IMG/VR virus record: IMGVR_UViG_3300037225_001188
Span: 32,001-96,000 of that record
Length of the DNA stretch: 64,000 nt
Direction: 5' to 3' (one strand)
Origin: a virus
In this document: piece after piece, positions 1-64,000 of the stretch
Layout: the number at the start of each line of letters is the position of its first letter
How positions within the stretch are numbered: position 1 is the stretch's first letter
Translations under genes and position numbers: made by a program
The notes under the pieces: model-generated
Databases searched by the model: none
What the model saw: the letters and a program-made list of their open reading frames with translations, nothing else
Told to the model about the DNA's origin: nothing

Positions 1-1
1 G

Positions 2-415
2 CTTGAGGATGCTGTCGAGGAGTTGTTCGACGGGGACGGCCTGCTCTACGTCAGAACCGGCAGCAGCAACCAGGCAGAGATAGCCACCAAGTTCGGCCTG
101 ACCGTGAGGCCAGCCCCCGACTTCGTCATCTACGATGCGGGAGGCACCCTCCGGGCGATCCTGGAGTGCAAGGTTGCCAACGACGGCGGCACGGCGAGGG
201 ACAAGGCGGCTCGGTTCGCCGCCCTGCGCTCGGAGGCGTCTAGGCTCGGGGGCATCCCAGTATTCGCGGTGCTGGCCGGGCTCGGGTGGCGGAGGGCTGC
301 GGATGCCCTCGGGCCGGTCGTCAGGGACGCAGATGGCCGCGTGTTCACCATACAGACTCTCGGCGAGATGTTGGCTGTGCAACCGTTTCCGGCGCTTGTC
401 GCTGGCCGTCGGTAG
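2..415 (+). CDS. PD-(D/E)XK restriction endonuclease-like protein, C-terminal part (5' end outside window)
   Basis: Open frame from the window edge; PDF...ECKVANDGGTARDK resembles a type II REase catalytic motif. Confidence 0.65.
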   Translation, partial: LEDAVEELFDGDGLLYVRTGSSNQAEIATKFGLTVRPAPDFVIYDAGGTLRAILECKVANDGGTARDKAARFAALRSEASRLGGIPVFAVLAGLGWRRAADALGPVVRDADGRVFTIQTLGEMLAVQPFPALVAGRR

Positions 416-489
416 ATTCTGAGGCAGCCTCCAGAGTTTTGAGGCAGCCGACCGACTTTTGGGGCAAGCGGGGGTTCTAGGGCAAAGCC
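416..489 (-). mobile_element. Transposon terminus with four ~20-nt spaced TGCCYYARAA repeats
   Basis: Minus strand begins GGCTTTGCCCTAGAA, matching the terminus of the MITE at 5095-5180; abuts a 5'-truncated gene. Confidence 0.65.
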
Positions 490-496
490 CGACGAG

Positions 497-721
497 GTGC
501 TCCTGGCCGATGGGTTCGAGGAGGCGTTCGTCGGCATCGTCGGCCGCTGCGGGCAGCCGGTGGTCGCCATCTACGACCGCGTCGACTGCATCGGCGTCCT
601 CATGCGGCGCGACGGGATGACCGCCGACGAGGCTGAGGAGTTCTTCGAGTTCAACGTCTAGGGAGCTTGGGTGGGGCCCGGCACGCCCGGCTTCATCGTC
701 ACCAAAACCTCCCTCGTATAA
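497..721 (+). pseudogene. Conserved small phage protein, 5'-truncated, internal TAG at 659-661
   Basis: VLLADGFEEAFVGIVGRCGQPVVAIYD...EAEEFFEFNV*GAWVGPGTPGF; the family-like sequence continues past the stop. Confidence 0.7.
704..720 (+). promoter_or_regulatory. AAAA-N7-CGTAY promoter-like motif
   Basis: AAAAcctccctCGTATA 10 nt before ATG 731; eight copies in the window. Confidence 0.6.
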
Positions 722-730
722 CCCTCTGCG

Positions 731-1684
731 ATGCCAACCCTCTTCGTCGTCGACGGCCCGCACGCGCTGTTTCGCTCGTGCTACGCCCACGCCGAGCTGA
801 CGTACGAGCGGCGCGGAGAGCTGCACAAGTCGGGCGGCGTGTTCGGGTTCGTTCAGATGATCCGCTGCGCCCACCGCGACCTCGGCGGCGACGCCATCGT
901 GGTCGTCGCGTGGGAGGACCCGCGGCGCCACGAGCGCAGCGTCCGCCGGCTGCTCTACCCGGAGTACAAGCAGAAGCTCAAGCCAGAGGACGAGGTCGAC
1001 TTCGGGGTCGTCGAGCTGCGTCAGTTCGTGCGCGAGCAGCAGAAGCTCCTCTCTCCGGTCCTGACGAAGATCGGCATCCCGCAGGCGTTCGCCCCGGCGT
1101 GGGAGGCGGACGACGTGGCCGCCGTGCTGTGCCACGAGCTGGGCGAGCACGAGGTCATCCTCCTCAGCGGCGACAAGGACTGGTGGCAGCTGGTCAGCGA
1201 CCGCGTCACCGTCATGCGCCCGCTGAAGGAGGGCTACCAGCTCGTCACGCCGAAGGTCTGGGAGGAGGAGCACAAGGTCGCCGTCACGGCGTGGCCTCAG
1301 GTCTTGGCCCTGGCCGGGGACGACGCCGACAACATCCCCGGGGTCAGGAACATCGGCTTCAAGACGGCGGAGAAGCTGCTCGCCAAGCACGGCGGGCTCG
1401 AGGGCGTCATCGCCGCGGCCGCCGGCGGGAAGGTCGAGCGCTTCGGCCTGAAGAACTTCGACAAGCGCACCGGCGCCGAGTGCCCCGGCATCGCCGAGAT
1501 GCAGGACCAGCTGCGCCTCAACTTGAAGCTCACGACGCTCAACCGCAACGCCGACCTCATCTGGACGAAGCCGGAGCAGGATGAGGACGAGGTGGCGCGG
1601 AGGTTCCGCGAGATGAAGTTCGCCAGCTTCACCTCATACGCCGACCTGCAGAGCGTGATGAGCATGGGGGTGGCGTCGTGGTGA
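731..1684 (+). CDS. 5'-3' exonuclease / flap endonuclease (Pol I N-terminal, T4 RNase H-like)
   Basis: VVDG, YPEYK, EADD, SGDKD and GDDADNIPGVRNIGFKTA (H3TH) motifs. Confidence 0.93.
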   Translation: MPTLFVVDGPHALFRSCYAHAELTYERRGELHKSGGVFGFVQMIRCAHRDLGGDAIVVVAWEDPRRHERSVRRLLYPEYKQKLKPEDEVDFGVVELRQFVREQQKLLSPVLTKIGIPQAFAPAWEADDVAAVLCHELGEHEVILLSGDKDWWQLVSDRVTVMRPLKEGYQLVTPKVWEEEHKVAVTAWPQVLALAGDDADNIPGVRNIGFKTAEKLLAKHGGLEGVIAAAAGGKVERFGLKNFDKRTGAECPGIAEMQDQLRLNLKLTTLNRNADLIWTKPEQDEDEVARRFREMKFASFTSYADLQSVMSMGVASW

Positions 1685-1888
1685 AATACCCGAAGACCAT
1701 CATGTGTGCGATGACCGGGAAACGTGAGCCGGCCGAGTTCCACATCACCAAGCTCTGCCGGTTCTACGCCGGGCAGCCGTACAAGCCGTCGCTCGGGAAC
1801 GGCCCGTGCCACGACCTCTGCACGGTGCCGAAGCGGTTCGAGATCGTGCCGCTGGCTAAGAACGACGGCGAAGCGTAAGCTCGCCCAC

Positions 1889-2557
1889 ATGAGCACGACC
1901 GCCCGCACGATCGCGTCCGTCCTGGCCGGCGGCATGGTCTTGGCTGCCCCGGCGCAGGCGCAGGCGCCGAAGCATCTACACGTCGAACACCACCGCAGCG
2001 CGGCACCACCAGCTTCGCGTCCCGTGGTGGCGCGCGGGGAGCTGGATGAGGGGCTGGTCTACCGGCTCACGCAGCGTGGCAGGTACGACGGTGCAATCGC
2101 CGATGCCGCAAAGAGGTGGGGCGTGTCCCCATTCCTCCTGGCCGGGCTGCTCGAGCATGAGAGCGGTCGTACTCCGAAGGTCGAGAACCGAGCGTCAGGG
2201 GCGCGAGGGATAGCGCAGTTCGTCCCGTCCGGCGCCGCCGCGGTAGGGAACCTCCAGCGCCGCCGCGGGGCCAAGAGCCCGTTCAACTACCGCAAAGCGC
2301 TCGACCCAGTGGTCTCTATCCACGCGGCCGCCGAGCTGCTCGATTACCTCAACGACGTGTGCCGCGGGGTCGCGTTCGGGGTCGAGGTCATCCTGGCCGG
2401 GTATAACACCGGGAGCTGCCGCGCCAGGGTGTCGGGCTTCGTGCACGGGGTCATCAAGCAGGCCAACCGGCTACGGACGATGAGCGGGCTGCCGCCCATG
2501 CCGCCGCCGAGGTTCTGGTGGCGGCGCCGCACCCTGCAGCGTCAGCCAAACTCGTAG
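1889..2557 (+). CDS. Lytic transglycosylase (SLT domain) with signal-like N-terminus
   Basis: LAGLLEHES (catalytic E), SGARGIAQF, LAGYNTG motifs. Confidence 0.88.
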   Translation: MSTTARTIASVLAGGMVLAAPAQAQAPKHLHVEHHRSAAPPASRPVVARGELDEGLVYRLTQRGRYDGAIADAAKRWGVSPFLLAGLLEHESGRTPKVENRASGARGIAQFVPSGAAAVGNLQRRRGAKSPFNYRKALDPVVSIHAAAELLDYLNDVCRGVAFGVEVILAGYNTGSCRARVSGFVHGVIKQANRLRTMSGLPPMPPPRFWWRRRTLQRQPNS

Positions 2558-2602
2558 GGCTGCGGAGCCTCGTCGCGAGGCGACTCCGCGAGGAGGCAGA
2601 CG

Positions 2603-2920
2603 ATGGACGAGACCGAGCAGAAGAGCGTTGCGGGCGCTGGTGACTACGCCGCGGCCGAGGGCGAGATCTCCAGCTACCAGGTCGACGCCGACCAGGTGCA
2701 CACGCTGGACGCCTGCGACAAGCACATCGAGTTCCTGAAGGAGGAGGTGGTGAAGCGCAGCCGCCTCCTCGAGCGCACGCAGCAGGCGAAGAAGGACGTG
2801 ATGGCCGGGTGGCGCGACGTCCTCAAGGTGCAGAAAGAGAGCCTCACCGACAGCCACGAGCGCCTCGGCGCCATGGAGGACCGCAAGCGGGTCCTGGCGG
2901 CGGGCAGCAGCGAGTCGTAG
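2603..2920 (+). CDS. Hypothetical coiled-coil protein
   Basis: GGAGG RBS; typical codon usage. Confidence 0.6.
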   Translation: MDETEQKSVAGAGDYAAAEGEISSYQVDADQVHTLDACDKHIEFLKEEVVKRSRLLERTQQAKKDVMAGWRDVLKVQKESLTDSHERLGAMEDRKRVLAAGSSES

Positions 2921-3478
2921 CCGTGCGGCTCAGGCTCATCAAGAAGGACGAAGACGGCGACGAGGTCGTCGTCGAGACGCTTTGGATCAAGAGCGTCATC
3001 GGGTTCACTCCGAGCCAGTTGATCGTCGTCAAAGGGAAGACGTACTTCATCGCGGTCATCAAGAACCTGCTCAACGGCGAGGGCTTCGACGTCGACCTCA
3101 CGGTCATCGACGTGCCGCCTGCGGCTGCCGGGAGCTTGATCGCAGCCACGGTGGCGTGATGTCGATCTACAACCACATCAAGGTGGAGCGTTTCATCAAG
3201 CTGGCGGTCGAGGTCTACGACCGTTGCAGCCTGCTCCTCCTGGCGGCCAGGCTGGTGCAGGACGGGGACTCGGGGAGCATGCCGCCGACGAGTCTCAGAC
3301 CGACGAGCGGCGACTGGCCCGAGACGCTGCTGCTGAGGACGTGGATGACGGCAACCCCGTGGGAGCGCGCCAACATCCTGTACAAGTTGGCCCCGTTGGC
3401 GCATGCTGCGGCCGAGGCGCGGGCCACAGAGTGGGTCGCCAAGGCCCGGCGGCTGGACGACATCGAGGCAGGGTACCC

Positions 3479-4021
3479 ATGAGCGAAGAGAAGACTGGCA
3501 TCACGTACCAAGGCAAGGACGGCGAGGCGAAGGACGTGACCTTCGACGACCTGCGGCAGCTCGCTGTCGAGCAGCCGGTCCAGGAGGCCGTCGCGACGGA
3601 GGCGAAGAAGCGCCCGCCGCGCCCAGCGTTCGAGCGGCGCGAGCTGTTCGACGCGCTGATGCTGCAGAGCGACACGGTGCGCGTGCTCGCGGTCGGCAGC
3701 GACCTCGGCGTGGTCCTGCCGCCGGAGCTGAGTATCCCGAAGCTCGTCGCGATCCACTTCGGGAAGGGCGTGCCGAAGCCGCCGAAGGACGTCTCGTCAG
3801 ACGAGTGGGGGGTGCGAGCGACCGTGTTCTTCTCCAGCGGCGAGCACCTGGCGGCCATCCCGTGGGACGCCGTCGTCCAGGTCACCGACATGGACAAGAT
3901 GGTCTGGCAGGACTCGCGCCGCATGAACGAGTTCAGCGAGCGCGCCTCGAACGAGAAGCTGCCGCCGAAGCACACGAAGCGCGGCAAGGCAGCGCGGCGG
4001 CACCTGCACGCGGTGCACTAG
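3479..4021 (+). CDS. SspB-like ClpXP specificity adaptor (myxobacterial type)
   Basis: GVVLPPEL...DEWGVRATVFFS...IPWDAV pattern and basic C-terminal tail RRHLHAVH. Confidence 0.7.
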   Translation: MSEEKTGITYQGKDGEAKDVTFDDLRQLAVEQPVQEAVATEAKKRPPRPAFERRELFDALMLQSDTVRVLAVGSDLGVVLPPELSIPKLVAIHFGKGVPKPPKDVSSDEWGVRATVFFSSGEHLAAIPWDAVVQVTDMDKMVWQDSRRMNEFSERASNEKLPPKHTKRGKAARRHLHAVH

Positions 4022-5031
4022 CATGACGAGCCTCGAGCACGAGTTGCTGTCGTCGACGACGAAGGTCACCTTCGAGTGCGGCTGCTGGTTCGTCATCTCT
4101 GACGACGTCGTGGAGCGGGCGCCGCGCGATCTCGACTGCTCGTTCGAGGAGTTGTACACCCGCGTCGAGCAGGCCCACGAGCACGGCGCTGGCCCGCACC
4201 GGCTAGAGTGCATGTTCGAGCGCCGAGAAGCCGGCGCTCAGTGGAACCTCGTCGTGCGGGCGCATGTCGCGCCGGAGTTCGACCCACGGCATGCCGCCAT
4301 GCTCACCAAGCTCGATGCCGTCACGCACGGGCTGGCTCCTCGCGTCTGCGAGGCATGCCGTACAGCGATCCCGCGGGGGCAACCGATCACCGCGTGCATA
4401 GATGGGCGCGTCCTCTGTTCACAGTGCCGGAGGCGGAGGAGATGATGGATCCTGAGGCGGAGTTCGGGCTGCTCCTGCGCGAGGTCGGGTGGAGCCTCGT
4501 GATGTCGCAGAACGGGCAGTACTACTTCGCCAACGGGCGCCCGGAGACCATTTCGGCCTTCATCGTCATCGACAAGGTGGACGCCCCACTCGTGGTGCGT
4601 CGCGGCGACGAGCGGGTCACCATCTCTTCAGCCAGCTCGGCCAAGCTGCTCTTGATCGGCATGTTCCGCGCCTTCCTGCGCGTGGAGGCGGTCGGAGTCA
4701 TCCCGGACGTCAGGCCGTATTACGACGAGCAGCGGAAGCTCCTGCGCGAGATGATCGCCAGGCTGGGGTGACCGCCGGTGCTCACCAGCCTCGTGGCCTG
4801 CCTCATCATGGTCGCCATCTTGTGGTGGCTCCAGCGGCCGAGGTTCTGGTGAAGGTCGTCGACGTCAAGGTCGGCATCGAGGTCTGGGAGAAGGTCGGCG
4901 TCGATGTCGACGGGACGAACGTGTTCGACGTCCGCATGCCGGTGAGGGTGCGGCTCGCGGGCGCGATCGAGAAGGTCACGCTCCAGCTCGTTAAGATAGA
5001 GGACCTGCTGGAGGAGAACGGAGGAGCGTAG

Positions 5032-5405
5032 ATGCCGAAGCAGTGGTTTGCGTGCGTGGCTGAGGAGGTCTTCTGCGTCAGGGAGGCGGAGAGCAGCTTT
5101 GCCCTAGAAATGCCCTCTGCCTCAGAATTCTGGCGCCTGCCTCAAAATTCGCGCTTCCGCCGGCATTCTGAGGCAAAGCCACGGAGAGCCAGGAGGCAGC
5201 CCAGGCGTACGTCGATGGCTTCAGCGATGGCGGCGACCAGTACGGCGCCGGGTGCTGCTTCGGCGTCCTCCTGCCGCAGGGTTGGAAGGAGGGACTGTCG
5301 AGGCAGAATCGGAAGGACATCATCTCGGAGATCGAGCGGATTAAGCGCGACCCGGCCGAGGTCCTCGGTCTCGACTACACCGCCTTCGTGAAGGAGGGGG
5401 ACTAG
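5032..5405 (+). pseudogene. Small gene interrupted by a MITE
   Basis: Removing 5095-5180 plus one target copy restores MPKQWFACVAEEVFCVREAESQEAAQAYVDGF...KEGD*. Confidence 0.75.
5095..5180. mobile_element. 86-bp MITE with imperfect TIRs and 8-9 bp target duplication
   Basis: Ends AGCTTTGCCCTAGAAATGCC / GGCATTCTGAGGCAAAGCC; CGGAGAGC at 5087-5094 and 5182-5189. Confidence 0.8.
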
Positions 5406-5690
5406 ATGTCGAAGAAGCCTGATGTGCGCGGGTGGGGCTACTCCGACGACTGCGCCGGGTTCGCCCCGCTGAAGACCGACGACTCCGAGTACGATGTCGA
5501 CGGCAAGTGGTACTCGCTCTTCCAGGGCGAGGAGCGGATCGGTCGCATCCGCATGACGTACGAGGACGGCAACTGGGAGGTCCAGCTCGTCGGGACCAGC
5601 GGCAAGTTCTCGCTCAAGGACGACGTGCCAGTCAAGTTTCATGACGAGCGCGTCCAGGAGCGCATCAGGGAGCGCGAGGAGGACCGATGA
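5406..5690 (+). CDS. Hypothetical protein
   Basis: RBS; ATGA overlap with the next ORF. Confidence 0.6.
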   Translation: MSKKPDVRGWGYSDDCAGFAPLKTDDSEYDVDGKWYSLFQGEERIGRIRMTYEDGNWEVQLVGTSGKFSLKDDVPVKFHDERVQERIREREEDR

Positions 5691-5989
5691 GGAAGCGAGC
5701 TAGGTTCACCGTCACCATCTGCCCGCTCGGCGTGCCGACGAGGGAGCAGATGGAGATCGCACTCCGTGACGACGGCGCCTGGGTCGCCATGTGCCCAGCC
5801 ATCGGCAGCCGGTGGTTCCACAAGCTCGACGCGAAGACCATGCTCGCGGCCATGAAGGAGGCGCTCGCCGCTGTGGCTGCCGTCCACGAGGAGAAGGCCG
5901 CGAGCTTCAGCGCGGTCCTCGGCGAGCTGAGGTAGCCCCTCCTGGCAGAGGTGCGGCACCAGCTGGTCACCCAGCACTTGACATCTTGC

Positions 5990-6019
5990 TTGACTACTCG
6001 TTGTAACCAGCGCTATAGT
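5990..6019 (+). promoter_or_regulatory. Sigma70-like promoter
   Basis: TTGACT-N18-TATAGT. Confidence 0.5.
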
Positions 6020-6046
6020 GGCGGCATCGAACTGAGAAAAGATAAC

Positions 6047-6100
6047 GGCCCGCGTAGAGCCCAGGGCAAGCCGGCGACATCCTGGTGACTCACGCGGGCC
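6047..6100. terminator. Long hairpin at the convergence of the + and - gene blocks (terminator or small RNA)
   Basis: GGCCCGCGT...CCAGG...CCTGG...ACGCGGGCC. Confidence 0.5.
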
Positions 6101-7337
6101 GATCTTTGTCTACCGCGGCTCGCCGTTGACCACGACCAGCACGTTCCTCGGGCTGAACCGGCCGGGGCTCGCCAGGTCGAGCAGCCTCGCCACCATGATG
6201 AACGCCGTCGTCAGGAGGGCGATGCTGAGCCAGGCGAGCACCTCGATGACGACCGGCTCGCCGGAGCACAGGCGGCGCATCGAGGCCATGACGGCGAAGT
6301 CGGCGGCGAGCGTCGAGGCGTAGAGGAGCCGGAGGTACGTGCGCTTGCTCACGGCCGCGTCAGCTTCGGCGCCTCGTGCACCGTGATGCTGTTCTCGCTG
6401 CTCGAGTGCTGCCGGTGCGCTAGCGACTGGATGCTGCGGTGCTTGATGACCATTTCGGCCCCGAACTGCTCGCCCTCCACCCACGGGAAGATGAGGATGA
6501 CGGCGGTGTTCAGGTCAATGGTGGCCGGCATGGGATCGGTGCTTGCGTAGAACTTACAGCCGTCCTTGTCGAGCTTCCCCTGCAGGTCGATTCGGATCTG
6601 GTTCGGCATCAGCTACCACCTTTTTTCCTCTGCCCGTGCTCCTTGAGCCACTGCTCGACCACACACTTTGCGACTTCTTGCGACGTGAAGTGGCCGGGCC
6701 ATTCGTGGTGCTGGCCGCGGCACCAAGCCTCGGCGGCGAAGAGCCCGTGGATGCGCCACCACACGGCCCCTCCGGCGCCGACGTTGACGCCGCGGCCGTT
6801 CATCGCCTGCGAGCCGATGAGCAGGTCGGCACCGTCAGCCGTCCACCTACGCCGCGGCATCGGGGTCTTCGTAGCTGACGTCGAGACCGGCGGCGTCCAT
6901 AACGTGAGCCAGGGCCCTGGCGCGCTGCTCGTGCAGCTCCTTCATCGGCACTACTTTTTCCCCGGCCCACGTCCTGACTAAGTAGATCTCATCGTGCAGG
7001 AGCTGGCGCAGGACCTTGCACTCGTCGGGGGTGATGACGTTCCCGATGATGACGACGTCGCGATTGAGAAGGTCCTGGCTCACCGGCGTCTCGTTGACCA
7101 GGAACTCGAAGTCCTCGGTCTTTCGCGGCACCAGGCGGCCGCCGACGACCGCGCCGTCCCTGCGGACCACCAGCACGACCTCAGCGTACTCGCCGCACTC
7201 TAGGAATTTCGCCCGCTCCTCCTCACCCCAGCCGAGGCGAGAAGCCATGCTGCCCCACTCGTCGGGGTCCTTGATGTCGCCGAGGCGGACGGTGGCCGCG
7301 ACCTCGATGTCGGCCGGCATCTCGATCTGGTCCATGT

Positions 7338-8132
7338 TCACCCCTCCTCGTCGAGGAGCTTGCCCGAGTCGACCACCTTCGCCAGTGGCGGCACCAGCTT
7401 CGCCCGCCGCCCCCGCAGCCGCTCGACGTCGGCCTGGTACCGGCGGTATCGCCCGTCGCTCTTGGCGAGGTCGACGGCGCCCTGGTACTCCACCTCGGTC
7501 GTGCGGACCCGGTCGCGGGCCTCGTCGGCGTCGAGCTTCGCCAGCTCCTCGGTGAGGTGCTCGGCGCGCACGAGCAGGTCCTTGGCCTCGGCGCGCAGTT
7601 CGTGGATCCGCTCCTCGCAAGCCTCAGCCATGACGAGCAGCGAGTCGTGCTCCTCTTCCAAGGCGGCCTCGTCGACCAGAGTCTGCTCAACCTCGGCCTG
7701 CACCTTGGCGATGGCCTCGTCGCGCTCGACCTTGAGCTGCGAGATGACCTTGGTGCGCTCGTCGACGTAGCGCTGCTTCTGGGTGATGACCTCGTCGATG
7801 CGCTCCACCTGCAGCTCGAGCGCGCTCTTGCCGTTGGGTTTGGGCGGAGGGGAGAGGTAGCCTGGCTGGACGTGCTCCTTGCGCAGGAACTCGGCGAGCT
7901 GTGACAGGATGCAGGCGCACGGCTCCAGCTTCTCTTTGTCCTTCTTGTGCTTCGCCCCGGGCTGGTACGTCAGCATGAGGCCGGGCTCGTTGGTGAGGCA
8001 GCTCTTGCACCTGGGCCGCGGTAGCACGGCGTAGCGGCCGGCGGCGTCCCCCTTCTCGATCTTGATGGAGTGGTAGCCCTTGGGCGGGTCGAGGTCGTCT
8101 GGGATGCGGATGACGGGCGTGACGGTGGACAT
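7338..8132 (-). CDS. Hypothetical protein, CxxC...CxC plus long coiled coil
   Basis: ORF with RBS; heptad-rich C-terminus. Confidence 0.65.
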   Translation of the reverse strand: MSTVTPVIRIPDDLDPPKGYHSIKIEKGDAAGRYAVLPRPRCKSCLTNEPGLMLTYQPGAKHKKDKEKLEPCACILSQLAEFLRKEHVQPGYLSPPPKPNGKSALELQVERIDEVITQKQRYVDERTKVISQLKVERDEAIAKVQAEVEQTLVDEAALEEEHDSLLVMAEACEERIHELRAEAKDLLVRAEHLTEELAKLDADEARDRVRTTEVEYQGAVDLAKSDGRYRRYQADVERLRGRRAKLVPPLAKVVDSGKLLDEEG

Positions 8133-8156
8133 CAGCGTCTCCTCTTCTTTCCACGG

Positions 8157-8210
8157 GTCTCAGTGTCTCGGTGATTCTCCCGCCGAGCATGGTATTGGGT
8201 GAGCATGATG
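8157..8210. repeat. 54-bp perfect direct repeat, copy 1
   Basis: Identical to 9326-9379. Confidence 0.95.
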
Positions 8211-8501
8211 ACCGGGCCCCGGCGGGCGGCCCGGCGGGCGGCGATGGCGCGGTAGATGAAATTGAGTGGTGGGGCCCCTTCGATGGCCCAGATGATGACG
8301 AGCGGGGTCATGAAGACGGCGACGGCGACGAGGTCGAACTGGGTGACGGTCATCGTCCTTGGTCCCAGTCTTTCTGCGCTCGTCGCCGGGCGCGGATCCC
8401 CTTGGCGATGCAGGCGACGACCGGGGCCGCGTCGAGCAGGAGGACCCCGAAGAACCATGCGGCGGCCAGCGCGAGCACCGCCTCCCAGGGTGAGAGGCCG
8501 A

Positions 8502-9314
8502 TCATGCTGCCAGCCCGCGGAACTCTTCGGCGAGGTAGCCGCTGGGGCAGCGCAGGTCTATCCACCGGATGACGTAGTCGAGGACGCTCTTGCAGGTCTT
8601 GATCTCCGGCGGGGAGCCGCGGACGAAGCCACTCGGCTCGAACTGCTGGAGCTTGAACTTCTCGTGCAAGATCTTCAGCGACACTCCGTACTGCATGGAG
8701 ATGCTGATCGACGTCGCGAAGGCGTCGATGAACCCGCTGATGTAGCCGCCCATCTTCGCCGCCTTGATGAACACCTCGCCAACCTTCCAGTCTTCGTAGA
8801 ACCCGACGGTGACGTAAACGCTGACGCCGTCCTTGTCCTCGTCGCCGATCTCAAAATGGTGGGTCAGGCTCTTGCGCTCGTCCGGTAGCTTCCAGCGGCA
8901 TGGCTCGGTGCACGGTGACTTGGTGTTCTTGCGGTACCACTCCTTACGAGCTTGCTCCCAGCTACGGATGGCGCCGACGTGGACCGGGGCCGCCGGCTCG
9001 GTCATGGGGATGGTGCTCATCCCGAAGACGTCGCGCAGCGATTCCTGGGTGATGAACCCAAACGGCGCAGCCTTGGCCGTAGCCATGTCGCGCTCGCGCT
9101 GGATCTTCCCGACGATGGCCTCGACTTCCTTGTCGCCGACTTCTTGGTCGCACTGGCGGCAGCGCTTCTGGTCGCCGGCCACATAGCGGTGGACAGCGCT
9201 GTGGCGCTGGCACGGTTCGCCGCTGGCCTCGCGCCACTGCTGGGTCTTGCCCGGCTTGAGGCCGTCGTCTGGGTGCTGGTCGATCGCGGCTGGCTTCGGC
9301 TTCCTCTTGCGCAC
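8502..9314 (-). CDS. Stand-alone TSCPD-domain protein (class II ribonucleotide reductase C-terminal domain)
   Basis: LPDERKSLTHHFEIG...YVTVGFYEDWKVGEVFI...FEPSG...CKSVLDYVIR. Confidence 0.85.
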   Translation of the reverse strand: MRKRKPKPAAIDQHPDDGLKPGKTQQWREASGEPCQRHSAVHRYVAGDQKRCRQCDQEVGDKEVEAIVGKIQRERDMATAKAAPFGFITQESLRDVFGMSTIPMTEPAAPVHVGAIRSWEQARKEWYRKNTKSPCTEPCRWKLPDERKSLTHHFEIGDEDKDGVSVYVTVGFYEDWKVGEVFIKAAKMGGYISGFIDAFATSISISMQYGVSLKILHEKFKLQQFEPSGFVRGSPPEIKTCKSVLDYVIRWIDLRCPSGYLAEEFRGLAA

Positions 9315-9325
9315 GTGGTTCTCCT

Positions 9326-9379
9326 GTCTCAGTGTCTCGGTGATTCTCCCGCCGAGCATGGTATTGGGTGAGCATGATG
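9326..9379. repeat. 54-bp perfect direct repeat, copy 2; overlaps a minus-strand TTGACA-N17-CATGCT promoter
   Basis: Identical to 8157-8210. Confidence 0.95.
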
Positions 9380-9481
9380 TCAAAGCCCCACTACCGCATC
9401 TCCGCCGTCATGAGGTGTGGGTACCTGACTGGGCGTACGAGATTGGTTTTGGCGGTCAGGTGGTTGACGAGGCTTCTAGCC

Positions 9482-9772
9482 TCACGACTTCCACTTCGGC
9501 TCGCCGTGCTGCACCTCTGGCGAACGCAGCGGGAATTGCATGAGGGTGAGCGGGTCGACGCGCCGGAAGCTCTCGACCTCTCCCTTGGAGTTGCGCGTGA
9601 CCTCACAGAAGGCGTTGCCGAAGAGCAGCATGTCGCGCTCCATGAGGGCTCCGTCTCGCAGGAGGCGCTTGAGGCGAGCGTGGCGTACGAGGGCCCGCAC
9701 CATGAAAACAACAGCGACGAAGGTCGTGACCCCGACGACGACGTAGCCGAGCCAACCCCCGGCAAAGGTCAC
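9482..9772 (-). CDS. Small membrane protein with a portal-protein-like segment
   Basis: N-terminal TM helix; DMLLFGNAFCEVTRNSKGEV resembles an HK97-family portal motif. Confidence 0.45.
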   Translation of the reverse strand: MTFAGGWLGYVVVGVTTFVAVVFMVRALVRHARLKRLLRDGALMERDMLLFGNAFCEVTRNSKGEVESFRRVDPLTLMQFPLRSPEVQHGEPKWKS

Positions 9773-10311
9773 AGTGGCACCTCGACGTGTTTGTTCACGG
9801 CCGCCTCCGCGGCCGCTCGTCGCAGACGATGAGCGCGCTCATCGGGATGAGGGCGAGCTGCCCCGGGCGCAGCGGCCCGGCCGGCTCGCCGCGGTCGCTC
9901 CACGGAAGCTCGACGTCGACCTCGTCGCCGACCTTGCGGCCGGTTACCTTCACAGGGATGAAGGTCTCCAGGCTCCCGAACCTCGACTGCAGCCAGACCT
10001 GCGGCATCAGCCCCTCCTCGTCCACAGCTCGTGGAGGTCGCCGGCGATGTCGAGGCGTTCGCTCTTTTCCGGGTAGTAGTCCTCGCCGCGCGCCTCGTAG
10101 AAGGCGCGGTCGTCTTCGTGCGGCGCCGGGCAGAGGGTGAATGACGGGGTGGTGTACGCCTCGCCGTCGATCATGGAGAGCGCGGCGAAGATCGCCCCGC
10201 GGATCTTCTTGCGCTCCGTGTCCCACCGCGGCTCGGTCACGGCGTACTCGACGATGTCGTCGAGGCGCTCGAGGAACCGCTCCTGCACCTGCTCGCGCGT
10301 CAGCTTCTCGC

Positions 10312-11712
10312 TCATCGCCACTCCTTCGGGAGCAGCGCTCGGAACTCGTCGAGCAGCCGCTCCTTGTCCGCGGACATCTTCGTGAGGTACTGATCGGTGG
10401 ACAGGCCCTTCGCCCGCGTCGTCATGAGGTAGCTCTGGACCTCGACCGTGCGCTCCGCCTCGGGCAGGTGGGCGTGGCTGCCGTACCTGATGGCGCGCCC
10501 CTCGACCTGCTCGACCTTGCTGCGGTTCCAGCACGGCTCGATGACCTGCACCACGCGCGTGCCGACGAGGTCGAGGCCCTCGCCGCCGGCGCTGCTCACC
10601 AGCAGCACGCGGACCTCGCCGCGGTTGTACTGCAGCACGCCGAGGTCGCGCTTCGCCCTGGGGTCCTCGCCAGTGAAGGTGGCGTAGCGGATGCCGAGCG
10701 CGTCCAGGCGGCGGCGGTACGGCTCGAGGCCGGCGGCGATGAAGTTGGAGTAGACGAGGACCTTGGCCCGCGGGCTGCTGCCGAGCGCATCCTGCAGCCT
10801 CCTGACCGCAGCGTCCACCTTCGGCGCCGCCCCCTCCCACTCGTCGCACACCTGGCGCGAGCGGCACAGGAAGGCGTTCACCTTGCCGGCGTCCCTGCGC
10901 CGCGGGGCGAGGCCGGCGGCGACCATGATGCTGACCCAGGCAGGCACCTCCCCGCGCAGCCGGAGGTGCTCCTCCTCCTGCTGGTCGGTCATCGGCACCA
11001 ACACCTCGGTCCGCCGGACGCGCGGGAAGCCGACCGTGCTGTTGGGGTGATAGTCGACGGTGCGTGAGAGGACGCCGCGCAGCTCCTCGGCGTAGTAGGC
11101 ATCGAGGTGCGGTTCGACGCCGTCGCGGGCGCCACGGAGGAGCCGCTCCCACCACCGGGCCGGGGCCGGGCGGTCCTTGACGAAGTAGCTCTCGAAGTCT
11201 TTGCCGACCTGGAGGGTGTCGTCGTCGATGGTGACGGCGTGGAGCAGCGTGGAGATGTCCTTCGGGTGGTCGTAGAACGGGGTCGCCGTCAAGATGAGCC
11301 GCTTCTGCGACATCTTCCTCACGTTGAAGACTCGCTGGGCGGTAGCAGAGAGGTCGTTGCGGCCGCGGTGCCCTTCGTCGATGATGACGAGCGGGGCGGC
11401 GATCGACGCGGCCAAGGTGTAGTCCTTGGCGCAGCTCTGGAGGCTGAGGATGCGGCGCTTGAGCGTGCTGCCGGGCGCCCAGCGGCGGACCTCCTTCTCG
11501 TAATTCTTGACGAGGCTGGCTGGGACTACGATGTCGGCTTCGCAGTTCAGCGCCTCCTGGACGGCGATGCTGGTCAGCGTCTTGCCGGAGCCGAGTCCGT
11601 GCGCGGCGATGAGCCCCTCTCGATCGGGCTCGAGCATCCGCATGACGACGCGCTGCTGGTGGGGGAGGAGCATCGGCCAGAGGCTGTTGGCTGCTGCGGT
11701 GGACGGCATCAC
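10312..11712 (-). CDS. SNF2/SF2-family helicase
   Basis: HGLGSGKT, IDEGH, LTATP, GGEGLDL, QVEGRAIRYGSH motifs. Confidence 0.92.
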   Translation of the reverse strand: MMPSTAAANSLWPMLLPHQQRVVMRMLEPDREGLIAAHGLGSGKTLTSIAVQEALNCEADIVVPASLVKNYEKEVRRWAPGSTLKRRILSLQSCAKDYTLAASIAAPLVIIDEGHRGRNDLSATAQRVFNVRKMSQKRLILTATPFYDHPKDISTLLHAVTIDDDTLQVGKDFESYFVKDRPAPARWWERLLRGARDGVEPHLDAYYAEELRGVLSRTVDYHPNSTVGFPRVRRTEVLVPMTDQQEEEHLRLRGEVPAWVSIMVAAGLAPRRRDAGKVNAFLCRSRQVCDEWEGAAPKVDAAVRRLQDALGSSPRAKVLVYSNFIAAGLEPYRRRLDALGIRYATFTGEDPRAKRDLGVLQYNRGEVRVLLVSSAGGEGLDLVGTRVVQVIEPCWNRSKVEQVEGRAIRYGSHAHLPEAERTVEVQSYLMTTRAKGLSTDQYLTKMSADKERLLDEFRALLPKEWR

Positions 11713-11984
11713 GCTCTACCTCCCGGCTCCCACGCTCGCACCGCGTCGACCACCTCGCAGCGTTCCTCGGGCGTGAGCTTGCCCCACATCTTGTTAGTCT
11801 TGATGTGCTTCAGCATCACGCTGAACCACCATTCGTCGCCGGCGATGTCGCTGTTCATCCTGAGGTTGACGTCGAGGAACCTGACCGCTTCGCGAAAAGC
11901 AGCATCGTCGCTGCCGCCGGCTCGCAGGAACTCGTGGCGCGCGTGCTGGTAGATCCCTTTTACCTTGCCGATCGAGATGATCAT

Positions 11985-12048
11985 CAGAACCTCGGCGCGG
12001 AAGCCCCGTCCTTCAGGGCGGGGAGGAAGCGCCGCTCCCCTGGTTGAC
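11985..12048 (+). mobile_element. Orphan IS200/IS605-type left end
   Basis: TCAT|cagaacctcggcgcgg aagccccgtccttcagggcgggg aggaagcgccgctcc..ggttgac, co-linear with 20148-20215. Confidence 0.75.
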
Positions 12049-13076
12049 GGCTGAGGTATCCATGGTTGCGGCGTTGCCCGGTGCTGCCTCGCCCGCTCGA
12101 CGATCGAGCGGGTCACCGCTTCCCTCCGCCGAAGTCGAGGTGCGGGATGATGATGCGGTGCTCGCCGGCGATGGCCCGCTTGACGTGCCGCACCAGCATG
12201 GTGCCGACCTGCTGGCGCAGCGCCGGCAGGTCGTGGATGAGCTGGTCGACCATCTTCATCGCCACCCCGGCGCTCGCCTCGTCGACCCCGAGGTCGTCGA
12301 CCATCTCGCGCGAGAATGCGAGGCCGAGCTTGAGGACGTTCTGCATGGGCGGCTTGCGGTGGACCAGGGCGTCGTCCCCGCTGCGCACCCCGAGGTCGAG
12401 CAGCATCTGCAAGTGGTAGATCGTAGGCTCAGCCATGGGTCGCCTCCTTCACGTACGTCGCCAGCGCGGCGAGCGTCGTGGCCCAGTCCTGGGCCTGGGG
12501 CCCGACCTCGATGGTGGTCTCCCCCTCCAGGTCCTCGCCGACGATGTCATCGCTCCCGCAGACGGGGCACTTGCCGTCGGCGTACATGACGCTGTTGGTG
12601 ACGGTCCACGTCAGGGACCCGGGGTGGTCGGCCACGCGGCCGCAGCCGTTGCAGGTGATGCGACAGGTGTGGACGACGACCGAGATCTTGCCGGTCACGG
12701 CTTGATCCCGCACGCCCGGTCCACCTGCGACCTCAGGCTCGGCTCCGGGTGCGTCAGGGCCCCGCACTCCGGGCACTCCCCGCTCGGCGTGGGCTCGCCC
12801 GGAGCCACGCGCTGCTCCAGGCACTTCACCTCCTCGAGCGGGATGATCATGTCGTCGCTGAAGACCAGGTCGCAGTTCTGGCAGCGGTGGTGCTCCATCA
12901 CTTGCCCTCCTTGTCGATCTCCGCGATGGCGAACTCGAGGGCCTCGCGGTACTGGTCAGCCATCGCCTTGACCGTGCTCTGCTCGAGCGACGCGAGCATC
13001 TCCCGCAGGCGTCGCTTCATCTCCTCGGCGTGCTCGCTCATCGTCGCCTCCTCACCTCGTTGTACGTGGGCGGTTT

Positions 13077-13904
13077 TCACCGCTTTGCCAGCCGGTTGAC
13101 GTCGAACCGCTCGTCGGGCACGAACTGGGACCAGAAGTACGTGGACTTCTTCAGGTCCTTGCACGTCACCGCCCGCAAGAGCGACCGCTTCTGGACCTCG
13201 TTGGTCATGGCCTCGGCGCGGCGGCGCATCTTGTCGAGGATGGTGGCGGCGACGTCGGCCTCGTCGATGCACTCCCAGCTCTCGGCCACCACGAAGCTCC
13301 GCCCCTGGCGCCGCATGCGCCTGACCACGGCGTGGCAGGCGTCGGCGACGTGGACGAGCCGGGCCGGGCGACGACCCTTGGCCTGCTCGTCGGCGCGGTG
13401 CTCGGGCTTGGCGGCTGAGGCCTCGGCCTGGCTCGCGCCACGGCGCACGACGGTTAGGTCGAAGAACGCCAGCTCCTCGACCAGGTCTTCTCCCGTGGTG
13501 TAGCTGGAGTTCTCGAGCTGGTTCGAGACCTCGCCGGCCGCGTCCTCCACCTGGATGGCAGCCTCGTTCGCCTCCTCTCGCATGGGCTCGAGCGTGGTCA
13601 CGAGCGTCGCGAGCTTCTCCGCGACCTTGCCAAGCTCGGCGTTCAGCTCCTTGGAGAGGGTCTTCCATTCGTCGAGGTCGTGGTAGTCCTCCTCGTCGAT
13701 GCCGTCGCCGATGGTCTCGCCGACGTCCTTCAGCTCGCCCACCACGTTGTCGACGATCTTCCCGATGGCTTCCTCGAGCTTGGTGCGCTTCTCGGCCAGG
13801 TCGTTGACGAGCTTCGAGACGCTGCCGTCGACCGGGTTGAGCATCCGCTCGACCACGCGGTCGAGGTCCAGCTTGACCAGGAACTGGGCAGACTTGATGG
13901 ACAT
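13077..13904 (-). CDS. Hypothetical acidic coiled-coil protein
   Basis: Long ORF with hairpin-RBS leader. Confidence 0.65.
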   Translation of the reverse strand: MSIKSAQFLVKLDLDRVVERMLNPVDGSVSKLVNDLAEKRTKLEEAIGKIVDNVVGELKDVGETIGDGIDEEDYHDLDEWKTLSKELNAELGKVAEKLATLVTTLEPMREEANEAAIQVEDAAGEVSNQLENSSYTTGEDLVEELAFFDLTVVRRGASQAEASAAKPEHRADEQAKGRRPARLVHVADACHAVVRRMRRQGRSFVVAESWECIDEADVAATILDKMRRRAEAMTNEVQKRSLLRAVTCKDLKKSTYFWSQFVPDERFDVNRLAKR

Positions 13905-14189
13905 TGACGCTCCTCTCCCGAGTGAAGCTCGGGGCTGGTGACGTGGGTCAGTCCTCCCACTTCATGCCGAGGATCTTCTTGATCGCTCGGGCCGGGCCGC
14001 CGATGCTGGCGAGCTGGTCCTTGCTCCCGCCCCGGCGTAGGTACTCGTCGTAGGCGGTGCGGGCGAAGAACGGGGTGGACGCCGCTGACGCCGCCTCTCG
14101 TCCATGCTCGCGCCGCAGGTCGCTCACCATCGCGATGATGATCGGGTCCTTCTCCAGGCGCTCGACCTCCTTGATGCGGTAGAGGTCCA

Positions 14190-14892
14190 TCACAGCGCGA
14201 CCCCGTTGCCGCCGCAGGTCTTGCAATCTGAGTTGACGTGGCCGCCTGGCTCGCCGTCTCCGTTGCAGTCCTTGCACCCGTGGGGTACCGTCCCAGATCT
14301 CCTGCGCCTGGTCCTCCACGTTGCTCACCGCGTCGTCCAGGTCCTTGGGCGCGCACGGCAGGTCGACCGGGCTGGCCTGGGCCTCCGCGTCGCTGCCCTC
14401 CACGATGCTGCCGCACAGGAAGGTCCAGACCTTGCGCTCGGCCTTGGGCATGTCGATGTCGCAGGTGACGCGCACCTGCGACTTGCCGATCAAGTAGTGC
14501 GGCTGGTGCTCGCGCTCGAAGACTTCGAGCAGTTCCTGGAAGGTCTCATCCATCTCGACGAGGTCGCCTTCCAGGTCGCGGACCCCGATGCACAGGTAAG
14601 CCTTGACCGCGCCCGGCAGCTGCTCGAGCGGGACCAGCTTGCCGTGGAGCGGACGGGCGCTCACGACCTTGACGCCAGGGCTGGCGTCCTCGAGCAGCAC
14701 GACCCACTTCACCGGGCGCTTCCCGACCTCGCGCTTGACCTGGATGACCTTGCCCCAGGCGCCGCAGCTCGTGTCCTTGTAGAGGCGGCGGGAGAGCCGC
14801 TCGTTGAGGGATTCGAGGTCGGTGTGCGGGTCGGACCCGAAGTACCTGGCGACGTCCTGCGGGGTGCGGATGGACTGAGCGATCTTGGTCAT
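14190..14892 (-). CDS. Hypothetical protein; C-terminal CxxCxGxG zinc-finger tail displaced by a frameshift
   Basis: One extra base near 14282-14285; the shifted frame reads THGCKDCNGDG...CKTCGGNGVAL*. Confidence 0.55.
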
Positions 14893-15384
14893 CGGCTACC
14901 TCCGCTTGGCTTCGCCAGCCCGAGTGGCTGGCCGGTGGCGCACCGCTGCGTTCCCGCACGCGGCCAGCTACGTCCGCATCGTGAAGCCGGTCTCCTTGTT
15001 CGCGAGGACGATGTGCTCAGGGTTCTTCATGGCTACTCCTTCCCGTAGAAGTCGAAGGTGATGCTGTAGTTGAACTCGCCGTCGTCGAACTCGAACGGCG
15101 CTTCGTCGAGGTCATCGATGACGTCCTCCATGTCGTAGAGGTGCTCGCCGCTCGGGCTGGTGATGAGGACCCCGCCGTAGTAGTTGCTCTCGCCGCTCGC
15201 GAGGAACAGCCAGATCGTGTTGCCGTTGGGCAGCTTGTCGCGCACCTGGCGGAGGTCGCGGCGGTACGGCTTCGGGTTGTTGGCGCGGACGTCGTACGCC
15301 CGGGGTGCCTCGATGTCGTCGAAGCCCAGCTTGATGAGCCGCTTCCAGCAGAGGGGGACGTTGAGCTTGGCGTAGAAGGTGGGC

Positions 15385-16011
15385 CTACTCATGGCAGCAC
15401 GCCTCGGCCGCCGGCGCCGTCAGCTTCTCCGGCATCTCGGGCTTCTTGCCGATGAAGTCGTGGTAGTTCTTGAGGTACTCGGCGTCGCCCTCGAAGCGGC
15501 ACTCGTCGCCTTGGACGTAGTGCGCCACCTCTGAGGTCATGTAGTCCATGTCGTTCCCGTAGTAGCCGAAGCCGCTGGCGTCCGGGATGTCGCGAACCTC
15601 CGTGTGCCCGCACGGGAGGGTGACCTCCTCCTGGACCCTGTAGCCGTAGCACTCGCCGTTGCACCAGCAAGTGAAGGTCTCGAGGAAGGTGTCGGCATCC
15701 TTCTCCCGATCGGCGTAGGTCTTGTTGCCTATCTCCTTCGGGTCGTACTCCCAGAGCAAGAGCCCGTCGGCGTGGTCGAAGTCCTGCTGGTCACCGGCCG
15801 TCGTCCACGAGCAGAGGCCGTGCTCGGAGTAGCGGAGCAGGAAGGCGAGCCCGACCTGCAGCTTGCGGCGCAGGCCGATGGTGGGCGGGAGGAGCTTCTC
15901 CTTGTCGACGCTGTGCTTGTGGTGACGCTTGAACGAGTAGACCTTCCACTGGCAGTCCATCTCGTCGGGGCGCGGGGCGAAGTCGTCGGTCATCAGGCGG
16001 ACGATCTTCAT
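15385..16011 (-). CDS. Hypothetical phage protein
   Basis: YSEHG and WCNGECYGY motifs; hairpin-RBS leader. Confidence 0.65.
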   Translation of the reverse strand: MKIVRLMTDDFAPRPDEMDCQWKVYSFKRHHKHSVDKEKLLPPTIGLRRKLQVGLAFLLRYSEHGLCSWTTAGDQQDFDHADGLLLWEYDPKEIGNKTYADREKDADTFLETFTCWCNGECYGYRVQEEVTLPCGHTEVRDIPDASGFGYYGNDMDYMTSEVAHYVQGDECRFEGDAEYLKNYHDFIGKKPEMPEKLTAPAAEACCHE

Positions 16012-16856
16012 GGGTGCTTGCTCCTTCTCCTGCCGGGAGGGCAGGCGGTAGTGGCTATGAGCTGCTCCTGGCGAACTGGTTGACGTTCTCCGCCTCGGTG
16101 TCGGCCTCGTACATCAGCGACTCCCAGTCGCGGATGTCGATGGGGCTCTGCCGGTTCACGTACTCGTACGATTCCTGGTAGCTCATCCCGCACCGGAAGC
16201 GCAGTACGTCGGCCACCTTCCCGGCGAGGGCGGAGTCGCGGTTGGCGACGGCCTGCTTGATGGCGTCGGTGAGCTTCACGTCTCCTCGATCTCGACGTCC
16301 GGGTTGACCGCGTCGAGCAGCGCCTGGGCGTCGGTCTTCCGGCAGCGCATCCGCCCGTCCTTGTCGCGGTACATCTCGACCGCACCCTCGGCGTAGCGGC
16401 TCACGTTGTTCGTCTCCCCGAGCCAGCCATCGAGCCGCTGCTCGTGGCTCTGGTTCGTGCGGCCTGGCTCGGCGGCGAGGCGGTACACCTCGCGCCCGTT
16501 GCGATCATTGTAGACCACGCGGATGAGGAAGTACTTGCCGGGGCGGATGTCGTCGTCAACGTCGTCTTGCACTTCGATACCGTGGATGCGCATGCTATTT
16601 CCTCCCTTGTGCGATGAGCTTCTGAAGCAAGTCGTAGACCTTGTCGATCACTTCGTTGATGCTATGCTCTTTGTAGTATTTGAACGCCTCCTCCTGGGCC
16701 TCGTCGCTGATGGTCATCTCGCTTGAGTCCAGGAGATGCAGAGCTTCAGCTAGGTCGAACACGAACCGCAGGTCGCTGTGCAGCTCCCGCCGCTGCCAGA
16801 GGACAGAAGCAGGGAGCTGCCGCGGGGCGCGCTTCTTCTTCGGCGACGGCCGCTCC

Positions 16857-17624
16857 TCAGCCTTGCGCTTCGCCATCGGCCTTCCACCCTGGCAGGTCGT
16901 GACCGAACTCGTCGAGCCCAAGCTTGGCCTCGATACCGTACGGCAGGTAAGGGTTGTAGACGCGCGGGTTCACTCCCCTCGCCCACGCCATCTTGATCTG
17001 CTCGCGCAGCGACGGCGACCGCCCGCGGTTGATGATCTCCTCGTCGAGCTTCTCCCGCACCTTGGCCTCGACGATGTAGTAGCCGAGGCGGTAGGTGCTG
17101 CCGAACGGCCCGCTGTACGCCCGCGGCTGGTTGTCCTCGGGCTTGAACTCCTCCCGGATGCGGACCTCGATGTTGCCGTACTGTCGCGCCATGTCGGCCG
17201 TCATCTCGGCCGCGTTCTTGGCGTAGGTCTCAGCCCCGAACCCTTGGGTGCTGTAGCTGCCGGGGTGGATGCGGTCCAGCTCGACCCACTGGTCGCCGGG
17301 CTCGGGCGTGCAGCGCAGGGCCGCAGCCTTCACGAGCTTGGCCGCGGCCTCGACCGCAGCCTGGCGCTCGGCGTAGAGGCGGTCGGCCTCGGGTTGGAGC
17401 TTGGTCTTGATGGCCTGCAGCTTCTCGCTAGGCAGTACCTTGCAGGCGGTGTCGAAGTCATTGACCACCCGCTGCCCCTTCTTCCTGGAGACCTTGGCCG
17501 CCGCGATGACCTCCTCGTGGAAGGCGACGGTCAGCGGGTGGTCGGGGGAGTAGAGCTTGCGTGCCTCAGCTTCGGCAGAGCGGAGCTGCTCGAGCGCCGC
17601 GGCGAACTCCTCACGTGGGGTCAT
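16857..17624 (-). CDS. Hypothetical protein
   Basis: Long ORF with hairpin-RBS leader. Confidence 0.65.
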   Translation of the reverse strand: MTPREEFAAALEQLRSAEAEARKLYSPDHPLTVAFHEEVIAAAKVSRKKGQRVVNDFDTACKVLPSEKLQAIKTKLQPEADRLYAERQAAVEAAAKLVKAAALRCTPEPGDQWVELDRIHPGSYSTQGFGAETYAKNAAEMTADMARQYGNIEVRIREEFKPEDNQPRAYSGPFGSTYRLGYYIVEAKVREKLDEEIINRGRSPSLREQIKMAWARGVNPRVYNPYLPYGIEAKLGLDEFGHDLPGWKADGEAQG

Positions 17625-17670
17625 TAGTTCTCCGTTCTCCTGGCTGGAAGAACCAGGGTTCGTTGGTATC

Positions 17671-18357
17671 CTACGGTCTGGCGCAGGTGGCGGTGGTGAT
17701 GAACCCGCCGACGTAGACCTGGCCGACGTAGAAGACGCTGCACCAGCAATCGGCGCCGGTCGCCGTGTCGCTGCTCAGGTAGAACGCGCTGATGTAGAAG
17801 CCCTCGCCGTCGTCAGACCTGAGCTGCGGCGAAGCAGTCCCGTGCAGCAGGACGTCGGCAGCGTCGCGGCAGCAGACGCAGTCGGTCATCGTGATGGCCG
17901 GGTCGTACGGGGTGGACAGGTGGGACGAGGTGTAGACCTTGGACTTGGATAGGAGGCCGGTCGCGCCCGTCGGACCGCGGCTGCCCTGAGGGCCAGCAAC
18001 TCCGACGCCCGTCGGCCCCGTCGGGCCAGCTATGCCGGCACCGGTCGGCCCCGTCGGGCCGCGGCTGCCCACGGCGCCGTCCGCGCCGCGCCCGCCCTGC
18101 GGACCCTGCGGCCCGGCAGGTCCAGCCTGCCCCTGCCCTTGAGGGCCGGCCGGGCCGACGGCACCGGCCGGGCCGCGCGCCCCGGTGTCGCCCTTGACGC
18201 CGACGCCCGTCGGCCCTGCGGGGCCAGCGGGACCCGTGGCGCCAGCCGGCCCGGCTGGGCCGATCACGTTTGCGCCCTCGGGGCCGACCGGGCCTGGCTG
18301 ACCGGTCGCCCCGTCGCAACCGACGAGCAGGACCAGCAGCAGCATCGCTCTCAGCAT
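17671..18357 (-). CDS. Collagen-like lipoprotein
   Basis: Lipobox LLVGC, long Gly-X-Y run, Cys-rich C-terminal domain. Confidence 0.85.
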
Positions 18358-18502
18358 CGCGGTCCTCCTTGTCTCGTTGTACGTGGCTGGTTTTCTCGAC
18401 AGCCAATCCGTGATATGCTGGTCGCCGAGGCAGAAAATAAATCGGCCCGGCGAAGAGTCGCAAGCTCCGCGCCGGGCCTAACCAGCAAGGTCGGGAGGGA
18501 CC

Positions 18503-18871
18503 ATGCCAGCTTTGAAGAAGAGCGTACCAGAACCAGCCGGCAGAGCCAACGTCGAACCGCCGTGGCTCTTCTACTCGCTGCCGCTGGAGCGAGCCGGCCT
18601 GGACTCGATGTCCTTCCGCGTCTTGATCCACGTGTGGTCGCGCGCCAGGCACGAGAATGGCGTCGCCTACGAGGCCGTGCCGTCCATGGCGCGGGCCATG
18701 AAGATGAGCGAGCGCACGGTGCAACGAGCCCTGGAGTATCTCGTGTCGTGCTGCTTCCTGGAGATCGACGGCTCGCACAAGGGCGGTCGCGAGAACCCCA
18801 CCCGCTATGTCCCGCTGCCGCCAGATCGCTGGGTGGTTGGCGTGCCGCGAACGAGCGGGGAGCGAAAGTAA
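18503..18871 (+). CDS. Winged HTH protein of the replication-initiator N-terminal type
   Basis: AVPSMARAMKMSERTVQRALEYLVSCCFLEI...NPTRY. Confidence 0.75.
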   Translation: MPALKKSVPEPAGRANVEPPWLFYSLPLERAGLDSMSFRVLIHVWSRARHENGVAYEAVPSMARAMKMSERTVQRALEYLVSCCFLEIDGSHKGGRENPTRYVPLPPDRWVVGVPRTSGERK

Positions 18872-18878
18872 AGGGTGC

Positions 18879-18948
18879 ACGGGGGTCACCCTTTATCGGA
18901 ACGGGGGTCACCCTTTATCGGAACGGGGTCACCGCTAGGGGTGACCCC
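18879..18948 (+). repeat. Iteron-like 22-bp tandem repeats plus an inverted half copy
   Basis: ACGGGGGTCACCCTTTATCGGA x2, partial third copy, inverted GGTGACCCC. Confidence 0.8.
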
Positions 18949-19739
18949 CTGACACCCGAAGAGATACAGTAGAAGAGATCATGAAGACGATGTAAGAGTT
19001 CCGCGGCTGGCGCCGCGGCGTGTACCTCTCGGACCTTCGGAGTCCTGGAGGTTCTTCTCGAACCCGCCCAGCGAAGCCGAAGGCTTTGGTCACAGCCTCC
19101 AGTTCGCGTTGACGTTCTCGAGCGCGTTTTCCATCGTCGGCTCGTCCAGGTCGATGATGATGTGCCGCTTCGGGTTACGCTTCACGAAGCCCTCGATGCT
19201 CCGGACGTGGTGGTATCCGGGCTCGCTGCGCACGTCGTCGCAGTAGCGTTCGGTCAGCTCCTCACGCTTCTCCTCGTTCGGCTCCTTCGCCCACACGATG
19301 TAGGAGTAGGCCGGCTCGAGGTAGAAGGTCGGGGTGATCTCGCAGCAGAACGTCTCCTCTCGGTAGTCGTAGACGTAGACCTGCTCGATGCGGCGGATGT
19401 ACTGCTTGTCGCCGAGCTGGAAACTGTAGTCCTGGGTCTCGTCGAAGAGGACGGCGTGGAACTCGGGCACGATGTCTTGGCGCGGCTGGTTCATGGGCAT
19501 CTTGATCTCCAGTTTCTCCAGGCTTCACTTGCCGGGGTAGGTTGCGACTGCTCCGAACACGGCTAACCCCAATGCCGCCAGGTAGACGGCGATGGCGACC
19601 AGCTCCTTCCACGACGGGCGCGTCACTCGGTCACCCGCAGTCGCTCGTCCCAACAGCACTCGTCGCCGATCAGCTTTCCTTGGTGACGATGGGCGTTTGA
19701 CTTCAGGACGATGTGCCCGCAGAGACTGCACTCTATGGT

Positions 19740-20147
19740 CTACCCCTTCAGCTTGCGCAGGCGCACGTAGAGCGACGGCCCGCCGGTGTACCCGAACCAC
19801 ATCTGCCCATGCACGTCGCGCACCCGGACGTAGTACCAGTGGTTCGTGAGGCACCCGCGCTTCACCCAGGCGTTCTCCACCTCGTGGCGGTGGGTGACCT
19901 CACCGAGCTTGCCACCGCTCCAGGTGGTGACGAGCCACTGGCCCATCTCCGCTCCCTTGATGTACGCGAAGAAGCGCTTCTCCGTGAGCAGGTCGACTAC
20001 CTGCCGTTTGTCCCCGCACTCCCAGCAGATCTCCTCGACCGTGCCGTCGGGCATTGGGTGGTGCACCGTCCCCGTGGTGTGCTCGCCATGCTTGCTGGGC
20101 TTGTGCCCGCAGTCCAAGGTGCAGCGGTCTCTCTCTGCTACCGTCAT
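19740..20147 (-). CDS. Hypothetical protein starting at the IS left junction
   Basis: MTVAERDRCTLDCGH... Confidence 0.65.
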   Translation of the reverse strand: MTVAERDRCTLDCGHKPSKHGEHTTGTVHHPMPDGTVEEICWECGDKRQVVDLLTEKRFFAYIKGAEMGQWLVTTWSGGKLGEVTHRHEVENAWVKRGCLTNHWYYVRVRDVHGQMWFGYTGGPSLYVRLRKLKG

Positions 20148-20210
20148 TGGTTCTTCGGCGCGGAGACTGCCTGCTTTAGCTGGCAGAGGAAGCGCCGCTC
20201 CTGTTGTTGG

Positions 20211-20239
20211 TTGACTTGCTTTGGTTGGACGACTATACT
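20211..20239 (+). promoter_or_regulatory. Sigma70 promoter for leaderless tnpB
   Basis: TTGACT-N17-TATACT, 7 nt before the ATG. Confidence 0.75.
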
Positions 20240-20246
20240 CCAAGAC

Positions 20247-21386
20247 ATGAAGTTGGTCGCGGTCGCGAAGCTGCTCCCCACCGACGAACAGGCGACGGCT
20301 CTGCTTGCCACCATGGAGCGCGTCAACGAAGCCTGCGAGTGGCTCGGGGCGCGTGCCTTCGAGGGGCAGACCGCTAACAAGTTCGCCCTTCACCATCTCC
20401 ACTACGGTGACCTCCGGGAGCAGTTCGGGTTGTCGGCCCAGATGGCAGTCAGGGCCATTGGCAAGGTCTGCGACGCCTACAAGCGCGACCGGACGCGGCA
20501 GCCCCACTTCAAGCCCCACGGCGCCATCGCCTACGACCAGCGCATCATGAGCTTCAAGGCCATGGACCGGGTATCGCTCCTGACGCTTGCCGGACGCATC
20601 CTCGTTCCGTTCGTCGCCGGGGCCTACCACCGCGCCCGGCTCGAAGGCGTCCGTGGTCAGGCCGACCTCGTGCTCCGCAAGGGAAAGTGGTACCTCTACG
20701 TGACCGTCGAAGTTCCCGACGGCGCACCAGTTGACCCCGAGGGATGGCTGGGCGTGGACCTCGGCATCCGCAACCTTGCCACCGACTCCGATGGCGAGCG
20801 GCACAGCGGGGCCGGCGTGGAGGCGGTGCGTCAGCGCATGCAGCAGCTCCGCACCGCGCTTCAGTCCGTCGGCACGAAGAGCGCCAAGCGCCACCTCAAG
20901 CGACTCGCGGGGCACGAGGCCCGCTTCCGTTCCGACGTGAACCACATCATCTCGAAGCGCATCGTTGCCAAGGCCAAAGACACCGCGCGCTGGGTCGCAG
21001 TCGAGGATCTGACCCACATTCGCGAGCGGACCACGGTTCGACACGGCCAACGGGCGATGCACTCCGGGTGGGCTTTCTTCCAGCTCCGGTCGTTCTTGAC
21101 GTACAAGGGCAGGCTCGCTGGCGTGCCGGTTGTCGCCGTCGACCCGCGCAACACCTCGCGCACCTGCCCCCGTTGCGGTCACGTCGACAAGCGCAACCGA
21201 CGCACGCAGGCTGAGTTCCGCTGCGTCGCTTGCGCCTTTGAGGCGCACGCCGATGTAGTGGGAGCGACCAACATTGCAGCACGGGCCGCCTTCAACCGGC
21301 CCATCGTCTCGAGTATTGGGAGTGAAACGCACCTTGCGATACCTCTCCTAGCTCAGGGGCAAGCCGCCAGCTTCAGCGGGCGGTAG
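20247..21386 (+). CDS. tnpB: RNA-guided endonuclease TnpB
   Basis: RuvC D (GVDLG), E (VEDL) and D (HADVVGATNI) intact; CPRC/CVAC zinc finger. Confidence 0.95.
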   Translation: MKLVAVAKLLPTDEQATALLATMERVNEACEWLGARAFEGQTANKFALHHLHYGDLREQFGLSAQMAVRAIGKVCDAYKRDRTRQPHFKPHGAIAYDQRIMSFKAMDRVSLLTLAGRILVPFVAGAYHRARLEGVRGQADLVLRKGKWYLYVTVEVPDGAPVDPEGWLGVDLGIRNLATDSDGERHSGAGVEAVRQRMQQLRTALQSVGTKSAKRHLKRLAGHEARFRSDVNHIISKRIVAKAKDTARWVAVEDLTHIRERTTVRHGQRAMHSGWAFFQLRSFLTYKGRLAGVPVVAVDPRNTSRTCPRCGHVDKRNRRTQAEFRCVACAFEAHADVVGATNIAARAAFNRPIVSSIGSETHLAIPLLAQGQAASFSGR

Positions 21387-22794
21387 TTGACGCTGCCTCC
21401 AGGTTGATGACGGGGGCCACGGGGTCGTCCCCCTCGGCCACGTCGCGGACCATCGTGATGCTCGTGGCGATGGGCACCAGCGATGCCAAGCTCCCGACGT
21501 CGCGCCCGACGCCGACGCAGAACCATGACACACCCTCGGTCTTGGTGAGGTTCGTCGCCGCCTTGATGGCCGTGTCGTTGAGCAAGTCTTCGCCATCCGT
21601 GATGACCACGACGTCGGCCTTCTTCATGGCCCGGCTGGTCCGCACCAGCTCGCACGCCCGCAGGACCGGGGCGTTGAAGTCGGTGCCGCCCTCGCAGCGG
21701 TGGTCGAGGGCGTCGCTGAGGTCCTTCGGCGTGGCTCGCCCGGCCTCGATGCCGATCTCGCGGACGATGTCCCCGTTGAAGGCGACGAGGTGGAAGGACC
21801 GCCGCTGCTTGGTCGCCGTGCTAAGGAGGGCGAGCGCGACCGCCTTGCTCCAGACGTCCTTGCCGTCTTCGCGCATGGAGCTGGACTCGTCCAGCAGGAC
21901 CACGACCGGGCCGCGGGTCTCCGTCTCCCGTCCGCTCATCTCGTAAGTGAGGGCCCGCCCCTCCATGAGCTTGGCGAAGAGGGCGAGCTTGAGACGCGGG
22001 TGACGCAGGGCCACCAGCTCCGATGGCAGGAGCCGGGCGAGGTCGCTGCCCATGCCCACGCCGTGGACCTCACCCACGCCGGGCTTGACCTTGGAGCGGG
22101 CCTTGGCCGCGGCCACCCGTTCCAGCCGTCCGGCCAGCTCGGCGATGCGCTTGAGGCGGGGCGAGTCGCGGAGGCAGCGGTGCGCTTCGCGGACCGCCCG
22201 CATGTTCGCCGGGCCGGTGTTCTTCGCGACCGCGGTTCCTGGGGAGCTGATGCCGAGCGGCGTCTCCACGCCCTCCATCTCGGCCTCGGCCTCCTGCACC
22301 TGGGCGGCCGCCTGGCGCGCGGCCTTGCGAATGGTGGCGCGCAGGTCGGCGTCGGACGCCTGGCCTTGGCCTGAGCCGCCGCCCTGGCCGGGCTGAGGCT
22401 GCTCGCCGCTCTGGCCTCCCGGTTGCTGCTCCTGGCCCGGCTGTCCCTCGTCCTTCGGGGCGTCGGGCACGTGCGGGAGCAGGCTCTCCAGCATGCACTC
22501 GGTCGCGATGCCAGCGGCGAAGCCGTTGCGGGCGCACATGACGCGGAGCCGGCCCCACTCGGCCAGCTCCCCCGCCATCTCGTGCAGCTTGGTCGCCCAC
22601 TCGGGGGCGTTGTCCAGGGCCTGCGGCTCGCCTTGAAGATACAACCTGGCGTGAAGGTCGGCAGGGAACCCGGCGAACGCCGGGCCTTGCTTGCCGATGC
22701 CCGCGGTCACGAGGTCGGCCGCGGGCTGGGAGGTGGCGATGTGCTCTGACCAGAGGCGGTCGAGCCACTTGCCGGTCTTGTAGCAGAGGCCCAT
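21373..22794 (-). CDS. VWA-domain protein (ViaA/CoxE-like)
   Basis: MIDAS DESSS, GGTDF, ITDG; DLARLLPSEL. Confidence 0.9.
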   Translation of the reverse strand: MGLCYKTGKWLDRLWSEHIATSQPAADLVTAGIGKQGPAFAGFPADLHARLYLQGEPQALDNAPEWATKLHEMAGELAEWGRLRVMCARNGFAAGIATECMLESLLPHVPDAPKDEGQPGQEQQPGGQSGEQPQPGQGGGSGQGQASDADLRATIRKAARQAAAQVQEAEAEMEGVETPLGISSPGTAVAKNTGPANMRAVREAHRCLRDSPRLKRIAELAGRLERVAAAKARSKVKPGVGEVHGVGMGSDLARLLPSELVALRHPRLKLALFAKLMEGRALTYEMSGRETETRGPVVVLLDESSSMREDGKDVWSKAVALALLSTATKQRRSFHLVAFNGDIVREIGIEAGRATPKDLSDALDHRCEGGTDFNAPVLRACELVRTSRAMKKADVVVITDGEDLLNDTAIKAATNLTKTEGVSWFCVGVGRDVGSLASLVPIATSITMVRDVAEGDDPVAPVINLEAASTTAR

Positions 22795-23359
22795 GCTGGT
22801 TCTCCTCAGACGTACAACAGGAGCTTGTAGGCTCCGGTCGCGCACGCCTCATTATAGGTCTTGATGAACTCCTCAGTGCAGCCGTGCTTCCGCATGTGGC
22901 TGACGGTGCTCTCGATGAACCTGGCGCGGGCAGCGTATTCCCCAATCGGGCAGTGCAGCAGGAACTCGCATGCATCCTTGTGGGCGAACGTGGCGTACTC
23001 CATGCAGTACTGCCAGTTGATGTTATCGTCCTCGAACAGGTCGCTAGCCTCGACCTCGGCGATGACGTGGAAGCGCATGGTCTACCCCTTTTTGTTCTTG
23101 GTCTGGTTGTCGTACCGCGGGTCGCCCTTGATCTTGCTCGGCCAGTCGTGGCCGTTGTGGCAGCAGACCAGCGGGAGCTTCGTCTCCGAGTCGAGGTCCG
23201 TCATCTGTCCGTTCCAACAGACCTCAGTCTCTCCGTCCCACTCCACGTCGTTGCCGCCGGTAGGACAGCCGTCGAACAGAGCGATGCCTGGGATGGTGTC
23301 GCAGGTCCCGATGGCGGGCTCGCCGCACGTCGGGCAGATCGGTTTGCTGAGCTTCATGG

Positions 23360-24505
23360 CTATGCCACGCTTCCCGGCGCCATGTGCAGCCGCGAGAGGG
23401 ACTGGAGGGCGAGCTGCGAGAGCGCTCGGTGCCAGGTCTGCACTTTCTGCAGCGCCGCCTTGGCGCGGGCCGTCTTCTTCTCCGGGACGCCGGCGATCTT
23501 CGTCTCGAGGCGCGAGTGGATGTCGCCGAGCTGCCGGAGCAGCGGCTCGAGCGCCTGGGTGAGCTGCGGGTTGTCGATGGTCGGGCGCTGGTCGTAGAGG
23601 TCCTTCGCCGCGTCCTCCAGCTCGACAGCCTCCAGGTTGAGCGGGTTGGCGACCTTCGCCACGACGCGCTCGACGACGCGGATCTGCGCGGGCTCGGTCC
23701 ACAGGGAGTGGACGAGGACCTCGCAGTGGTCGGCGCTGGTCTCCGTTTCGCCGTCGAGGAAAGCCTTGGCGCGGAGGAGCTTGCCGCACGCCTTCCAGCG
23801 GCGGTCGCTGGCGCTGACGCCTTCCTCTTCGAGCCCGTGCTTGATGTTGATGAGCCCATCCACCGTGTCGTCGGTGAGCGGCGTCATCGCCACGAGGCGC
23901 TGCGCCTCGGCCAGCTCGACGAGGGAGACGGTGGCGTTGACCGAGGTGGCGTTGCAGCGGAGCAGCATCTTGAGGCTGTCGTCATCGGCGAGCGGCTGGA
24001 CCACGAGGCGCACGAGGAAGCGGTCGTACATGGCGCCGAGGCTGGCGTCCTCGGGCAGCTCGTTCGAGGCTCCGACCATGGAGAGCAGCTTCGCGGGCAC
24101 CGCCGCCCCCGCCTCGTGGTAGACGCGCTCGTTCATCAGGCTGAGCATGGAGTTCAGGATGGCCGAATTCGCCTTCATGCATTCGTCGACGAAAACGAGA
24201 TGCGCGTCGACGATGCTGCCCTTGATGATGCGCTTGTACTCGTCGTGCTCCAGGGCGCTGAGGCTGAGCGGCCCGAAGAGTTCCTCGGGGGTAGAGAAGC
24301 GGGTGAGCAGCCGCTCGAAGTAGGTGGCGCCCGTGATGCGCTCGCACACGGAGCGCACGAGCATCGACTTCGCGGTCCCGGGAGGGCCGAGGAGCAGCAG
24401 GTGCTCCCGGGTGAGGAGCGCGAGGAGCGCGGCCTCGACGGCGGTCTCACGCTCGAGCAGGTTCGCGTTGAGGTCCTGGGCGAGAGCGATGATCTTCTGG
24501 TGCAT
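23360..24505 (-). CDS. MoxR-family AAA+ ATPase (RavA-like)
   Basis: GPPGTAKS, FVDECMKANSAILN, ASNELP, DRF, SDRRW. Confidence 0.92.
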   Translation of the reverse strand: MHQKIIALAQDLNANLLERETAVEAALLALLTREHLLLLGPPGTAKSMLVRSVCERITGATYFERLLTRFSTPEELFGPLSLSALEHDEYKRIIKGSIVDAHLVFVDECMKANSAILNSMLSLMNERVYHEAGAAVPAKLLSMVGASNELPEDASLGAMYDRFLVRLVVQPLADDDSLKMLLRCNATSVNATVSLVELAEAQRLVAMTPLTDDTVDGLINIKHGLEEEGVSASDRRWKACGKLLRAKAFLDGETETSADHCEVLVHSLWTEPAQIRVVERVVAKVANPLNLEAVELEDAAKDLYDQRPTIDNPQLTQALEPLLRQLGDIHSRLETKIAGVPEKKTARAKAALQKVQTWHRALSQLALQSLSRLHMAPGSVA

Positions 24506-24554
24506 GGTGACTGCCTTTCTCCAGGTTGGCAGAACCTGGGTTGCGGTGCTGCGT

Positions 24555-24590
24555 TGGCCGGACCACGACGAGTCGAACGTCGAGGCCCGG
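24555..24590 (-). ncRNA. tRNA-like minihelix 1
   Basis: CCGGGCC-T-CGACG-TTCGACT-CGTCG-T-GGTCCGG-CCA. Confidence 0.75.
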
Positions 24591-24791
24591 GGTACTATCG
24601 AGCCAGGGCTCCGAGCCCTGCTCTATCCTGGCAGCTTCCCCATTCCGCTCAGGCCGAAGATGAGTCCAAGCGCAAAGGCCATCAGCACGAAGGCGATGCC
24701 GGCCAGGATGGTTCCATTCATCACGGCCGTCTGGACCACGCGCCGTAGCTCGCCCGCCGTCAATTGCGTAGCTGGTTTGAGATTGTCCATC

Positions 24792-26009
24792 TCAGTTCCC
24801 CTTGGTGAAGACGCCGAGCTGCGCCAGCGCGACCGCGTTCGAGTACACGTTGCCGCCGCTCATCGTCAGGCGCAGCGACACCTCGTGGCCCACGGGACCG
24901 CTGTTCTGCACGACGACCTTGACCTTGCCGCTCACCATCGGCTTGCCGCTGAGGCCCATCGCGCTCATCCGCAGCACGGCCTCGCGTGCCGCCGCCTCGC
25001 TGCTCGTGAACAGCATGGTGCCGTCAGTCTCGACGAGCTGCTGCTGGAAGCAGGCCCCGCCGAAGGACAGGCGCAGGCCCTCGGGCGACGCGGCCGCCGC
25101 CTTGACCTCGGGCGCCGTCTCCGCCACCGGCGTCGAGCCGTTGCCGCCGCGGTGGAGGACGACGCTCTTGCGGATGTCCAGCATGGCGTTCACCTTGATA
25201 TCCAGGTCGGCAAGGACCTTGACTGCCTGTTCCACGCCGATGCCGAGCGCCGCCTTGTACAGACCAGCACGCTCGCGCAGGGCCTGGTACTCCTCGAGCC
25301 GCTTGGTGTATGTCGACGGCTTCTGCGTCCCGTCGAACGCCGCCGCCTCCTCCTCCAGCTTCTGGAGCTGCTCGGCCAGGCTCTCGCTGGCCACGGCCTG
25401 GACGACGACCTGGGCCTCGGCCTCCACCTCGCAGAGGACGAGGTCGATGCCGACCTCGGAGATGAACGCGCCGAAGCGTCGGATGGCGTCGAGGCGCTGC
25501 GGCGGCGCCCAGTAGATGCGGCCGTCGCCGCGCACCCGGGAGGCGTCGTGCGCCTCGAAGTAGGCGGAGATGGACTTGGTCCAATCGTCGGCGACCACCT
25601 TCCCGCGCAGGTCCTGGTACTTCACCGCCACCCGCTTGGCGACGTCGTGCTCGCCTTGGACGACGCTCGGGTCCGGCTCGGCCTGCCACCGCAGGGCGGC
25701 GAGGAACTCCGGGTTCTGCCCCTGCGCCAGCTTCACCTTGTCAGCCTCGACGATACCCCATGTCACCTCGTCCCCCTTCTGGACGATCGGAAGCAGCACC
25801 AGGTTCTCCTTCTGCTGGAGGCCCGCCTTCACGCTGTCGATGGCCCGGCTGACGGCGGTGCGGTCGCCAGCGTAGCTGGGGATGTACTTCTCGTCGATGC
25901 CGTGCTTGACGGCGAGGGCCGCGACCTCCTCGGTGGAGACGGCGTTGATGCCGCGGGCGCGGGTGAACACGAACGCGCCCTGAGAGAACTTGCTGGTCGT
26001 GGTTGCCAT
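24792..26009 (-). CDS. Conserved phage protein upstream of AAA/VWA (DUF6744/DUF3150-like)
   Basis: RGDGRIYWAP motif, coiled-coil C-terminus, synteny with the AAA+VWA pair. Confidence 0.55.
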   Translation of the reverse strand: MATTTSKFSQGAFVFTRARGINAVSTEEVAALAVKHGIDEKYIPSYAGDRTAVSRAIDSVKAGLQQKENLVLLPIVQKGDEVTWGIVEADKVKLAQGQNPEFLAALRWQAEPDPSVVQGEHDVAKRVAVKYQDLRGKVVADDWTKSISAYFEAHDASRVRGDGRIYWAPPQRLDAIRRFGAFISEVGIDLVLCEVEAEAQVVVQAVASESLAEQLQKLEEEAAAFDGTQKPSTYTKRLEEYQALRERAGLYKAALGIGVEQAVKVLADLDIKVNAMLDIRKSVVLHRGGNGSTPVAETAPEVKAAAASPEGLRLSFGGACFQQQLVETDGTMLFTSSEAAAREAVLRMSAMGLSGKPMVSGKVKVVVQNSGPVGHEVSLRLTMSGGNVYSNAVALAQLGVFTKGN

Positions 26010-26073
26010 GTTGCTTGGTCCCTTCTCCCGGCGAGGAGCGCCGGGGTGTGAGGTGGGTGGGCCTACTTACTCG

Positions 26074-26115
26074 CGGCAAGAGGGCCGCCGCCTTTAGGCG
26101 GTGGATGAATTGCCG
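26074..26115 (+). mobile_element. Third IS200/IS605-type end hairpin, truncating a small leftward ORF (MTYKIVRYFF...)
   Basis: CGGCAA..CCGCC-TTTA-GGCGG..TTGCCG nested hairpin. Confidence 0.55.
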
Positions 26116-26195
26116 CAGGGAATGTAGCTGGACTCCGGGTCCGTGGTGCGCTTCTTGCCCTTGAAGAAGTACCTGACGATCTTGTAGGTCATCAG

Positions 26196-26786
26196 CTACG
26201 CCTCCATCAGCAGTTGCGATAGGCACGCGAGGGCGGAATCCATGAATGCAGCCCTCGCCACAGCCCACGCCGCAGCCCCCGCCGCAGCCCCCGCCGCAGC
26301 CGACGCCGCAGCCCCCGCCGCATCCCACGCCGCAGCCCCCGCCGCAGCCCCCGCCGCAGCCCCCGCCGCAGCCCCCGCCGCATCCCACGCCGCATCCCAC
26401 GCCGCAGCCGACGCCGCATCCGACGCCGCATCCCACGCCGCAGCCCCCGCCGACGCCGCATCCCACGCCGCATCCGCCATCTCCTCTTGGCTCACGCTCT
26501 CCGGGTCCTCGACGCACCGCCGCACGACCGCGAGGCACTGCGCCACGCGCGGATCGGTGCTTAGGTGCGCAACCTGCTCCGCGCACCAGAGCGCGTACGC
26601 CCGCTGGGACCCCGGCCCTTCGTCGGACAGGACGTGCCAGAGCCACCACGAGTCTAGCCCCTCAGCGGCGAGGTCGAACAGCGTCTCCACCGTCGGCTCG
26701 CAGCCGGCGGGATAGAGGTTCTTGAAGGCGTCGCGCTGCCCCTCGCAGGCGCCGTGCTTCACGAGCAGGTCGTAGGTGATCTTCAT
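26196..26786 (-). CDS. Protein with AAWDAA/AAGAA low-complexity repeats
   Basis: LLVKHGACE N-terminus; mosaic 12-nt repeat tract at about 26260-26475. Confidence 0.75.
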   Translation of the reverse strand: MKITYDLLVKHGACEGQRDAFKNLYPAGCEPTVETLFDLAAEGLDSWWLWHVLSDEGPGSQRAYALWCAEQVAHLSTDPRVAQCLAVVRRCVEDPESVSQEEMADAAWDAASAGAAAWDAASDAASAAAWDAAWDAAGAAAGAAAGAAAGAAAWDAAGAAASAAAGAAAGAAAWAVARAAFMDSALACLSQLLMEA

Positions 26787-27280
26787 GGCCGGTCTCCTTT
26801 ACGCCTGGTTCAAGCTGCGGAGGTAGCGGAGGTAGTGGACGCTCTCGACGATGGCGTCCTGCATGAGGCTCGCCTCGTACCGCGCGCTGCACGCCGCGGC
26901 GATGAACTGCGCCTGCGACCGGTGGTTCTTCTTCGCCTTGGCCGCCTGTTCCAGGGCCGCCATCTCCTGCCGGTGGGCCGCGACCTTCGCCATGATCGCC
27001 ACGTCCCGCTCGTACTTCGCTGCCCGCACGGCCCGGCGGCGGGCGAGGTAGGCGGAGTCGAGGTCGCGGAGCCACGCCATGATGGTGGTTACGGCCATGA
27101 CCGCGGGGTTGCTCTGGAGGATGCGGTTGCCGATGGAGACGGTCATGTTCTGCTTCATGTTCTGCATTTGCATGGTCCTTCTCCAGGCTCGACGGCCTGG
27201 TGTTGTTGCTTGACAACTGCTGCGTGTAGCGGTAGGTTAGCGCTGTTCACTTGGCCAAACAAGAATACAGGAGCTACGAG

Positions 27281-27493
27281 ATGGCGACGAAGAAGACCGA
27301 AGGCAAGATGCGGCGCGGCATGCAGTTCGTGCTCGGCGAGGACGGGCAGCCGGTGCGGTGCCCGAAGTGCAAGCAGAAGATCCGCGAGGTGAGCCCGAAG
27401 AAGCTGCTCACCAAGGAGGAGGTCATCAAGCGAGAGGCCAGGATCGCCAAGATGCAGGCGAACCTGGAGGAGATCAAGCTCATCAACAAGTAG
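27281..27493 (+). CDS. Small basic CxxC protein transcribed against the local gene flow
   Basis: Own TTGACA-N17-TAGGTT promoter near 27210; AGGAG RBS. Confidence 0.6.
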   Translation: MATKKTEGKMRRGMQFVLGEDGQPVRCPKCKQKIREVSPKKLLTKEEVIKREARIAKMQANLEEIKLINK

Positions 27494-28117
27494 CACCACC
27501 GCTCCACGATGAGGGCGAGCCGTCTCGCCCCCACCATGCAACGCTAGGTACTGCCTACCCCTCCACCATTAGCACGGTGTTCTCTCCCGGCACCCACATG
27601 GTCATCAGCACCTTGGTGATGCCGAAGTCCCGCAGGTTGGCGAGCTGGTTCTCCAGGCTGTGGCGCCTGGTGGACAGCTCGACCTCCCGCTCGAAGGCGT
27701 CGAGGAACTCGGGCTGGCTGACCGAGTAGAGCCACTTCCTGGCAGTGGCCTCGGCCAACTGGAGGATCGTCTCGTGGAGCTTCTCCTGTATGATGGCCTT
27801 GGCCTGGGCATAGGTGACACCGATCGGAGACATGGTGGTGGCCTTTCTCCGGCGTGGAGCGCCGGCTTTGCGGAGCTGCTGGCTGGTCTGGCTGCGGACG
27901 TCGAGGTAGAAGCGGAGCCCCTTCATGCTGAGGCCGTCGCAGTTCTCTGGGACCTCGGCGATGCAGGCGACGGCCCGCTCCTCGACCCAGAGGTCCTGCT
28001 GCACGGAGAGGCAGAGCACGAGGACGATGGCGGGGAGCAGGGCGGACGCGAGCATGACGGTCTCGAGCATGGGTGAGCCCTTCTCCGGCGTCAGGCGCCG
28101 GGCTTGACGTATGGCGT

Positions 28118-28166
28118 TGGCCCGCGGCGGCCGGAGTCGAACCGGCCTGACCTCACCGTCCGCGGG
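28118..28166 (-). ncRNA. tRNA-like element 2
   Basis: CCCGCGG...GCCGG-TTCGACT-CCGGC-CG-CCGCGGG-CCA. Confidence 0.75.
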
Positions 28167-28173
28167 ATGCTAC

Positions 28174-28446
28174 CTACTCGGTCTCGAGCCCGGCGAGCGC
28201 GAAGATCTCCTCCTTCTCGTCGTCATCTAGCCCCTCCCCGTACTGCTCGATCAGCACGGCCGGGTCCCCGATCTCCCAGCGGTGGCCGTTGCTCCACTGC
28301 GAGGGCGTCTCGCAGTACCACGTCCCCTTGCTGGACAGGTACAGGTCCCCGGTGTGGAGGTTGTGCCCGTCGTGGTAGTTCAGGCTCCACGACTTCTTCG
28401 CCTTCTCCGTGTCGAACCTGTGGCCCTCGATCAGAACGATGCTTAT
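28174..28446 (-). CDS. Small phage protein with ATA in the start position (missed by the ORF track)
   Basis: (M)SIVLIEGHRFDTEKAKK...LYLSSKGTWY, 90 aa, high-GC codon pattern. Confidence 0.65.
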   Translation of the reverse strand: MSIVLIEGHRFDTEKAKKSWSLNYHDGHNLHTGDLYLSSKGTWYCETPSQWSNGHRWEIGDPAVLIEQYGEGLDDDEKEEIFALAGLETE

Positions 28447-28493
28447 GGTGCTCTCGCTTTCTGGGGGGTTGCCCCTGCCGGGGTTGCCGGCTC

Positions 28494-28545
28494 TAGCCCT
28501 GCCGCCCGGGAGTCGAACCCGGAGCGGTCTCCGATTGCGGCAGGG
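28494..28545 (-). ncRNA. tRNA-like element 3
   Basis: CCCTGCCGC...CCGGG-TTCGACT-CCCGG-GCGGCAGGG-CTA. Confidence 0.75.
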
Positions 28546-28553
28546 GTTCTGCG

Positions 28554-29003
28554 CTACGCCGGCTCCTTCGGCGCGGCGAAGCTCTCCGCCGCGGCGGTGG
28601 CGGCCTTGGCGTTCGCGGCGTCGGGCTTCGAGCCGCAGACCACGAGGTTGACGCCGACCTGGTAACCGGTCGCCTTGGTCGTCGAGCCCGGCTTGCTGCC
28701 CATCTTGACGAGGTTGCCGGAGACCTGCAGCGTGACGGGCACGCCGGCGATGGTGGTCTCGACCTTGCCGCCGATGCGGCTCCCGGTCGAGCCGGTCGAG
28801 AACGCCTTGGCCTCGGGCTTGAACTCGACGCCGAGGACCGCGACCTTCTCTGCGGTCGGGCTCTTGCCAGAGGCGTACCAGCCCAGGCTTCCCGTCGAGA
28901 AGCGACGGGGCAAGGCGACGATGCTGGTGTCGTCGATGGCGAGGGCGAGCGGGGCGGCGGCGGCGAGGAACTCGGACTCGGTCATGTTGAACTTGGTGGT
29001 CAT
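28554..29003 (-). CDS. Conserved hypothetical protein with duplicated FSTGS and NL..GSK motifs
   Basis: FSTGSLGWY / FSTGSTGS and LQVSGNLVKMGSK / YQVGVNLVVCGSK. Confidence 0.7.
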   Translation of the reverse strand: MTTKFNMTESEFLAAAAPLALAIDDTSIVALPRRFSTGSLGWYASGKSPTAEKVAVLGVEFKPEAKAFSTGSTGSRIGGKVETTIAGVPVTLQVSGNLVKMGSKPGSTTKATGYQVGVNLVVCGSKPDAANAKAATAAAESFAAPKEPA

Positions 29004-29082
29004 GTCGTGCTCCTTCTCCCGGTTGGAAGAACTGGGTTGGTCTTGGTCGCTACGCCCGCGGCGAAGCACTCGTCGCAGGCAG

Positions 29083-29124
29083 CGGCCGCCCGTGCCGGAG
29101 TTGAACCGGCGAGCCGTCGGGCGG
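29083..29124 (-). ncRNA. tRNA-like element 4
   Basis: CCGCCCG...GCCGG-TTCAACT-CCGGC-A-CGGGCGG-CCG. Confidence 0.7.
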
Positions 29125-29148
29125 GTGCTACGTTCTCCAGGAACCGTG

Positions 29149-29988
29149 CTACTTGATGAGCGGGTTGCCGTTGCTCCGCAGCCCGCTATCGCTGAGGTAG
29201 CCGTCGTTGCTCAGCTTCACCACCTCCGACGCACGCTCTCGCACCACCTCCGGCGTGAGGCCGGCGAGCATGGAGAGAAACGCAGCCGGCACCGACCCGC
29301 ACTGCGTCACGTTCTTCGGGTCGATGAGGCGGATGTACATGTGCCCCAGCTCGAGGTGCAGCTCCATCACCACCAGCCGCCCGGCCACGTCCTCGGACCC
29401 GGTGACCCGCCCCATGACGAGGCCGGTTGCGTGACCCTCGGTCCCGCCGACGAACGTGACCTTGTAGCCGATCATGGAGCCGACCGCCGCCTCGTGGCTG
29501 CTCAGGCTGCCGGTGCTGATGCCCGGCAGGTACACCTCGCGGCTGTCGAAGTCGAGGTCGCGGCAGTACTGGACGCCGCGCAGCAGGTGCTTCTTGACGG
29601 ACGCCTGCGGCTGCCGGCTCTTGAGCAGGGCCTTGCCCCACTCGTGCAGCGTCAGGCCCTCTGACCCGGCGGAGTTGTGCCCGCCCTCGCCCTTCCAGTA
29701 CGCCTCCTCGATCTCCGGCGGCAGCTTGGTGAGGCAGCCGCGGTTCCAGGAGCGCACCTCGTAGAGGCTCAGCGGCAGGCCGTCGCCGCCGTAGGTCCCG
29801 CTGAGGGAGACCTCCTGGTCGCCGAGGTGCAGCGTGCCGCCCATGAATTGGCCGCACTGGCGCATGGAGACGTGGCGCACGATGCCGTAGAGGCCCTCCT
29901 TCTTGCTACCGAAGAGGACGAGGAACTGTCCGGCGGCAAGCTGCTCGCCGTCCTTGCTGTAGCCCCTGCGCGAGTTGGTGATGAACAT
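29149..29988 (-). CDS. Hypothetical protein
   Basis: MFITNSRRG start after a hairpin-RBS leader. Confidence 0.65.
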   Translation of the reverse strand: MFITNSRRGYSKDGEQLAAGQFLVLFGSKKEGLYGIVRHVSMRQCGQFMGGTLHLGDQEVSLSGTYGGDGLPLSLYEVRSWNRGCLTKLPPEIEEAYWKGEGGHNSAGSEGLTLHEWGKALLKSRQPQASVKKHLLRGVQYCRDLDFDSREVYLPGISTGSLSSHEAAVGSMIGYKVTFVGGTEGHATGLVMGRVTGSEDVAGRLVVMELHLELGHMYIRLIDPKNVTQCGSVPAAFLSMLAGLTPEVVRERASEVVKLSNDGYLSDSGLRSNGNPLIK

Positions 29989-30027
29989 CTGCGTGCTCCT
30001 TCTCCCGGCTCGTGGCCGGGTGAACGT

Positions 30028-30074
30028 TGGTCGGGCCGGCGCGAGTCGGACGCGCCTCGGTCTCCGATGGCCCG
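30028..30074 (-). ncRNA. tRNA-like element 5
   Basis: CGGGCC-ATCGGAGACCGA-GGCGCG-TCCGACT-CGCGCC-GGCCCG-ACCA. Confidence 0.75.
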
Positions 30075-31502
30075 CACAGCAAGGAGCCCCGGCAACATCA
30101 CGCTGCCGGGGCTCCGGTACTTCGTCCACGGTTCCATGTCGGTGAGGCCAGGGTCCGCAGCGGACCTACCATCCTCACCCTGCAGCATCTATCGGCGCTC
30201 GCCTCTAGGCGGGGGTGCCAGCCCGTGCGCGCCTCAGCGTCTCAACTCCTGCCGTCTCGTGGTGGCCGGTCGCTTGGAGCAACTCATGGTGTCGGGCTCG
30301 TGCCCATCCAACAGAGGCCCCAGCGTACCATGCCGGTGGAGTGATGGTCTAGTCGTCGCCCCGCTTGCGTCGCGCCTCGCAGTACGAGCGCAGGATGGAG
30401 TAGCGCTCAGGGTGCATCTTGATGAGCTGCTCCACCTCGCTCAGCGTGAGCGGGTTGGGCCCCGTCTGCACCTCGTTGAAGGTGCGGAGGACGATGCGGA
30501 TGCGTTCATCGGCGTTCTGGCACATGCGCTTCTGGCCGGCGGTCGTGGCGTTGAACGCCTTCTCGATCTTCGCGTTGAGGCACATGCTACTCGTCCTCAT
30601 TGCTCTCTTTGCCGCACTCGCAGTCGTCCTCGAACTCGCCGCACTCCGAGCAGCCGTGGTGCTCCTTGAGCTGGGAGACCACCGCCTCCTCGGTGTCGCC
30701 GGTCTCCCAGTCGGTGCAGTCGAGGTAGCCGGGCGCGCTCATCCGCCCGACCCAGCCGTGGCAGCGCTCGATGGAGTACGCCTTCCGGTTCTCGCAGTAG
30801 TCGGCCAGCTCGGGCGGGACGAGGAAGGGGCCGTCCGGGTACTCGACCCGGACCCAGCTGCCGGCCGGGTCGCTCTCCGTGACCTCGGCGTCGTGCCGCA
30901 TCTCCGGGGTCGGGGTGAAGTCGGCCACGTCGCACGGGATGACGTCGGTGCCTGACGGGCCGTCGACCAGCAGGTAGTCGGTCTCGTAGGCGGTCGGCTG
31001 CATGAAGCTCATGGTCTCCTCCAGTTGTACACCGCGGCCCCGAGCCGGCGGTTCATCTCCAGGTACACGTCGAGCGGGGCGTACATCAGGCCGCCCCACG
31101 TGCCGTCCGCCCGCGGTGGCTCGTCGCGCCCCGGCACGCACAGCGGGAGCTTCAGCGTCGCCATGATGTGGCCATCGTCGATGACCATGGTGTTGACGCC
31201 CGGCACGCCGCAGATCAACGCGGCCTTGACGCGGCCGTTCCGCATCCCGCCGTAGCCCTGGTGACTGACGGTGGAGTCGGGGCCCGTGCGGTACTCGATG
31301 CTGTACCCGCCGCGGCCCACGTGAAAGTGCCCGCCGGCGGCCGCGGCCCGGAGCATCCTGAGGTCGCTGCGCATACTCTCCCGCTCCAGGCCGGCGGCCT
31401 TCTCCACCTGCCCGTCCTCACGGAGCTTGCGGTAGTACCACCAGCCCTTGGCCTCCCGGCGGAGTAGCCGGAGGAGGTGGTGGGCCCGGCGTGCGGTGGT
31501 CA

Positions 31503-31982
31503 TCACAGCACGCCCCGGTCGGTCAGGCTCACGTAGTTGTCGCCGCCGATGATGCAGTGATCCAACAGCAGGATGCCGAGGAGCTGACCGCACTCCTTGA
31601 GCCGGCTCGTCAGGGCGAGGTCGTCGCCGGATGGCTCCGGGTCGCCGCTCGGGTGGTTGTGCACGGCGAACCAGGCCGCGGCCGCGGCGGAGATGAGCGG
31701 GCGGAACACCTCGCGTGGGTGGACGTCCACCTGCGCGAGCGTGCCGCGGCTGACCTCGAAGCACGCCTTGACGCGGTGCTTGCTGTCGAGCGCCAGGGCG
31801 AAGAAGCTCTCCTGCTCGCGCGTCGGCAGGTCCGGGTAGCGCTGCAGGACGAACTCGTAGACTTGCTGCGGGCTGCGTAGGCGATCGGAGAGCGGGCGAG
31901 GGCGAGCGTAGCGCACCACCTCGGCCTCCGCGAGGAAGGTGCGGGCGGCCTCCACGGCCGCGGCAAATGACCTCTGGGCCAT
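31503..31982 (-). CDS. radC: RadC-like JAB-domain protein
   Basis: EQESF, VHPREVF, HNHPSGDPEPSGDD, LLDHCIIG. Confidence 0.93.
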   Translation of the reverse strand: MAQRSFAAAVEAARTFLAEAEVVRYARPRPLSDRLRSPQQVYEFVLQRYPDLPTREQESFFALALDSKHRVKACFEVSRGTLAQVDVHPREVFRPLISAAAAAWFAVHNHPSGDPEPSGDDLALTSRLKECGQLLGILLLDHCIIGGDNYVSLTDRGVL

Positions 31983-32018
31983 GCTGCTCCTGTCTCCGGG
32001 CTCGTGGCCCGGGGTTGT

Positions 32019-32056
32019 CGGCCGAGCAGAGCAGGAGTCGAACCCGCGCTGCCCGG
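32019..32056 (-). ncRNA. tRNA-like minihelix 6
   Basis: CCGGGCAG-C-GCGGG-TTCGACT-CCTGC-T-CTGCTCGG-CCG. Confidence 0.7.
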
Positions 32057-33158
32057 GGTGCTGCAGGGTTTCCGGGGCTCCGAGCCCCGGCGCTACTCAA
32101 CCAACTGTCGAGCTGCCTCCTTGAGGATGCACACGCCGGCGCCGAGCCCAAGCCAGTCTCCGCACGAGCGGAGCTGCTGGTCGACCTCCGGCCCGAGCAT
32201 CGGGACCAGCGCGTCCCAGCGAGCGAGCGGGATGTCGTTGAAGCTGTTGGTCTGGTCCTTCTCCTGCGGCAGCTTGAGCGACAGGACGGTGATGCGGAAT
32301 GCGACAAGCTGCCGCACCCCAACCGTGACGAACTGGGAGTAGTACTTGCGGTGCCGCTGCTCCGCCTCCTCCCGAGAGATGAATGGGGCCATGTACTCCT
32401 TGCGGGTCATCATGCGTTATCTCCTTGACCGGCGGTCCATCCGCCAGTCGATGTAGAGCCAGAGGAAGCCGCACCCGGCCAGCATGCAGACTTCGAGCAT
32501 CACGCCACCCGCCCCTGGCTGGTGGCGGTGATGACGATGCGCTCGAAGACCGACGCCTCCGGGTCCTCATCGTACTCCACCCCGCCGTCCTCGCTGCCGC
32601 GGTAGGCCACGGCGGCCGCCCGGGACCAGCAGATGACGTCGAGGGTGACCGACTCGCCGCGGGAGAGGCAGAGCGCGACCGCCAGGCCGGCTGCCTCGTT
32701 GGGGTCGTCGCACACCTTGGTTTGGGCTTGCCCGTTGGTGAAGTCGACGTGGTACTCCAGGTCCTTGTGGCCGGCCATGCTAGCTGCTCCGCTTCCCGCT
32801 GGCGGAGATGGCGGCCATGGCGGCGCGGGAGATGGCCACCTCGGCGGCCTCGGTCGGGATGACGCCGCTGCCCATGGAGATGCGGCCGGCGTTACCGACC
32901 AGCTCCACGATGCTGAAGCGGCGCTCGCTCTCCGTGATGACCAGGGACAAGGTGTCCCCGGTCAAGGTCTCCAGGCGGCGCAGGGCGGAGGAGTACTTCG
33001 AGGTCAGGTGGATGTCGGTCATGGGGTTCCTTCTCCTGCCTCGACGGGCAGGTGGGACAAGGTGTATGCTGTCTGGGTGAGCTGATAAAAGTCGGGCCGC
33101 CCCTGGACGCAACTCCAAGAGCGGCCCTGATCAACCAGGTCCCGGGAGGGCCTAGCCG

Positions 33159-33385
33159 ATGTCGAAGTCCAAGATACCTGAAGCGCCAAGAGACAGCAAC
33201 GGAGAACCGGCGGTGCGGCCGCCGCGCGACTGGCACGGTCTCCCGTACTGGCCAGCTGCCATCGACGAGCTTGGCCTTGACCCGTATGACATCCGCGTCT
33301 ACCTGCGGGTGTGTCGCCGGGCCGGTCTCAAGAAGCACTGCTTCGAGAGCGTCAGGAGCATGGCGGCCGGGTGCCGTTGCCGAGC
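33159..33385 (+). pseudogene. Truncated HTH paralogue of 18503-18871
   Basis: IDELGLDPYDIRVYLRVCRRAG...FESVRSMAAGC, then degenerates; similar 5' leader. Confidence 0.55.
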
Positions 33386-33456
33386 AGCAGGTCCACCTGC
33401 ATCTCCTGCTCGTCGCCCAGGTCGGGGCGGTCGTCGAGGTGGTAGCCGGAGGCCAG

Positions 33457-34107
33457 CTATGCGGTCTCGAAGAGCGCCAGCACCTCGGAGTCGGGCACGT
33501 ACTTCGCGGCCGGCTCGCTCGCGTCGTAGGTCTCCAGCGGGAGCGTGGAGACGAACCGCTCGGCCTGGTAGACGGCCCAGGCAGCCTGCTCGGCGTCCGT
33601 CTCCGGGCAGAGCAGCGTGGTGGGCTCGGCCCGCGGCGGGAGCGCGATGAGCTGCTCGGCGGCGTCAAGGGCGACGCGGCTGGTCTTGAAGTTGGCCGTC
33701 TCTGCCATCCCCTCGCGCCGGGCCATGTGCCGCTCGCGCCGGCGCCGCTGCTTGAGGCCCTTGCTACCGGGCCGGTAGGCATACTCGTTCTCCAGGCGCC
33801 AAGCCAGGTCGCGTTTGTGGCTGGCGAGGAAGCGCTCGTGACTGGCGGCCGACGTGGCCGCGTAGTACTTCTCCCGCACCGCGACGCTCTCGTGCTTGGC
33901 CTTGACGCTCTCGTGGTAGTAGGCCTCGAAGATGACGCCGCGGTCCAGGTAGTTGCGCATGGCCTGCCGCGCCAAGCTATCCAGGACGGCAAGCCGCTCG
34001 CCGAGCTTGAGGGCCTCGGCGTCGAGCGCTGCTGCCTTCTCCAGGTGCCGCTCGGCCGCCGCCTTGAACCCGGCGACGGCGAGTGCCTTCTCCTGCCGCT
34101 TGCCCAT
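33457..34107 (-). CDS. Hypothetical protein
   Basis: ORF with hairpin-RBS leader. Confidence 0.6.
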   Translation of the reverse strand: MGKRQEKALAVAGFKAAAERHLEKAAALDAEALKLGERLAVLDSLARQAMRNYLDRGVIFEAYYHESVKAKHESVAVREKYYAATSAASHERFLASHKRDLAWRLENEYAYRPGSKGLKQRRRRERHMARREGMAETANFKTSRVALDAAEQLIALPPRAEPTTLLCPETDAEQAAWAVYQAERFVSTLPLETYDASEPAAKYVPDSEVLALFETA

Positions 34108-34153
34108 GACGTGTCCTCTTCTCCCGAGCCTCGCCCGGGTGGTAGGTGCTACT

Positions 34154-34191
34154 TGGCCGGCCAGCGGTGGAGTCGAACCACCTGCTGCCGG
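34154..34191 (-). ncRNA. tRNA-like minihelix 7
   Basis: CCGGCAGC-A-GGTGG-TTCGACT-CCACC-GCTGGCCGG-CCA. Confidence 0.75.
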
Positions 34192-34745
34192 GTAGCTGCC
34201 AGGTTCTCCGGCGGCCCGGCCGCCGGTGCTACCGCTGCCGCCCCTCGGCCACGTCCAGCTGCCTGCTGTTGTCCTCCCAATCCGAGCAGGCCTCGTCGTC
34301 GCTGCCCGCCATGCAGTCGGCCAAGGTGACTGGCTTAGCCGGGCAGGCGCCGGCGATCTCCGCCAGCGCGTCCGGCAACTCGCGGAGGGCGGCCACCGGT
34401 TCGCGCCGCAGGTACTCCAGGTAGACGCCCACCCGGTGGACCTGCTCCACCTGGCACGACGTCATGGAGGGCTGGGAGAAGAGAGCGAGGGTGATGAGCA
34501 GGGCGCCCATCTCCTACCGCCCCTCCAGCGCCTCGTCGGCGCGGTCGGCGATCTGGAGCAGAGACAGGCCGGTGCTGGCCCACCCGGAGTAGGCGCAGTC
34601 GATGAGGGCCTGGCAAACCACCAAATCGGTCTCCGTGCTGGCGGCGCGGTAGGCATCGGCGGACAGGTCGGCGATGGCGCGGCGCATCTCGTGGCTCATG
34701 GGGTTCCTGTTCTCCCAGCTCAAGGCCGGGTGGTAGGTGCTGCGT

Positions 34746-34788
34746 TGGCCTGCCGGGCGGGAATCGAACCCACGAGCCGGGCGGCAGG
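34746..34788 (-). ncRNA. tRNA-like element 8
   Basis: CCTGCCG...GTGGG-TTCGATT-CCCGC-C-CGGCAGG-CCA. Confidence 0.75.
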
Positions 34789-35487
34789 TTTGCTACCAGG
34801 TTCTCCCTAGCAAGTGCAGCCGTCCGGGATGTCGTTCTCCTGCTCGGGCTGGCCGTTGACGTGGGCGATCGGCTCGGAGTCCAGCTCCGTCTCCGTCTCC
34901 AGCGTCCCGCTGCTGAGGGCCGTGAACGGGAACAGCTGGAAGGCGTCGTCGTAGTCCGGGTGCTCGAGCTGCAGCACGGTCTCCATGCAGTCGGCCTGTG
35001 CCTCGGCGGTGCCGTAGCCAACGGGCGCCACATCCTGCGCCACGACCATCTCCGCCACCACCAGGTCCAGGGCGTCGGGCTGGCCGGCCAGCATCTCCAT
35101 GACCGCCGGGAAGCAGGAGTACGCCGGGCGGTCGGAGCGGGGCGCGGTGGCCTCGATCGGCGCCAGCTCCACGGCCATGGTCCGCACGTTGCAGCGGCCG
35201 CCGTAGCGGAGGCCGGTCTTGTGGTCGACCGCCGTGACCCACTGCTCGTCGTCGGGGACGCTGCCGGAGTGACCGCGCTTCTCCACGCCCAGCATGAAGC
35301 CGGACGCCAGCAGCACGACGCAGCGCTTGCTAGTGAACGTGCCGCCGAGGCGCGCGGTGGTGGAGTACAGGGCGCGCATGGCCTGGCGCTTCTCCATGTC
35401 GCCGCCGGCCGGTACGAATCCTCCGTTGTCTGCCATGGTCTTGCTCCTGGTATCTCCCGAGCCTCGCCCGGGTGGTTGGTGCTGCGT

Positions 35488-35549
35488 TAGTGCCTGCCGG
35501 TGGAGTCGAACCACCGAGCCGCTGTGCTAGCCGGCCGTCCCACGTAGGC
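35488..35549 (-). ncRNA. tRNA-like element 9 (longest)
   Basis: GCCTAC...GGTGG-TTCGACT-CCACC-GGCAGGC-ACTA. Confidence 0.65.
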
Positions 35550-35959
35550 TCCCTTCTCAGGCTCCCTTCTTCGATCTCCCGGGTATCGCGCCCAGGATCT
35601 ACGCCGCCCGCGCCAGGCGCACCGTGCAGAGCGCCTTGGCCGTCTCTCGGCTGGGCCGGTGGCCGATGCACTTGCGGGTACGGCCGTTGCTCCAGTAGCA
35701 GGCCCAGTCGGTGCCGGAGAACTCCACCGCCCACGCCAGGTGGCCGGAGCTGGCGCTGGAGACGTTGAGGTGGTCGGTCCAGGCCAGAGCGGCGGCGGCG
35801 TCCAGCCTGCTGGCGTGCTGCATGGTCTCTGCCTGCTTCACCGCGTACCCGGCCTGGAAGCCGGAGACGTACTCGGGGTCGGTCCTACACATCCCGCGCC
35901 CGGTCTCCCGGGCGGTGTAGCCATGCTGGTAGCCGAGCTTGTACATGGGAGAGCCTCGC

Positions 35960-38190
35960 AAATAGGTTGGCGGTTATAAACCGGTGGCACGTCCACCCTG
36001 GATTGCTAGGGCATAAAGTACAGGGGTAGTACGGTATATCTCAGGACACACTACTCCCTTGGGGGGTGGCCCTGCTAGGTACATGGTACTAGGTACATGG
36101 TACTACGGCCTATATGTAGGCACACTACTCCCTACATGGTAGGCTAGTCTCTGGCCCGTCTGCTCTGCAAGGTTGACGGTGCCGTCTCTACACGCGCGGG
36201 AGTACTCTAGGGGAGTACTCTACCGCGCCAGCTTGAATCGCGCGTCATCAAACCGCGCGAAGTGCGCGCGATTGCTCATTTGGTGCCGCACTCGCCTTTG
36301 AGGCTAGCCCCTGACTGGTGAATCCCAGTCTAAGCGTGCGGCAGACACCTTAGCCTCGCGTTGTGTGACCCTCTGCTAGCGCACAACCATGCCTAGCTAT
36401 CTCCAGCCTACATGGGGTAGCTACACTCCCACAAAGCCTGCTAGACTCGCTGCACGCGGCACGTTCGAGTCACCCAACGTTCGCTCAAGTGTCTTACCAC
36501 GGTATCGCCTAGCTACCCGTGGCCCCTTCCCTCACTCGCCCGGTACGCTACCTCTGGGAGTGTTCTCGCCTCGAAAGGCTCGACTCCGACGATAGACCGG
36601 TTAAGGGGAAGGTGGCGATTCAATTGTCATAGAACGTCGGTTTGCGATGCTCCGAAGCTACGCTGCTAGCGTGCCACATCGTACCCTCACACTAAGACGC
36701 CTCGACCATGTGCTACAGGCTATCTCCTGGCTTATACTCCAGGGTGCTCAGGTATCGGCTGTCACTAGCCCGACTCCTCCGGTATGTCGCTGCCTCTGTC
36801 CCTTCCACGCGCTTATCGCTTGTGGACCTGAGGCACCGTTTACCTAGCTAGGTGGTGGTTTCCTTTCCCCACGTGCGATAAGCGCCAGTGGTAGTCGCGT
36901 ATGCTCTACCGCGTACGAATGCTGCGCGGTATGTCGCGTTTTTCACGCTACCGGGGGCCATGTGGCGCCCATGGTAACCGTCGAGATAGCCTTGCTCAGC
37001 CGCGCGATATCCTGGCATGTAGGGGCCAGAATCGTCGGGGCGGCGGATGAGCTGCGCTTGATGCTTAGCTCGCATCCTCTTCTGCACCATGACTGGATTG
37101 GCCATGGTTTACGCTCCGAATCTACGGCTAGCCGTGCGCACTATGCGACGGCTTGAGTAACTACCGTGTAACCCGTGGTTAACGTCTAGCGGGCTGGCAT
37201 TGCCGCGTGCTGCGTGGGCGTAGTCTGCAAGCCAATGCCGCGTGACCTTACGGCCCGTCCGGCACTTCCCACCGAGCAAGGCGCCAGCTACTAGCGCGAT
37301 GATGACGAGGAGTGCCATGCTAGGTGTCCCCAAGGATACGCGCAACGGCATCGGCAACCGTGGGTGCCCACACCGCGTGACCAGCGTGGTAGGCTTCCAC
37401 GATACCGGAGTCGAGGCGCATAAAGGTCCAATCTTCCGCAGTATCGGCAGCGAGCTTGGACGCTATGGCGTGGCGCGCGGAAGCCAGGGGGCTTTGCTCT
37501 GCCGTGTGTGCCGTCGCGTTAACCATGCCAGGGAAGCATTGCAACGTCAGGGCCAGGAAAGTGTGACTGCGATATCATGAGCTTGCGCGGTTTAGGTGAG
37601 GTCCAGACTCCCACCATTGACGGCCGGCGCGAGAGTGAGGCGCGAGAGATATTAAGGCGTTGCGCGATCTACATTGGAAGCATGGGGATAAATCCCCATA
37701 GGCAAGGCATTGGGACGACTGCGGTTTGCGGAGCGATAGGAACCATCGCAGGGAAGGGTGGGGGAGAAGACCCCACCTATAGTCATTTCCGCCATACGTT
37801 GCAATACGTTCTGATATGTAAAGCCTACCTACATGTACCCCTTTACATATGGTGTCTTGAGCCCCCAATTGACACGCGCATTGTACACCATACCTACATG
37901 TACCCCTTTACATATGGGGGCGCCAGCCCCCATCTACTAACCGATGGTCATGTGACCTGTGCCTGTTAACCGTCGGTCGTATCCTATCGACCGGAGTGAT
38001 ACGGGTGCAACGTCGTGATATTACTAGCGTGCGCTCATGTACTCCCTACTGTATGCCGTGCTACCGTACCCTTACAGACGCTCCGTCCTACCAGCTGGGG
38101 CCTAGAGGCTACTTGATCATGCTCGCGCGCACAGAATAGTTTTCAAACTACGTTCCAAGTTTCACGCCTCCTTCAAATCTTCCCTCGTAC
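35960..38190. other. Lower-GC, repeat-rich divergence region (control region, origin or genome end)
   Basis: Gene orientation flips here; few credible ORFs; CTAG-rich; short direct repeats. Confidence 0.6.
37826..37917. repeat. 27-bp direct repeat pair
   Basis: TACCTACATGTACCCCTTTACATATGG at 37826-37852 and 37891-37917. Confidence 0.9.
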
Positions 38191-39501
38191 GCTTCAGCAT
38201 GAAGAACCTCAAGCACTACCAGCGAGCCTATGATTCTAGGCGCCGTCCTAACCGCTCTCCGGATGCATTGCTCTCCGACGTCCTAGACAAGGTTGCCACC
38301 GCCCACACCATCCTCGAGCCCGACTTCACCCCAGGCAAGGATGCTGTTGCCGCCACCCTGCTCGAGCTGGTCTACGCCTTCGAGCGCCTCGACTCCTGGT
38401 TCTCGCACGGAGGGTCTAAGCCGCGGCTCTGGGCCAGGAAGAAGCTGCAGCATACCTCTCCCGTTTCTCCTGACGAGGTAGAGGTCGTGGTCTCCAGGCG
38501 CGGTCTTCCATGTCCCCTCAGCGGCGTCGAGGTCACTCTCACTGGAGAGTCCCAGGAGTTCGCGTGCCCGTGTGGGGCGATGTTTCAGGTCACCGGGTTG
38601 AGGACGCTCTTGATCGGTGTGCACCTGGCACAGCTGTCGTGGTGGTTCAGGACGTACGGCGACTTCATCAGGCCTTAACCACAGCCTTCCTCTCCAGGTT
38701 CTCGCGCCTCGCGCAAAACCCATCTCGTACAGCTTCTTACCGCCGCAGGCCTTTCACCTATGAGGCCTGCTTCACCAGGCGGTGAGGGGACTCTTGAGTG
38801 GCGATAACCATGCGCGGCGCCCGCGACTTCGTGCTCTGCGCTGCTGGCTGGGATGGCTTGGCACTTGATTAGGAGGAAGGCGTGAAAGTTCGCGAGCTGG
38901 TAGAGAAGCTGCAAGCCCTGCCGCAGGACCTCGACGCGTACGTTCAGGAGGGCGACTCGCCTAGCTACGCCTACCGGGCGGTCGAGTCCGCGGTGCGGCC
39001 GGCGGTGATCTCCGATGACGGGCGGCTGGCTGCGCTCCTCGCGGGTCGTCGTGAGGGGACCGTGCTCGACGGGGGTCTGAACTTCCGCGACGCCATGTCC
39101 GATGCCCTCCAGCGTGAACAGCTTCAGCGAGCGGTTCAGGGTCTTCACGATCACCGGCGTCGGGGGTCGACCGCGCCCGTCCCTGACGGCCTTGGCGACC
39201 TCGCCCTTGACCAGGCTGCGCAGCTCGCGGACCGACAGCTCCTTGCTGAGCGACACCATCGAGGACAGCTTCAAGGAGAGCGTTTGCCGGCCACGTCTGC
39301 GAAGACGACGAGCGCTTCGCGGTCGGAGACCGTGTCTCCGTCGGGACCTCAGACGAGGCGGCGCCTAACGCCACCGTGCAGAGCCCGCCGTTCACGGAGC
39401 GCGGCAAGCTCCGCATCTTGTTCGACGGCAGCTCGGTCACCTACGACATCCCGCGCTCGCTCTGCAAGAAGATCTGAAAATCCTCTCTCGTACACTTCCT
39501 C

Positions 39502-40281
39502 ATGAAGCCTGATCGACCCCGCCTCTACCGCGGCCGCCCCGTCCGGCCGAAGGCTGCGGCCGACCGGCCCGGCCGCACGGGCAACCCGCTCGTCGCCGTC
39601 GGGTACATCCGCGTCTCGAAGGATGAGCAGGACCTCTCCCCCGAGGCCCAGCTCGAGGCGATGGAGGGATGGTGCCGCGGCCGAGGCGTCGTCCTCGCCT
39701 CGTGGCACGAGGACCGCCTCTGCAGCGTCACCGCGGTGGACCAGCGCCCCGGGCTGATGGAGGCGCTCGAGCAGGTGCAGGCGCTCGGGGCCGGCGTGCT
39801 CCTCGTCGCCAAGCGCGACCGCCTCGCCCGCGACCCCATCATCACCGCGATGGTCGAGCGCCTGGTCGAGCGCGCCGGCGCCCGGGTGCAGTCCGCGGCT
39901 GGCGAGGGCACGGACGGCGACGGCCCGGTCGACCAGCTCATGCGGCGCATCGTCGACGCCTTCGCCGAGTACGAGCGGGCCCTCATCCGCCAACGCACCA
40001 AGGCCGCGCTGGCCGTCAAGAGCCGCCGCGGGGAGCGCGTCGGGGGCGTCCCGTACGGGTGGCGGGTCGCCGCGGACGGGGTGCACCTGATTCCCGACGA
40101 GGTCGAGCAGCACATCATCAAGATGGCGAGCGAGCTGCGCGACCAGGGGCAGTCGCTCAACGAGGTCTCGGACTCGCTTGCTCGCTTGGACCTCGTCTCG
40201 CGCCGCGGGGTCCCGTTACAGAAGATGTCGATCAAGCGGATGGTGAGCGGGCGGAGGCTCGCCCAGGTGGACCTGACTTGA
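39502..40281 (+). CDS. Serine recombinase (resolvase plus short recombinase domain)
   Basis: GYIRVS, RPGL, VAKRDRLARD, FAEYER..IRQRTK, GGVPYGW. Confidence 0.92.
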   Translation: MKPDRPRLYRGRPVRPKAAADRPGRTGNPLVAVGYIRVSKDEQDLSPEAQLEAMEGWCRGRGVVLASWHEDRLCSVTAVDQRPGLMEALEQVQALGAGVLLVAKRDRLARDPIITAMVERLVERAGARVQSAAGEGTDGDGPVDQLMRRIVDAFAEYERALIRQRTKAALAVKSRRGERVGGVPYGWRVAADGVHLIPDEVEQHIIKMASELRDQGQSLNEVSDSLARLDLVSRRGVPLQKMSIKRMVSGRRLAQVDLT

Positions 40282-40425
40282 TCGTCTGTGACCACTGCCG
40301 GCAGAGCGTGCTCGCCAGGCGCCGGGTCGTCTGCCCGCACTGCGACGCCGACCTGTGCGAGGGCTGCTACGACTCGCACCGCTGCCACGGGCGCGAGGAC
40401 GCCTGCCGCTGCCGAGAGGAGAGTC

Positions 40426-41694
40426 ATGCTCCAGACCGACCTGCTTGACCGCATCGCCGCAACCACTAAGAAGAACGAGAAGCTCGCGCTCCTGAAACAG
40501 GTCGAGGGGGAGACCCGCGAGCTGCTGCGTCTGGCGCTCGATCCGATGGTCACCTTCGGGCTCACCGTCGCCGAGTGCACGAAGCATGGCTGGAGCGGCG
40601 ACCCGCAGGAGGTCCAGCATGAGCTGCTCCAGGAGGCGGAGTGGTGGCCGGTCCTGACCGACCTGGCCTCCAGGCTGGCGTCGCGCAGCTTGACCGGCAA
40701 CGAGGCGAAGGAGGCGGTCCACGTCGTTTGCCAGTCGGCGCCGAACGCCGCGGCCGCGTTGTGGGCGTCGCGGATGCTCAACAAGGATCTCCGCGCCGGG
40801 GTCGCCGGCGGCATCGTCCTCGACGCCATCCCCGACCTCTACGAGGAGTTCGAGGTCTGGTTGGCGAAGCCGTACGAAGACCAAGAGCTGCCAGAGACAG
40901 CAGTGCTTGAACGCAAGCTTGATGGGTTACGCATGGTAGTGATGGGAGGCAAAGCCTTCACGAGAAATGGGCACGTCATCTCATCAGTCGATCCGATAAT
41001 CGAGCAACTACCAGATCAAGTTCGTAATAAATTCGTAACCGACGGTGAGATCGTTGGAGCCGAGTTCGATGATACTTCCGGTCAGGTGCGACAAAAGAAA
41101 GGACGAGCATCTGAATCGCTCGTGTACAATGTCTTTGATCTTATCTCCTTGCAAGAGTGGAAATCGCGAGACACAGCTATTCTTCTAGAGCGGAAAGAAA
41201 TGATGACCGAGTTGCTCATCCCATATCAAACTGAGAATATCGGCGTTGTTCCGTGGGACATTGTCAAGAATATAACAATTGAAGTAGCTATCGCTAAACG
41301 CGATAATTACTTGAGCCTCGGGTACGAAGGCGTAATGATCAAGGACGCATCGAGTCAGTACGTGTGGGGGCGTAACAACTCGATGATGAAACTCAAGAAG
41401 ATGGACAACCTCGATGGCATCGTCGTCGGCACATATGAAGGGAAGAAGGGTAAGACTAAAGGCAAGCTCGGAGGTCTGAGCGTAAGACATTCTGGCAAGA
41501 TCAAAGGCGGTCTCGAAGTCGAAGCCGTGACCGATGTCGGTAGTGGATTCACTGACAAGCAACGTGTTGAATTGTGGGCAATGCGTGAGCAGCTTGTCGG
41601 TTGGTGTGTCGAGATTCAATTTCAGAACTTCACGTCAAAAGAAGGAAGAATGCGCTTCCCGGTCTATCTTGGAAGGCGTCCAGATAAAGAATGA
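40426..41694 (+). CDS. ATP-dependent DNA ligase (phage type)
   Basis: ERKLDGLR (motif I), DGEI, FDL, YEGVMIK, MKLK, VGSGFTD, RFPVY. Confidence 0.95.
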   Translation: MLQTDLLDRIAATTKKNEKLALLKQVEGETRELLRLALDPMVTFGLTVAECTKHGWSGDPQEVQHELLQEAEWWPVLTDLASRLASRSLTGNEAKEAVHVVCQSAPNAAAALWASRMLNKDLRAGVAGGIVLDAIPDLYEEFEVWLAKPYEDQELPETAVLERKLDGLRMVVMGGKAFTRNGHVISSVDPIIEQLPDQVRNKFVTDGEIVGAEFDDTSGQVRQKKGRASESLVYNVFDLISLQEWKSRDTAILLERKEMMTELLIPYQTENIGVVPWDIVKNITIEVAIAKRDNYLSLGYEGVMIKDASSQYVWGRNNSMMKLKKMDNLDGIVVGTYEGKKGKTKGKLGGLSVRHSGKIKGGLEVEAVTDVGSGFTDKQRVELWAMREQLVGWCVEIQFQNFTSKEGRMRFPVYLGRRPDKE

Positions 41695-41699
41695 GACTT

Positions 41700-41771
41700 G
41701 GCTCGGCGGGGCTCGGTTAGGCGGGGCTTGGCGCTGCAAGGCAAGCTACGGCTCGGCGTTCCACGGCAAGG
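41700..41771 (+). ncRNA. Phased GGY-NN pentamer array, candidate guide RNA of the adjacent RAMP protein
   Basis: GGCtc GGCgg GGCtc GGTta GGCgg GGCtt GGCgc TGCaa GGCaa GCTac GGCtc GGCgt TCCac GGCaa GG; 11 of 14 units begin with GGY. Confidence 0.8.
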
Positions 41772-41808
41772 GATTCATTTAGTTAGTAGAACGCCAGAAA
41801 GATAATCA

Positions 41809-42384
41809 ATGCTGATCACGATAGAGATCAAGGGTCGCACTCCACTGTTGATGAACCGCTTCGGCGAGGTTCCTGAAGTCGCCACGACCAGCGGGCATGC
41901 TCCGGTTATGACGTCTTCGTCAGAGCGTGGCACTCCACGTACTCAGGCGGAGAAGGCCGCGTACCGCGACGCGAAGACCGGAGAGCTGTTCATCCCAGGA
42001 CCGAACGTCCTCTCGTGCCTTGTCGAGGCCGGGAAGTTCACGAAGGCTGGGAAGACGAAGCTCACGACCCAGAAGTCGACGCTCGTCACCGCCGGTTTGA
42101 TGCTGAACGAGGTCGCGCTCCCGCTCCACGTCAGCGAGTTCGAGGTCGACTCGCGCGGGGTCGTCATCCCGGCTACCGGGGGGCGCGTCATTCGTCATCG
42201 TCCGCGGCTCGACGAGTGGAGTTTGACGTTCTCGCTAGACGTCGACGAGACGATGTTCTCCGAGTCGTTGGTCAGGACGCTCGTCGACGATGCCGGGAAG
42301 AAGATCGGGCTCGGAGACTATCGTCCATCTCGCAAGGGTCCGTTCGGCAGGTTCGACGTGGTAGGATGGAAGGTCGAGAAGTAA
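41809..42384 (+). CDS. Stand-alone Cas7/RAMP-superfamily RNA-binding protein
   Basis: ITIEIKGRTPLLMN (first strand plus TP), LFIPGPNVLSCL (RAMP IPG motif), C-terminal G-rich loop GLGDYRPSRKGPFGRF. Confidence 0.8.
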   Translation: MLITIEIKGRTPLLMNRFGEVPEVATTSGHAPVMTSSSERGTPRTQAEKAAYRDAKTGELFIPGPNVLSCLVEAGKFTKAGKTKLTTQKSTLVTAGLMLNEVALPLHVSEFEVDSRGVVIPATGGRVIRHRPRLDEWSLTFSLDVDETMFSESLVRTLVDDAGKKIGLGDYRPSRKGPFGRFDVVGWKVEK

Positions 42385-42627
42385 CATGCCGCGAGGGCCG
42401 TACGAACACGACAGCCTGACCTTCGCCCCGGACCGGCAACTCGAGTGTCGGGGGTACGGCAAGTGCCTCGACGTCGCGCTCAGCAGCGGTTGGGTGTCGT
42501 GGTGTTGCACCGGGTGCACGAAGTTCGTCGAGCTGACGGCCGAGGAGAAGACCAGCGACATGATCGCCCTGCTCCACATCCTCGGGGAGCTGGAGTTCCC
42601 GCTCGGCATCAAGAAGAGGCACGACCC

Positions 42628-43260
42628 GTGAGGCCGGATCGCTACGACGGCGACCCCGACCTCGACCGCCTTGAGCGCACCGTCGCCGGGCTCGACGGCG
42701 TCGTCGAGATGGCGGTCACGGCCGCTCGCGAGAAGATCGGTGAGCCGACGTGCGCCGGGTGCCGGAGCCCGGGGTGCTGCTACCAGCGCGTGTCGGTGAC
42801 GCTGGCGGAGGCCCTGCCGATCGCGCGCCGGCTCATCAGCCGCGGGTTCGACTCCCCCGGGGTGCGGCGGCGGCTCGCCGGCGAGGGTGAGGAGATGTCG
42901 TCGCGCACGCCAGAGGAGTGGTGGGCGCTGTCGAGGCCGTGCTTCTTCCTCGGCGAGGGGCGGTGCTCTATCTACGACGTGCGCCCGGTGGCGTGCCGCG
43001 CTCGCTTCTCGTGGAGCGACCCGGAGTTGTGCCAGCCGCCGGCCGTCAGCGACGTCGTGACCGTCGACATGGTCGGCGCCGCCCGAGCCGTGGTGCAGCT
43101 CAACCTCGAGCTGTGCCGCGGCCTCGGCCTGAATGACGTCGTCACCTACGCCGGCGCCATGCCGCGGATGGTGGCGGTCGCGCTCGAGGCGCTCAGCAGA
43201 GACACCGCCGCTGCCGTCGAGTACCTATGGGGGCTGGAGTTTCCGATCGCGGGCCGCTGA
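42628..43260 (+). CDS. YkgJ/FliB-family cysteine-cluster protein
   Basis: CAGCRSPGCC ... PCFFLGEGRCSIYDVRPVACR. Confidence 0.85.
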   Translation: MRPDRYDGDPDLDRLERTVAGLDGVVEMAVTAAREKIGEPTCAGCRSPGCCYQRVSVTLAEALPIARRLISRGFDSPGVRRRLAGEGEEMSSRTPEEWWALSRPCFFLGEGRCSIYDVRPVACRARFSWSDPELCQPPAVSDVVTVDMVGAARAVVQLNLELCRGLGLNDVVTYAGAMPRMVAVALEALSRDTAAAVEYLWGLEFPIAGR

Positions 43261-43847
43261 GCCGTCAAGCAAAACCTCGCGACGTACACCTCGACATGAA
43301 GATCAACGACCCGCTCGAGGCAGTCCGCGAGATCGACGGCAAGGTCAAGGAGGCCCTCTCCGGCGTCGAGCCTACCGGCGAGGTCCGGTCGGCCGTCACC
43401 AAGTATCTGCTCGCGATGGCGGCGACCGTCGCGAGGTCCGCCGGGGCCAGCGTCAGCGACTACCTGGAGGAGGCTCGGCAGACGTGGGACGAGTCAGCCG
43501 CGCCGCAGCAAGCGCCGACTGCCGAGCCGGCGACCATCAACTGATGCGCCAGGTCGTCACTATCAATGTGGTCTCCGGGTCCCCGAGACCGTGGACGTTC
43601 TACACCGTCTACCAGCTGCCGGACCTGAGCTACGTCGCCTCGCGGCGCAGCGAGGTCGACCTCGGGTGGCGGCTCGGGCAGCTCATAGGCCTCAAGGACG
43701 GCGAGATCGTTGGCTACGTCGCGACGCTTAGGACGTGCGGTGATGCGCAGAGCTGGTCCCACGTCTTCATGTGCGGGAGCCTCATCGTGGTTGAACCCGA
43801 CGACTACTCTCAGGGGATACCGACCGTGCTCTATCTGAAGGTTGATG

Positions 43848-44057
43848 ATGCGTGACAGCGACCCGGTGTGCGAGTTCCAGGTGAGGGTGAAGCGAACGAC
43901 CGACGCAGCGATCTGCTGCCACGTTGAAGGCGTCGCGGAAGACGTGTGGTTCCCGAAGTCGCAGATCAACCTTGACGATTCGGACGTCAGCGAAGTCGGC
44001 GACACCGGGTCATTGATCGTCAGCGAGTGGATCGCGCTGCAGAAGAACCTGATCTGA
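43848..44057 (+). CDS. Small conserved phage protein
   Basis: TTDAAI...VWFPKSQI...VSEWIALQKNLI. Confidence 0.7.
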   Translation: MRDSDPVCEFQVRVKRTTDAAICCHVEGVAEDVWFPKSQINLDDSDVSEVGDTGSLIVSEWIALQKNLI

Positions 44058-44064
44058 ACGGAGG

Positions 44065-44958
44065 ATGAAGATGTCTGAGAAGCGCAAGCGCACCGCGATC
44101 GACGCCAAGCGCGGCGTCGTGTTCTGGGTCGAGCAGGACAAGCTCACCCTCATCACCGACGAGTCACGCCCGCTGTTCGACCCGTCGGCGCTCTTCTCAC
44201 CCGACCCCGAGCTGGTTCAGAGCCTCATCGTCGAGGGCCAGGTGCAGGAGTTGCTGGCCCGCCGCAACGGCCCGCTGCTCGAGATCATCGACGGCAACCG
44301 TCGCTACAAGGCCGGCTGCCTCGCTGGCAAGAAGCAGGGGCGGCCGTTCGTGTTCCGCGTCCGCGTGGTCGACGCGGCCAGCGACGCCGAGTTCTACCGG
44401 ATGAAGCTGGCAGCCAACCTCCACAAGAAGGCGCCGCCGACTGTGGAGGCACAGCGCATCTCGCGCTTCCTCAAGGCCGGCGGGACCGAAGAGGAGGCGA
44501 TGGTCGCCGTCGGGGCGAAGAGCGTGACGACCGTGCACAACAAGCTGGCGCTGCTGCGCTGCTGCGCCAAGGTCCAGCGGATGGTCGACTCCGGCGAGCT
44601 GACCGAGACTATTGCGGTCGAGCTGTCGGGCCTGACGCGCGAGAAGCAGGAGCAGGCGGTCGATGAGATGGAGAAGAACGGGACGCTGCGCGGCGAGGTC
44701 GCGCGGCGGTCGGTGAAGGCAGCGAAGAGCGGCAAGAAGCTGCCGACGAAGGATGGGCCGCGGCCGCTCACTCAGTCGAAGCTCGAGAAGCTCTCCGACG
44801 AGCTGTCGAACTACGCGGAGTCGAGCGACTTCGTCGCCTTCATCGCCCTCATCCTCGGCGACGAGAAGATGTTCGAGGACCTGCCGTCGTTCGTGAAGGC
44901 GGCCTACGACTCGGTCACGAAGGCCAAGAAGGTGTCCAAGGAGAAGAAGGCGGCGTAG
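44065..44958 (+). CDS. ParB-like protein
   Basis: LVQSLIVEGQVQ, IIDGNRRYKA, downstream HTH-like segment. Confidence 0.8.
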   Translation: MKMSEKRKRTAIDAKRGVVFWVEQDKLTLITDESRPLFDPSALFSPDPELVQSLIVEGQVQELLARRNGPLLEIIDGNRRYKAGCLAGKKQGRPFVFRVRVVDAASDAEFYRMKLAANLHKKAPPTVEAQRISRFLKAGGTEEEAMVAVGAKSVTTVHNKLALLRCCAKVQRMVDSGELTETIAVELSGLTREKQEQAVDEMEKNGTLRGEVARRSVKAAKSGKKLPTKDGPRPLTQSKLEKLSDELSNYAESSDFVAFIALILGDEKMFEDLPSFVKAAYDSVTKAKKVSKEKKAA

Positions 44959-45020
44959 CTCATGAGCGCAGTACCGATCGAAGACTTTGCCGCCAACCTC
45001 GTCGCGCTTGAGGCCACGCC

Positions 45021-45755
45021 ATGACCCGTCTCTCCCTGCTCGAAGCCGTAGTCGCCGAGGTCCGCGATCTGGATCGGCGCTACCGTGCGATCACGGGCCA
45101 CCCGGCGGCGGGGAGCGACAAGGTGCTGGCGGCAGTCGCAGCCCTCGACGCAAACGACGCGGCGCAGTTCGATCCCTGCGCGGTCTGCGGCCATACGCTC
45201 GACTCGGCCGTCTGTCCGCAGTGCGGCACGGACGCCTGGCGTCACTGGGCGCGGGAGAACGCCAACTGGAACGACGTGGCCGACCCAGAGGCGGAACTCG
45301 GGCGCGAGTCGCTGGCGCCCGCCTGCCCTGTCTGCGCGGCGAACCCGCCCGGTCCCGACGAGCCCTGCCCTGACCCGTTGGGGCCGCTGCTCAAGGCGCT
45401 GGGGAGCGAGGCGCCTGAGCCCACCGCCGCCATCCTCGACCGCGAGGCGGCGCGCCGGCGGCGGGACCTCGCCGAGGTCACGCGCGGGCCGGTCGAAGGC
45501 GACGCGGGCGCCGACGCCGGCTCGTCGCCGGAGATGCCGGTGAGCGGGTGCGTGCCGGAGAGGGAGTCCTGGCGCGTGGAGCGTTTCGGCTCGGGTTGGT
45601 GCTGCTACCGCGTCGACATCGACGGCACCCCCATCGGAGTGCTGACGGAACGTGACGACGGGCTCGGCTACTGCGTGCGCAACACCGAGGCCGCCGCCCG
45701 CGCCGACGGTGAGGCGAGCGGGCTGCCGGAGTACAAGCAGCCTGAGAAGGTCTGA
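45021..45755 (+). CDS. Mosaic zinc-ribbon protein
   Basis: Several CxxC pairs; shares motifs with 54951-56264. Confidence 0.6.
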   Translation: MTRLSLLEAVVAEVRDLDRRYRAITGHPAAGSDKVLAAVAALDANDAAQFDPCAVCGHTLDSAVCPQCGTDAWRHWARENANWNDVADPEAELGRESLAPACPVCAANPPGPDEPCPDPLGPLLKALGSEAPEPTAAILDREAARRRRDLAEVTRGPVEGDAGADAGSSPEMPVSGCVPERESWRVERFGSGWCCYRVDIDGTPIGVLTERDDGLGYCVRNTEAAARADGEASGLPEYKQPEKV

Positions 45756-46200
45756 ACGAGTACGGCAAGCCGTAAGGAGATGCCGTGAAAACCTCCGACG
45801 CAGAGTACAACGCATCGCTGAAGCGGGCCGGTCTACTCGACCAACGCGAGGACACCCTTGAGGCTCTGGCGGCACTGCTCACGGCGGCTCTCAAGCGTGC
45901 TGAGGGCGGTCCTCGTCTATTCGTCCGGGTGCGCATCCCGATCTGGCTGTGCAACCGCGTGCGGAGCGAGATCGCCGGCATCGTCCATGAGATCCACAAC
46001 CGGAACCTGCCTCTGCCGCTGTGCCGCCTCCCAGGCTGCGGCGCTACCTCGCGGATCTATGGGATCGGTGCAACGGAGGAGCAGGACGCCCAGTGTCCTG
46101 CTCATGCTAACGGCCATCCGCACGACTGCGGCTGCGACGAGTGTTTCTGAGGAGTGGCTACTGCGCAAGCTGGTTCGCTGGATGCAGTAACCTTTTCTGC

Positions 46201-46228
46201 TTGACAAGCGCAATACAGGCGTTATACT
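46201..46228 (+). promoter_or_regulatory. Sigma70 promoter, leaderless transcript
   Basis: TTGACA-N16-TATACT, 6 nt before ATG 46235. Confidence 0.7.
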
Positions 46229-46739
46229 AGTCTCATGATGACTAACAAGCCCGAGTTTCTCCGGTGGCGTGGAGCCACCCTCCTCACCCTCTCGTCGGCG
46301 AAGGGGCAGCTCCTCTGCGTGCAGGACGAGCTGGACTCGGACGCGGTGCGGACAGCCCTGGCCGCTCTGGAGTCCACGACGCACCTGGTCGAGGCGCTCG
46401 CCCATGACGACGAACCAGCGTGCGATCACGAGTTCGATTACATCACTAATCGCTGTGTCAAGTGCGACGTGCGGGAGCCGCTGTGAGCGGTCCGCGGAGA
46501 GCGCCGACGACCCGGCGCGTGCTCCTGGAGTTGCACGACGCCGTGCAGCGTCTGCTCACGACCTACGGCCACCGGCCGGCCGAGCAGGCGTACCTCGCGC
46601 GGGCGCTCAACTCCGTCTGCGTTGACGAGGAGATCCGCGATCAACTCGCGTTCTACCTCAGTGCTCCCGACGACGGATTTCTTCCGCCGCACGGGCCGGA
46701 CTGCACCTGCTCCGACTGCTACCGCACGCGCGAGGCCCC

Positions 46740-46922
46740 ATGAGTAAGCCCACCAAGCCGACCGCCGCCCTGCACCCCGTCATGTTCCGCCTGAGCCCGG
46801 AGCACATCGCGGCCCTCGACACCATCGGCCGCGAGTTGGCCGAGCGTGACCGCTCGCCCAAGAGCCGCACGGACGCTCTGCGCCACGTCCTCAACACGTA
46901 CCTCGCGAGGCGCAAGCCATGA
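46740..46922 (+). CDS. Small ribbon-helix-helix-like protein
   Basis: VMFRLSPEHIAALD...SRTDALRHVL. Confidence 0.55.
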   Translation: MSKPTKPTAALHPVMFRLSPEHIAALDTIGRELAERDRSPKSRTDALRHVLNTYLARRKP

Positions 46923-47231
46923 GCCCAACCCGCCGGCGCCCAACGCGCCGTGATCTGCTCATCGTCATTGAGCAGCTTCAGGACATCATTGGCCGCGCCC
47001 GGGGCGCCAATCACGACCGCAACCCCAACCGCTTTGCCGAGGTTGATGGGTTGCTCAGCGCGGCCTTCGACTACTGCCTCAAGGCGCGGAATCATGATCC
47101 GCCCGTCGGGTCGCGCCCGAGTCCGTGGCGCGGCATCATCGTGCCGCGAGACACGAGGTTCGTGTGACCTCGCCTTACACCACTGGAGCAGAAGCGGCAC
47201 CGCATCAACCGACCCAAGGGAGGACCGACCG

Positions 47232-48797
47232 ATGAAGACCAAGAAGCCGATCATCTACACGCTCACCGACGCCCACCGTAAGCGCCTTAAGCCGTGGGCC
47301 GACCAGTGGATCGCTAACGCCCTGTCGACCAAGCCGATGGACGACGCCGAGCGCGAGATCGTACGCAAGGCCGTCGCCGGGCTCTACGACGCTGCGAAGC
47401 TGCCGCAGCCGAAGGCCGTCGTGTTCTCGCGCGGTCCGATCTCGGGCGCCATCGCGGCTGGAGTCGCGGCGGGCGTGTGGCACCTGCGGAAGCACCCGGA
47501 AATCCACGCGAGCCTGTTCGGCCGCAGCGTGACCGAGCGCGAGATCACGGCGGCCATCGGTCCGGCGTGTGCGCGCGCGACGCTCGCGGCTATGCGCGGG
47601 ATGGCGAATGGACCGCCAGTTCAGCCTGCGCTGAAGGCGGAGAAGCCTCAGAAGCGCGCCGCCACCGACGCCGCCACCCGCGCCGCCACCGACGACGCCA
47701 CCCGCGCCGCCACCTACGCCGCCACCACCGCCGCCACCGCCGCCGCCACCGACGACGCCACCCGCACCGCCACCCGCGCCGCCACCCGCGCCGCCACCTA
47801 CGCCGCCACCTACGCCGCCACCGACGACGCCACCCGCGCCGCCACCGACGACGCCACCGACGCCGCCACCCGCGCCGCCACCGCCGCCGCCGCCGACGAC
47901 GCCACCCGCACCGCCACCGACGCCGCCACCCGCGCCGCCACCCGCGCCGCCACCGACGACGCCACCGCCGCCGCCACCCGCACCGCCACCGACGCCGCCA
48001 CCGCCGCCGCCACCTACGACGCCACCGCCGCCACCGCCGCCGCCACCGCCGCCGCCACCGCCGATCTGGCTCCGGTGGTCAAGTTCCTCGTCCTCTGCTG
48101 CGGCTACAACTGGCGCATGCGAAACGGTGGCAACCAGTGGTCCGGGTGGGTCGCGTTCCTGTCGTTCTTCCGCCACGTCGCGAAGCTCCCGCTCGACTAC
48201 GCCAAGTTCGACCACTACGAGCAGACGGCGCAGCACAGCGGTCCGCGCTTCACACACGCCGACTTCTGCCTCGTCTGCGACCGCCCGACGGTGCTCACGC
48301 TCGACAGCAATCACCGACCTCACGGCGAGTGCGGGCCGTCGCACCGCTGGGCCGACGGCTGGGCGCTCTACTACTGGCATGGCACGCAGGTCCCCGCGAA
48401 GCTAGTCGAGACGCCTGAGTCCTACACGGCGGCCGACATCGCGGCCGAGACGAACAGCGAGATCGTGCGCGCCCTCGCCGAGCGGCTGGGGTGGGAGGCG
48501 TTCGTCAAGCGGCTCGACGTGCAGACCATCAACTCGTGGACCGACCCGACGACCGGCCTCGCCTACGAGCTGCTGGAGAGCCGCACGCGCATCGGCGACG
48601 GCCAGCCGCGCTTCCTGCGGATGACCTCGCCCACCCTCAAGGACGGCTCGCAGCCGCAATACGTCGAGCCGGTCCACCCCGACCTCGCGACTGCGCAGGC
48701 GGCGCGACGCTGGCAGGGCGTCGACCACGACGGCAGTCGGCCAAGCGTCGCGGACTGCAACGCGCACCCCGAGTGCGCCTACGAAATGGAGGCGTAG
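47232..48797 (+). CDS. DUF6745-like protein with AAT(D/R/Y/A) repeat tract
   Basis: VCDRPTVL..HRPHGECGP..WADGWALYYWHGTQVP, NSEIVRA; repeats at 47657-48063. Confidence 0.8.
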   Translation: MKTKKPIIYTLTDAHRKRLKPWADQWIANALSTKPMDDAEREIVRKAVAGLYDAAKLPQPKAVVFSRGPISGAIAAGVAAGVWHLRKHPEIHASLFGRSVTEREITAAIGPACARATLAAMRGMANGPPVQPALKAEKPQKRAATDAATRAATDDATRAATYAATTAATAAATDDATRTATRAATRAATYAATYAATDDATRAATDDATDAATRAATAAAADDATRTATDAATRAATRAATDDATAAATRTATDAATAAATYDATAATAAATAAATADLAPVVKFLVLCCGYNWRMRNGGNQWSGWVAFLSFFRHVAKLPLDYAKFDHYEQTAQHSGPRFTHADFCLVCDRPTVLTLDSNHRPHGECGPSHRWADGWALYYWHGTQVPAKLVETPESYTAADIAAETNSEIVRALAERLGWEAFVKRLDVQTINSWTDPTTGLAYELLESRTRIGDGQPRFLRMTSPTLKDGSQPQYVEPVHPDLATAQAARRWQGVDHDGSRPSVADCNAHPECAYEMEA

Positions 48798-48798
48798 C

Positions 48799-49137
48799 AT
48801 GGCGACCACGACGACGACCACGACGCAGCCGACGGCCTACCGCCACGGCGACCTCATCATCCACGCGACGGACAAGGCGCCCGTGAAGGGCCTCAAGGTC
48901 ATCCCCGGCAACGCGCTGGCGACCGGCACGGCAACGGGCCACAGCCACCGCTTCACGCCCGCGGCGAACGCCAAGCTCTACGCGGGCGAGAACGGCGTCA
49001 TGCGCCTGCGCGTCATCAAGGCCGTGCGCCTCACCCACGAGGAGCACGCGGACCTCAAGCTCGCGCCCGGGGACTACTTCGTCGCCCACAAGCGCCAGTA
49101 CGACCGCGAGAACGGGTGGGTCGCGGTCCAAGACTGA
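48799..49137 (+). CDS. His-rich partner of the DUF6745-like protein
   Basis: YRHGDL, ATGHSH, LTHEEH, PGDY..RQY. Confidence 0.8.
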   Translation: MATTTTTTTQPTAYRHGDLIIHATDKAPVKGLKVIPGNALATGTATGHSHRFTPAANAKLYAGENGVMRLRVIKAVRLTHEEHADLKLAPGDYFVAHKRQYDRENGWVAVQD

Positions 49138-50008
49138 TGGCACTGGAGTAGATCTCCCGTTCGCTCGAAAGGAAGGTTGAGATGGCAACGTTCGAGGAGT
49201 TCAAGACCGAGGCCGAGTTCCAGGCGGCCTACAACCTCATGCAGCAGAACGTCGAGATCGCGTGCAGCGACATCGACTGCCTGATCATGAAGCTCCCGCG
49301 CGACTGCATCGCGATCCACGGCTTCGCGGCCAACGCTCACGACCTGCGGGCGGCGGCGCAGCGCATGGCCCTCTGCATCCCCGATGTGCGCCGAGCCATC
49401 GTCAAGGCCCACGGCCTGAAGGTGGACCCGAGCGAGCCGATGGGGAGCCACACCTTCGCCGTCGCTATGCCCGGGAAGGCCGCCAAGCCCGACATGCGCG
49501 TGAAGGCGAATCGCCCGGCGAAGCCGCGCCGCAAGCGGTGAACGGCTTACCTACAGAAGTCGTTTCCCGTCGAGGAGGATGACCATGCGCTGCGAGCTGT
49601 GCCGCGACCCCGGCTACATTCCGAAGAACGTCGAAATCTGCCGCGACTGCGCGCCGCGGTACTACGCGATGGAGGAGGTGGCCGACGCCGCGCTAGCGTG
49701 GTGGGCGACCAAGCGCCCGCGCGATTTCACGGTCGCCCAGCACATCGACACCCCGGCGGTCAACTGCACGACGACGAGCGAGGTCAAGATGGCGCTGGCC
49801 TGCGCGAAGCTCGCCGCACTGGAGGTGTCCCGTGGCTGACCGCTTCGCCCTCTCGCACCGCCGCGTCTCCGCTCGCGCCTGGACGTACAGGGCGACGGCG
49901 TCGGATTGGCACTACGACCGTTCGCTGCTGCGCGTCCTCGCGGCGTGGCAGGGGCGTGGTACCGACCGGCCCTCGCCGTACCTGCTCTGCCGGACCTGCG
50001 GCGACCCG

Positions 50009-50027
50009 GGCTTTGCCTCAGAATGCC
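50009..50027 (+). mobile_element. Solo transposon terminal repeat
   Basis: GGCTTTGCCTCAGAATGCC, identical to the reverse complement of the MITE right end. Confidence 0.65.
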
Positions 50028-50084
50028 CCTCTGTCTTGGCTGATCGTGCTTGACAACCGCTAGCGGTACGTGTACGGTGATCGC

Positions 50085-50303
50085 ATGATGCCAGAACCAC
50101 TTCTGCCGGTGTTCTTCCGCTTCCCAGCCTCGCTGACGAAGCGGCTTGCGGAGTATGCGGAGGCGCGCTGCCTCAGTCGCAGCGCCGCCGCGCGCATGCT
50201 CCTACTCCACGCGCTCCATGCGCCGCCGAAGGACTGGGTAGCGTTCGGCGTGGCCGAGGAGATGGAGCGCACCGAGCGCAAAGCGAAGCCGCGGAAGAGG
50301 TAG
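50085..50303 (+). CDS. Ribbon-helix-helix-like protein
   Basis: VFFRFPASLTKRLAEYAEARCLSRSAAARMLL; TTGACA-N17-TACGGT upstream. Confidence 0.6.
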   Translation: MMPEPLLPVFFRFPASLTKRLAEYAEARCLSRSAAARMLLLHALHAPPKDWVAFGVAEEMERTERKAKPRKR

Positions 50304-50423
50304 ATGATCCGTGCGTTCAAATACCGGCTCACGCCGACCCGTGCTCAGGAGCGCACTCTCGACGAGTGGCTGCGCCTGACGAGGGAGCTTTTCAACGCCG
50401 CGCTCCAGGAGCGCCGAGACGCC
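50304..50423 (+). pseudogene. N-terminal TnpB fragment fused to an unrelated ORF
   Basis: MIRAFKYRLTPTRAQERTLDEWLRLTRELFNAALQERRDA. Confidence 0.85.
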
Positions 50424-51144
50424 GTGCCATGCGTGCGGCGGGAAGGACAAGGAGACGCCATGCTGACGCCCGACCGCATCGAGAAGATCCGCACCTTCCT
50501 CGCCGTGTCCGCGGAGACGAGCCGTGGCGTGGAGCGCGACCTCATCGCTGACTGCAAGGCCGATGGCGACGACCCCGAGCAGAGCGACGACGTTGGCGAC
50601 CAGCGGGCCGCGACGGGGTACGTCGAGGACGCGGGGGAGGCCCTCGCTGCCTACGAGCGCGTGGCGGCGCTCCTGCACGCCAAAGTCGAGGTCGCCCGCG
50701 GCTGCGTCGACGAGCCGGTCATCTCGTGCGACGAGCTTCTGGCGGCACTGGACGGCACGCCATGAAGCCCGACAAGATCGCCAGCCTGCGCGAGTGGCTG
50801 CGCGTGGCCCGCGCGTTCGATCACATCGCGGAGTCGGTGGCGCGGGACTTCAACGACTCCCTCGACGCCCTCGCCGAACGACCGGCCCTCGTGGCGCGCG
50901 TGGCGGCGGCCGAGGGGAGGGCAGCCGAAGCCGAGCGGCTCAAGGAGGTGTGGCGGTCGGCGTCGTTCAACAACGAGCGGTTCGCGATGGACTACAAGTC
51001 CGCTCTCGAAGCCGCTGCCCGGTCGCTAGAGTGGATCGCGTCGAATGGCATCGACGACGAGGATCCGAGGTCGCTGCGAGCGTACACACGCAACCGCGCG
51101 ATGGTAGCACGCACGGCCCTCGCCGGGCCGCAGGAGGGACCGAA

Positions 51145-51753
51145 ATGACCCACTGGAGCGACCTGCTACCACCTGACGCCTGCACGTCCGCCGTGGAGTG
51201 GGCGCGGTCGCAGCCTGACTACGCCACTGCCTGGGCCGCCTGCCAGCGCGGCGACTGGCTGCTCTGGCTCGTGGGCCGGATGGCGGCCGGCGAGCCCTTC
51301 TCCGCGCGGCGCAAGCCCATCGTGCGGGCGGCGGCGCGTTGTGCGGCGCTGGCGCTGCCGTACGTGCAGGACGAGTACGTGGAGGGTGTCTGCCTCAGCA
51401 CCATCCAAGCGTGCGTGGCGTGGACCGAGGGCGAGGCGACGGACGAGGAGACGCAGGAGGCCGCCTACGCCGCCGACGCCGCCTACGCCGCCGCCGCCGC
51501 CTACGCCGCCTCCGCCGCCTCCGCCTACGCCGCCTACGCCTCCGCCGCCTCCGCCGCCTCCGCCTACGCCGCCACCGACGACGCCGCCTACGCCTACGCC
51601 GCCTCCGCCGCCTCCGCCGCCTCCGCCTACGCCGCCTCCGCCACCGCCGCCGTCGCCGCCCGTGCGCGCATCCTCGCGCAGTGCGCGGACCTCGTGCGCG
51701 CGGAGTGCGCGCGGCCGAGGCTCGCCGGGCCGCAGGAGGACGAGACGCCATGA
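51145..51753 (+). CDS. Protein with AAYA/ASAA repeat tract
   Basis: AWAACQRGDWLLW N-domain; QCADLVR tail. Confidence 0.75.
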   Translation: MTHWSDLLPPDACTSAVEWARSQPDYATAWAACQRGDWLLWLVGRMAAGEPFSARRKPIVRAAARCAALALPYVQDEYVEGVCLSTIQACVAWTEGEATDEETQEAAYAADAAYAAAAAYAASAASAYAAYASAASAASAYAATDDAAYAYAASAASAASAYAASATAAVAARARILAQCADLVRAECARPRLAGPQEDETP

Positions 51754-52235
51754 GCCCGCCAAACCTCCCCGTCCTCGTCGCTGCCGTCGAGGCGGCCGAA
51801 GCGCACCTCCGGTCGGCGGTCGCGGCGCATAACGACGCCGAGTTGCCGAGACTCGCCGCGATAGTGGTTCGCACCCGCCGCGCCGCCGCGGGCGCCGGCA
51901 TGACCGAGTGCTGGTTGTCGCGCGAGACGGTAGACGGGCTGCGCTCCTCGGCACGCGCGGGCGTGCCTTTCGGCGGGGAGCCGCTCACCCGCGACCTCGC
52001 GGCCGTGCTCAAGGAAGGAGCCTGAGATGAACATCTATGTCGTCGAGGGTCGTGCCGCCGGCTGCCGCGTGTGGGCACCGATCCAGACGTTCATCGAAGG
52101 CGTCGGCTCCGTCCCCGAGACCTACTACAAGCGCCGCGAGGCGGTGTACGAGTGCCGTCGACTGAATGACTGGCAGCGCAACCAACCGAAGGTGACCTGC
52201 GTGTACCGCGTGACCAAGTACGGGCCGGTGTCCAA

Positions 52236-52997
52236 GTGACCCCCGCCCCCTTCCTCGCCTACCTCACCCGCGCCCGCCGCCTCAAGCGCAAGCGGGAGGC
52301 CAAGGTCCGGTGGGCCGACAGCCGGGCGCTGCGCCAAGATAGCCGCGCCGTCCCACGCCTGCTCGAGTTGCTGAGGGACAAGGACGACGAGGTGGTTGCG
52401 GCTGCTGCGGACGCCTTGGGCCACATCGGTTCGCCGGCGCAGCGCGCATGGCGGGAGCTGCTGGACGTACTGTTGGCCAAGTCGCGGCCCGCTTGGGTTC
52501 GCGACACGGCGGCCTACGCCCTCGGGATGATCGGCGAGTCCAACGCTGTCGTCCGGTGCAATCTAGCCGTAGCAGCTCACGACGCCGAGAAGAACGTCTC
52601 GCGCTGTGCCCGGGAAGCTCTAGCAGCCCTTCGCAGCGCAAGCCCCGCACGCGCACGCCGACTGCTTCGCCCGCGGCGTCCCGTGCTCGACCGGCTGCCC
52701 CGCGCCGGTGCGTGGCCTATGACCCGCACCGAGGCCCTCGACGCGCTGCCGGGGGAGGCCCGTGTCATCACCTGTCCGGCCTGCGGCGAGAGCTACGCGC
52801 ACCCGGACGACCACGCACTGCCGTACCCGGCGGCCCCGCGACTGCAACCGCTGCCCGGTTTGCTCCTCGGGGTCGAGTGCGATTGGGGCTGCTGCTGCAA
52901 CAAGAAGGCGACCCGCCTGCGGTACGACGAGAACAGACAGGACTGGCTCCCCGTGTGCCCTGCCTGCGCCACGCTGGCGCGCGTGAGGGTGCCATGA
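52236..52997 (+). CDS. HEAT-repeat protein, probably read into a downstream cassette
   Basis: VPRLLELLRDKDDEVVAAAADALGHIG; VRDTAAYALG. Confidence 0.65.
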   Translation: MTPAPFLAYLTRARRLKRKREAKVRWADSRALRQDSRAVPRLLELLRDKDDEVVAAAADALGHIGSPAQRAWRELLDVLLAKSRPAWVRDTAAYALGMIGESNAVVRCNLAVAAHDAEKNVSRCAREALAALRSASPARARRLLRPRRPVLDRLPRAGAWPMTRTEALDALPGEARVITCPACGESYAHPDDHALPYPAAPRLQPLPGLLLGVECDWGCCCNKKATRLRYDENRQDWLPVCPACATLARVRVP

Positions 52998-53169
52998 CCC
53001 CCGCCCCCTTCCTCGCCTACCTCACCCGCGCCCTCCGGCGGGCGCAGGGGCGGCGTCGCGATGTCGAGGCGTACTCGTGTCAGTGCTACTGGGATGGCGA
53101 GGTCGCCGCCCTCACGCGGGCGCTCAAGCAGGCGAGACATTTCACCACCATCACGAAAGGAGTTGCCCC

Positions 53170-53511
53170 ATGAAGTTCGACGACCTGACGATTGGCGAAG
53201 CGAAGGAGTTGGCGCGGATGTTCGGTGGCACGGTGCCTGCTGCGACGAGCCATCCCTACATCATCGGCCAGAACTACATCATCCGCACGGTTACGATGAT
53301 CGACGTGGGTCGGCTGGTTGAGGTTCACCAGAACGAGCTGGTGTTGGAGGATGCGGCGTGGATCGCCGATACGGAGAGGTGGGCGGACGCGCTGGCGAAG
53401 GGTACGCTGCGCGAGGTCGAGCCCTTCCCGGATGGGCGCGTGATCGTCGGGCGCGGTGGACTCATCGACGCCTGCCAATGGAAGCACGATCTGCCGCGGG
53501 TCCAGAAGTGA
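53170..53511 (+). CDS. Conserved small phage protein
   Basis: IGQNYIIRTVTMIDVGRL...LEDAAWIADT. Confidence 0.75.
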   Translation: MKFDDLTIGEAKELARMFGGTVPAATSHPYIIGQNYIIRTVTMIDVGRLVEVHQNELVLEDAAWIADTERWADALAKGTLREVEPFPDGRVIVGRGGLIDACQWKHDLPRVQK

Positions 53512-53711
53512 CCACCGCGATTCTGCGAGCGGGTTATGATCGGTCGTGGTCGCGGTCGGGGTCGCGGTCGCGGTCGCGGTCGCGGTCGAGGTCGCGGTCG
53601 GGGTCGTGGTCGGGGTCGCGGTCGTGGTCGGGGTCGTGGTCGCGGTCGCGGTCGGGGTCGTGGTCGTGGTCGCGGTCGGGGTCGCGGTCGGGGTCGGGGT
53701 CGTGGTCGTGA
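53508..53711 (+). CDS. Ser-(Arg/Gly/Trp) dipeptide-repeat peptide
   Basis: GTGA overlap with the previous gene; hexamer mosaic TCG-(C/G/T)GG. Confidence 0.6.
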   Translation: MTTAILRAGYDRSWSRSGSRSRSRSRSRSRSGSWSGSRSWSGSWSRSRSGSWSWSRSGSRSGSGSWS

Positions 53712-54950
53712 TGCTACGCGCAGCACGGAGGATGCGATGAGCCTCGACGAGTACATGGATGGGTGGCGGGCTGGTGTGATGTTCGCACATCTAGATCCTG
53801 CGTCTGACGACAGCCACGTCAGCGCAGACGTGCGCTGTGGCTACGCCGCCGGTCGCGCCGCCTACGAGAGCGCGCGGCGGGAGGAGGAGGCGCGGGCGAG
53901 GCGGTGCGAGGTATGCGGTGGGGATGGCGTCGGTCCCGACAATCCGCACGGCCCGAACTGGCCGCAGACGTTCGAGGAGTTCCGCCGCACGCGACCAACG
54001 TGCGGTGCCGTGACAGGCACCGGCCGGAAGCCCGCCCCGGCGGGCGAGGAGTAGGACGATGAGCGAAGGGTGTTTCTCGCCGCGGTACGTCGAGATGATG
54101 AAGAAACGGATCGACATCTGCGAAATCGAGGTGAAGACGGCCAACGCCAAGCTCTACCGCGCCGAACAGCGCGAGGCCGAGTGCCTTGATATGCTCGAAG
54201 CCGCGCTCAAAGTTATGCGGGAGGGCATCGGCACTCCCGATCTGTGCGGGCGCATCGAACGCGCGCTGCGTGATTGGAGGCCGGGTCAGTGACCCGCGCC
54301 GAAGCCACCGCCGCCGTGATCGCCGCCGCGCGTGAGATGCTCGCGAGTTCGGCGCCAAAGCACTGGCCCACGCTCCGCGCGGCCCTCACAGCCCTCGACA
54401 CGCTGCCGGTGGAGGCGCCGCTCAAGCCGGGCGACTGGACGATCATCTGCCGCGAGGGTGTCAACGGCGGCGCGTCCGACCTGTTCTTTCGCGTCGTGCC
54501 CGACGGCGTGGACATCCTGCAGCGGTACAGCGCGACCGCCGTCGCCGCCGATGGCACCGTGAGCTACACCGACGAGATGCGCGTCGACCCCGATGCCGGG
54601 CTGTCGCTCACCCACGCCCAGGCCGCCGAGCTATGCGCCACGCTGGCGCGCGCGAGGGTGCCATGACCCCGCCGCCCGCAAGCGCCGCGAGCACCGCAGG
54701 CGGGTCGCCCAGCGGCGCTACCACGCCCCGCGGACGCCGCCCAAGCCGCGCGCCTACCCGGTGGCGCCTGCGCCCATCCCAGAGCCGACCAGAGGCCCCA
54801 TGGAGCTGCCGATCATGGTGCCGCCGAAGCCGGAGCCGGAGCCGGCGACCTTCCCCGCCGACGACGTGGACGACGACACCGCAGCGCCGGGTTTGTTGGA
54901 CCGCCTCGTCGAGAGCATGAAGACGTGGACGCAGGTGGAGGAGAACCCCG

Positions 54951-56264
54951 ATGTCGACGACCCCGATCCCATCATCTGAGCCGAAGCCAGCGCCGACGTG
55001 GACACCGAAGGGTGTGCCGCGTTGCGCTGCTACCTGTCCGCGCTGCGAGGAGAGCGCGAGCGATCAGACCCACGAGTGCTACCACGTCGACATAGGGCAG
55101 ACGTGCGAGCCGTCGATCCGCATCCTCGCCATGACCGACCGCGACCTGCTCCTGGCGTTCTGCGCCTCGCTCACCGAGGAGGACTTGGATCGCCTCGACC
55201 TGCGGATGAACCCAAATAACCGCACCGACTACGAGCGGCTCGTCGATCGGTTCCTCGCGTCCCGCCGCGCCGTGGACCCCGCGCCCGACCCGCTCGCCCC
55301 GCTGCGTGCCGCCGGCGTGCTGGACCCGCAGACCTGCGAGTGCGGGCACCCGCACGCGGAGCACGACGCCGATGTCAACGGCTGCTACTGCCGCGTCGAG
55401 GGGTGCGACTGCGGATGCCACGAGGCCGAGGCCGCCCGGCGGCGCGCAGACCTCGCCGAGGTCACGCGGCCGAGCGGATCTCGACTGTCCCAAGCCGCCC
55501 GGGACGCCCGCAAGCCCCCGCCGCCCGGCGAGCTGGTTGACGCAGACATGAGCCGGGTGCCGACCGCTCCCGCTGTGAGCCGACCGGCGCGGAGCGCGAA
55601 GGTGCGGCACGCTGGCCTCGCTCCCGGCGCGGTCCAGCGCGAGGCCGACGCCGCTCCGGCGCCGCTCGAGAGCCGCGGTCCGCTTGGCCTCGACTGCGAC
55701 GACTGCGGTGAGGAGGTCGTGCCAGCCGGTATGCCCACGTCCGACGGCGACGAGCACGTCTGCTCCGACTGCGGCGCACGGTGGATGGTGAGCGAGGACT
55801 CCGAGAGCGCGCTGTATCTCGTGCGGCCCGAGGATGACGCCGTGCGTGACGGCGGCTCGTCGCCGGTGATGGTGAGCGAGGAGGACGCGCAGCCGCGTGG
55901 CGTCCCTGACGTTGTTGATGCCGTCGAGGCCGCCTGCCACGCCTGCGACGAGATCGAGGCCGCCGAGGAGCCGCGCTTCGCCCTGAGCACGCACACGGTC
56001 CCGGCCCCCGAGCCCGCGCCGCGGGAGAACGTCGCGACACACTGGGTCGTCTGCTCGTGGATGGACACCTACGGAGGCCGGGAGTGGCGTGCGCGCAGCG
56101 TTCACGCCACCAACGCCCCTCCTTCGTTTGCCCCGTGGGAACACGTCGCGTGGCTCGGGCCGCTGTACCTGGACGGAGCGGAGTCGGGTTCGGCCGAGGC
56201 CGCCGCCCGCGCGGACGGCGAGCGGAGCGGGCTCCCCGAGTGGAAAGGACCGCCCCATGCGTGA
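54951..56264 (+). CDS. Mosaic multi-zinc-ribbon protein
   Basis: Several Cys clusters; motifs shared with 45021-45755. Confidence 0.6.
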   Translation: MSTTPIPSSEPKPAPTWTPKGVPRCAATCPRCEESASDQTHECYHVDIGQTCEPSIRILAMTDRDLLLAFCASLTEEDLDRLDLRMNPNNRTDYERLVDRFLASRRAVDPAPDPLAPLRAAGVLDPQTCECGHPHAEHDADVNGCYCRVEGCDCGCHEAEAARRRADLAEVTRPSGSRLSQAARDARKPPPPGELVDADMSRVPTAPAVSRPARSAKVRHAGLAPGAVQREADAAPAPLESRGPLGLDCDDCGEEVVPAGMPTSDGDEHVCSDCGARWMVSEDSESALYLVRPEDDAVRDGGSSPVMVSEEDAQPRGVPDVVDAVEAACHACDEIEAAEEPRFALSTHTVPAPEPAPRENVATHWVVCSWMDTYGGREWRARSVHATNAPPSFAPWEHVAWLGPLYLDGAESGSAEAAARADGERSGLPEWKGPPHA

Positions 56265-56561
56265 CCCCGCCCGGATCGACCGCATCTGCGACCTCCTGCG
56301 CGCCTACTGGCACGCGCACCCGGACCTGCGGCTCGGGCAGATCGTCGGCAACTTCACGCCAAGGCGGATCGATGCCATGGCCCGCCACTACCCCGAGGCG
56401 GTGTTCCCAGAGAAGCAGCCGAGCGAGCCGTGGCCGCTCACCGAGACGGGCCTCACCCTTGCGTCGGCGTCGCTGGCCCGGCACCTCGCGCGAACATGGG
56501 CCGAGGCCATGAGACGGGACCTCGCCGCCCCCCCGCGCCCCGGCGCCGCGCAGGGGACGCC

Positions 56562-57272
56562 ATGACGGAAGCCGAGCTTGCCGCGCACGTCGTCGCCTAC
56601 CTCGAGAGCCAGCACGCTGACGTGTACCAAGAGGTCCAGATGACGACTGGCTCCGGGATCGCCGACATCGTGGCGCAGACCGGCCCGGTGCTGCACGTCG
56701 TCGAGACGAAGATGTGCCTGTCACTCACCCTCATGGCGCAGGCGTTCGACTGGCTCCCGTACGCGCACTTCGTCTCGGTCTGCATCCCCGATCCGATCCG
56801 CGGCGATGGCTACAAGGCGCGTCGCCCGCGGCACGAAGGGTTCTCTCGTGTCGCCCTGCACCACTTCGGCATCGGCCTCATGTACCTCAAGACGAAGTAC
56901 CGAAAAGAGCCCGAAGTGGACGTCGTGGTGAGGCCCGAGATGCGGCGCCCGAGGTTGGCCTACCGCCTCCGCGATGCGCTCGTGCCCGAGCAGAAGACGT
57001 TCTCCAGGGCAGGTTCGCCGAACGGCAGCGCGTGGACGCCGTACCAGCGAACGTGCCTCGCGCTCGCGGAGTTCGTAGCGGCGCACCCCGGATCGACGCT
57101 GCGCGAGGGCATCGAGGCGATCCGCCACCATTACAGCAACGACAAGTGTGCCATCGCAAGCCTGCGACATTGGATCGAGAAGGGCGTCGTCAAGGGCGTG
57201 CGACTGGACCTCGCCGGGAGGATCGCCACGCTGCACCCGTCGCCCCTCCCCGGCGCCGCGAAGGGGAAGTGA
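56562..57272 (+). CDS. PD-(D/E)XK nuclease-fold protein
   Basis: YQEV...IADIVA...VVETK...MAQA. Confidence 0.7.
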   Translation: MTEAELAAHVVAYLESQHADVYQEVQMTTGSGIADIVAQTGPVLHVVETKMCLSLTLMAQAFDWLPYAHFVSVCIPDPIRGDGYKARRPRHEGFSRVALHHFGIGLMYLKTKYRKEPEVDVVVRPEMRRPRLAYRLRDALVPEQKTFSRAGSPNGSAWTPYQRTCLALAEFVAAHPGSTLREGIEAIRHHYSNDKCAIASLRHWIEKGVVKGVRLDLAGRIATLHPSPLPGAAKGK

Positions 57273-57741
57273 GATGGACTACGTCTACCCGCGCCCGGCA
57301 CCTCCCACCACCTGTCCCAACTGCGGCTGCACCCGCATCGGCCTCGTCGGCCGGCTCAAGCGGCTGTGCAACGGGTGCTGGCGGGTGTTCGTCGTGGGCG
57401 CGCGAGCCGCCGCAAAGGTGACATCGTGAGGGTCGCCCGCTGTCCGCGATGCGGCAAGCCTCCCGAGGAGTACTGGGAACGGTGGACCGACTTCGGCATG
57501 ATCTTCTCGGCGGACGCGCGTGGCGTTCCCGAGCGTATCGGCTACCTTGTCGATGGTGGCCCCGTTGGCGTCGACGCCATCTGCGCCTGTGGCTATCGCT
57601 GGTGTCTGCGCGGCGTGCGGCAGATCACGGAGCTGCGCCCCGACGAGACAGACGACCCCCTCCCCGCCCCCGCGGGCGAGCCCCGGGAGGGGTAGGGCGA
57701 TGAGCCACTGGCCGACCAAGCCCGTGCGGAACGGTGTCTCA

Positions 57742-58245
57742 TCACCCGACCTTGATCGCCCCACCGCCGGCCGGCGCCATCCCGGCCGCCGCGAGGATCG
57801 CATCGGACAGCGGCACGCCCGCGCCCGAGACGCGCACGATCAGCGCGCCCGTCGCGAGGTCGCTGCGAACATCGTAGAGGCCCGGCTCGATGCCGGCCTC
57901 GGTCTTGGCCGCGTCCCACTGCGCGGACTGCGCGGTCTGCGCGTCGGCGAACGCGGTCTGCGCGGTCGTCAGCGCGTCGGCCGCGGCCGTCAGCGCCGTC
58001 TGCGCGGTCGCCAGTGCGTCAGCCACGTCGTCGCCGCGGTCGCTCTGGTACTGGAGCACGTTGGCGTCGAGCGCGGCGAGGTTGGCGCCGTAGGTCGCCG
58101 CGACGTGCGCGGCTTCGGCTGCCACTGCGGCCTTGTAGGCGGCGGCGAGCGCGTCGGCCGTCTCGGGCGCGAGGGAGATCGAAACCTCCGTCGGCGGATC
58201 GGTTGCGATTGGATCGGGCTGCGGGTCGGGGCGGATGATCGGCAT
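57742..58245 (-). CDS. Ala-rich coiled-coil protein, probably virion-associated
   Basis: Co-oriented with the tail genes; RBS. Confidence 0.55.
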   Translation of the reverse strand: MPIIRPDPQPDPIATDPPTEVSISLAPETADALAAAYKAAVAAEAAHVAATYGANLAALDANVLQYQSDRGDDVADALATAQTALTAAADALTTAQTAFADAQTAQSAQWDAAKTEAGIEPGLYDVRSDLATGALIVRVSGAGVPLSDAILAAAGMAPAGGGAIKVG

Positions 58246-58254
58246 GATGCCTCC

Positions 58255-61161
58255 CTATTTGCTCAGCAGTTGCAGCCGCGCGAAGATGGCCCGCGCAGCG
58301 TTGGCGCCCGCGGTGTCTGCGCCTACGGCCACGGGGGTACAGTCCGCGGCGCCCGGTGTCCACGCGGCGCCCGCGTAGGACCCAATGACCGCGGCCCCGT
58401 CCTTGACGACGAGACTGCCCGTCGCAGCGTTCCACTGCACCTTGAGCGTGTGTCCCAGGTTGTCGAGGGTGCCGCACATGATGGCCGCGCCGCCGATGAG
58501 CGCGGGCGTGTTATCCCAGTTCCGCACTCGCAGGTTCGCCGCAGACATGAACAGCGGCGCCAGTTGCAGGTTGCCGGCGTAGTCAATGATGAGTGCTCCC
58601 GGCGCGCCCTCGGCACCCAGGGAGAGCAGGACAGGACGGGTGGAGTAGACCGTGACGGTGTTGCTACCGTAGTTCGCGATCCACGCCTGACCGAGCGCGT
58701 CGATGGCGACACTAAAGGGGTTGACGCCCGTCGCGTAGGTGCCAACGAGGACCTTCGTCGCGACGTTGTAGACCGTGACGGTGCCGCCGCCGTAGTTCGT
58801 GATCCACGCCTGACCGAGCGCGTCGATGGCGACACCATAGGGGCCGGTGCCCGTCGCGTAGGTGCCAACGACCGCCTTCGTCGCAACGTTGTAGACCGTG
58901 ACGGTGCTGGCGCCGTAGTTTGCGATCCACGCCTGACCGAGCGCGTCGATGGCGACACCAAAGGGGTTGGCGCCCGTCGCGTAGGTGCCAACGAGGGCCT
59001 TCGTCGCAACGTTGTAGACCGTGACGGTGTTGGCGCTGTAGTTCGTGATCCACGCCTGACCGAGCGCGTCGATGGCGACATCTCTCGGGTTGGCGCCCGT
59101 CGCGTAGGTGCCAACGAGGACCTTCGTCGCGACGTTGTAGACCGTGACGGTGCTGCTACCGTAGTTCACGATCCACGCCTGCCCGAGCGCGTCGATGGCG
59201 ACACCAACAGGGTTGGCGCCCGTCGCGTAGGTGCCAACGAGGGCCTTCGTCGCGACGTTGTAGACCGTGACGGTGCCGCCGCCGTAGTTCGTGATCCACG
59301 CCTGACCGAGCGCGTCGATGGCGACACCATAGGGGTTGACGCCCGTCGCGTAGGTGCCAACGACCGCCTTCGTCGCAACGTTGTAGACCGTGACGGTGCC
59401 GCCGCCGTAGTTCGCGATCCACGCCTGACCGAGCGCGTCGATGGCGACACCAAAGGGGTTGGCGCCCGTCGCGAATGGGCTCCCCGCCACTGCCACCGGA
59501 GCGCACCCGGCTGGGTTGACGAACCCCGCCAGCGACAACGTGAGCGAGCCCTTGGCCGGGGTGTAGCGCGCGTTCCCGACGTTGGTGCACTGCTCGCTCG
59601 GGATGCTCGTGCTCACCGCCGCCCCGGCCGCAGTCGCACGGTACGCCAGCGGCGGAACCGCGGTGCCCGTCATCGCCCACGCCTCGGAGAACACCACGGT
59701 CCCCGTCGCGGCGCCGATCTGCGGGTAGCAGCGCATGACCGCGCTCGTCTGGCCGGCGTGCGCGCACTGCGCCGACCCGTACCAAGTAGGGCACTTGCCG
59801 TCGGCGTCGGGGTAGGTGGACTCGGCGACGGGCACGGTGCCAGTGAGGGTCTTGCAGATGATCTCCTCGGCGCCTCCGCCGCTGCCAGACAGGTACAGGC
59901 TCACCGTGGCGTTCGTGTCGGCCGCGCCGCGTCGTGCGAGGACGCCAGCGGCGAACGAATCGCCGATGTGAGTGCTGAGCCCGGTCGCCGTGCCCGACGA
60001 AGCATAGCCGCCGTTGGACGTGGAGGCGACCTGCACAGCGTCACGCATGCCCGACGGGCCGTCGGCGGCGGTGAGGGTGGCGTTCGTTCCGGTCCAACCG
60101 GGCAGGTTCGCCGAGTTGATCCCAAGGAACGCCATGCCCACGTTGAGCACCTCGCCAGTGAGCAGGGCGTTCGCAGCATCCACCGGCAGGCTCGGGTGGT
60201 AGGCGAATGGCACCTGCCCCGCGCCGAAGCCGCCGATGCGGTTGCCGGGCACCGCGACGCGGATCGGGTTGGTCCGCGCGTAGGTGTTGGTCACGCCTGC
60301 GAGCCCGGCGGCGAGCGCGTGACGCCAGAAGGCAGCACCGTCGGCCGCGGTGAGTGCGGCGTTCAGGACGTAGCACACCGCGATCTGCCCGGCGAAACTG
60401 CTGGCCGTGTAGCCGAGGCTGCAATGTCCGGCGTTGGTCACGCTGCCGGTATAGGCCGCACTCGTCGCCGAGCCGAGGTCGGAGAACAGACTGACCACTT
60501 TGCCCGTATCGTCGAGAGTGAGGATGAACCAGTGCCATGCTCCATCACGCGGATCGACGGCGATCGAGGCCCGCTGCGTGGTCCCGCTGCCCGCGGCCGT
60601 GGCCCGCAGGTAGGTCGAGGAGCACGAGAGCGTCCAGCCGTGCGTGCCGTCCCACTTCGAGGCGATCCACGTCTCGGTGGCAGCAGCGCCCGGTCGGATG
60701 CGGAATGCCCCATGAACGGTGACGATGCTGCCGTTGGCGTTGCCGAAAGCCGTACCCGCGTCGGCGTAGTATTGCGCTCCGCCGAGTAGCTCAATCGCCA
60801 GCTTCGCCGCGAAGGAACTGCCCCCCGCCAGCGCCACGGCGACCCGGCTGTCCAGCGCCAACGTCTGCGCGAGGTTCGGACCGAGCGCGAGACTGTCGAT
60901 CTGAGCACCGATGTTGGCGCACAGATACGCAGCCTGGACATTGGCCGCTATCGCGGCCGTCCCGGGCATGGCCGCGAGGTATGCCGCCGCCGTCGCCGGG
61001 AACGGCTGCACCATGCCCGCGATCCCCGGCGTGAGCCCGAGCAGGGAGTTGCTGCGCGCGTCGAGCTGCGCCAGCACCTGCGCCGGGGCCGCGATGAGCC
61101 CGCCCCCGCGCCCGTGCAGCGCGAGGCCGGACCCGCCGAGCCCGGGAGCCCCGAGTGCCAT
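58255..61161 (-). CDS. Tail/receptor-binding protein with a LamG-like region and a 7-bladed beta-propeller
   Basis: DGAWHWFILT..FAGQI (LamG-like); seven 40-aa NPxGVAIDALGQAWI repeats. Confidence 0.75.
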   Translation of the reverse strand: MALGAPGLGGSGLALHGRGGGLIAAPAQVLAQLDARSNSLLGLTPGIAGMVQPFPATAAAYLAAMPGTAAIAANVQAAYLCANIGAQIDSLALGPNLAQTLALDSRVAVALAGGSSFAAKLAIELLGGAQYYADAGTAFGNANGSIVTVHGAFRIRPGAAATETWIASKWDGTHGWTLSCSSTYLRATAAGSGTTQRASIAVDPRDGAWHWFILTLDDTGKVVSLFSDLGSATSAAYTGSVTNAGHCSLGYTASSFAGQIAVCYVLNAALTAADGAAFWRHALAAGLAGVTNTYARTNPIRVAVPGNRIGGFGAGQVPFAYHPSLPVDAANALLTGEVLNVGMAFLGINSANLPGWTGTNATLTAADGPSGMRDAVQVASTSNGGYASSGTATGLSTHIGDSFAAGVLARRGAADTNATVSLYLSGSGGGAEEIICKTLTGTVPVAESTYPDADGKCPTWYGSAQCAHAGQTSAVMRCYPQIGAATGTVVFSEAWAMTGTAVPPLAYRATAAGAAVSTSIPSEQCTNVGNARYTPAKGSLTLSLAGFVNPAGCAPVAVAGSPFATGANPFGVAIDALGQAWIANYGGGTVTVYNVATKAVVGTYATGVNPYGVAIDALGQAWITNYGGGTVTVYNVATKALVGTYATGANPVGVAIDALGQAWIVNYGSSTVTVYNVATKVLVGTYATGANPRDVAIDALGQAWITNYSANTVTVYNVATKALVGTYATGANPFGVAIDALGQAWIANYGASTVTVYNVATKAVVGTYATGTGPYGVAIDALGQAWITNYGGGTVTVYNVATKVLVGTYATGVNPFSVAIDALGQAWIANYGSNTVTVYSTRPVLLSLGAEGAPGALIIDYAGNLQLAPLFMSAANLRVRNWDNTPALIGGAAIMCGTLDNLGHTLKVQWNAATGSLVVKDGAAVIGSYAGAAWTPGAADCTPVAVGADTAGANAARAIFARLQLLSK
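58645..59472 (-). repeat. Seven near-identical 120-bp tandem repeats
   Basis: Direct inspection. Confidence 0.95.
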
Positions 61162-61163
61162 GA

Positions 61164-62474
61164 CTACGCGCTCACGCGGGCCGCGCTCACCACCGCGCCC
61201 ACGAACGCCGCGTCGGCGTAGCCCACGAGCACGTCATTGACCGCCAGCGGGCCGTAGGGGACCGGCGTCGGGGCGTTGCTCGACTGCGGCGGGCGCAGTG
61301 CGTAGCCCGAGAGGATCGACCCCGGCGCCCCGGCCGACCCTGCGCCGCGGTACGCCTGCGCGAACGTCAGGGCCGTGTCGGAGCCGCTGGTCACGCACGT
61401 CAGCACGCGCACGGCCTTGGTCACGCCGTCGGCCGTGATGTAGACGCGCATCCCGACCTTGACGTTGCACTCGGGCTGCGTCACGCCGAGCACCTTGCCG
61501 GTGTTGGCGCCGGCCGTGATCTGGAGGTTCGTCCCGTTCGTCGCGGCGGCGTCGGCCACGCCGAACACCATGCCGCTCTGGTTGGCCGCGCCCAGCGTGC
61601 CGCCGTAGGCGTTGGCGAGGGTGAGCGTGACCGCCCCGCCGCCGCCGCCACCGATGGCCGTCACGCGCTCCGCGAAGTCCGGTGTGTCCGCAGCGTTGTA
61701 GAAGAACTGGCCCACGGCGACGTTCATGTCGCCGAAGTGCAGCGCCGTCAGCGTGACCGTCGTCGAGGCGGCGATGGTGATCGTGGCGTCCGTCGCACCG
61801 CCCGCCTTCGTGACCGCGGCCGGCGTGCTCAACAAAACCCGCACGCGGGCCTCCAGCGGCGCCGCCGGCGCGCCGAGCGGCTCGATGGCAAGCGCGTGGA
61901 CGCCCGCGACGCGCGCGGCGCAGACCAGCGCCGGGACGGCCGAGCCCATGACGGTCGAGAGGTGACCCGCGAGGTCCAGTCCAGGTCTGTTCTGCGCCAT
62001 GACGTCGAGGTCAGCCACGCCCGGCCCGTCGGTTGCGAGGGTGACGCGGGCTGCCGTCGCCTTCGTGCCACCGCCCTGCACGAGCGCCTGCGCGTTGCCC
62101 CCGGCGTCCACCGCCGGCATGACCGCCTGCGCTGGACTCGGGAACGCTGCTCCCGGCGCCACCACGTCGGCGCCTACTCGTCTGGAGGCCGTGCGGATGC
62201 CCATCAACGCGCCGCCGAGCGACTCGACCTGCGCAGCCTGGGCGTTGCCGGTGTCGTCCTTGGCCCCGATGACGACGGCCGAGACGACGGCCGCGCCCGC
62301 AGCCTTGATGACGTTGAGCAGCGCCGCGCCGACATCGACGCCGCCGCTGAGGAGCTTGACGTACCAGGGCTTGGTCGCGTCGGTCTGCGGGGCGCCTTGC
62401 GTGACCGTCCCACCTCCGCCTCCGCCACCTCCAACGATCTCGGCTTGGACGGTCTTCTTGCCCTTGTTCGCCAT
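61164..62474 (-). CDS. Gly/Ala/Thr-rich virion structural protein
   Basis: Composition; TVTQG..PWYV and RVTLATD motifs of phage tail proteins. Confidence 0.6.
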   Translation of the reverse strand: MANKGKKTVQAEIVGGGGGGGGTVTQGAPQTDATKPWYVKLLSGGVDVGAALLNVIKAAGAAVVSAVVIGAKDDTGNAQAAQVESLGGALMGIRTASRRVGADVVAPGAAFPSPAQAVMPAVDAGGNAQALVQGGGTKATAARVTLATDGPGVADLDVMAQNRPGLDLAGHLSTVMGSAVPALVCAARVAGVHALAIEPLGAPAAPLEARVRVLLSTPAAVTKAGGATDATITIAASTTVTLTALHFGDMNVAVGQFFYNAADTPDFAERVTAIGGGGGGAVTLTLANAYGGTLGAANQSGMVFGVADAAATNGTNLQITAGANTGKVLGVTQPECNVKVGMRVYITADGVTKAVRVLTCVTSGSDTALTFAQAYRGAGSAGAPGSILSGYALRPPQSSNAPTPVPYGPLAVNDVLVGYADAAFVGAVVSAARVSA

Positions 62475-62539
62475 GGCATTCTCCAAAATTTGGTGTCTTG
62501 CACAACGATAACTGACTTGATACTCTGCTTGCAAGAACC

Positions 62540-63544
62540 ATGTCAGAAAAGGTTGGATATACCAGGAAGCTAGACGAGCGCCTGCACATCAGGCGCGAGA
62601 TCCGGAAGCTCATCACGGAAGGTAGGTCGGACGACGATATAAAGGCCGAGCTGTGCTTGTCCGACCACGACTGGGAATCCTACCGAACGGCGTTCATAAG
62701 CCAGGAGAGTTCCAAGGCTAAGCGACCTGACATCGAGATCTTCATCGAGTACCAGCTCCGCCAGCTCGGGCACATCGACGAGCTTGAAAAAGCTCGACAA
62801 GTGGCCGTGAAAAAGCAGCAGCCGCAACACGCAGTGTCGGCGACAAAAGCCAAGGCCGAGCTGCTGGATAAAATCATCCAGCGCGGTCAGGATCTCGGAA
62901 TCTACCACCGGGAAGGTCAGAAGTTGATGGTCAGCGGAGCGATGGGGCTCGTACACCTGACGCCTCACCAACTGGCGGAGCGGTTGGACCGCAGCGTCAT
63001 GAGGTTGAAGGCGCTGTCGGACGACCTCGGCCACCCGCTGGAGCTGTCTGGCGTCGTCGATGCAGTTCGCGAGGAGCGCTCGCTGAAGATTGTCGATGTT
63101 GCTGCAGAAGATGCCGCAGAAGTGCCTGAAGAACAGGCCCCTGACGAGCCCATCGGCGTCCCGGAAGAGGAGCTTTCGAAACCGCGGTTCCAGACGAAGG
63201 TCAGGTCGGTCTCAGCAAGCCTCAAGCACGGCGACGGCGACCCAGGCCCAGACCACCCATTGGCAGAGCGCGTCTACAAGGCGGCCATGGAGCCGAGGGC
63301 AGGGGCCGGAAGACCGACTGGTGGCGAGATAGCTGGAGATCCAGCAGGCCTTCGCGGGAGGGTCTTTGGGACGTGCCCGAAGTGCCCGAAGCGCTGCCTC
63401 GGGGTTCCTGGGCTGCAGCGCCACATCCGCTTCATCCACCAGGTAGACGAGGCGACAGCCCTCGACCTGGCGAGGAAGGCCATCGACGACGAGCGCATGA
63501 GCATCGCTCGCGGGTACGCGGCTACGATCGAAGGCGACCTGTAG
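62540..63544 (+). CDS. HTH protein, possibly terminase small subunit-like, with C2H2-like tail
   Basis: N-terminal HTH; AVSATKAKAELL helix; CPKC...HIRFIH. Confidence 0.4.
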   Translation: MSEKVGYTRKLDERLHIRREIRKLITEGRSDDDIKAELCLSDHDWESYRTAFISQESSKAKRPDIEIFIEYQLRQLGHIDELEKARQVAVKKQQPQHAVSATKAKAELLDKIIQRGQDLGIYHREGQKLMVSGAMGLVHLTPHQLAERLDRSVMRLKALSDDLGHPLELSGVVDAVREERSLKIVDVAAEDAAEVPEEQAPDEPIGVPEEELSKPRFQTKVRSVSASLKHGDGDPGPDHPLAERVYKAAMEPRAGAGRPTGGEIAGDPAGLRGRVFGTCPKCPKRCLGVPGLQRHIRFIHQVDEATALDLARKAIDDERMSIARGYAATIEGDL

Positions 63545-63741
63545 ATGCTGTCTCACAAGATAATCAGAAAGAAGTTCGTAGTAGAAGAGACGATCCTTTC
63601 GAGAAAGTTCGGCGGTAGTTCCAGCTGCAGTTCCTACTGTTCTTACTTCAAAGAACGCCCAAGGAAGCTCGACAGCGTCTTGTGCGTCAGCTGCCAAGAT
63701 CGTCATCGCTGTCTTGAGAGAATCCAGCAGGAGGAAGGTCG

Positions 63742-64000
63742 ATGAGCGACTACGCGACGGTAAATCAGTTCGGCGTCAAAGGCAACAGCGTCCTCCCGGA
63801 GCACCCGGAGTGGGGCGTCTATCGTGTAGTCAGCGAGGTCGACTCCGACCTGCCGACCAAGCTGCAGGCCGGCGTCGTGGCCTCGGACTGGGATTCGGTT
63901 TGGCTCGACCTGGCGTTCGAGAACGTCGTGGTCGGGACGACCAGCAGCGTCAACACGGCGTCGATCCAAATCTTCTTCTGGAGCCCGGCCGCCACGGTCG
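63742..64000 (+). CDS. Hypothetical protein, 3' end outside window
   Basis: GGAGG RBS; MSDYATVNQFG... Confidence 0.55.
   Translation, partial: MSDYATVNQFGVKGNSVLPEHPEWGVYRVVSEVDSDLPTKLQAGVVASDWDSVWLDLAFENVVVGTTSSVNTASIQIFFWSPAATV

What the first reader, a model, noticed from the sequence alone, without database searches (positions are those of the whole stretch)
24555..35549. Nine intergenic tRNA minihelices (acceptor-like stem, T-arm, CCA) punctuate the leftward operon
Seen on the minus (coding) strand at 24555, 28118, 28494, 29083, 30028, 32019, 34154, 34746 and 35488: a 5-bp stem with a T-loop (TTCGACT in six; TTCAACT, TCCGACT, TTCGATT once each) stacked on a 6-9 bp acceptor-like stem, followed by CCA (five), CTA (two) or CCG (two). 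D- and anticodon arms are absent or reduced to a 1-14 nt linker in eight copies. Stem sequences differ but pairing is kept, so structure is under selection. Flanks recur (5' GGAGAACCTGGYAGC, 3' ACGCAGCACC). Established: RNase P, RNase Z and the CCA-adding enzyme recognise the acceptor/T-arm half; P1 C4 RNA is matured this way. Inference: tRNA-punctuation of a polycistronic early mRNA, or released decoy RNAs against tRNA-targeting defences.
Basis: partly seen in the sequence, partly recalled or inferred. Interest (0 to 1): 0.85.

Follow-up and report, generated by a model that had tools for sequence, protein, structure and literature searches.

The report
tRNA-like minihelices between phage genes
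An uncultured peat phage carries nine stripped-down tRNA look-alikes (acceptor stem plus T-arm only) in the gaps between genes of one gene block, most likely as cutting signals that let the host's tRNA-processing enzymes chop a long messenger RNA into pieces.

Summary
The window is part of a 130,793-bp, 66.6% GC myovirus-like IMG/VR contig. The contig has no ordinary tRNA. Nine perfect 5-bp stems close a canonical T-loop. All nine lie on the coding (minus) strand, all are intergenic, and all fall within 11 kb (9 of 34 minus-strand loop motifs, 0 of 28 plus-strand; simulated genomes average 0.66). Eight sit inside a 6-9 bp acceptor-like stem, and five are followed by CCA. The T-loop and the G53:C61 pair are invariant, while the stems differ by compensatory changes. 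The D and anticodon arms are missing, so the elements fail tRNA models.

Each element lies 39-55 nt (82 nt in one copy) upstream of the next start codon. It sits within a recurring cassette: sometimes a GC hairpin after the stop codon, then the minihelix, a spacer, and usually a hairpin that sequesters the Shine-Dalgarno sequence.

My best reading (about 0.45) is host RNase P and 3'-end tRNA processing that punctuates a polycistronic mRNA. That would be a tRNA-based analogue of organellar punctuation. Nothing shows cleavage. No RNA data exist. No relative with the elements could be fetched; the accessible homologous loci (30-46% identity) lack them. Rival readings are an uncleaved UTR element, a recombination cassette, decoy RNAs and relics. 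I class it as a new variant of a known kind, with interest 0.6.

The parts
35489..35530 (-). IG1: T-arm (35499-35515, loop TTCGACT), a 3' acceptor-strand remnant and CTA. The 5' acceptor strand is missing, so this is a degenerate copy resembling IG2.
   Evidence: the MFE keeps a 6-bp T-arm only; z -1.84
34746..34788 (-). IG2 minihelix: 7-bp acceptor stem, 8-nt linker, T-arm (loop TTCGATT), then CCA.
34154..34191 (-). IG3 minihelix: 5+3 bp acceptor stem with one bulged G, 1-nt linker, T-arm, then CCA.
   Evidence: the MFE is this structure; z -2.54. The population variant 34161 C>T falls on the bulge/GG position and keeps the pairing.
32019..32056 (-). IG4 minihelix: 8-bp acceptor stem, 1-nt linker, T-arm, then CCG. 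This is the only copy ARAGORN calls at default settings, as a 96-nt 'tRNA-Pro(cgg)' built with upstream coding sequence.
   Evidence: (z -3.82)
30028..30074 (-). IG5 minihelix: 6-bp acceptor stem, a 13-nt linker that forms a 4-bp mini-hairpin, T-arm (loop TCCGACT), a discriminator-like A, then CCA.
   Evidence: three-way junction MFE; z -2.81
29083..29124 (-). IG6 minihelix: 7-bp acceptor stem, 7-nt linker, T-arm (loop TTCAACT), then CCG.
28494..28545 (-). IG7 minihelix: 9-bp acceptor stem, a 14-nt linker with a 3-bp mini-hairpin, T-arm, then CTA. It starts 8 nt after the upstream stop codon.
   Evidence: z -2.61
28118..28166 (-). IG8 minihelix: 7-bp acceptor stem, a 13-nt linker that ends like a tRNA variable loop, T-arm, then CCA. 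It starts 7 nt after the upstream stop codon.
24555..24590 (-). IG9 minihelix: 7-bp acceptor stem, 1-nt linker, T-arm, then CCA. It lies upstream of the MoxR-type AAA ATPase gene.
   Evidence: E 4e-5 with model R1; z -3.55
34208..34226 (-). GC-rich hairpin without a T-run, between the stop codon and the IG3 minihelix. Similar hairpins lie at 32072-32090 (IG4), 24604-24620 (IG9) and 30083-30115 (IG5).
   Evidence: sequence read. Coordinates were derived by hand.
34123..34139 (-). Hairpin whose 3' arm ends in the first GG of the Shine-Dalgarno sequence of the next gene. Equivalent hairpins follow the minihelices at 35456-35472, 34714-34730, 31996-32012, 30004-30020, 28085-28101 and 24521-24539. 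Seven further copies sit in leftward 5'UTRs that have no minihelix.
33094..33127 (-). Terminator-like 14-bp hairpin followed by a T-run, inside a 435-nt non-coding gap. It probably divides the leftward block into at least two transcripts.
36025..36222 (.). Repeat-rich, lower-GC control region just upstream of the first leftward gene. It is the likely start of leftward transcription (inference).

Best explanation
The nine elements are drastically reduced tRNA-like RNAs. They keep only the part of a tRNA that the 5'- and 3'-end processing machinery reads: an acceptor-like stem, a T-stem, a canonical T-loop, and usually CCA.

They are transcribed as part of long leftward mRNAs. Host RNase P cuts at the 5' edge of each acceptor stem. 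The 3' side is trimmed or cut by the host tRNA 3'-end pathway: RNase E or RNase Z plus exonucleases, with the CCA-adding enzyme where CCA is missing.

This separates blocks of translationally coupled genes into individual mRNAs. The upstream piece ends at or near a GC hairpin (4 of 9 copies). The downstream piece begins about 40-55 nt before its start codon, with the minihelix or the Shine-Dalgarno hairpin as a structured 5' end. The outcome would be cistron-specific stability and expression.

Shown: the anatomy, the position, the strand bias, the compensatory stem variation and the absence of phage-encoded processing enzymes. Inferred: co-transcription, every cleavage step and the benefit.
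For: 1. Non-random, strand-specific and intergenic. Nine perfect T-arms lie on the coding strand within 11 kb and none elsewhere in 131 kb.

2. tRNA-specific features are kept and decoding features are lost.
- T54, C56, A58 and T60 are present in 9 of 9 copies, R57 in 9 of 9, and the G53:C61 pair in 9 of 9.
- Linkers of 1-14 nt replace the D and anticodon arms.

3. Stems differ yet still pair.
- Four of the 5 T-stem pairs show changes on both sides. The covariation score is 0.864 against 0.184 in shuffles, with 0 of 500 shuffles as high.
- For acceptor plus T-stem together there are 22 double-change cells against 6.3 in shuffles, with 0 of 5000 as high.

4. Acceptor stems of 6 bp or more occur in 7 of 9 copies against a background rate of 0.113. 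CCA follows in 5 of 9.

5. The MFE fold is acceptor plus T-arm in 7 of 9 copies, with z-scores from -1.0 to -3.8.

6. Placement fits a processing module (coordinates).
- The distance from the minihelix to the next start codon is 39-55 nt in 8 of 9 copies.
- The distance from the stop codon is 7-274 nt.
- The elements sit at the boundaries of gene blocks whose internal genes overlap stop to start.

7. Flanking hairpins without T-runs lie where processed 3' and 5' ends would need protection.

8. Precedent from the literature.
- Acceptor-stem/T-stem/T-loop hairpins are efficient RNase P substrates. RNase P is reported to process C4 antisense RNA, M3 RNA and operon mRNAs (PMC11143913, passages).
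- M. smegmatis YrlA has a tRNA-like module with a 7-bp acceptor stem. It is cut by RNase P and gains CCA in vivo (PMC4201824, passages).

9. The phage encodes none of the following, so a host enzyme would be the actor: CCA-adding enzyme, MBL-type RNase Z-like protein, PIN nuclease or RNase P RNA.

10. Distant relatives carry true tRNA arrays: 35 tRNAs in 18 kb of G004. That offers a plausible evolutionary source.
Against: - There are no RNA data of any kind.
- No second genome with the elements could be fetched, so all covariation is among paralogues that were selected because they pair. The pairing percentages are therefore circular.
- The geometry is not textbook.
  - The first pair is C:G rather than G:C.
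  - Most copies have no separate discriminator base, unless the stem is read as 1 bp shorter.
  - In 6 of the 8 copies with an acceptor stem, 1-2 unpaired nucleotides lie between the T-stem and the acceptor 3' strand, which interrupts the coaxial stack.
- Four of 9 copies lack CCA.
- IG1 has no acceptor stem.
- The Shine-Dalgarno hairpin cassette also occurs in 7 5'UTRs without a minihelix. Three sizeable intergenic gaps in the same block also lack one. Processing is therefore not needed for every gene.
- At IG7 and IG8 a cut would leave the upstream gene with only 7-8 nt of 3'UTR and no protective hairpin.
- The nearest accessible homologous locus, L134 (46% protein identity), has a plain hairpin plus a Shine-Dalgarno hairpin upstream of the gene and no T-arm. 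Its next gene follows with an overlapping stop and start.
Confidence: 0.45

Rival explanations
1. The minihelix is an uncleaved cis-acting UTR element. It stays in the mRNA and works as a structured module. It could be a stabiliser against 5'- or 3'-end-dependent decay. It could equally be a landing site for a tRNA-binding host factor, or a phage protein, that tunes translation of the gene 40-55 nt downstream. Candidate host factors are TruB/TrmA-type T-loop enzymes acting as chaperones, EF-Tu and ribosomal components.
For: The spacing to the downstream start codon is tight, 39-55 nt in 8 of 9 copies, while the spacing to the upstream stop codon varies. The element is embedded in a 5'UTR cassette with a Shine-Dalgarno-sequestering hairpin that also exists without it. 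The invariance of the T-loop beyond what a plain hairpin needs points to recognition of the loop itself.
Against: A plain stabilising hairpin would need neither a T-loop nor CCA. The CCA enrichment and the acceptor-like geometry point to end-processing enzymes. No candidate RNA-binding protein was recognised among the operon's proteins, though most have no family at all.
Confidence: 0.2
2. The elements are part of a recombination or regulatory cassette. The composite intergenic cassette (hairpin, minihelix, spacer, Shine-Dalgarno hairpin) would mainly be a repeated 'linker'. It would spread with gene modules and promote their shuffling by homologous recombination, like the PeSL cassettes of T4-type phages. 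On this view the tRNA-like part is incidental ancestry.
For: The similarities between copies are mosaic.
- IG1, IG2 and IG3 share the 3' spacer.
- IG4 and IG5 share the Shine-Dalgarno hairpin.
- IG4 and IG9 share the upstream hairpin.
- IG5 and IG7 share the linker.
- IG6 and IG8 share the T-stem.

The flanking genes are mostly ORFans with almost no synteny elsewhere. Only 2 of 75 loci with a hit share a second gene, and the 209-aa gene has no homologue. PeSL precedent: PMC2839356 and PMC4122927 (search listing and abstract starts only).
Against: Recombination linkers need sequence identity, not maintained base pairing. Here the stems diverge while pairing and the T-loop are kept. No promoter-like sites were found (0 found), unlike PeSLs. 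This reading is also compatible with the best explanation rather than exclusive of it.
Confidence: 0.1
3. The elements yield released decoy or sponge RNAs. After excision, the 35-50-nt minihelices ending in CCA would accumulate. They would titrate host factors that attack or read the acceptor/T half of tRNAs, such as toxins or defence enzymes that modify or cleave the tRNA 3' end, or tRNA-binding sensors. This would protect the real tRNA pool during infection.
For: There are nine copies in one gene block, which would give high dosage. The CCA-bearing acceptor ends are exactly what such enzymes recognise. The block sits next to genes typical of conflict systems: RadC-like JAB, MoxR AAA, VWA and SNF2 helicase. 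The phage has no tRNAs of its own to replace damaged ones.
Against: There is no direct evidence. The stems differ between copies, so they do not mimic one particular tRNA. Four of 9 copies lack an encoded CCA. The intergenic position and the fixed distance to start codons are explained more simply by mRNA processing. A literature search for phage tRNA-like decoys of this kind found nothing relevant.
Confidence: 0.1
4. The elements are decaying relics. They would be leftovers of a former tRNA array, like those in distant relatives. They would have lost their D and anticodon arms and now be neutral.
For: Distant relatives have large true tRNA arrays. The IG8 linker ends like a tRNA variable loop. 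IG4 and IG9 have an upstream hairpin with a 7-nt, anticodon-loop-like loop. IG1 is visibly decayed.
Against: Neutral decay would not leave 9 of 9 perfect T-stems, 9 of 9 canonical T-loops and 8 of 9 paired acceptor stems while removing the same two arms every time. The shared flanks show the copies are paralogues of a cassette, not nine different tRNAs.
Confidence: 0.1

Closest known systems
Minimal RNase P model substrates (acceptor stem, T-stem and T-loop hairpins with 3' CCA; McClain, Guerrier-Takada and Altman 1987, as described in PMC11143913)
   Same: The architecture is the same: an acceptor-like helix continued by a 5-bp T-stem and a 7-nt T-loop, a single-stranded 5' leader, and 3' CCA in 5 of 9 copies.
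   Different: These are natural elements inside mRNAs. Most copies have 1-14 extra nucleotides on the 5' side of the junction and 1-2 on the 3' side. The first pair is C:G. Cleavage is untested.
tRNA punctuation of organellar polycistronic transcripts and plant mitochondrial t-elements (PMC1920247, abstract start seen; animal mitochondria recalled)
   Same: tRNA or tRNA-like structures sit between cistrons and are proposed to define mRNA ends through RNase P and RNase Z.
   Different: Those are organelles with mostly functional tRNAs. Here the setting is a bacteriophage, with nine non-decoding minihelices and no real tRNA in the genome.
Phage T7 early mRNA cut by host RNase III at intergenic hairpins (recalled, not looked up; one search failed on a too-short search term)
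   Same: A phage uses a host endonuclease and repeated intergenic RNA structures to cut a polycistronic mRNA into stable units.
   Different: The enzyme and the structure differ: long double-stranded hairpins for RNase III there, a tRNA-like minihelix here.
tRNA-like module of bacterial Y RNAs (YrlA), including M. smegmatis YrlA (PMC4201824, passages read)
   Same: A non-decoding tRNA mimic with a T-arm and a 7-bp acceptor stem is cut by RNase P and receives CCA. Y RNAs are also reported near Ro60 genes in phages.
   Different: YrlA also has a D-arm mimic and a Ro60-binding stem, and it lies next to Ro60. This phage has no TROVE/Ro60 or RtcB gene. Nothing reached an Rfam gathering score, and the permissive scan of 24000-36200 listed no Y RNA family.
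Repeated intergenic cassettes of phages: PeSL of T4-type phages (PMC2839356, PMC4122927) and start-associated sequences of Cluster K mycobacteriophages (PMC3203893). Only search listings and abstract starts were seen.
   Same: Conserved composite motifs recur in many intergenic regions of one gene block, in one orientation, just upstream of start codons.
   Different: As far as recalled, those cassettes carry promoters, terminators or simple inverted repeats. None is described as tRNA-like.
P1/P7 C4 antisense RNA precursor (listed as an RNase P substrate in PMC11143913)
   Same: A phage RNA matured by host RNase P.
   Different: It is a single regulatory RNA, not a repeated intergenic element. 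Its structure was not compared here.

Membership tests
Canonical tRNA (cloverleaf; Rfam tRNA clan, ARAGORN) | Four-arm cloverleaf with a D-arm and an anticodon arm that scores above curated thresholds | tested here: not met
   Rfam at gathering threshold gave 0 hits. In E-value mode there were only two tRNA-Sec matches, at 24.4 and 19.4 bits against a cut-off of 47. ARAGORN at default settings of 9, a 96-nt forced fold. Linkers of 1-14 nt replace both arms.
Canonical tRNA (cloverleaf; Rfam tRNA clan, ARAGORN) | T-arm: 5-bp stem, 7-nt loop with T54, C56, R57 and A58, closed by G53:C61 | tested here: met
   9 of 9 copies
RNase P minimal hairpin substrate | Acceptor helix stacked on the T-stem (about 12 bp in total) with a single-stranded 5' leader | tested here: inconclusive
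   Eight of 9 copies have 6-9 bp plus 5 bp. Six of those 8 have 1-2 unpaired nucleotides on the 3' strand at the junction, and 5 have 7-14-nt linkers on the 5' strand.
RNase P minimal hairpin substrate | 3' RCCA after the acceptor stem | tested here: inconclusive
   CCA is present in 5 of 9 copies, with CCG x2 and CTA x2 in the rest. A separate discriminator base is present only in IG5, unless the last G:C pair is opened.
RNase P minimal hairpin substrate | Cleavage by RNase P at the 5' edge of the acceptor stem | not testable with these tools
   Needs an in-vitro assay or RNA end mapping. No RNA run was listed.
tRNA punctuation / t-element type processing signal | Lies between cistrons of one primary transcript | tested here: inconclusive
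   All nine are intergenic and on the coding strand, at the boundaries of gene blocks. Co-transcription is not shown, and a terminator-like site lies at 33127-33094.
tRNA punctuation / t-element type processing signal | Mature mRNA ends coincide with the borders of the element | not testable with these tools
   No transcript data
Bacterial Y RNA (YrlA-like) | Encoded next to a Ro60 (TROVE) gene, and carries a Ro-binding stem plus D-arm and T-arm mimics | tested here: not met
   No TROVE or RtcB match in the genome. No D-arm mimic. Nothing reached an Rfam gathering score, and no Y RNA family was listed in the permissive scan of 24000-36200.
tmRNA tRNA-like domain | tmRNA gene with a tag reading frame | tested here: not met
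   ARAGORN -t -m on the whole genome returned only the one tRNA-like call.
PeSL / start-associated-sequence type intergenic cassette | A repeated composite motif upstream of start codons in one gene block | tested here: met
   The Shine-Dalgarno-sequestering hairpin occurs in 14 leftward 5'UTRs, 7 of them behind a minihelix. This shows it works like such a cassette. The promoter part of PeSL was not found: 0 sigma-70-like sites.

The most novel reading that the evidence does not exclude
The phage has turned a former tRNA array into a set of excised small RNAs ending in CCA. These RNAs would serve two purposes at once. They would punctuate the mRNA, and once released they would act as a pool of acceptor-end decoys. 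The decoys would absorb host defence enzymes that target the 3' end or the acceptor/T half of tRNAs. That would be a counter-defence built from RNA rather than protein.
Probability: 0.08. Interest if true: 0.9.

Novelty: new variant of a known kind. Interest (0 to 1): 0.6.

Why it matters
If the minihelices are cut by RNase P, this would be a bacteriophage operon punctuated by non-decoding tRNA mimics. My searches of the held paper library found no such case. It would be a bacterial-virus counterpart of mitochondrial tRNA punctuation and of T7's RNase III sites.

It would show that the processing function of a tRNA can outlive its decoding function in a virus. It would also supply nine natural variants of the minimal RNase P/CCA-enzyme substrate, and compact parts for splitting synthetic operons.

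If instead the released RNAs matter, it would open a new class of RNA-based anti-defence.

The claim is directly testable with synthetic cassettes even though the phage is uncultured.

Tried and rejected
Close relatives
- Megablast of 24000-36000 against phages and plasmids gave no match.
- tblastn of the 405-aa protein and the tail sheath against phages gave no match.
- The MoxR ATPase hit only distant phages, at 29-38% identity.
- The search for related loci with the 405-aa protein and the large terminase in viral contigs found no relative.
- The 209-aa gene between IG1 and IG2 has no homologue in the 5.8-billion-protein set.

The 279-aa gene between IG5 and IG6
- It has 7 homologues besides itself.
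- Alignment-based scans returned 15 viral, 56 metagenome and 5 genome loci at 30-50% identity.
- None has a minihelix cluster. I did not run the T-arm regex on the 5 genome loci L192-L196; they were covered only by model R1.
- Model R1 found only 1 hit at E <= 1 in 637,510 bases, and that hit is part of a real tRNA.
- Only 2 of 75 loci with a hit share a second operon gene.

Pattern scans
The hits that my descriptor picked up were parts of ordinary tRNA clusters.
- The whole-record T-loop pattern in G001-G004 found true tRNA arrays.
- The same pattern over three whole MAGs was uninformative noise.

Covariance model
- MAFFT could not align the variable linkers consistently.
- I therefore built R1 from IG3 and IG4 only. 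In the genome it recovers IG9, IG6 and IG2 at E <= 0.032. It finds only the T-arm of IG1 and IG8, and it misaligns IG5 and IG7.
- I did not build a full nine-copy model or run R-scape. The acceptor covariation comes from a coordinate-based alignment in my own script. Script 62 crashed in its shuffle step and was fixed in 63.

Expression
- No RNA holder was listed.
- The contigs of four peat DNA runs were short and shallow. They showed one variant in IG3 and a 10-nt insertion upstream of it, and nothing on processing.

Other readings considered and dropped
- Y RNA with Ro60.
- tmRNA.
- Intrinsic terminators: the flanking hairpins lack T-runs, and the terminator-like count equals the shuffle expectation.
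- Sigma-70 promoters: 0 found.
- A phage-encoded CCA-adding enzyme, RNase Z-like MBL, PIN nuclease or RNase P RNA.
- attP-type tRNA 3' fragments: both acceptor strands are present.
- The idea that the upstream YAGCA motif is a D-arm remnant with an original acceptor strand before it: the sequences do not pair (reading).

Tools and files not available
- Supplementary files of papers were not consulted.

Full report
**What the window is.** The window is bases 32001-96000 of a single 130,793-bp IMG/VR virus record. The record has 66.6% GC, no N, and a CheckV completeness of 100%. It encodes a large terminase, portal, virion structural protein, tail sheath, tape measure, XkdF-type protease, DnaB-like helicase and a DnaE-type polymerase, so it is a tailed phage with a contractile tail. 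The only sequencing runs that hold it are peat metagenomes. It has no near relative in the phage or plasmid collections. ARAGORN finds no ordinary tRNA or tmRNA in the whole genome apart from one odd 96-nt call discussed below. TAG accounts for 54 of the 110 stop codons I could assign.

**The observation.** On the minus strand, which is the coding strand between about window 6,000 and 36,000, there are nine hairpins with a perfect 5-bp stem and a 7-nt loop.
- The loops are TTCGACT six times, and TTCAACT, TCCGACT and TTCGATT once each.
- In the whole genome the loop motif occurs 28 times on the plus strand and 34 times on the minus strand. A perfect stem closes 0 of 28 and 9 of 34, and those nine are the reported sites. 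All lie within 11 kb. Fifty simulated genomes averaged 0.66 such hairpins, with a maximum of 4.
- Loop positions equivalent to tRNA T54, C56, A58 and T60 are invariant. Position 57 is always a purine. The closing pair is always G:C in the G53:C61 orientation.
- Around the T-arm, seven copies have an ungapped helix of 6-9 bp, and IG3 has 5+3 bp around one bulged G. IG1 has only the 3' strand and looks like IG2 with the 5' strand deleted.
- Random positions in this genome give a helix of 6 bp or more 11.3% of the time, so 7 of 9 is far above chance (binomial 7e-6).
- The three bases after the helix are CCA in five copies, CCG in two and CTA in two. CCA has a frequency of 0.017 on this strand.
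- The stretch between the 5' acceptor strand and the T-stem is 1, 1, 1, 7, 8, 13, 13 and 14 nt. In IG5 and IG7 it forms a 3-4-bp mini-hairpin.
The rest are loosely similar.

**Are they tRNAs?** No.
- Nothing reaches an Rfam gathering score. In permissive mode only IG4 and IG3 give sub-threshold tRNA-Sec matches, at 24.4 and 19.4 bits against a cut-off of 47.
- ARAGORN's single default call, IG4, builds its acceptor stem from coding sequence 60 nt upstream and uses the post-stop hairpin as an anticodon arm.
- With the threshold lowered to 80%, ARAGORN draws cloverleaves ending at eight of the nine sites, but also at nine places inside genes. Those drawings carry little weight.
- RNAfold on the bare elements returns acceptor stem plus T-arm as the MFE in 7 of 9, with z-scores from -1.0 to -3.8.

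**Is the structure maintained?**
- Four of the five T-stem pairs show changes on both sides among 8 distinct sequences. The covariation score is 0.864 against 0.184 in shuffles, and it collapses when partners are slid.
- In a coordinate-built alignment of the T-stem plus the six outer acceptor pairs, there are 22 double-change cells against 6.3 in shuffles, with 0 of 5000 shuffles as high.
- Two cautions apply. The sites were found by asking for pairing, so '100% paired' is circular. The copies are also paralogues in one genome.
- The stronger argument is the contrast between variable stems and an invariant loop, together with the genome-wide absence of the hairpin elsewhere.
- One natural variant seen in two peat runs (34161 C>T) falls on the GG that contains the IG3 bulge and leaves the pairing intact. 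This is a single weak observation.

**Context.** The minihelices mark the boundaries of gene blocks.
- The order is: g35946 | IG1 | g35436 | IG2 | two overlapping genes | IG3 | g34107 | 435-nt gap with a terminator-like hairpin | three packed genes | IG4 | RadC-like gene plus three packed genes | IG5 | g29988 | IG6 | g29003 | IG7 | g28446 | IG8 | two genes | gap | two genes | gap | two genes | IG9 | MoxR ATPase and onward.
- The distance from the end of the minihelix to the next start codon is 55, 49, 49, 39, 43, 82, 50, 50 and 52 nt for IG1 to IG9. The distance from the preceding stop codon is 76, 18, 37, 36, 274, 24, 8, 7 and 32 nt. The element therefore belongs to the 5'UTR of the downstream gene.
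- Seven of the nine are followed by a hairpin of 6-7 bp whose 3' arm ends in the first GG of the Shine-Dalgarno sequence. The same hairpin occurs in seven further leftward 5'UTRs that have no minihelix.
- Four copies (IG3, IG4, IG5, IG9) also have a GC-rich hairpin without a T-run between the stop codon and the minihelix.
- No sigma-70-like promoter was found in 23000-37500. One strong terminator-like site lies at 33127-33094.
- A repeat-rich, lower-GC region lies just upstream of the first leftward gene.

**Relatives.** I could not find a second genome with these elements.
- The 279-aa protein between IG5 and IG6 has a 74% homologue on an ENA contig that I could not fetch. It has a 46% homologue on a 1,510-bp contig, L134.
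- In L134 the gene is preceded by a plain hairpin and a Shine-Dalgarno hairpin, with no T-arm, and the next gene overlaps its stop codon.
- The 15 viral and 56 metagenome loci at 30-46% identity have no minihelix clusters. Those 71 and the 5 genome loci at 37-50% were scanned with model R1, which found one hit in 637 kb, part of a true tRNA.
- Two distant relatives carry real tRNA arrays: 35 tRNAs in 18 kb of G004, and five in the first 3 kb of G002.
- So the phage group is one in which tRNA genes interleaved with ORFs are common. This genome has none, but it has nine minihelices.

**Mechanism proposed.**
- The retained parts are exactly those read by tRNA end-processing enzymes. Hairpins made of acceptor stem, T-stem and T-loop are efficient RNase P substrates. 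RNase P also processes phage C4 and M3 RNAs and polycistronic operon mRNAs (PMC11143913, passages).
- In M. smegmatis the tRNA-like module of YrlA, with a 7-bp acceptor stem, is cut by RNase P and extended with CCA in vivo (PMC4201824, passages).
- The phage encodes no CCA-adding enzyme, RNase Z-like MBL, PIN nuclease or RNase P RNA, so host enzymes would act.
- I therefore favour host RNase P cleavage at the 5' edge of each minihelix, with 3'-side trimming. This would separate the gene blocks, and the flanking hairpins would protect the new ends.
- Functionally this would work like T7's RNase III sites (recalled) and like organellar tRNA punctuation or plant t-elements (PMC1920247, abstract start only).

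**Reasons for caution.**
- The first pair is C:G, and most copies have no distinct discriminator base.
- There is usually an unpaired nucleotide at the junction between the acceptor stem and the T-stem.
- Four copies lack CCA.
- A cut at IG7 or IG8 would leave only a 7-8-nt 3'UTR.
- Other gaps in the block do without the element.
- No RNA evidence exists.

**Rivals.** The rival readings overlap and are not mutually exclusive.
- An uncleaved UTR element read by a T-loop-binding factor.
- A recombination or regulatory cassette of the PeSL kind. The mosaic sharing of sub-modules between copies fits this, but it does not explain the maintained pairing.
- Released decoy RNAs.
- Neutral relics, which is unlikely given the uniform retention of the same half of the tRNA.

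**Novelty.** Five full-text searches found no description of tRNA-like minihelices punctuating a phage operon. The library lacks most subscription journals, and no supplementary files were read. The building blocks are known: the RNase P minimal substrate, tRNA punctuation and phage intergenic cassettes. I therefore class this as a new variant of a known kind, resting on one metagenomic genome and no expression data.

Noticed in passing
window 28446-28174 (minus): The gene after IG7 has ATA at the position where all the other cassettes have ATG. No in-frame ATG, GTG or TTG lies nearby, so it may use a non-canonical start.
   Followed up: partly
window 33022-33457, hairpin 33094-33127 (minus): A 435-nt non-coding gap that contains a 14-bp terminator-like hairpin with a T-run. 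It probably separates two leftward transcription units.
   Followed up: partly
window 36025-36222: A lower-GC region upstream of the first leftward gene with direct repeats (35 nt x2, 14 nt x3, 12 nt x2). It looks like an operator/promoter or origin-type control region.
   Followed up: partly
window 13918-35457 (minus), 14 sites: A hairpin of 6-7 bp that sequesters the first GG of the Shine-Dalgarno sequence recurs in 14 leftward 5'UTRs. It forms a start-associated cassette that is independent of the minihelix.
   Followed up: partly
window 23360-24505, 21373-22845, 58255-61161: The phage carries a bpMoxR-type AAA ATPase, a VWA protein and a 968-aa NHL beta-propeller protein. These are the three component types that Pfam names for MoxR-vWA-beta-propeller ternary systems.
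   Followed up: no
whole genome (G000): TAG is the commonest stop codon, at 54 of 110 high-GC3 ORFs, in a 66.6% GC genome.
   Followed up: no
L190 (G004:C1:40500-58500): A distant relative of 142,794 bp carries 35 ARAGORN-called tRNAs in 18 kb, including a tRNA with a TCA anticodon. The window's phage has none.
   Followed up: partly
window 26285-26661: A very GC-rich stretch (0.80-0.84) inside the 196-aa gene shows very high word depth in the peat metagenomes, and a 6-nt length variant at 26448. It is probably a repeat shared with other organisms.
   Followed up: no
window 27833 (minus): A complete Shine-Dalgarno-hairpin cassette plus ATG lies inside the 171-aa ORF 28070-27555. The ORF may be two genes, or it may have an internal start.
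   Followed up: no

What the first reader, a model, noticed from the sequence alone, without database searches (positions are those of the whole stretch)
40852..40887. The array's NN code is complementary to the neighbouring DNA ligase gene when every third base is skipped
Seen: reverse-complementing the NN units gives GA.GT.TT.TT.GC.AA.CC.TA.GA.CC.GA. The ligase coding strand at 40852-40884 reads GAg GTc TGg TTg GCg AAg CCg TAc GAa gac caa: 17 of 18 nt match over nine consecutive units. The skipped base is the codon wobble position (peptide EVWLAKPYE, just upstream of the KLDG motif). Rough chance under uniform composition is about 8e-10 per site, or about 1e-3 or less for the window, and the hit lies in the adjacent gene. 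Inference: the true target is a relative's ligase allele encoding roughly (E/D)V(L/F)(L/F)AKPY(E/D)P(E/D). Skipping wobble bases would resist synonymous escape, and the mismatches at 40859 and 40879-40882 may protect self.
Basis: partly seen in the sequence, partly recalled or inferred. Interest (0 to 1): 0.95.

Follow-up and report, generated by a model that had tools for sequence, protein, structure and literature searches.

The report
Phage VIPR guide RNA targeting ligase
The five-base repeat behind the phage's DNA ligase gene is the guide RNA of a VIPR system, a recently described CRISPR-like silencing device, and it is aimed at the ligase gene of closely related phages, so this is a real but already explained kind of element.

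Summary
The reverse complement of the NN dinucleotides of the GGCNN array (41700-41754) matches ligase codon positions 1-2 at 40852-40877 in 17 of 18 bases. Only 6 of 15,852 shuffled arrays do as well anywhere in the window.

The two closest ligase homologues read EVFLAKPYDPDK, which fits 21-22 of 22 guide bases. None of 1000 scrambled guides exceeded 19 over the 120 proteins.

This is not a new kind of system. It is a VIPR system, described in three 2026 bioRxiv preprints. They report GGY/NN vrRNAs, a "1-nt skip" code aligned to wobble positions, and a small Cas7-like protein, Vipr. The gene after the array (41809-42384) matches PDB 36pp "SUSP1 Vipr protein" (E 3.5e-7). This scan has already noted VIPR arrays on other DNA.

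Locus-specific points:
- The target is a phage ATP-dependent DNA ligase.
- The phage's own ligase is a near-target (18/22).
- A sharp recombination joint (GC3 0.93 to 0.52) lies inside the target site.

Verdict: a new member of a known kind.

The parts
41695..41754 (+). vrRNA guide region. It has 11 GGY/NN-type pentamers (41700-41754), plus a possible 12th, degenerate 5' unit GACTT (41695-41699). 9 of the 11 units (9 of 12) conform to GGY.
   Evidence: Phased pentamers are seen. The array is unique in the 130.8-kb genome: 27/30 GGC positions against at most 22/30 elsewhere. It is enriched over shuffles, with 5 pattern matches against a mean of 0.13. The match to relatives' ligase stops exactly at these unit boundaries, by my reading of the alignment against the NN list.
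41755..41795 (+). Putative vrRNA 3' tail: a predicted hairpin with a 7-bp outer stem. It contains the degenerate units 12-15 of the array.
   Evidence: MFE structure of 41680-41810. The whole-region z-score of -0.36 is not significant, so this is a prediction only. Units 12-15 do not match the target in relatives (2 of 8 bases, by my reading).
41809..42384 (+). vipr gene: a 191-aa Cas7-like RAMP protein that would bind the GGY motifs.
   Evidence: phmmer hit to PDB 36pp_D 'SUSP1 Vipr protein', E 3.5e-7, residues 45-184 against 52-187. The G-loop GLGDYRP aligns to GVGDWRP. phrog_4652 E 9.9e-21. AF2 model pLDDT 84.2. Top Foldseek hits are chains of type III Csm/Cmr and type VII CRISPR complexes, E about 1e-6. 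Homologues lie next to GGCNN arrays in 66 of 120 loci found by the DNA pattern alone.
40426..41694 (+). ATP-dependent DNA ligase gene (422 aa), chimeric in composition.
   Evidence: Pfam DNA_ligase_A_M and OB_2. phrog_114 E 6.8e-87 over residues 4-422. GC3 is 0.93 for codons 1-151 and 0.52 for codons 152-422.
40852..40886 (+). Near-cognate self site of the vrRNA on the ligase coding strand (peptide EVWLAKPYEDQE). It matches 18/22 (11 units) or 19/24 (12 units) informative bases. The skipped bases are codon position 3.
40873..40878 (+). Composition joint, read as a recombination breakpoint, between ligase codon 150 (TAC) and 151 (GAA). This is inside the target, between target units 8 and 9.
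   Evidence: GC3 in 15-codon windows is 1.00 for 40831-40875 and 0.47 for 40876-40920. The GC profile agrees. A 386-nt contig of an independent run (X3, another study) spans 40652-41037 with 0 differences.
40876..41694 (+). Low-GC ligase segment (catalytic and OB domains), apparently of foreign origin.
   Evidence: GC 0.48 and GC3 0.52, against 0.91-0.94 GC3 in the flanking genes.

Best explanation
The locus is a single-guide VIPR system of a 130.8-kb phage from a metagenome.

Proposed mechanism:
- The intergenic RNA after the ligase gene is a vrRNA. It has 11-12 GGY/NN pentamers followed by a hairpin tail.
- Vipr protomers, encoded by the next gene, each sequester one GGY. They present the NN dinucleotides.
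- The NN dinucleotides pair antiparallel with double-stranded DNA in an NNx register, skipping every third base.
- This guide specifies GAxGTxTTxTTxGCxAAxCCxTAxGAxCCxGA(xAA). In codon phase that is EV(F/L)(F/L)AKPY(D/E)P(D/E)(K/N), a conserved stretch just upstream of the KxDG adenylation motif of phage ATP-dependent DNA ligases.
- The intended targets are the ligase genes of closely related, competing phages, which would be transcriptionally silenced.
- The phage's own ligase is only a near-target. It is a homologue that has lost 4-5 informative matches. One loss is at the Trp codon. The rest lie beyond a recombination joint that replaced the 3' two-thirds of the gene with a low-GC allele.

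Shown here: the match statistics, Vipr homology, the perfect-fit allele in relatives, and the joint.

Inferred from the preprints or by reasoning: that the RNA is made and loaded, that binding silences, and that the self site escapes.
For: The code:
- The best hit at gap 1 is 17/18, reached by 6 of 15,852 shuffles.
- Gaps 0 and 2 give background scores of 16/24.

The target allele:
- P0003 and P0004 read EVFLAKPYDPD, which is 21-22 of 22. P0002 and P0006 reach 19-20.
- None of 1000 scrambled guides exceeds 19 over the 120 proteins.
- At DNA level, the two closest IMG/VR ligase loci score 21/24 (L002) and 20/24 (L003) at the homologous site. The other 78 of 80 loci score 17 or less.

The protein:
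- PDB 36pp_D 'SUSP1 Vipr protein', E 3.5e-7, with the G-loop D-aromatic-R conserved.
- A Cas7-like fold.

Array and protein association:
- 66 of 120 loci found by the GGCNN pattern carry a homologue, mostly adjacent and on the same strand.

Published mechanism:
- GGY/NN vrRNAs of 9-16 units, the 1-nt skip aligned with wobble positions, both strands targeted, no PAM, transcriptional repression, and some systems with a single vrRNA (10.64898/2026.04.26.720920, section 4).
- The structural basis, and R-loop growth 3' to 5' from the tail (10.64898/2026.04.26.720927, section 4).
Against: - No DNA with a perfect target was found. Exact-pattern scans of viral, metagenome and genome contigs each gave 0 hits. 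The perfect fit therefore rests on protein sequences, with one base (the Leu codon) undetermined.
- No conserved vap accessory gene was identified. 0 of 80 related vipr loci share any of the window's neighbouring genes.
- The tail hairpin is not statistically supported, and no conserved tail was seen in relatives.
- 3 of the 12 units deviate from GGY.
- The self site stands at 82% (11 units). That is above the 80% cut-off at which the preprint reports no self hits, so self-silencing cannot be excluded.
Confidence: 0.88

Rival explanations
1. Autoregulation. The near-cognate self site is a functional target. The RNP binds its own ligase gene about 850 bp upstream of the vrRNA. It throttles read-through transcription of ligase, vrRNA and vipr, giving negative feedback.
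For: The self site keeps 17/18 matches in the nine tail-proximal units. Published intermediates show that filament and R-loop assembly starts at the tail end and proceeds 3' to 5'. Ligase, vrRNA and vipr are co-oriented with short gaps. 18/22 is 82%, above the preprints' 80% cut-off for target calling.
Against: A perfect match exists in relatives, so the guide is tuned to another allele and not to self. The preprint found no self hits at 80% or above in its sets. Over 12 units the self identity is 79%. In 810 guide windows from other VIPR loci, self-locus matches barely exceed scrambles: 16/20 or better in 20 windows against 8 for scrambles.
Confidence: 0.12
2. Linked drive-like pair. The vrRNA silences the ancestral ligase allele carried by close kin, and the adjoining chimeric ligase is the resistant allele. 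The two therefore spread or persist together, and the recombination joint inside the target is the footprint of selection for escape.
For: The GC3 switch lies inside the target, between units 8 and 9. The vrRNA starts directly after the stop codon of the replaced ligase segment. The ligase N-terminal part is closest to the clade that carries the perfect target: 60-62% identity against 47% or less for the others. The C-terminal part is about equally distant from many. The joint is present in an independent run.
Against: Conserved motifs are also the likeliest places for neutral homologous crossover. vipr GC3 (0.79) differs from both ligase halves, so the block was not acquired in one event. No ligase lies next to vipr in the 120 + 80 other loci examined. 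No donor of the low-GC segment was found.
Confidence: 0.2
3. Chance. The array is a VIPR vrRNA, or some other repeat, and its resemblance to the ligase gene is coincidental.
For: The finding is post hoc, from a scan of very many windows. Full-length self scores are reached by 8-19 of 3000 scrambles.
Against: The three self-mismatched units are all repaired in the closest relatives, giving 21-22 of 22 against a scrambled maximum of 19 in 1000 trials. The match is in codon phase and only at gap 1, as the published rule requires.
Confidence: 0.02

Closest known systems
VIPR systems (Vipr protein + vrRNA). The characterised examples are from Escherichia phage SUSP1 and a Pseudomonas fulva prophage (bioRxiv 10.64898/2026.04.26.720920, 10.64898/2026.04.26.720927, 10.64898/2026.10.15.759431).
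   Same: - A small RAMP protein with direct sequence homology to SUSP1 Vipr.
- GGY/NN pentamer guide units within the published 9-16 range.
- An intergenic position flanking vipr.
- Antiparallel pairing with one skipped base per unit, falling on codon wobble positions.
- Phage-borne, with the predicted target in a competing phage.
   Different: - A single short vrRNA instead of an array of several.
- A simple predicted hairpin tail rather than the SUSP1-clade pseudoknot.
- No recognisable vap gene.
- The target is a DNA ligase gene. 'Ligase' has 0 occurrences in the main texts of two of the preprints. Their supplementary target tables could not be seen.
- An 82% self near-target lies in the adjacent gene, whereas the preprint reports none at 80% or above.
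Class 1 CRISPR-Cas effector backbones (Cas7 family: Csm3/Cmr4, type VII Cas7)
   Same: The RRM/RAMP fold with a G-rich loop and thumb. Top Foldseek matches have E about 1e-6 and TM about 0.5. Guide bases are periodically displaced by a thumb, as the preprint describes.
   Different: There is no CRISPR repeat-spacer array, no other cas genes and no adaptation module. The period is 5 on the guide and 3 on the target, instead of 6 and 6. The guide is contiguous in CRISPR and gapped here.
TRAP-type RNA sites (triplet plus 2-3-nt spacer repeats bound by a ring protein). Recalled from general knowledge, not from any call.
   Same: A conserved triplet with a 2-nt variable spacer at a 5-nt period in an intergenic leader.
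   Different: In TRAP sites the spacers carry no information, whereas here they spell a target. No TRAP-like protein is present, and the adjacent protein is a RAMP. This was a working idea, dropped.

Membership tests
VIPR system | Vipr protein: a minimal RAMP (RRM core, G-loop, thumb) homologous to characterised Vipr | tested here: met
   phmmer against PDB sequences gives 36pp_D 'SUSP1 Vipr protein', E 3.5e-7. The alignment covers 45-184 of 191 residues, and the G-loop GDYRP aligns with GDWRP. The AF2 model (pLDDT 84.2) matches Csm/Cmr/type VII chains at E about 1e-6.
VIPR system | vrRNA: tandem GGY/NN (YNNGG) pentamers, 9-16 units, in the intergenic DNA flanking vipr | tested here: met
   11-12 units at 41695/41700-41754, 55 nt upstream of vipr on the same strand. 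9 of the 11 units are GGY. The array is unique in the genome.
VIPR system | Target recognition by the 1-nt skip rule, with skipped bases on wobble positions of coding targets | tested here: met
   The best hits occur only at gap 1 and in codon phase. Relatives' ligase fits 21-22 of 22, against a scrambled maximum of 19.
VIPR system | Invariant structured 3' tail capping the repeat tract | tested here: inconclusive
   A hairpin is predicted at 41755-41795, but the fold is no better than shuffles. No shared tail was evident in the 30 related upstream regions printed.
VIPR system | vap accessory gene next to vipr | tested here: inconclusive
   The neighbours are an 81-aa Cys-rich ORF and a CxxCxxCC-domain protein. 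Neither has a homologue in the 80 related vipr loci. The preprint's vap families are defined in supplements that I could not read.
VIPR system | vrRNA expressed and bound by Vipr as an RNP that represses the target | not testable with these tools
   No RNA run holds the locus. This needs wet-lab work.
VIPR system | Carried by a virus or provirus | tested here: met
   The window is part of a 130,793-bp IMG/VR virus record with a CheckV completeness of 100.
CRISPR-Cas (class 1) | A repeat-spacer array with a contiguous spacer, plus further cas genes | tested here: not met
   No such array appears in the tandem-repeat list. The neighbours are not cas genes.

The most novel reading that the evidence does not exclude
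The vrRNA and the chimeric ligase form a linked pair for discriminating against kin. The guide silences the ancestral ligase allele still carried by the phage's closest relatives. The adjoining ligase escaped through a crossover inside the 35-bp target. This would be the first natural footprint of escape from VIPR by recombination, or of a drive-like 'silencer plus resistant allele' module.
Probability: 0.2. Interest if true: 0.7.

Novelty: new member of a known kind. Interest (0 to 1): 0.4.

Why it matters
This locus gives independent confirmation of the VIPR noncontiguous code. A blind reading of one locus recovered the 1-nt wobble-skip rule and correctly predicted a target allele that exists in relatives.

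It also adds a natural target class, the essential DNA ligase of competing phages.

It offers a compact test case for two questions that the main texts I read do not quantify:
- How many mismatches, and at which end, protect self.
- Whether targeted phages escape by recombination rather than by point mutation.

Tried and rejected
Leads that went nowhere:
- Rfam scan of 40000-43000 at E up to 10 gave only two sub-threshold sRNA hits, unrelated to the array.
- Folding both strands of 41680-41810 gave z-scores of -0.36 and -0.01, so no significant structure.
- DNA search of 40300-41900 against phage records found no match.
- A single-protein ligase search of viral contigs found no match.
- None of the 80 ligase loci found with an alignment has a comparable pentamer array. 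Their best scores were A/T-rich low-complexity runs.
- Exact gapped-target scans gave 0 hits each in viral contigs, metagenome contigs (Leu as YT) and genome contigs. P0003 and P0004 must fit that pattern, so their contigs are evidently not in those collections.
- The promoter and terminator scan gave nothing useful around the vrRNA.
- No RNA holder is listed for the locus.
- A survey of 810 guide windows from other VIPR loci for self-locus near-targets showed only a slight excess over scrambles: 20 against 8 at 16/20 or better, 6 against 2 at 17/20, and 1 against 0 at 18/20. No general 'linked target' pattern was shown.

Ideas dropped:
- TRAP-like protein-binding site with meaningless spacers.
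- Homing-endonuclease-like or group II intron-like guide.
- Coding pentapeptide repeat. The pentamer frame excludes most stop codons regardless of coding, and the overlapping 82-aa ORF has no family hit.
- Assembly chimera as the cause of the GC switch. An independent run bridges the joint with 0 differences.

Supplementary files of the preprints (target tables, type and vap definitions, mismatch panels) were not seen. They may already list ligase targets or mismatch tolerance.

Full report
**Observation**

The sequence directly after the ligase stop codon (TGA 41692-41694) is a phased run of pentamers, GGC plus two variable bases, at 41700-41774.

I reverse-complemented the variable dinucleotides. 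I then laid them on the window with 0-3 skipped bases between units, on both strands and for every sub-run of six or more units. The best hit is 17 of 18 bases at 40852-40877 with one skipped base. The skipped base is the third codon position of the ligase (ATG 40426, 422 aa).

Chance controls:
- Only 6 of 15,852 shuffles of the unit order scored as well anywhere in the window.
- Scored full length in the whole 130,793-bp genome, the self hit is 18/22 (11 units) or 19/24 (12 units).
- That full-length score is reached by 8-19 of 3000 scrambles, depending on the scramble type.
- With 0 or 2 skipped bases the best hit is 16/24.

**What the array is**

The array is the only one of its kind in the genome: 27/30 GGC positions against at most 22/30 elsewhere.

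In 66 of those 120 loci, tblastn finds a homologue of the 191-aa protein encoded just after the window's array (41809-42384). The homologue is usually adjacent and on the array's strand, and sometimes has arrays on both sides.

At that point I asked the scan's notebook. It pointed to earlier follow-ups that read such arrays as VIPR guide RNAs and named 2026 preprints. I then checked the preprints myself.

**What the preprints say**

bioRxiv 10.64898/2026.04.26.720920 (I read the outline, section 4 in full, sections 20 and 27, and term passages) describes Viral Interference Programmable Repeat systems:
- They consist of a minimal RAMP protein (Vipr) and vrRNAs.
- The vrRNAs carry 9-16 GGY/NN repeats followed by a structured tail.
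- The NN dinucleotides specify double-stranded DNA targets by a "1 nt skip rule".
- The skipped bases fall overwhelmingly on codon wobble positions.
- Either strand can be targeted, and no PAM is needed.
- The outcome is transcriptional repression of competing phages or satellites.
- Some systems encode only one vrRNA.
- In the sets analysed there, no self hit reached 80% NN match.

10.64898/2026.04.26.720927 (outline, section 4 in full, term passages) gives the structural basis:
- One protomer binds per repeat.
- GGY is sequestered and the N4/N5 bases pair with target N1/N2.
- The x3 base is flipped out.
- Filament and R-loop formation proceeds from the 3' tail towards the 5' end of the vrRNA.

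10.64898/2026.10.15.759431 (outline with abstract, section 17, term passages) states that matching codon periodicity prevents escape by mutation. It uses an identity score of at least 0.8 for candidate targets.

A fourth paper (10.64898/2026.10.21.760802) I saw only in the search listing.

**Membership tests**

- The 191-aa protein matches PDB chain 36pp_D, "SUSP1 Vipr protein", by sequence alone (E 3.5e-7).
- In that alignment its GLGDYRP loop lies on SUSP1's GVGDWRP. These are the D177/W178/R179 contacts to the GGY bases described in the structure preprint.
- It belongs to phrog_4652, a family of unknown function, and has no Pfam family.
- An AlphaFold2 model from a 30-sequence alignment has pLDDT 84.2 and pTM 0.79.
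- The model's best Foldseek matches are chains of type III Csm/Cmr and type VII CRISPR complexes (E about 1e-6, TM about 0.5). That these chains are the Cas7-family backbone subunits is my recollection. The fold library predates the Vipr entries.
- The tail is only a predicted hairpin (41755-41795).
- No vap gene could be recognised. None of the window's neighbouring genes recurs in the 80 related vipr loci.

I file the locus as a VIPR system, with the tail and vap features unresolved.

**The target**

The guide's reverse complement, read in codon phase, spells (E/D) V (F/L) (F/L) A (K/N) P Y (D/E) P (D/E).

In the alignment of the ligase with its 24 best homologues, the three closest read FEVFLAKPYDP(S/D)KH where the window reads FEVWLAKPY--EDQE. 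These are P0002-P0004, at 52-53% identity by BLASTP (55-56% in the alignment).

I scored all 120 listed homologues by the best codon choice:
- P0003 and P0004 reach 22 of 22 (21 if Leu is CTN).
- P0002 and P0006 reach 20.
- 1000 scrambled guides never exceeded 19 over the same 120 proteins.

The degenerate pentamer just 5' of the array (GACTT, 41695-41699) would add AA, the next codon (Lys) in those relatives. The unit before it does not fit, and neither do units 12-15. The match therefore delimits an 11-12-unit guide. This is my reading.

At DNA level, the two closest ligase loci in IMG/VR score 21/24 (L002) and 20/24 (L003) at the homologous site. The other 78 of 80 loci score 17 or less.

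Exact scans for the full pattern found nothing in the viral, metagenome or genome contig collections. The perfect target is therefore documented only through protein sequences.

**The self site and the chimeric ligase**

GC3 is 0.93 over ligase codons 1-151 and 0.52 over codons 152-422. In 15-codon windows it falls from 1.00 (40831-40875) to 0.47 (40876-40920). The switch therefore lies between codon 150 (TAC) and 151 (GAA), inside the target between its units 8 and 9 (GC profile).

Flanking genes have GC3 of 0.91-0.94, and vipr has 0.79.

The N-terminal part is 60-62% identical to P0002-P0004 and 47% or less to the other homologues. The C-terminal part is 53% identical to them and 38-51% to the others. 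The GC-rich part therefore belongs with the clade that carries the perfect target.

The joint is not an assembly artefact. A 386-nt contig from a run of a different study spans 40652-41037 without a difference (X3, record 21). The 8153-nt contig of X1 also spans it but may be the source of this DNA.

The self-mismatches fall in two places:
- One is a changed base in the Trp codon (40859).
- The other three are bases just beyond the joint (40879, 40880, 40882), which face the two 5'-most guide units.

The published assembly pathway starts at the tail. So the nine matching units are the ones engaged first. Whether the remaining mismatches suffice to protect self is open. I found no mismatch-tolerance data in the main texts.

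**Most likely mechanism**

The vrRNA is made from the ligase-vipr intergenic region and loaded with about 11-12 Vipr protomers. The complex binds and silences the ligase gene of closely related co-infecting or resident phages that carry the EV(F/L)LAKPYDPDK allele.

The phage's own ligase resembles the target because it is a homologue. It has diverged at the site through a point change and a recombination event.

Confidence that this is a VIPR guide-target relation is about 0.88.

Rivals:
- The self site is a working autoregulatory target (about 0.12).
- The guide and the resistant chimeric allele form a selected, linked pair, with the joint a footprint of escape (about 0.2; compatible with the main reading).
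- Chance (about 0.02).

Against a general linkage pattern, no ligase lies beside vipr in the 200 other loci examined. Self-locus near-targets in 810 guide windows from other loci barely exceed scrambles.

**Novelty and verdict**

The kind is known: three 2026 preprints describe it, and this scan has noted it several times on other DNA.

What this locus adds:
- A ligase target. "Ligase" does not occur in the main text of the two preprints searched. Their supplements were not seen.
- A single-guide architecture with a simple tail.
- A near-threshold self site that straddles a recombination joint.

This is a new member of a known kind, of moderate interest.

Noticed in passing
window 40288-40425: An in-frame upstream extension of the ligase ORF (GTG 40288). 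By eye, the DNA here has several Cys codons suggesting a small zinc-ribbon peptide in another frame. Contigs of runs X2 and X3 carry a cluster of small insertions at 40362-40377 and a 1-nt deletion at 40423. This stretch therefore varies between otherwise near-identical phages.
   Followed up: no
window 41700-41757 (run X4, record 30): A 153-nt contig from a lake-water metagenome aligns to the guide region with 10 differences in 58 bases. This is probably another vrRNA with the same GGC scaffold but different NN bases.
   Followed up: no
window 41809-42384: The protein database holds a 138-aa version of this gene, 100% identical over 65% of the query (P0130). All homologues cover the full 191 aa, so the public gene call appears to start too late.
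   Followed up: partly
L093:6300-7040, L131:7600-9100, L184:4371-5110: Very long GGCNN tracts of more than 100 units lie directly after a vipr homologue. In L093 the tract is followed by an ORF that looks like a RusA resolvase (recalled motif, not searched) and a large helicase-like ORF. These are multi-guide VIPR arrays, far larger than the window's single guide.
   Followed up: partly
window 26248-26452, 47657-48060, 53541-53708, 58645-59473: Long tandem repeats with periods of 12, 12, 6 and 123 nt (17, 34, 28 and 6.7 copies). They are presumably coding repeats in structural proteins.
   Followed up: no
window 39502-40281: A serine recombinase (Resolvase domain, E 1.6e-29; phrog_95/125) lies immediately upstream of the ligase. 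GC3 is 0.94, so it is native in composition.
   Followed up: no
L202-L234, upstream of vipr: In the vipr clade closest to the window (49-61% identity), the upstream guide tracts are short and degenerate. Many end in a shared motif, roughly CAAACCAAGGAG, just before the start codon. The window lacks this motif.
   Followed up: no

Follow-up and report, generated by a model that had tools for sequence, protein, structure and literature searches.

A VIPR guide directly behind a chimeric DNA ligase gene in a phage genome: predicted targeting of related ligases and a possible linked escape allele

The window analyzed here is the whole stretch of 64,000 nucleotides taken from positions 32,001 to 96,000 of the virus record IMGVR_UViG_3300037225_001188. 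A DNA ligase gene, a short repeat array, and a gene for a small RAMP-fold protein follow one another on its plus strand. The features are listed below in the coordinates of the window.

40426..41694, plus strand: ATP-dependent DNA ligase gene, protein P0001, 422 aa (open reading frame list, Pfam, PHROG, alignment A1)
40426..40875, plus strand: ligase gene, 5' part with the N-terminal domain (codons 1-150); GC3 0.933, the genome's own composition
40843..40886, minus strand: footprint of the guide's best self-match; its core, 40852-40877, corresponds to codons E143-E151 (EVWLAKPYE)
40876..41694, plus strand: ligase gene, 3' part with the adenylation and OB domains (codons 151-422); GC3 0.52, GC 0.48
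40876..41944, no strand: low-GC3 tract, a putative recombination patch (change-point analyses; left end sharp, right end bracketed)
41698..41772, plus strand: repeat tract of a putative vrRNA with 15 NN-GGY pentamers; it begins 3 nt 3' of the ligase stop and ends 36 nt before vipr
41773..41808, plus strand: A/T-rich tail plus leader between the repeats and vipr, with the 3' arm of a putative stem
41809..42384, plus strand: vipr gene, 191 aa, predicted Cas7/RAMP-fold protein of the VIPR family (profile, structural model, Foldseek, PHROG 4652)

The first gene encodes a phage-type ATP-dependent DNA ligase with an adenylation domain (including the KxDG lysine), an OB domain, and a complete set of family-invariant residues. 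DNA_ligase_A_M (PF01068, residues 155-324, E 7e-13) and the OB domain (PF14743, residues 341-417) both scored above the Pfam cut-offs, the best PHROG was PHROG 114, ATP-dependent DNA ligase (E 7e-87), and the K164-L-D-G adenylation motif and 69 other invariant columns were common to P0001 and 17 relatives (alignment A1). An earlier note on this DNA had described the gene as a compositional chimera from the LAKPY codons onward, and the codon analysis bore this out. With the gene read from 40426, GC3 was 0.933 up to codon 150 and 0.522 beyond it, and the maximum-likelihood change point fell after Y150 (40873-40875) with a log-likelihood gain of 43.1. Because all change points between 40867 and 40891 lay at most about 1.7 log units below the best fit, the position is known to roughly ±4 codons. 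The GC content of codon positions 1+2 dropped too across the step (from 0.60 to 0.46). Among 157 related ligase genes, none showed a gain of at least 37, and the maximum was 14.2. After Y150 the window ligase has two codons fewer than its relatives in alignment A1 and reads EDQE where they read DP(D/S)K. On the native side, W145, a non-synonymous change found in the window ligase only among the 18 aligned sequences, occupies a position that is F, A, G, Q, or S in relatives. The 3' part (codons 151-422) is best read as a foreign allele fused in frame.

The C half also appeared to have a different history from the N half, and the two trees were not cleanly congruent, in keeping with the chimera of the earlier note. 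The N half was 57-60% identical to those of the relatives P0002-4, almost as near as these were to one another there, and in the N-half tree the window ligase was sister to P0002-4 (SH-aLRT 99); constraining it outside P0002-9 made the tree 28.7 lnL worse (p-AU 0.0475). The C half was not tied to them: under the same constraint the tree gained 3.09 lnL over the unconstrained one (p-AU 0.587), and the terminal branch of the window ligase was 0.97, those of P0002-4 being 0.03-0.08. For P0003 and P0004, identity was 51-79% over windows of the N half but 82-100% over those of the C half, with the switch ~30 residues upstream of LAKPY. Because the N half is only 57-60% identical to theirs, P0002-4 are probably not siblings that the carrier would meet. 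No relative above 60% identity to ligase residues 1-150 was found in the protein database, and the ligase protein retrieved no loci from viral_contigs. The search with alignment A1 gave at least 80 viral and at least 80 metagenome loci, the closest at 46% identity among the matches listed, and the P0004-based locus search gave the contig of L002 only. Positions 39400-43300 had no blastn match in the phage collection, where tblastn detected relatives at ~30% identity only.

The low GC3 continued across the ligase 3' end and the intergenic stretch and, as the earlier note had it, through the array, with the right end of the tract falling between ~41773 and 41944. The best right boundary was 41944, within vipr (gain 67.4), while a boundary at the vipr start gave 57.1; since 5 of 24 control genes also started low (GC3 ≤0.71 over the first 45 codons), this end is bracketed (~41773-41944) rather than fixed. 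In 400-bp windows, nowhere in the 130,793-bp genome (mean GC 0.666) was GC lower than in the island 40751-41966 (minimum 0.45), one of five listed stretches with GC below 0.55, two of which overlap. By part, GC3 was 0.52 in the ligase 3' part, 0.79 in vipr (0.83 past its first 40 codons), and 0.90-0.95 in neighboring genes. Given 0.52 vs 0.79, a joint transfer of the ligase 3' part, guide, and vipr was not indicated, and the single cassette of 3' ligase, array, and RAMP gene proposed in the earlier note was not apparent from composition. The record is derived from a metagenome and the junction lies within a conserved motif, as would be the case if misassembly had fused two phages at that motif, but the native composition resumes after ~1 kb and the frame is unbroken and no invariant ligase residue is lost. 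Moreover, in run X3, which belongs to a different study, one contig spanned the left junction (40652-41037) with 0 differences, and contigs of X2 (41713-41932), X4 (41855-42183), and X5 (41900-42136) spanned the right side with 0-1 differences; the parts of the stretch that these contigs do not cover carry no meaning. Because contigs of other samples bridge both ends, misassembly was considered ruled out, and its probability is practically negligible. No alternative ligase allele was present among the matches listed from sequencing-run contigs.

VIPR (Viral Interference Programmable Repeat) systems, described only in 2026, consist of the protein Vipr and a GGY/NN vrRNA, and Escherichia phage SUSP1 carries the type example (10.64898/2026.04.26.720920, 10.64898/2026.04.26.720927). 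According to the main texts of these two preprints, targeting skips one base, acts on both strands without a PAM, and natural targets match at ≥80% of the NN bases; self-targets at ≥80% were not seen in the carrier's own contig, R-loop formation in SUSP1 begins at the guide's 3' side, and published systems of this kind silence transcription. No adaptation machinery is known for VIPR. The features given in the preprints are a small single-RRM RAMP protein with a G-rich loop, at least 4 and typically 9-16 YNNGG units adjoining vipr, a vap accessory gene, a vrRNA of ~100 nt that copurifies with Vipr, and repression of a matching target by the complex. The earlier note's array and RAMP module behind the ligase appears to be a real RNA-guided system, namely a minimal VIPR of one GGY/NN guide RNA and vipr, whose Cas7-like product would coat the guide. 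A profile of 35 homologues matched PDB 36pp_D, "SUSP1 Vipr protein" (E 2.3e-10, positions 42-182 of 190), including the GxGDxRP...FG(R/K)F loop. In a Foldseek search with the AlphaFold model (pLDDT 83.4), the top matches were Csm3/Cas7 subunits (Csm3 chains E 6e-7 to 4e-5, TM 0.41-0.56). At E ≤1e-3, Vipr had 1580 homologues. Residues 1-45 and 46-191 had different nearest neighbors, a comparison of little power (correlation -0.15, 119 proteins).

The GGY/GG pattern was kept in 12 of the 15 pentamers, and this was the sole array called in the 130.8-kb genome. Across 80 loci of Vipr homologues, the same caller found 115 GGY/NN arrays, each on the same strand as vipr, and it found none in 160 control ligase loci (1.42 Mb) among the matches listed. 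GGYAAGG stood at the 3' end of 64 of the 115 arrays vs 49 of 189 internal windows, and the same ending was also present in 28 loci whose array directly precedes vipr. As units 14-15 belong to this clade-common 3' end GGCAAGG, units 1-12 or 1-13 probably make up the guide proper. In the minimum-free-energy fold, a putative 7-bp stem paired 41757-41763 with 41789-41795, spanning the last units and the tail, and the tail folded no better than shuffles (z -0.48). The promoter and terminator scan of the plus strand between ligase and vipr yielded nothing usable. A CRISPR-Cas identity was dropped because the repeat unit is 5 nt, the repeat finders gave no array of 24-48-nt repeats with spacers (only a 22-nt pair of 73% identity at 41700-41771), and no Rfam match, other cas gene, or PADLOC defence model was found.

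No nuclease domain was detected in vipr or the four downstream genes (Pfam, PHROGs, NCBIfam, PADLOC), so the analogy with homing endonucleases drawn in the earlier note lacks its nuclease gene in the cassette. The only HNH-like open reading frame (38199-38678, PHROG 865 E 1.5e-6, without Pfam match) lies 3 kb upstream, past a recombinase gene and outside the low-GC tract. Neither the downstream 81-aa Cys-rich open reading frame nor that with a CxxCxxCC domain matched a vap-like family, and none of the window's neighboring genes, these two included, recurred beside vipr in the 80 related loci. Synteny of ligase and vipr was likewise absent from relatives: vipr occurred in 0 of 160 ligase loci listed, and the ligase in 0 of 80 vipr loci.

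The guide was decoded by letting each NN pair with two target bases and skipping every third base, with both strands scored. Its best match on both strands of the 130,793-bp genome was 40843-40886 on the minus strand (20/30), where the skipped bases are codon third positions. The earlier note's observation that the guide match breaks at the junction held: the self-match ends there, with 17/18 for units 4-12 (40852-40877) and 2/6 for units 1-3 (40879-40886, the low-GC side). The nine near-perfect units are the guide's 3' side, and the one mismatch within this core falls at W145. The total of 20/30 was reached by 44 of 200 shuffled guides and is not significant; the 9-unit run of 17/18 was reached by 0 of 300, and this contiguous-run statistic is the only significant one. 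The best self-match amounts to 67%, below 80%, or with a 12-unit guide to 19/24 (79%), which is borderline.

Read antisense and wobble-aligned, the guide spells the codons of E-V-(F/L)-L-A-K-P-Y-(D/E)-P-(D/E)-(K/N), the linker motif that this ligase family conserves where its adenylation domain begins. Matches to relatives were predicted from protein sequence, with NN as codon positions 1-2. For the motif EVFLAKPYDPDK of the closest ligase relatives, units 1-12 were predicted to match at 24/24, compared with 19/24 for the carrier's own copy, on the assumption of TTR codons for Leu and of a guide that excludes the last 3 units. When 119 homologues were scored at every position in both orientations, the top match was P0003 residues 135-146 (24/24), and 60 shuffles gave at most 19. 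Over all units, P0003 and P0004 were predicted at 24-25/30, P0002 at 22-23/30, and the own copy at 19-20 (the motif was located in 38 of 120 homologues). The guide is thus predicted to suit its carrier's ligase motif less well than the one in the nearest relatives.

In real DNA, the best-scoring loci at the homologous ligase site, among the matches listed, were L082 (18/18 over units 1-9) and L241 and L250 (21/24 over units 1-12). The 5' nine units matched the motif at 18/18 in L082, L241, L249, and L250, whose ligases are ~40% identical to that of the window. Over 15 units, the best at the ligase site was 21/30 among the matches listed, and the best anywhere was 23/30, in four contigs with one identical sequence and no ligase match, which is consistent with chance. 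No target DNA at ≥80% was found, and the exact pattern of units 1-12 occurred 0 times in viral_contigs and 0 times in genome_contigs. The 9-unit pattern occurred in 11 viral stretches, 5 of them in ligase homologues and 6 without ligase match. Four of these 6 are one sequence with a stop in the expected frame and the other two are alike; they were taken as chance because about three chance matches are expected for 17-18 fixed bases. The locus is, as far as sequence comparison can tell, a new VIPR member with a well-defined predicted ligase target, even if the linkage proposed below fails.

The same layout, a guide beside the carrier's own diverged copy of its predicted target, occurs at two further loci. 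The guide of L234 lies 10 nt behind its own portal gene and scored 29/34 against the L227/L228 portal, 28/34 against that of L237, and 22/34 against its own copy (200 shuffles ≤25). That of L212 lies 21 nt before its own helicase gene and matched the helicase motif VNVLTTGFDAP at 20-21/24 in 10 other loci (200 shuffles ≤19), compared with 16/24 for its own copy, ANLLTIGFDAP. The mismatches to the own copies were scattered along both guides.

Based on the guide matches and the recombinant ligase, we hypothesized, and think it probable with moderate confidence, that the VIPR guide is aimed at the ligase of related phages and is linked to the carrier's own recombinant escape allele, thus combining weapon and immunity. 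When the carrier and a related phage occupy the same cell, the Vipr-vrRNA filament would bind the motif site in the rival's ligase gene and, by analogy with other VIPRs, block its transcription, handicapping the rival. The own ligase would escape through the foreign allele past Y150, with its two codons fewer and EDQE for DP(D/S)K, and through W145 for F, although this immunity is not assured because the 12-unit self-match of 79% lies just under the heuristic threshold and the nine near-perfect units fall on the side of the guide from which R-loops form in SUSP1. Because the guide is only 3 nt behind the escape allele, both would be inherited together. A recombinant that gained the guide but not the altered ligase end would silence its own ligase gene, and a junction inside the footprint would follow for this reason, placed by selection rather than chance. 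The earlier note's link between guide and escape allele is partly supported: the guide fits relatives better (24/24 predicted vs 19/24), but co-travel of vipr with the ligase 3' part is not evident from composition. However, the coincidence of junction and footprint may have a common cause, because a conserved motif suits both crossover and guide targeting. Crossover between divergent ligase genes and a guide against rival ligases would then have settled independently on LAKPY(D/E)P, the best conserved stretch close to the domain border and, for the guide, a target that cannot easily mutate. There would have been no selection for linkage, the allele would not have been selected as an antidote, and the adjacency would be a chance result of the VIPR insertion site. 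The 18/18 match of the 5' nine units in ligases of ~40% identity places the guide on a widely conserved stretch, the halves of P0003 and P0004 differ in history and so suggest that recombination near this border recurs without a known VIPR, and the main texts of the VIPR preprints describe guides as preferring conserved, wobble-aligned coding sites. But a guide adjoins its own diverged target in three independent cases (ligase, L234 portal, and L212 helicase), the extra W145 change lies in the core on the native side and is unique among 18 sequences, and P0003 and P0004 switch upstream of LAKPY, not there. We consider the common cause rather unlikely.

Alternatively, the guide could serve self-regulation: by binding its own ligase at 40852-40877, it would throttle transcription from the ligase into vrRNA and vipr, as a feedback loop or timing switch. 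The position of the 17/18 core on the guide's 3' side, where SUSP1 unwinding is reported to start, would suit this, as would the 12-unit self-match of 19/24. Co-transcription is plausible because the array lies 3 nt past the ligase stop and the plus strand shows no terminator-like site between the two. Nevertheless, relatives' alleles fit better, for which a self-regulator offers no reason; the better fit to others recurs in L212 and L234, where own-copy mismatches are scattered along the guide; and the main texts of the VIPR preprints give no ≥80% self-target in any system examined. Self-regulation therefore seems improbable to us. Strict RNA-guided homing, in which the module cuts the rival ligase and repair copies guide and resistant allele into the rival, is less probable by far. 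The low-GC tract, which runs from inside the target site through the guide, resembles a conversion patch in shape, and one VIPR preprint mentions nuclease accessory genes in some types, but vipr and its four downstream genes hold no nuclease domain, no neighboring gene recurs beside vipr in 80 loci, the sole HNH-like open reading frame lies beyond the recombinase gene, and the VIPRs characterized so far, as their main texts describe them, bind and silence without cutting. As an extension of the weapon-plus-immunity reading, guide and escape allele might be killer-rescue units that spread as short gene-conversion patches, with the Vipr R-loop triplex provoking recombination and the 40876 junction as a scar made by the system; we regard this as unlikely. 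If true, it would represent an RNA-guided counterpart of homing in which a dedicated nuclease is dispensable, and the missing route for guide gain and exchange in VIPR.

Free-standing homing endonucleases of T-even phages cause marker exclusion and co-convert a resistant neighboring allele. Like them, the linked guide and allele would be a selfish element beside a conserved essential gene that attacks the relatives' allele, and its foreign patch begins at the target site. Unlike them, recognition would be RNA-guided, no nuclease was found, and silencing is expected; for this last reason, VIPR spread would rest on killing or handicapping non-carriers and on ordinary recombination, not on break repair. 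The Vipr model has the same fold as class 1 CRISPR-Cas backbones (Cas7/Csm3), whereas the repeat unit is 5 nt and neither a CRISPR array nor another cas gene accompanies it. In common with SUSP1-type VIPRs as the main texts present them, the locus is phage-borne and combines a RAMP-fold Vipr homologue with a same-strand YNNGG array beside its gene, the guide decodes with a skipped base onto codon positions 1-2, and the best self-match is below 80%. It differs in its single guide directly upstream of vipr, in having no recognizable vap gene, in ending with GGCAAGG and a short A/T-rich tail (putative structure) where SUSP1 has a pseudoknot, and in its predicted target, the DNA ligase of related phages, of which the own copy is recombinant with the junction in the footprint.

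An October preprint describes solo vrRNAs, and vrRNAs aimed at other vrRNAs, that match rivals better than self; according to its main text, they target vipr genes, other vrRNAs, or satellites, and in many cases their carriers have lost vipr (10.64898/2026.10.15.759431). Similarly, the window locus would tell self from non-self by a diverged own target copy, with a wobble-aligned guide and close relatives as rivals, but it is predicted to target a replication gene, it keeps vipr, its guide adjoins the escape allele, and a composition step marks the origin of that allele. The word "ligase" is absent from the main texts of the April VIPR preprint and the October preprint (10.64898/2026.10.15.759431); in the latter main text "homing" is absent too and "mosaic" occurs once, in another sense. 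A guide beside an escape allele is not mentioned in the main texts of the three VIPR preprints, although the supplements may list ligase targets or guides that adjoin their targets. The locus offers a testable answer to how guides originate and spread without an adaptation module and how a carrier avoids silencing itself. If the weapon-plus-immunity reading is true, VIPR modules are linked units of both that drive mosaicism in essential phage genes (ligase, portal, and helicase), and the long-known patchwork of phage genomes would thereby be linked to an RNA-guided system.

A self-match survey covered 78 guides of 11-20 units at the related loci, with 5-kb flanks, which favor nearby genes. The best self-match lay ≤1.1 kb from the array in 27 of 78 (counted by eye; ~25% expected), a weak excess, and it had a shuffle p ≤0.03 in 6 of 78 where ~2.3 were expected. 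Five of these 6 significant self-matches were within 460 nt of the array.

The module directly behind the ligase gene of this phage is a VIPR (Viral Interference Programmable Repeat) system and belongs to a class that has already been published. The window, bases 32001–96000, lies within a single contig of 130,793 bp that was treated as a virus record, and the genes around the module are as follows.

Genes around the ligase and vipr (window coordinates)
39502–40281, + strand, serine recombinase gene (Pfam Resolvase, E 1.6e-29)
40426–41694, + strand, ATP-dependent DNA ligase gene (Pfam and PHROG 114)
114-nt spacer between ligase and vipr, + strand, containing the vrRNA units
41809–42384, + strand, vipr, 191 codons (PHROG 4652, function unknown; no Pfam match)
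between vipr and the ParB-like gene, + strand, small genes of native composition
44065–44958, + strand, ParB-like gene

The vipr product (191 aa) has more than 1500 homologues and bears no family name; the best 120 are 57–65% identical to it. A profile of 35 Vipr homologues matches one solved chain, the "SUSP1 Vipr protein" (E 2.3e-10), and the AlphaFold model (pLDDT 83.4) resembles the Csm3/Cas7 backbones of type III CRISPR complexes. The database's own vipr call for this genome (P0130) has 138 aa and aligns at 100% identity to 65% of the query; since homologues of 187–203 aa span the entire 191-aa frame, the public call starts too late. According to the main texts of the 2026 VIPR preprints (bioRxiv 10.64898/2026.04.26.720920, 10.64898/2026.04.26.720927, 10.64898/2026.10.15.759431), Vipr coats a guide RNA of YNNGG pentamers that pairs by its NN bases alone, and each unit passes over a single base of the target, in most cases the wobble position of a codon. 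Targets lie on either strand, no PAM is needed, binding silences transcription, and the R-loop of SUSP1 extends from the guide 3' end. Natural targets were called there at an NN match of at least 80%, with all self-targets below that value.

The vrRNA consists of 15 units in the ligase–vipr spacer (GGY/GG intact in 12 of them). A simple array caller reported this array as the only one in the whole genome of the phage, and 115 arrays, every one on the vipr strand, in 80 loci of Vipr homologues; the same caller found no GGY/NN array in 1.42 Mb of ligase loci. An array stands directly before vipr in 28 of the 80 loci, often with the GGCAAGG ending seen in our phage, so the last two units here are probably a conserved handle. 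Scanned over both strands of the whole genome under the published one-base-skip rule, the guide had a single best self-site at 40843–40886 (− strand) with 20 of 30 bases matched. This total is ordinary (44 of 200 shuffled guides reach 20). Units 4–12, which match 17 of 18 bases over 40852–40877, correspond to codons E143-V-W-L-A-K-P-Y-E151; the skipped bases are wobble positions, the sole core mismatch is at W145, and none of 300 shuffled guides gave such a nine-unit run.

The ligase gene itself changes composition inside this footprint. GC3 falls from 0.933 in codons 1–150 to 0.522 in codons 151–422, and the change point follows the Y150 codon (40873–40875) with a log-likelihood gain of 43.1. 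Among 157 related ligase genes the largest gain was 14.2; thus the step is no property of the family. GC at codon positions 1+2 falls from 0.60 to 0.46 as well, so the low-GC make-up extends beyond synonymous sites to the protein of the C part. The earlier note had described the ligase as a chimera with a GC3 step near 40876, and this sharp, unmatched fall bears it out. The guide match breaks at the junction, as the note had also seen: units 1–3, on the low-GC side, match 2 of 6 bases. No other island of the genome is as low in GC as this tract. Its right end is less clear than its left: the best boundary, 41944, lies inside vipr, and a low-GC3 gene start was also seen in 5 of 24 control genes.

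Separate trees of the parts before (N half) and after (C half) the junction were not fully congruent. Both free trees placed our phage beside the ligase relatives P0002–P0004, and in the C half its terminal branch measured 0.97 against 0.03–0.08 in the neighbours. When it was constrained to lie outside P0002–P0009, the C-half tree gained 3.09 lnL over the free one (p-AU 0.587), whereas the N-half tree lost 28.7 lnL (p-AU 0.0475). In the N half our phage and P0004 stand at roughly equal distance from P0003; the two relatives are 82–100% alike in the C half, where our phage is 39–66% alike to both. This contrast between the halves, taken together with composition, makes a recombinant gene with an unsampled donor the best reading. 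The ligases P0002–P0004 look mosaic too, being pairwise 51–79% identical in N-half windows versus 82–100% in C-half windows, the switch lying some 30 residues ahead of LAKPY; it thus seems that recombination has happened repeatedly near this border between domains.

Decoded as codons, the guide reads E-V-(F/L)-L-A-K-P-Y-(D/E)-P-(D/E)-(K/N). P0003 and P0004, the nearest ligase relatives, have EVFLAKPYDPDK at this motif, and their guide match, predicted from protein, is 24–25/30 overall and 24/24 for units 1–12. It tops every position in 119 homologues, and shuffles gave at most 19. Our phage has EVWLAKPY-EDQE there, with two codons absent. In DNA of more distant ligases (L082 and others) the 5' nine units are perfect at the homologous site, and the loci L241 and L250 match at 21/24; the DNA searched held no match of at least 80% over all 15 units.

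A similar layout was found at other vipr loci. In L234, a 17-unit vrRNA (3059–3143) lies before vipr and 10 nt behind the locus's own lambda-type portal gene (1609–3048, Pfam). Its guide matches the portal motif around NYASGRLD at 29/34 in L227/L228 and 28/34 in L237, but at 22/34 in its own copy (shuffles at most 25). In these phages, vipr has the portal gene on one side and the next downstream gene on the other. In L212, a 12-unit vrRNA (6364–6423) precedes the locus's own DEAD/ResIII helicase gene (6445–8142) by 21 nt and matches the helicase motif VNVLTTGFDAP at 20–21/24 in 10 other vipr loci, through its first nine units; its own ANLLTIGFDAP reaches 16/24, and shuffles at most 19. The last three units (..ACGGCAAGGCAAGG) never matched and therefore look like a conserved handle. 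At each of the three loci whose target could be identified, the gene adjoining the guide is the carrier's own diverged copy of that target; the 5-kb flanks used favour nearby genes, and a broader test of the layout was weak.

The suggestion that ligase end, guide and vipr travel as one cassette was borne out in part. The guide starts 3 nt after the foreign end of the ligase gene and is still inside the stretch of low GC. The GC3 of vipr (0.79; 0.83 past its first 40 codons) is below that of all 24 control genes (at least 0.87) and far above the 0.52 of the ligase C part, which implies two or more transfer events, or two donors. Among the matches listed, none of 160 ligase loci and none of 80 vipr loci had another ligase–vipr neighbourhood. 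Contigs from the sequencing runs X2–X4 differ from the window by 4–11% in the recombinase and ParB genes (39454–40487, 43915–44338), and other-sample contigs over 40652–43507 (the ligase, the vrRNA, vipr and the genes that follow) differ by 0–1 base where covered. This is a mosaic at the strain level and fits a shared, putatively transferred block.

We consider it rather probable that the guide is a weapon linked to its own immunity, lying beside an escape allele of its target. The guide's target would be the ligase gene in related phages, and the carrier would be spared by its recombinant ligase end and W145. Tight linkage would be under selection, since a guide parted from the escape allele would turn its silencing on the phage that carries it. 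Against this, the target DNA is predicted only, and the self-site is still well matched by nine units, on the side from which unwinding begins. Those same units are what regulation of the carrier's ligase by its own guide would use, an explanation we regard as improbable. A common cause is somewhat less doubtful, though still unlikely: a conserved motif could account for crossover and target choice alike, so that junction and footprint would coincide. True homing driven by a nuclease, for which the earlier note drew on T-even phages, seems very improbable. An assembly artefact deserves almost no weight: an X3 contig bridges the left junction (40652–41037) with 0 differences, X2, X4 and X5 contigs bridge the right side with 0–1, and their origin in other samples and studies rules out misassembly. 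A ligase target, a junction inside the footprint and a guide beside an escape allele are absent from the main texts of the 2026 preprints.

Several smaller features were also observed. A Cys-rich small reading frame (CxxC ... CxxC ... CxxC; 40283–40448, +) lies between recombinase and ligase, runs some 20 nt past the ligase start, and carries a 26-base insertion at 40362–40380 in X2 and X3 contigs. Behind vipr are two Cys-rich genes (42386–43260, +), an 81-aa ORF that matched no family and a protein whose CxxCxxCC domain is a putative metal chelator (PF03692, E 1.7e-5); beside vipr in 80 related loci, neither was found again. The ORF at 38199–38678 (+; GC3 0.78) gave a weak HNH-endonuclease match (PHROG 865, E 1.5e-6, residues 21–85) and no match in a Pfam search; it lies within a lower-GC stretch (36000–39000, GC 0.58–0.61) with short tandem repeats at 36075–36222. 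The sole tRNA call in the window, by ARAGORN, was a tRNA-Pro (CGG) at 32023–32118 (−), which at 96 nt exceeds ordinary tRNA length.

Follow-up and report, generated by a model that had tools for sequence, protein, structure and literature searches.

The locus described here is most probably (roughly 87% by our estimate) a minimal VIPR system of an uncultivated peat phage with a genome of about 131 kb, consisting of one vrRNA in the leader and the vipr gene. VIPR (Viral Interference Programmable Repeat) systems combine Vipr, a RAMP protein of about 20 kDa, with vrRNAs that are composed of 9-16 YNNGG repeats and an invariant tail (bioRxiv 10.64898/2026.04.26.720920). According to this preprint, the NN pairs recognize the target DNA while one base per unit is skipped, and the carriers are mostly phages and prophages without CRISPR arrays. 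A first interpretation made without database searches (the sequence-only reading) had presented the gene as an orphan and the locus as a candidate non-CRISPR RNA-guided system, in which RAMP protomers polymerize on the GGY-NN RNA and display NN as a non-contiguous guide, and had pointed to a resemblance to phage VIPR-type systems. This interpretation is supported: VIPR is the subject of three preprints (bioRxiv 10.64898/2026.04.26.720920, 10.64898/2026.04.26.720927 and 10.64898/2026.10.15.759431), and the protein encoded at the locus is homologous to the Vipr protein of phage SUSP1. The locus is neither orphan nor new because it is a member of a family described in 2026. It combines the VIPR features that can be tested computationally, namely a Vipr homolog, a RAMP fold, the guanine-contact residues, an array on the same strand, linkage between array and gene, a viral context devoid of CRISPR, and the absence of a self-target. 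From homology we infer expression and processing of the vrRNA, RNP formation, a DNA target and silencing.

The locus lies in virus record IMGVR_UViG_3300037225_001188 (130,793 nt; CheckV completeness 100%), of which bases 32001-96000 were analyzed; this stretch of 64,000 nt is referred to as the window and provides the coordinates given below. The public runs in which the stretch occurs are peat metagenomes. Fragments that are at least 99% identical are found in contigs from four peat runs, and the array is invariant among them. The GC content of the whole genome is 0.666, and the ligase (0.569) and vipr (0.615) genes are below this average. Both belong to a rightward gene block that starts past a region near 36 kb in which the strand switches and the GC content is low. 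Family scans gave no match for most ORFs of the window. The following elements make up the locus and its immediate surroundings:

40288-41694, + strand: ATP-dependent DNA ligase ORF (Pfam DNA_ligase_A_M, E 8.7e-13; phrog_114, E 3.6e-88).
41700-41769, + strand: vrRNA repeat tract of 14 GGYNN pentamers (sequence and in-phase scan).
41770-41795, + strand: putative AT-rich 3' tail of the vrRNA (motif common to the vrRNA ends of relatives).
41809-42384, + strand: vipr gene encoding the 191-aa Vipr, a minimal RAMP with a predicted Cas7/Csm3-like fold (homology and predicted fold).
42386-42631, + strand: Cys-rich ORF of 81 aa, beginning 2 nt past the vipr stop codon (candidate accessory gene by position alone).

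The repeat tract begins 5 nt past the ligase stop codon (41694) and ends about 40 nt (39-40) ahead of the vipr ATG at 41809. From position 41700, the + strand reads GGCTC GGCGG GGCTC GGTTA GGCGG GGCTT GGCGC TGCAA GGCAA GCTAC GGCTC GGCGT TCCAC GGCAA GG. GGY is present in 11 of the 14 in-phase pentamers, the degenerate units being 8 (TGC), 10 (GCT) and 13 (TCC), and the number of units falls inside the published range of 9-16. The predicted guide is formed by the dinucleotides TC GG TC TA GG TT GC AA AA AC TC GT AC AA. The 14 in-phase pentamers, the 11 GGY triplets, the order of the dinucleotides and the terminal GGCAAGG had all been noticed in the sequence-only reading and are present exactly. 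When in-phase GGY was counted over 14 pentamers at each position and on both strands of the 64-kb window, the array obtained the top score of 11; scores of at least 7 elsewhere arose only from shifted frames of the array itself, and the remaining window did not exceed 6. The array is far beyond chance and the observation is confirmed. A second array is absent from both strands of the whole 130,793-nt genome (at least 6 of 8 units). Tandem Repeats Finder did not list the array at a minimum score of 40, as expected because two of the five positions vary.

The 191-aa ORF has one sequence match in the PDB, the 'SUSP1 Vipr protein' (36pp_D; phmmer E 3.5e-7), with a single-sequence alignment that spans residues 45-184. 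A profile built from 75 diverse homologs matches the same chain with an E-value of 4.5e-22 across profile positions 1-186 and chain residues 1-189. In PHROGs, the ORF falls over its full length into phrog_4652 (E 9.9e-21), which has no function assigned there, and it gave no match in Pfam, NCBIfam or PADLOC. The Vipr family is large, with 1,580 matches among 90%-identity clusters and 2,988 representatives at 50% identity. Furthermore, tblastn against GenBank phages returned 124 records, mostly from Escherichia and Salmonella phages including those named Felixounavirus, and also from Gordonia and Pseudomonas phages. The relatives in Felixounavirus phages are about 24% identical to the protein.

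RAMP hallmarks had been suspected in the ORF from its translation, and the motifs in question are present: strand 1 plus TP (KGRTPLL), IPG (FIPGPN) and a C-terminal G-rich loop (GLGDYRPSRKGPFGRF). Structure prediction is in agreement with this assignment. The AlphaFold2 model of the protein (pLDDT 93.9, pTM 0.88) yielded, among the Foldseek matches listed, Cas7-type subunits (Csm3 of type III-A, Cmr and type VII) with E-values from 4e-7 to 2e-5 and a probability of 1.0, and the best matches among solved structures were mostly Csm3 of type III-A complexes. Likewise, VIA-align against 48,161 chains placed Csm3, Cmr and Cas7 first (Z 11.5, 139-151 residues aligned). The fold-library searches did not return 36pp itself. 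Model and sequence together place a long hairpin at residues 112-134 (thumb) and the G-loop at 167-182. As modeled, the protein is a minimal RAMP with a single RRM core, a G-rich loop and a thumb.

The prominence of Csm3 and Cas7 among the solved structures could also be taken as a sign of a stray Cas7/Csm3 subunit from a CRISPR-Cas system, with the repeat tract next to it being unrelated. However, identity to the Csm3/Cas7 chains is 9-17%, and the direct sequence match is Vipr. The Pfam RAMP family PF03787 has no match in the genome and matches in 5 of 14 control genomes; Cas1 (PF01867) is likewise absent from the genome though found in control genomes, and CRISPR-like spaced repeats are missing genome-wide. 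Pfam searches of 84 ORFs in the window (11 + 73) revealed no cas gene and neither did PADLOC, which bears out the initial impression that the window holds neither a cas gene nor a CRISPR array. The one related Pfam match is a TnpB-like ORF at 19713-21386 with a Cas12f1-like_TNB domain. The interpretation as a stray Cas7 is refuted for practical purposes.

The VIPR protein and the Cas7 family of Class 1 CRISPR systems (Csm3, Cmr4, Cas7) share the RRM-core RAMP fold, the G-rich loop and the β-hairpin thumb and, judging by homology, probably also polymerization on a guide RNA whose bases are flipped out periodically. Unlike Class 1 systems, the locus has no repeat-spacer array, no Cas5, Cas6 or large subunit and no adaptation genes, and it is not a member of Class 1. 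The guides differ as well: the VIPR guide has a period of 5 nt with two read-out bases per unit and a target period of 3 nt, whereas the Cas7 guide has a period of 6 nt with five paired bases.

In the cryo-EM structure of the SUSP1 complex, there is one protomer per repeat and each GGY is jointly gripped by two adjacent protomers (10.64898/2026.04.26.720927). The sequence-only reading had assumed that each protomer binds one GGY; the ratio of one protomer per repeat holds in the published structure, and the assignment of each GGY to a single protomer does not. The preprint describes contacts of G1 with H17 and D177, of G2 with R138 and W178, and of Y3 with R179 and a narrow pocket (10.64898/2026.04.26.720927). 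The corresponding residues of the peat phage protein are R131 for R138, D170 for D177, Y171 for W178 (an aromatic replacement) and R172 for R179; H17 is replaced by N16 and differs. Four of the five GGY-contact residues (H17, R138, D177, W178, R179) are kept or conservatively replaced. In the family alignment, R131, R172 and P173 are at least 90% conserved and W137, G167, G177 and G180 are invariant. The residues of the SUSP1 pyrimidine pocket (E71, M72, C173, T175) correspond in the pairwise alignment to P65, N66, I166 and L168 and are not conserved. The alignment indicates conservation of the guanine-holding residues but not of the pyrimidine pocket, so that recognition of Y may differ from SUSP1. 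SUSP1 K33 lands in a variable stretch (residues 21-40, pLDDT 66-72), in which its position is not mappable.

If array and gene form one system, arrays should recur at other vipr loci, a check that the sequence-only reading had proposed. We surveyed 123 homologous loci, 80 from IMG/VR (found with a closer alignment of 30 sequences) and 43 from named genomes. Both strands were scanned for windows of eight pentamers with at least six in-phase GGY, and the flank was defined as 400 nt upstream or 500 nt downstream of vipr on the vipr strand. Flanking GGYNN arrays on the same strand are present at 64 of the 123 loci. In IMG/VR, 41 of 80 loci are positive, and the vipr strand carries 101 arrays in 70,461 nt of flank compared to 38 in the other 404,373 nt, many of the latter being continuations of long downstream series. 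In the named genomes, 23 of 43 loci are positive (41 arrays in 37,728 nt compared to 13 in 140,577 nt). The opposite strand is devoid of arrays with at least 6 of 8 units in 653 kb (474,834 nt from IMG/VR, the rest from the named genomes). After dereplication at 90% vipr nucleotide identity, 51 of 101 clusters are positive, 28 of them with an upstream array as in the peat phage. Relaxing the threshold to 5 of 8 units raises the number of positive clusters to 61, yet seven opposite-strand arrays then emerge. The remaining 59 loci are array-negative at the strict threshold, and degenerate arrays are visible by eye in, e.g., L002, L003, L006 and L008. The survey shows that the linkage of array and vipr is family-wide and strand-specific.

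The relatives among the named genomes are distributed over Myxococcota, Desulfovibrio, Geobacter, Planctomycetota, Mesorhizobium, CPR bacteria and archaea. In the 151 distinct arrays (2,057 units; median 12 units), the first three positions are G, G and Y at frequencies of.84,.95 and.95, values with some circularity, as the arrays were searched for by GGY. All four bases and all 16 dinucleotides occur at positions 4 and 5. Upstream arrays of the relatives stop 4-214 nt ahead of the start codon, mostly 12-48 nt, and the array in the window stops 40 nt ahead.

The location of the tract between the ligase stop and the vipr start is one where operators and attenuators also occur, and we found neither a sigma-70-like promoter upstream nor a terminator around the array (two terminator-like sites on the minus strand are at chance level). 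These features would suit a DNA-level array of binding sites, or a leader element controlling expression of vipr or the ligase, rather than a guide RNA gene. However, the arrays of relatives may precede vipr, follow it or form long multi-unit series, yet at the strict threshold they are always on the vipr strand (none on the opposite strand in 653 kb), and their NN positions are hypervariable. Moreover, in the relative L040, whose Vipr is 49% identical, the vrRNA is directly followed by a type II hammerhead ribozyme (Hammerhead_II, 76.3 bits). The fixed strand, the hypervariable dinucleotides and the L040 ribozyme thus indicate an RNA product. For SUSP1, the vrRNA and the RNP were demonstrated experimentally according to the preprint (10.64898/2026.04.26.720920). 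Hence, we regard a purely DNA-level role of the tract as very unlikely.

The region downstream of the array is a putative vrRNA tail. It is AT-rich, with a GC content of 0.36 across 41770-41808. The last repeat and the tail read GGCAAGGGATTCATTTAGTTAGT, which fits the motif GGC[AG]AGG(G)AT..TTTA[GT]T found at the vrRNA ends of relatives. Arrays of relatives often finish in GGCAA or GGCGA units, followed by GGAT, a few bases and TTTAGT or TTTATT, and in multi-guide series this motif sits between successive guides. Applied to all loci and the window, a regular expression of the motif, written post hoc, finds 25 sites on the vipr (+) strand and one on the opposite strand. In an alignment, about 20 nt are common to the tail in the window and nine tails of L020, L063, L069 and L077. 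The tail motif may characterize the clade to which the locus belongs. The leader folds with the stability of shuffled sequences (z 0.01), and Rfam gave no match at E ≤ 1 in 41500-42000, so that no ribozyme or RNA family was detected there.

Typical VIPR loci carry a vap accessory gene, whereas no conserved vap gene was recognized beside vipr in the window. The preprint distinguishes seven types with six vap genes and mentions some Vipr genes that stand alone (10.64898/2026.04.26.720920). The 81-aa Cys-rich ORF downstream of vipr has no match in Pfam, PHROGs, NCBIfam or PADLOC and no homolog beside vipr in the 123 loci. Both this ORF and the next one, which encodes a CxxCxxCC domain, are not conserved partners in related loci, and a role as vap is therefore not supported for either. 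Among the neighboring ORFs (36-47 kb), homologs in the 123 loci were found for a serine recombinase (3), a ParB-like ORF (1) and the ORF at 41877-42419 (4); the other ORFs with homologs in this comparison overlap vipr itself, either on the opposite strand or in a different frame. No neighboring ORF recurs beside vipr across the related loci, and the 123 loci themselves have no dominant accessory family.

Next, we consider what the guide might recognize. Targets were searched with a pattern in which each NN unit is followed by one free base (NNx), giving 14 units and a score out of 28. The preprint reports no self-targeting in VIPR systems (10.64898/2026.04.26.720920), and in the peat phage genome a self-target is absent as well, the best score of 19/28 lying within the 17-21 obtained with shuffled guides. 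The 123 vipr loci were also searched, as vipr-targeting has been described (10.64898/2026.10.15.759431), and gave a best score of 18/28 compared to 18-21 for the null. The full pattern of 14 units has no exact match in viral, metagenome or genome contigs.

Seeded scans, which require exact seeds of 8-9 consecutive units and are blind to scattered mismatches, gave no match in viral contigs for units 1-9 or 6-14. Units 4-11 gave 19 viral matches (best 21/28), and units 1-8 and 7-14 gave 11 and 35 matches, respectively (best 21/28). Units 3-11 matched 14 times in metagenome contigs, with the best score of 23/28 in L104; all other seeded matches reach at most 22/28. The match in L104 was rejected as a target, as it lies in a low-GC contig, contains an in-frame stop and extends at chance level. 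Four of the 14 matches of units 3-11 correspond to WVSYGFAKKTSKHP, a conserved peptide of a 496-aa ORF that may be TctA-like. These were likewise not accepted as targets and are judged a coincidence because the flanking guide units do not match. Given how sparsely the phages of peat and their hosts have been sampled, a missing target is expected.

The lack of a target in three public collections and the lack of a vap gene, together with GGY missing from three of the 14 units, raise the question whether the locus is a decaying or inactive VIPR remnant, whose guide no longer directs anything useful and which is drifting. A database entry, P0011, might point in the same direction: it shares residues 1-125 without a difference, whereupon a frameshift follows at the G6 run (42173-42178), so that a truncated allele or an assembly error exists elsewhere. 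However, no indel is seen at the G6 run in contigs of three other runs. In addition, the ORF in the window is intact and full-length with the key conserved residues kept, internal degeneracy is described as frequent in vrRNAs (10.64898/2026.04.26.720920), and a missing target is expected from the sparse sampling of peat phages and hosts. We therefore consider decay improbable and prefer the interpretation as a minimal VIPR system.

The closest characterized counterpart of this minimal VIPR system is the type II VIPR of Escherichia phage SUSP1 (PDB 36pp). In both cases, a phage without CRISPR or cas genes encodes a homologous Vipr of about 190-200 aa and a GGYNN guide with a unit count within 9-16, located immediately upstream of the vipr gene and on its strand. 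Both have the R, D, aromatic and R residues that contact the guanines, and both are without a self-target. In contrast to SUSP1, which has one upstream and three downstream vrRNAs and a vap1-like neighbor, the locus has a single vrRNA and no such neighbor, and the two Vipr proteins are distantly related. The tail of the SUSP1 clade has a pseudoknot, whereas the peat phage has a short AT-rich motif with no stable structure predicted. SUSP1 targets the recombinase of a satellite, and no target was found for the peat phage guide. Single-vrRNA and hammerhead-interspersed architectures are mentioned for types I, III and V (10.64898/2026.04.26.720920). The single vrRNA is shared with such loci; the ribozyme is not found in the window, and the relative L040 has one.

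Modeled on the published SUSP1 system, the locus might function as follows. The + strand would be transcribed through 41700 to about 41795, giving rise to a vrRNA of about 95 nt with 14 GGYNN repeats and a short AT-rich tail. Vipr protomers of 191 aa with the predicted RAMP fold would polymerize on this vrRNA, one per repeat. GGY would be sequestered by the thumb arginine R131 and by D170, Y171 and R172 of the G-loop, such that the NN pairs are displayed. The filament might then bind dsDNA reading TCnGGnTCnTAnGGnTTnGCnAAnAAnACnTCnGTnACnAA on either strand in keeping with the 1-nt-skip rule, and the skipped base would usually coincide with the wobble position of codons. The resulting gapped R-loop may prevent a gene of a competing mobile element from being transcribed. 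For SUSP1, the preprint describes silencing of an essential gene of a satellite and also the existence of solo vrRNAs (10.64898/2026.10.15.759431).

A more far-reaching interpretation is that the locus represents a vap-less, single-guide VIPR lineage, in which the vipr mRNA carries the guide within its 5' leader and the guide ends in a short unstructured AT-rich tail without a pseudoknot or ribozyme, and that the guide is aimed at the host chromosome for host takeover rather than at a mobile element. As the guide is without a match in any sampled virus, it could aim at the host chromosome. We consider this combination speculative and unlikely, though worth stating.

VIPR is a very recently described mode of RNA-guided DNA recognition, in which a non-contiguous guide is used by a filament of a RAMP protein of about 20 kDa, and an ancestral role with respect to CRISPR effectors has been proposed for it. 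The locus leaves the view given in the preprints unchanged. It provides a further clearly defined case, found in an uncultivated high-GC peat phage of 131 kb, with one guide, one protein and no accessory gene, and it illustrates that such a system is recognizable from raw sequence alone. The survey of 123 loci confirms the strand-specific linkage between array and vipr and points to a tail motif for the clade of the locus. The experiments described in the preprints concern types II, III and V only. With its single guide and single protein, the locus is a compact candidate to probe the published rules, i.e., the 1-nt skip and the absence of a PAM, beyond the enterobacterial type II systems.

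Within vipr, the gene of the 191-aa Cas7/Csm3-like protein, a G6 tract occupies window positions 42173-42178. The homologous database protein P0011 (138 aa, two member sequences, from an 8,153-nt contig) is identical to the Vipr protein of the window over residues 1-125 and then ends prematurely, following a -1 frameshift at this tract. The short form is due to misassembly or else is a genuine truncated allele; in contigs of three other runs, the G6 tract carries no indel.

Related vipr loci harbor further RNA elements. In the IMG/VR locus L040, a Hammerhead_II ribozyme (76.3 bits, 1264-1328) directly follows the vrRNA array (1191-1255), and a C4 antisense RNA (67.4 bits, 220-304) is located upstream of vipr. 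In a second related locus, L053, 47 uninterrupted GGYNN units (2742-2976) directly precede the vipr homolog. This is far above the 9-16 units of a single vrRNA (10.64898/2026.04.26.720920). The L053 run may be a staggered or multi-guide array, with no visible tails.

A search for guide targets returned the codons of the peptide SYGFAKKTS, which correspond to the middle nine units of the vrRNA guide, in the metagenome contigs L105, L107, L110 and L111. The peptide is part of WVSYGFAKKTSKHP, within a 496-aa, putatively TctA-like ORF (283 aa in L110, where it is cut at the locus end). Because the guide units flanking the middle nine do not match, we regard the match as coincidence.

The vipr block belongs to the rightward gene set that begins at a strand-switch region, which contains short tandem repeats at 36075-36222 and possibly has a regulatory or origin function. 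This region and other features of the window are as follows.

Features of the window
19713-21386, + strand: TnpB-like ORF (557 aa); domains Cas12f1-like_TNB (E 2.2e-21) and OrfB_IS605; matches to transposases in PHROG
21373-22845, - strand: VWA-domain protein, beside the MoxR-type ATPase gene
23360-24505, - strand: MoxR-type AAA+ ATPase (bpMoxR, E 2.8e-54)
26248-26452: long in-frame tandem repeat, 12 nt x17
35962-37241: strand-switch region (- strand genes left, + strand genes right), GC about 0.58, few ORFs
47657-48060: long in-frame tandem repeat, 12 nt x34
58645-59473: long in-frame tandem repeat, 123 nt x6.7, inside a 968-aa NHL-repeat protein (58255-61161)

The genes at 21373-24505 are a phage-encoded MoxR-VWA pair. 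The domain matches of the TnpB-like ORF are confined to residues ~179-527, and thus its real start may lie further in than annotated. This ORF appears to be an IS605-family element/TnpB-like RNA-guided nuclease carried by the phage.
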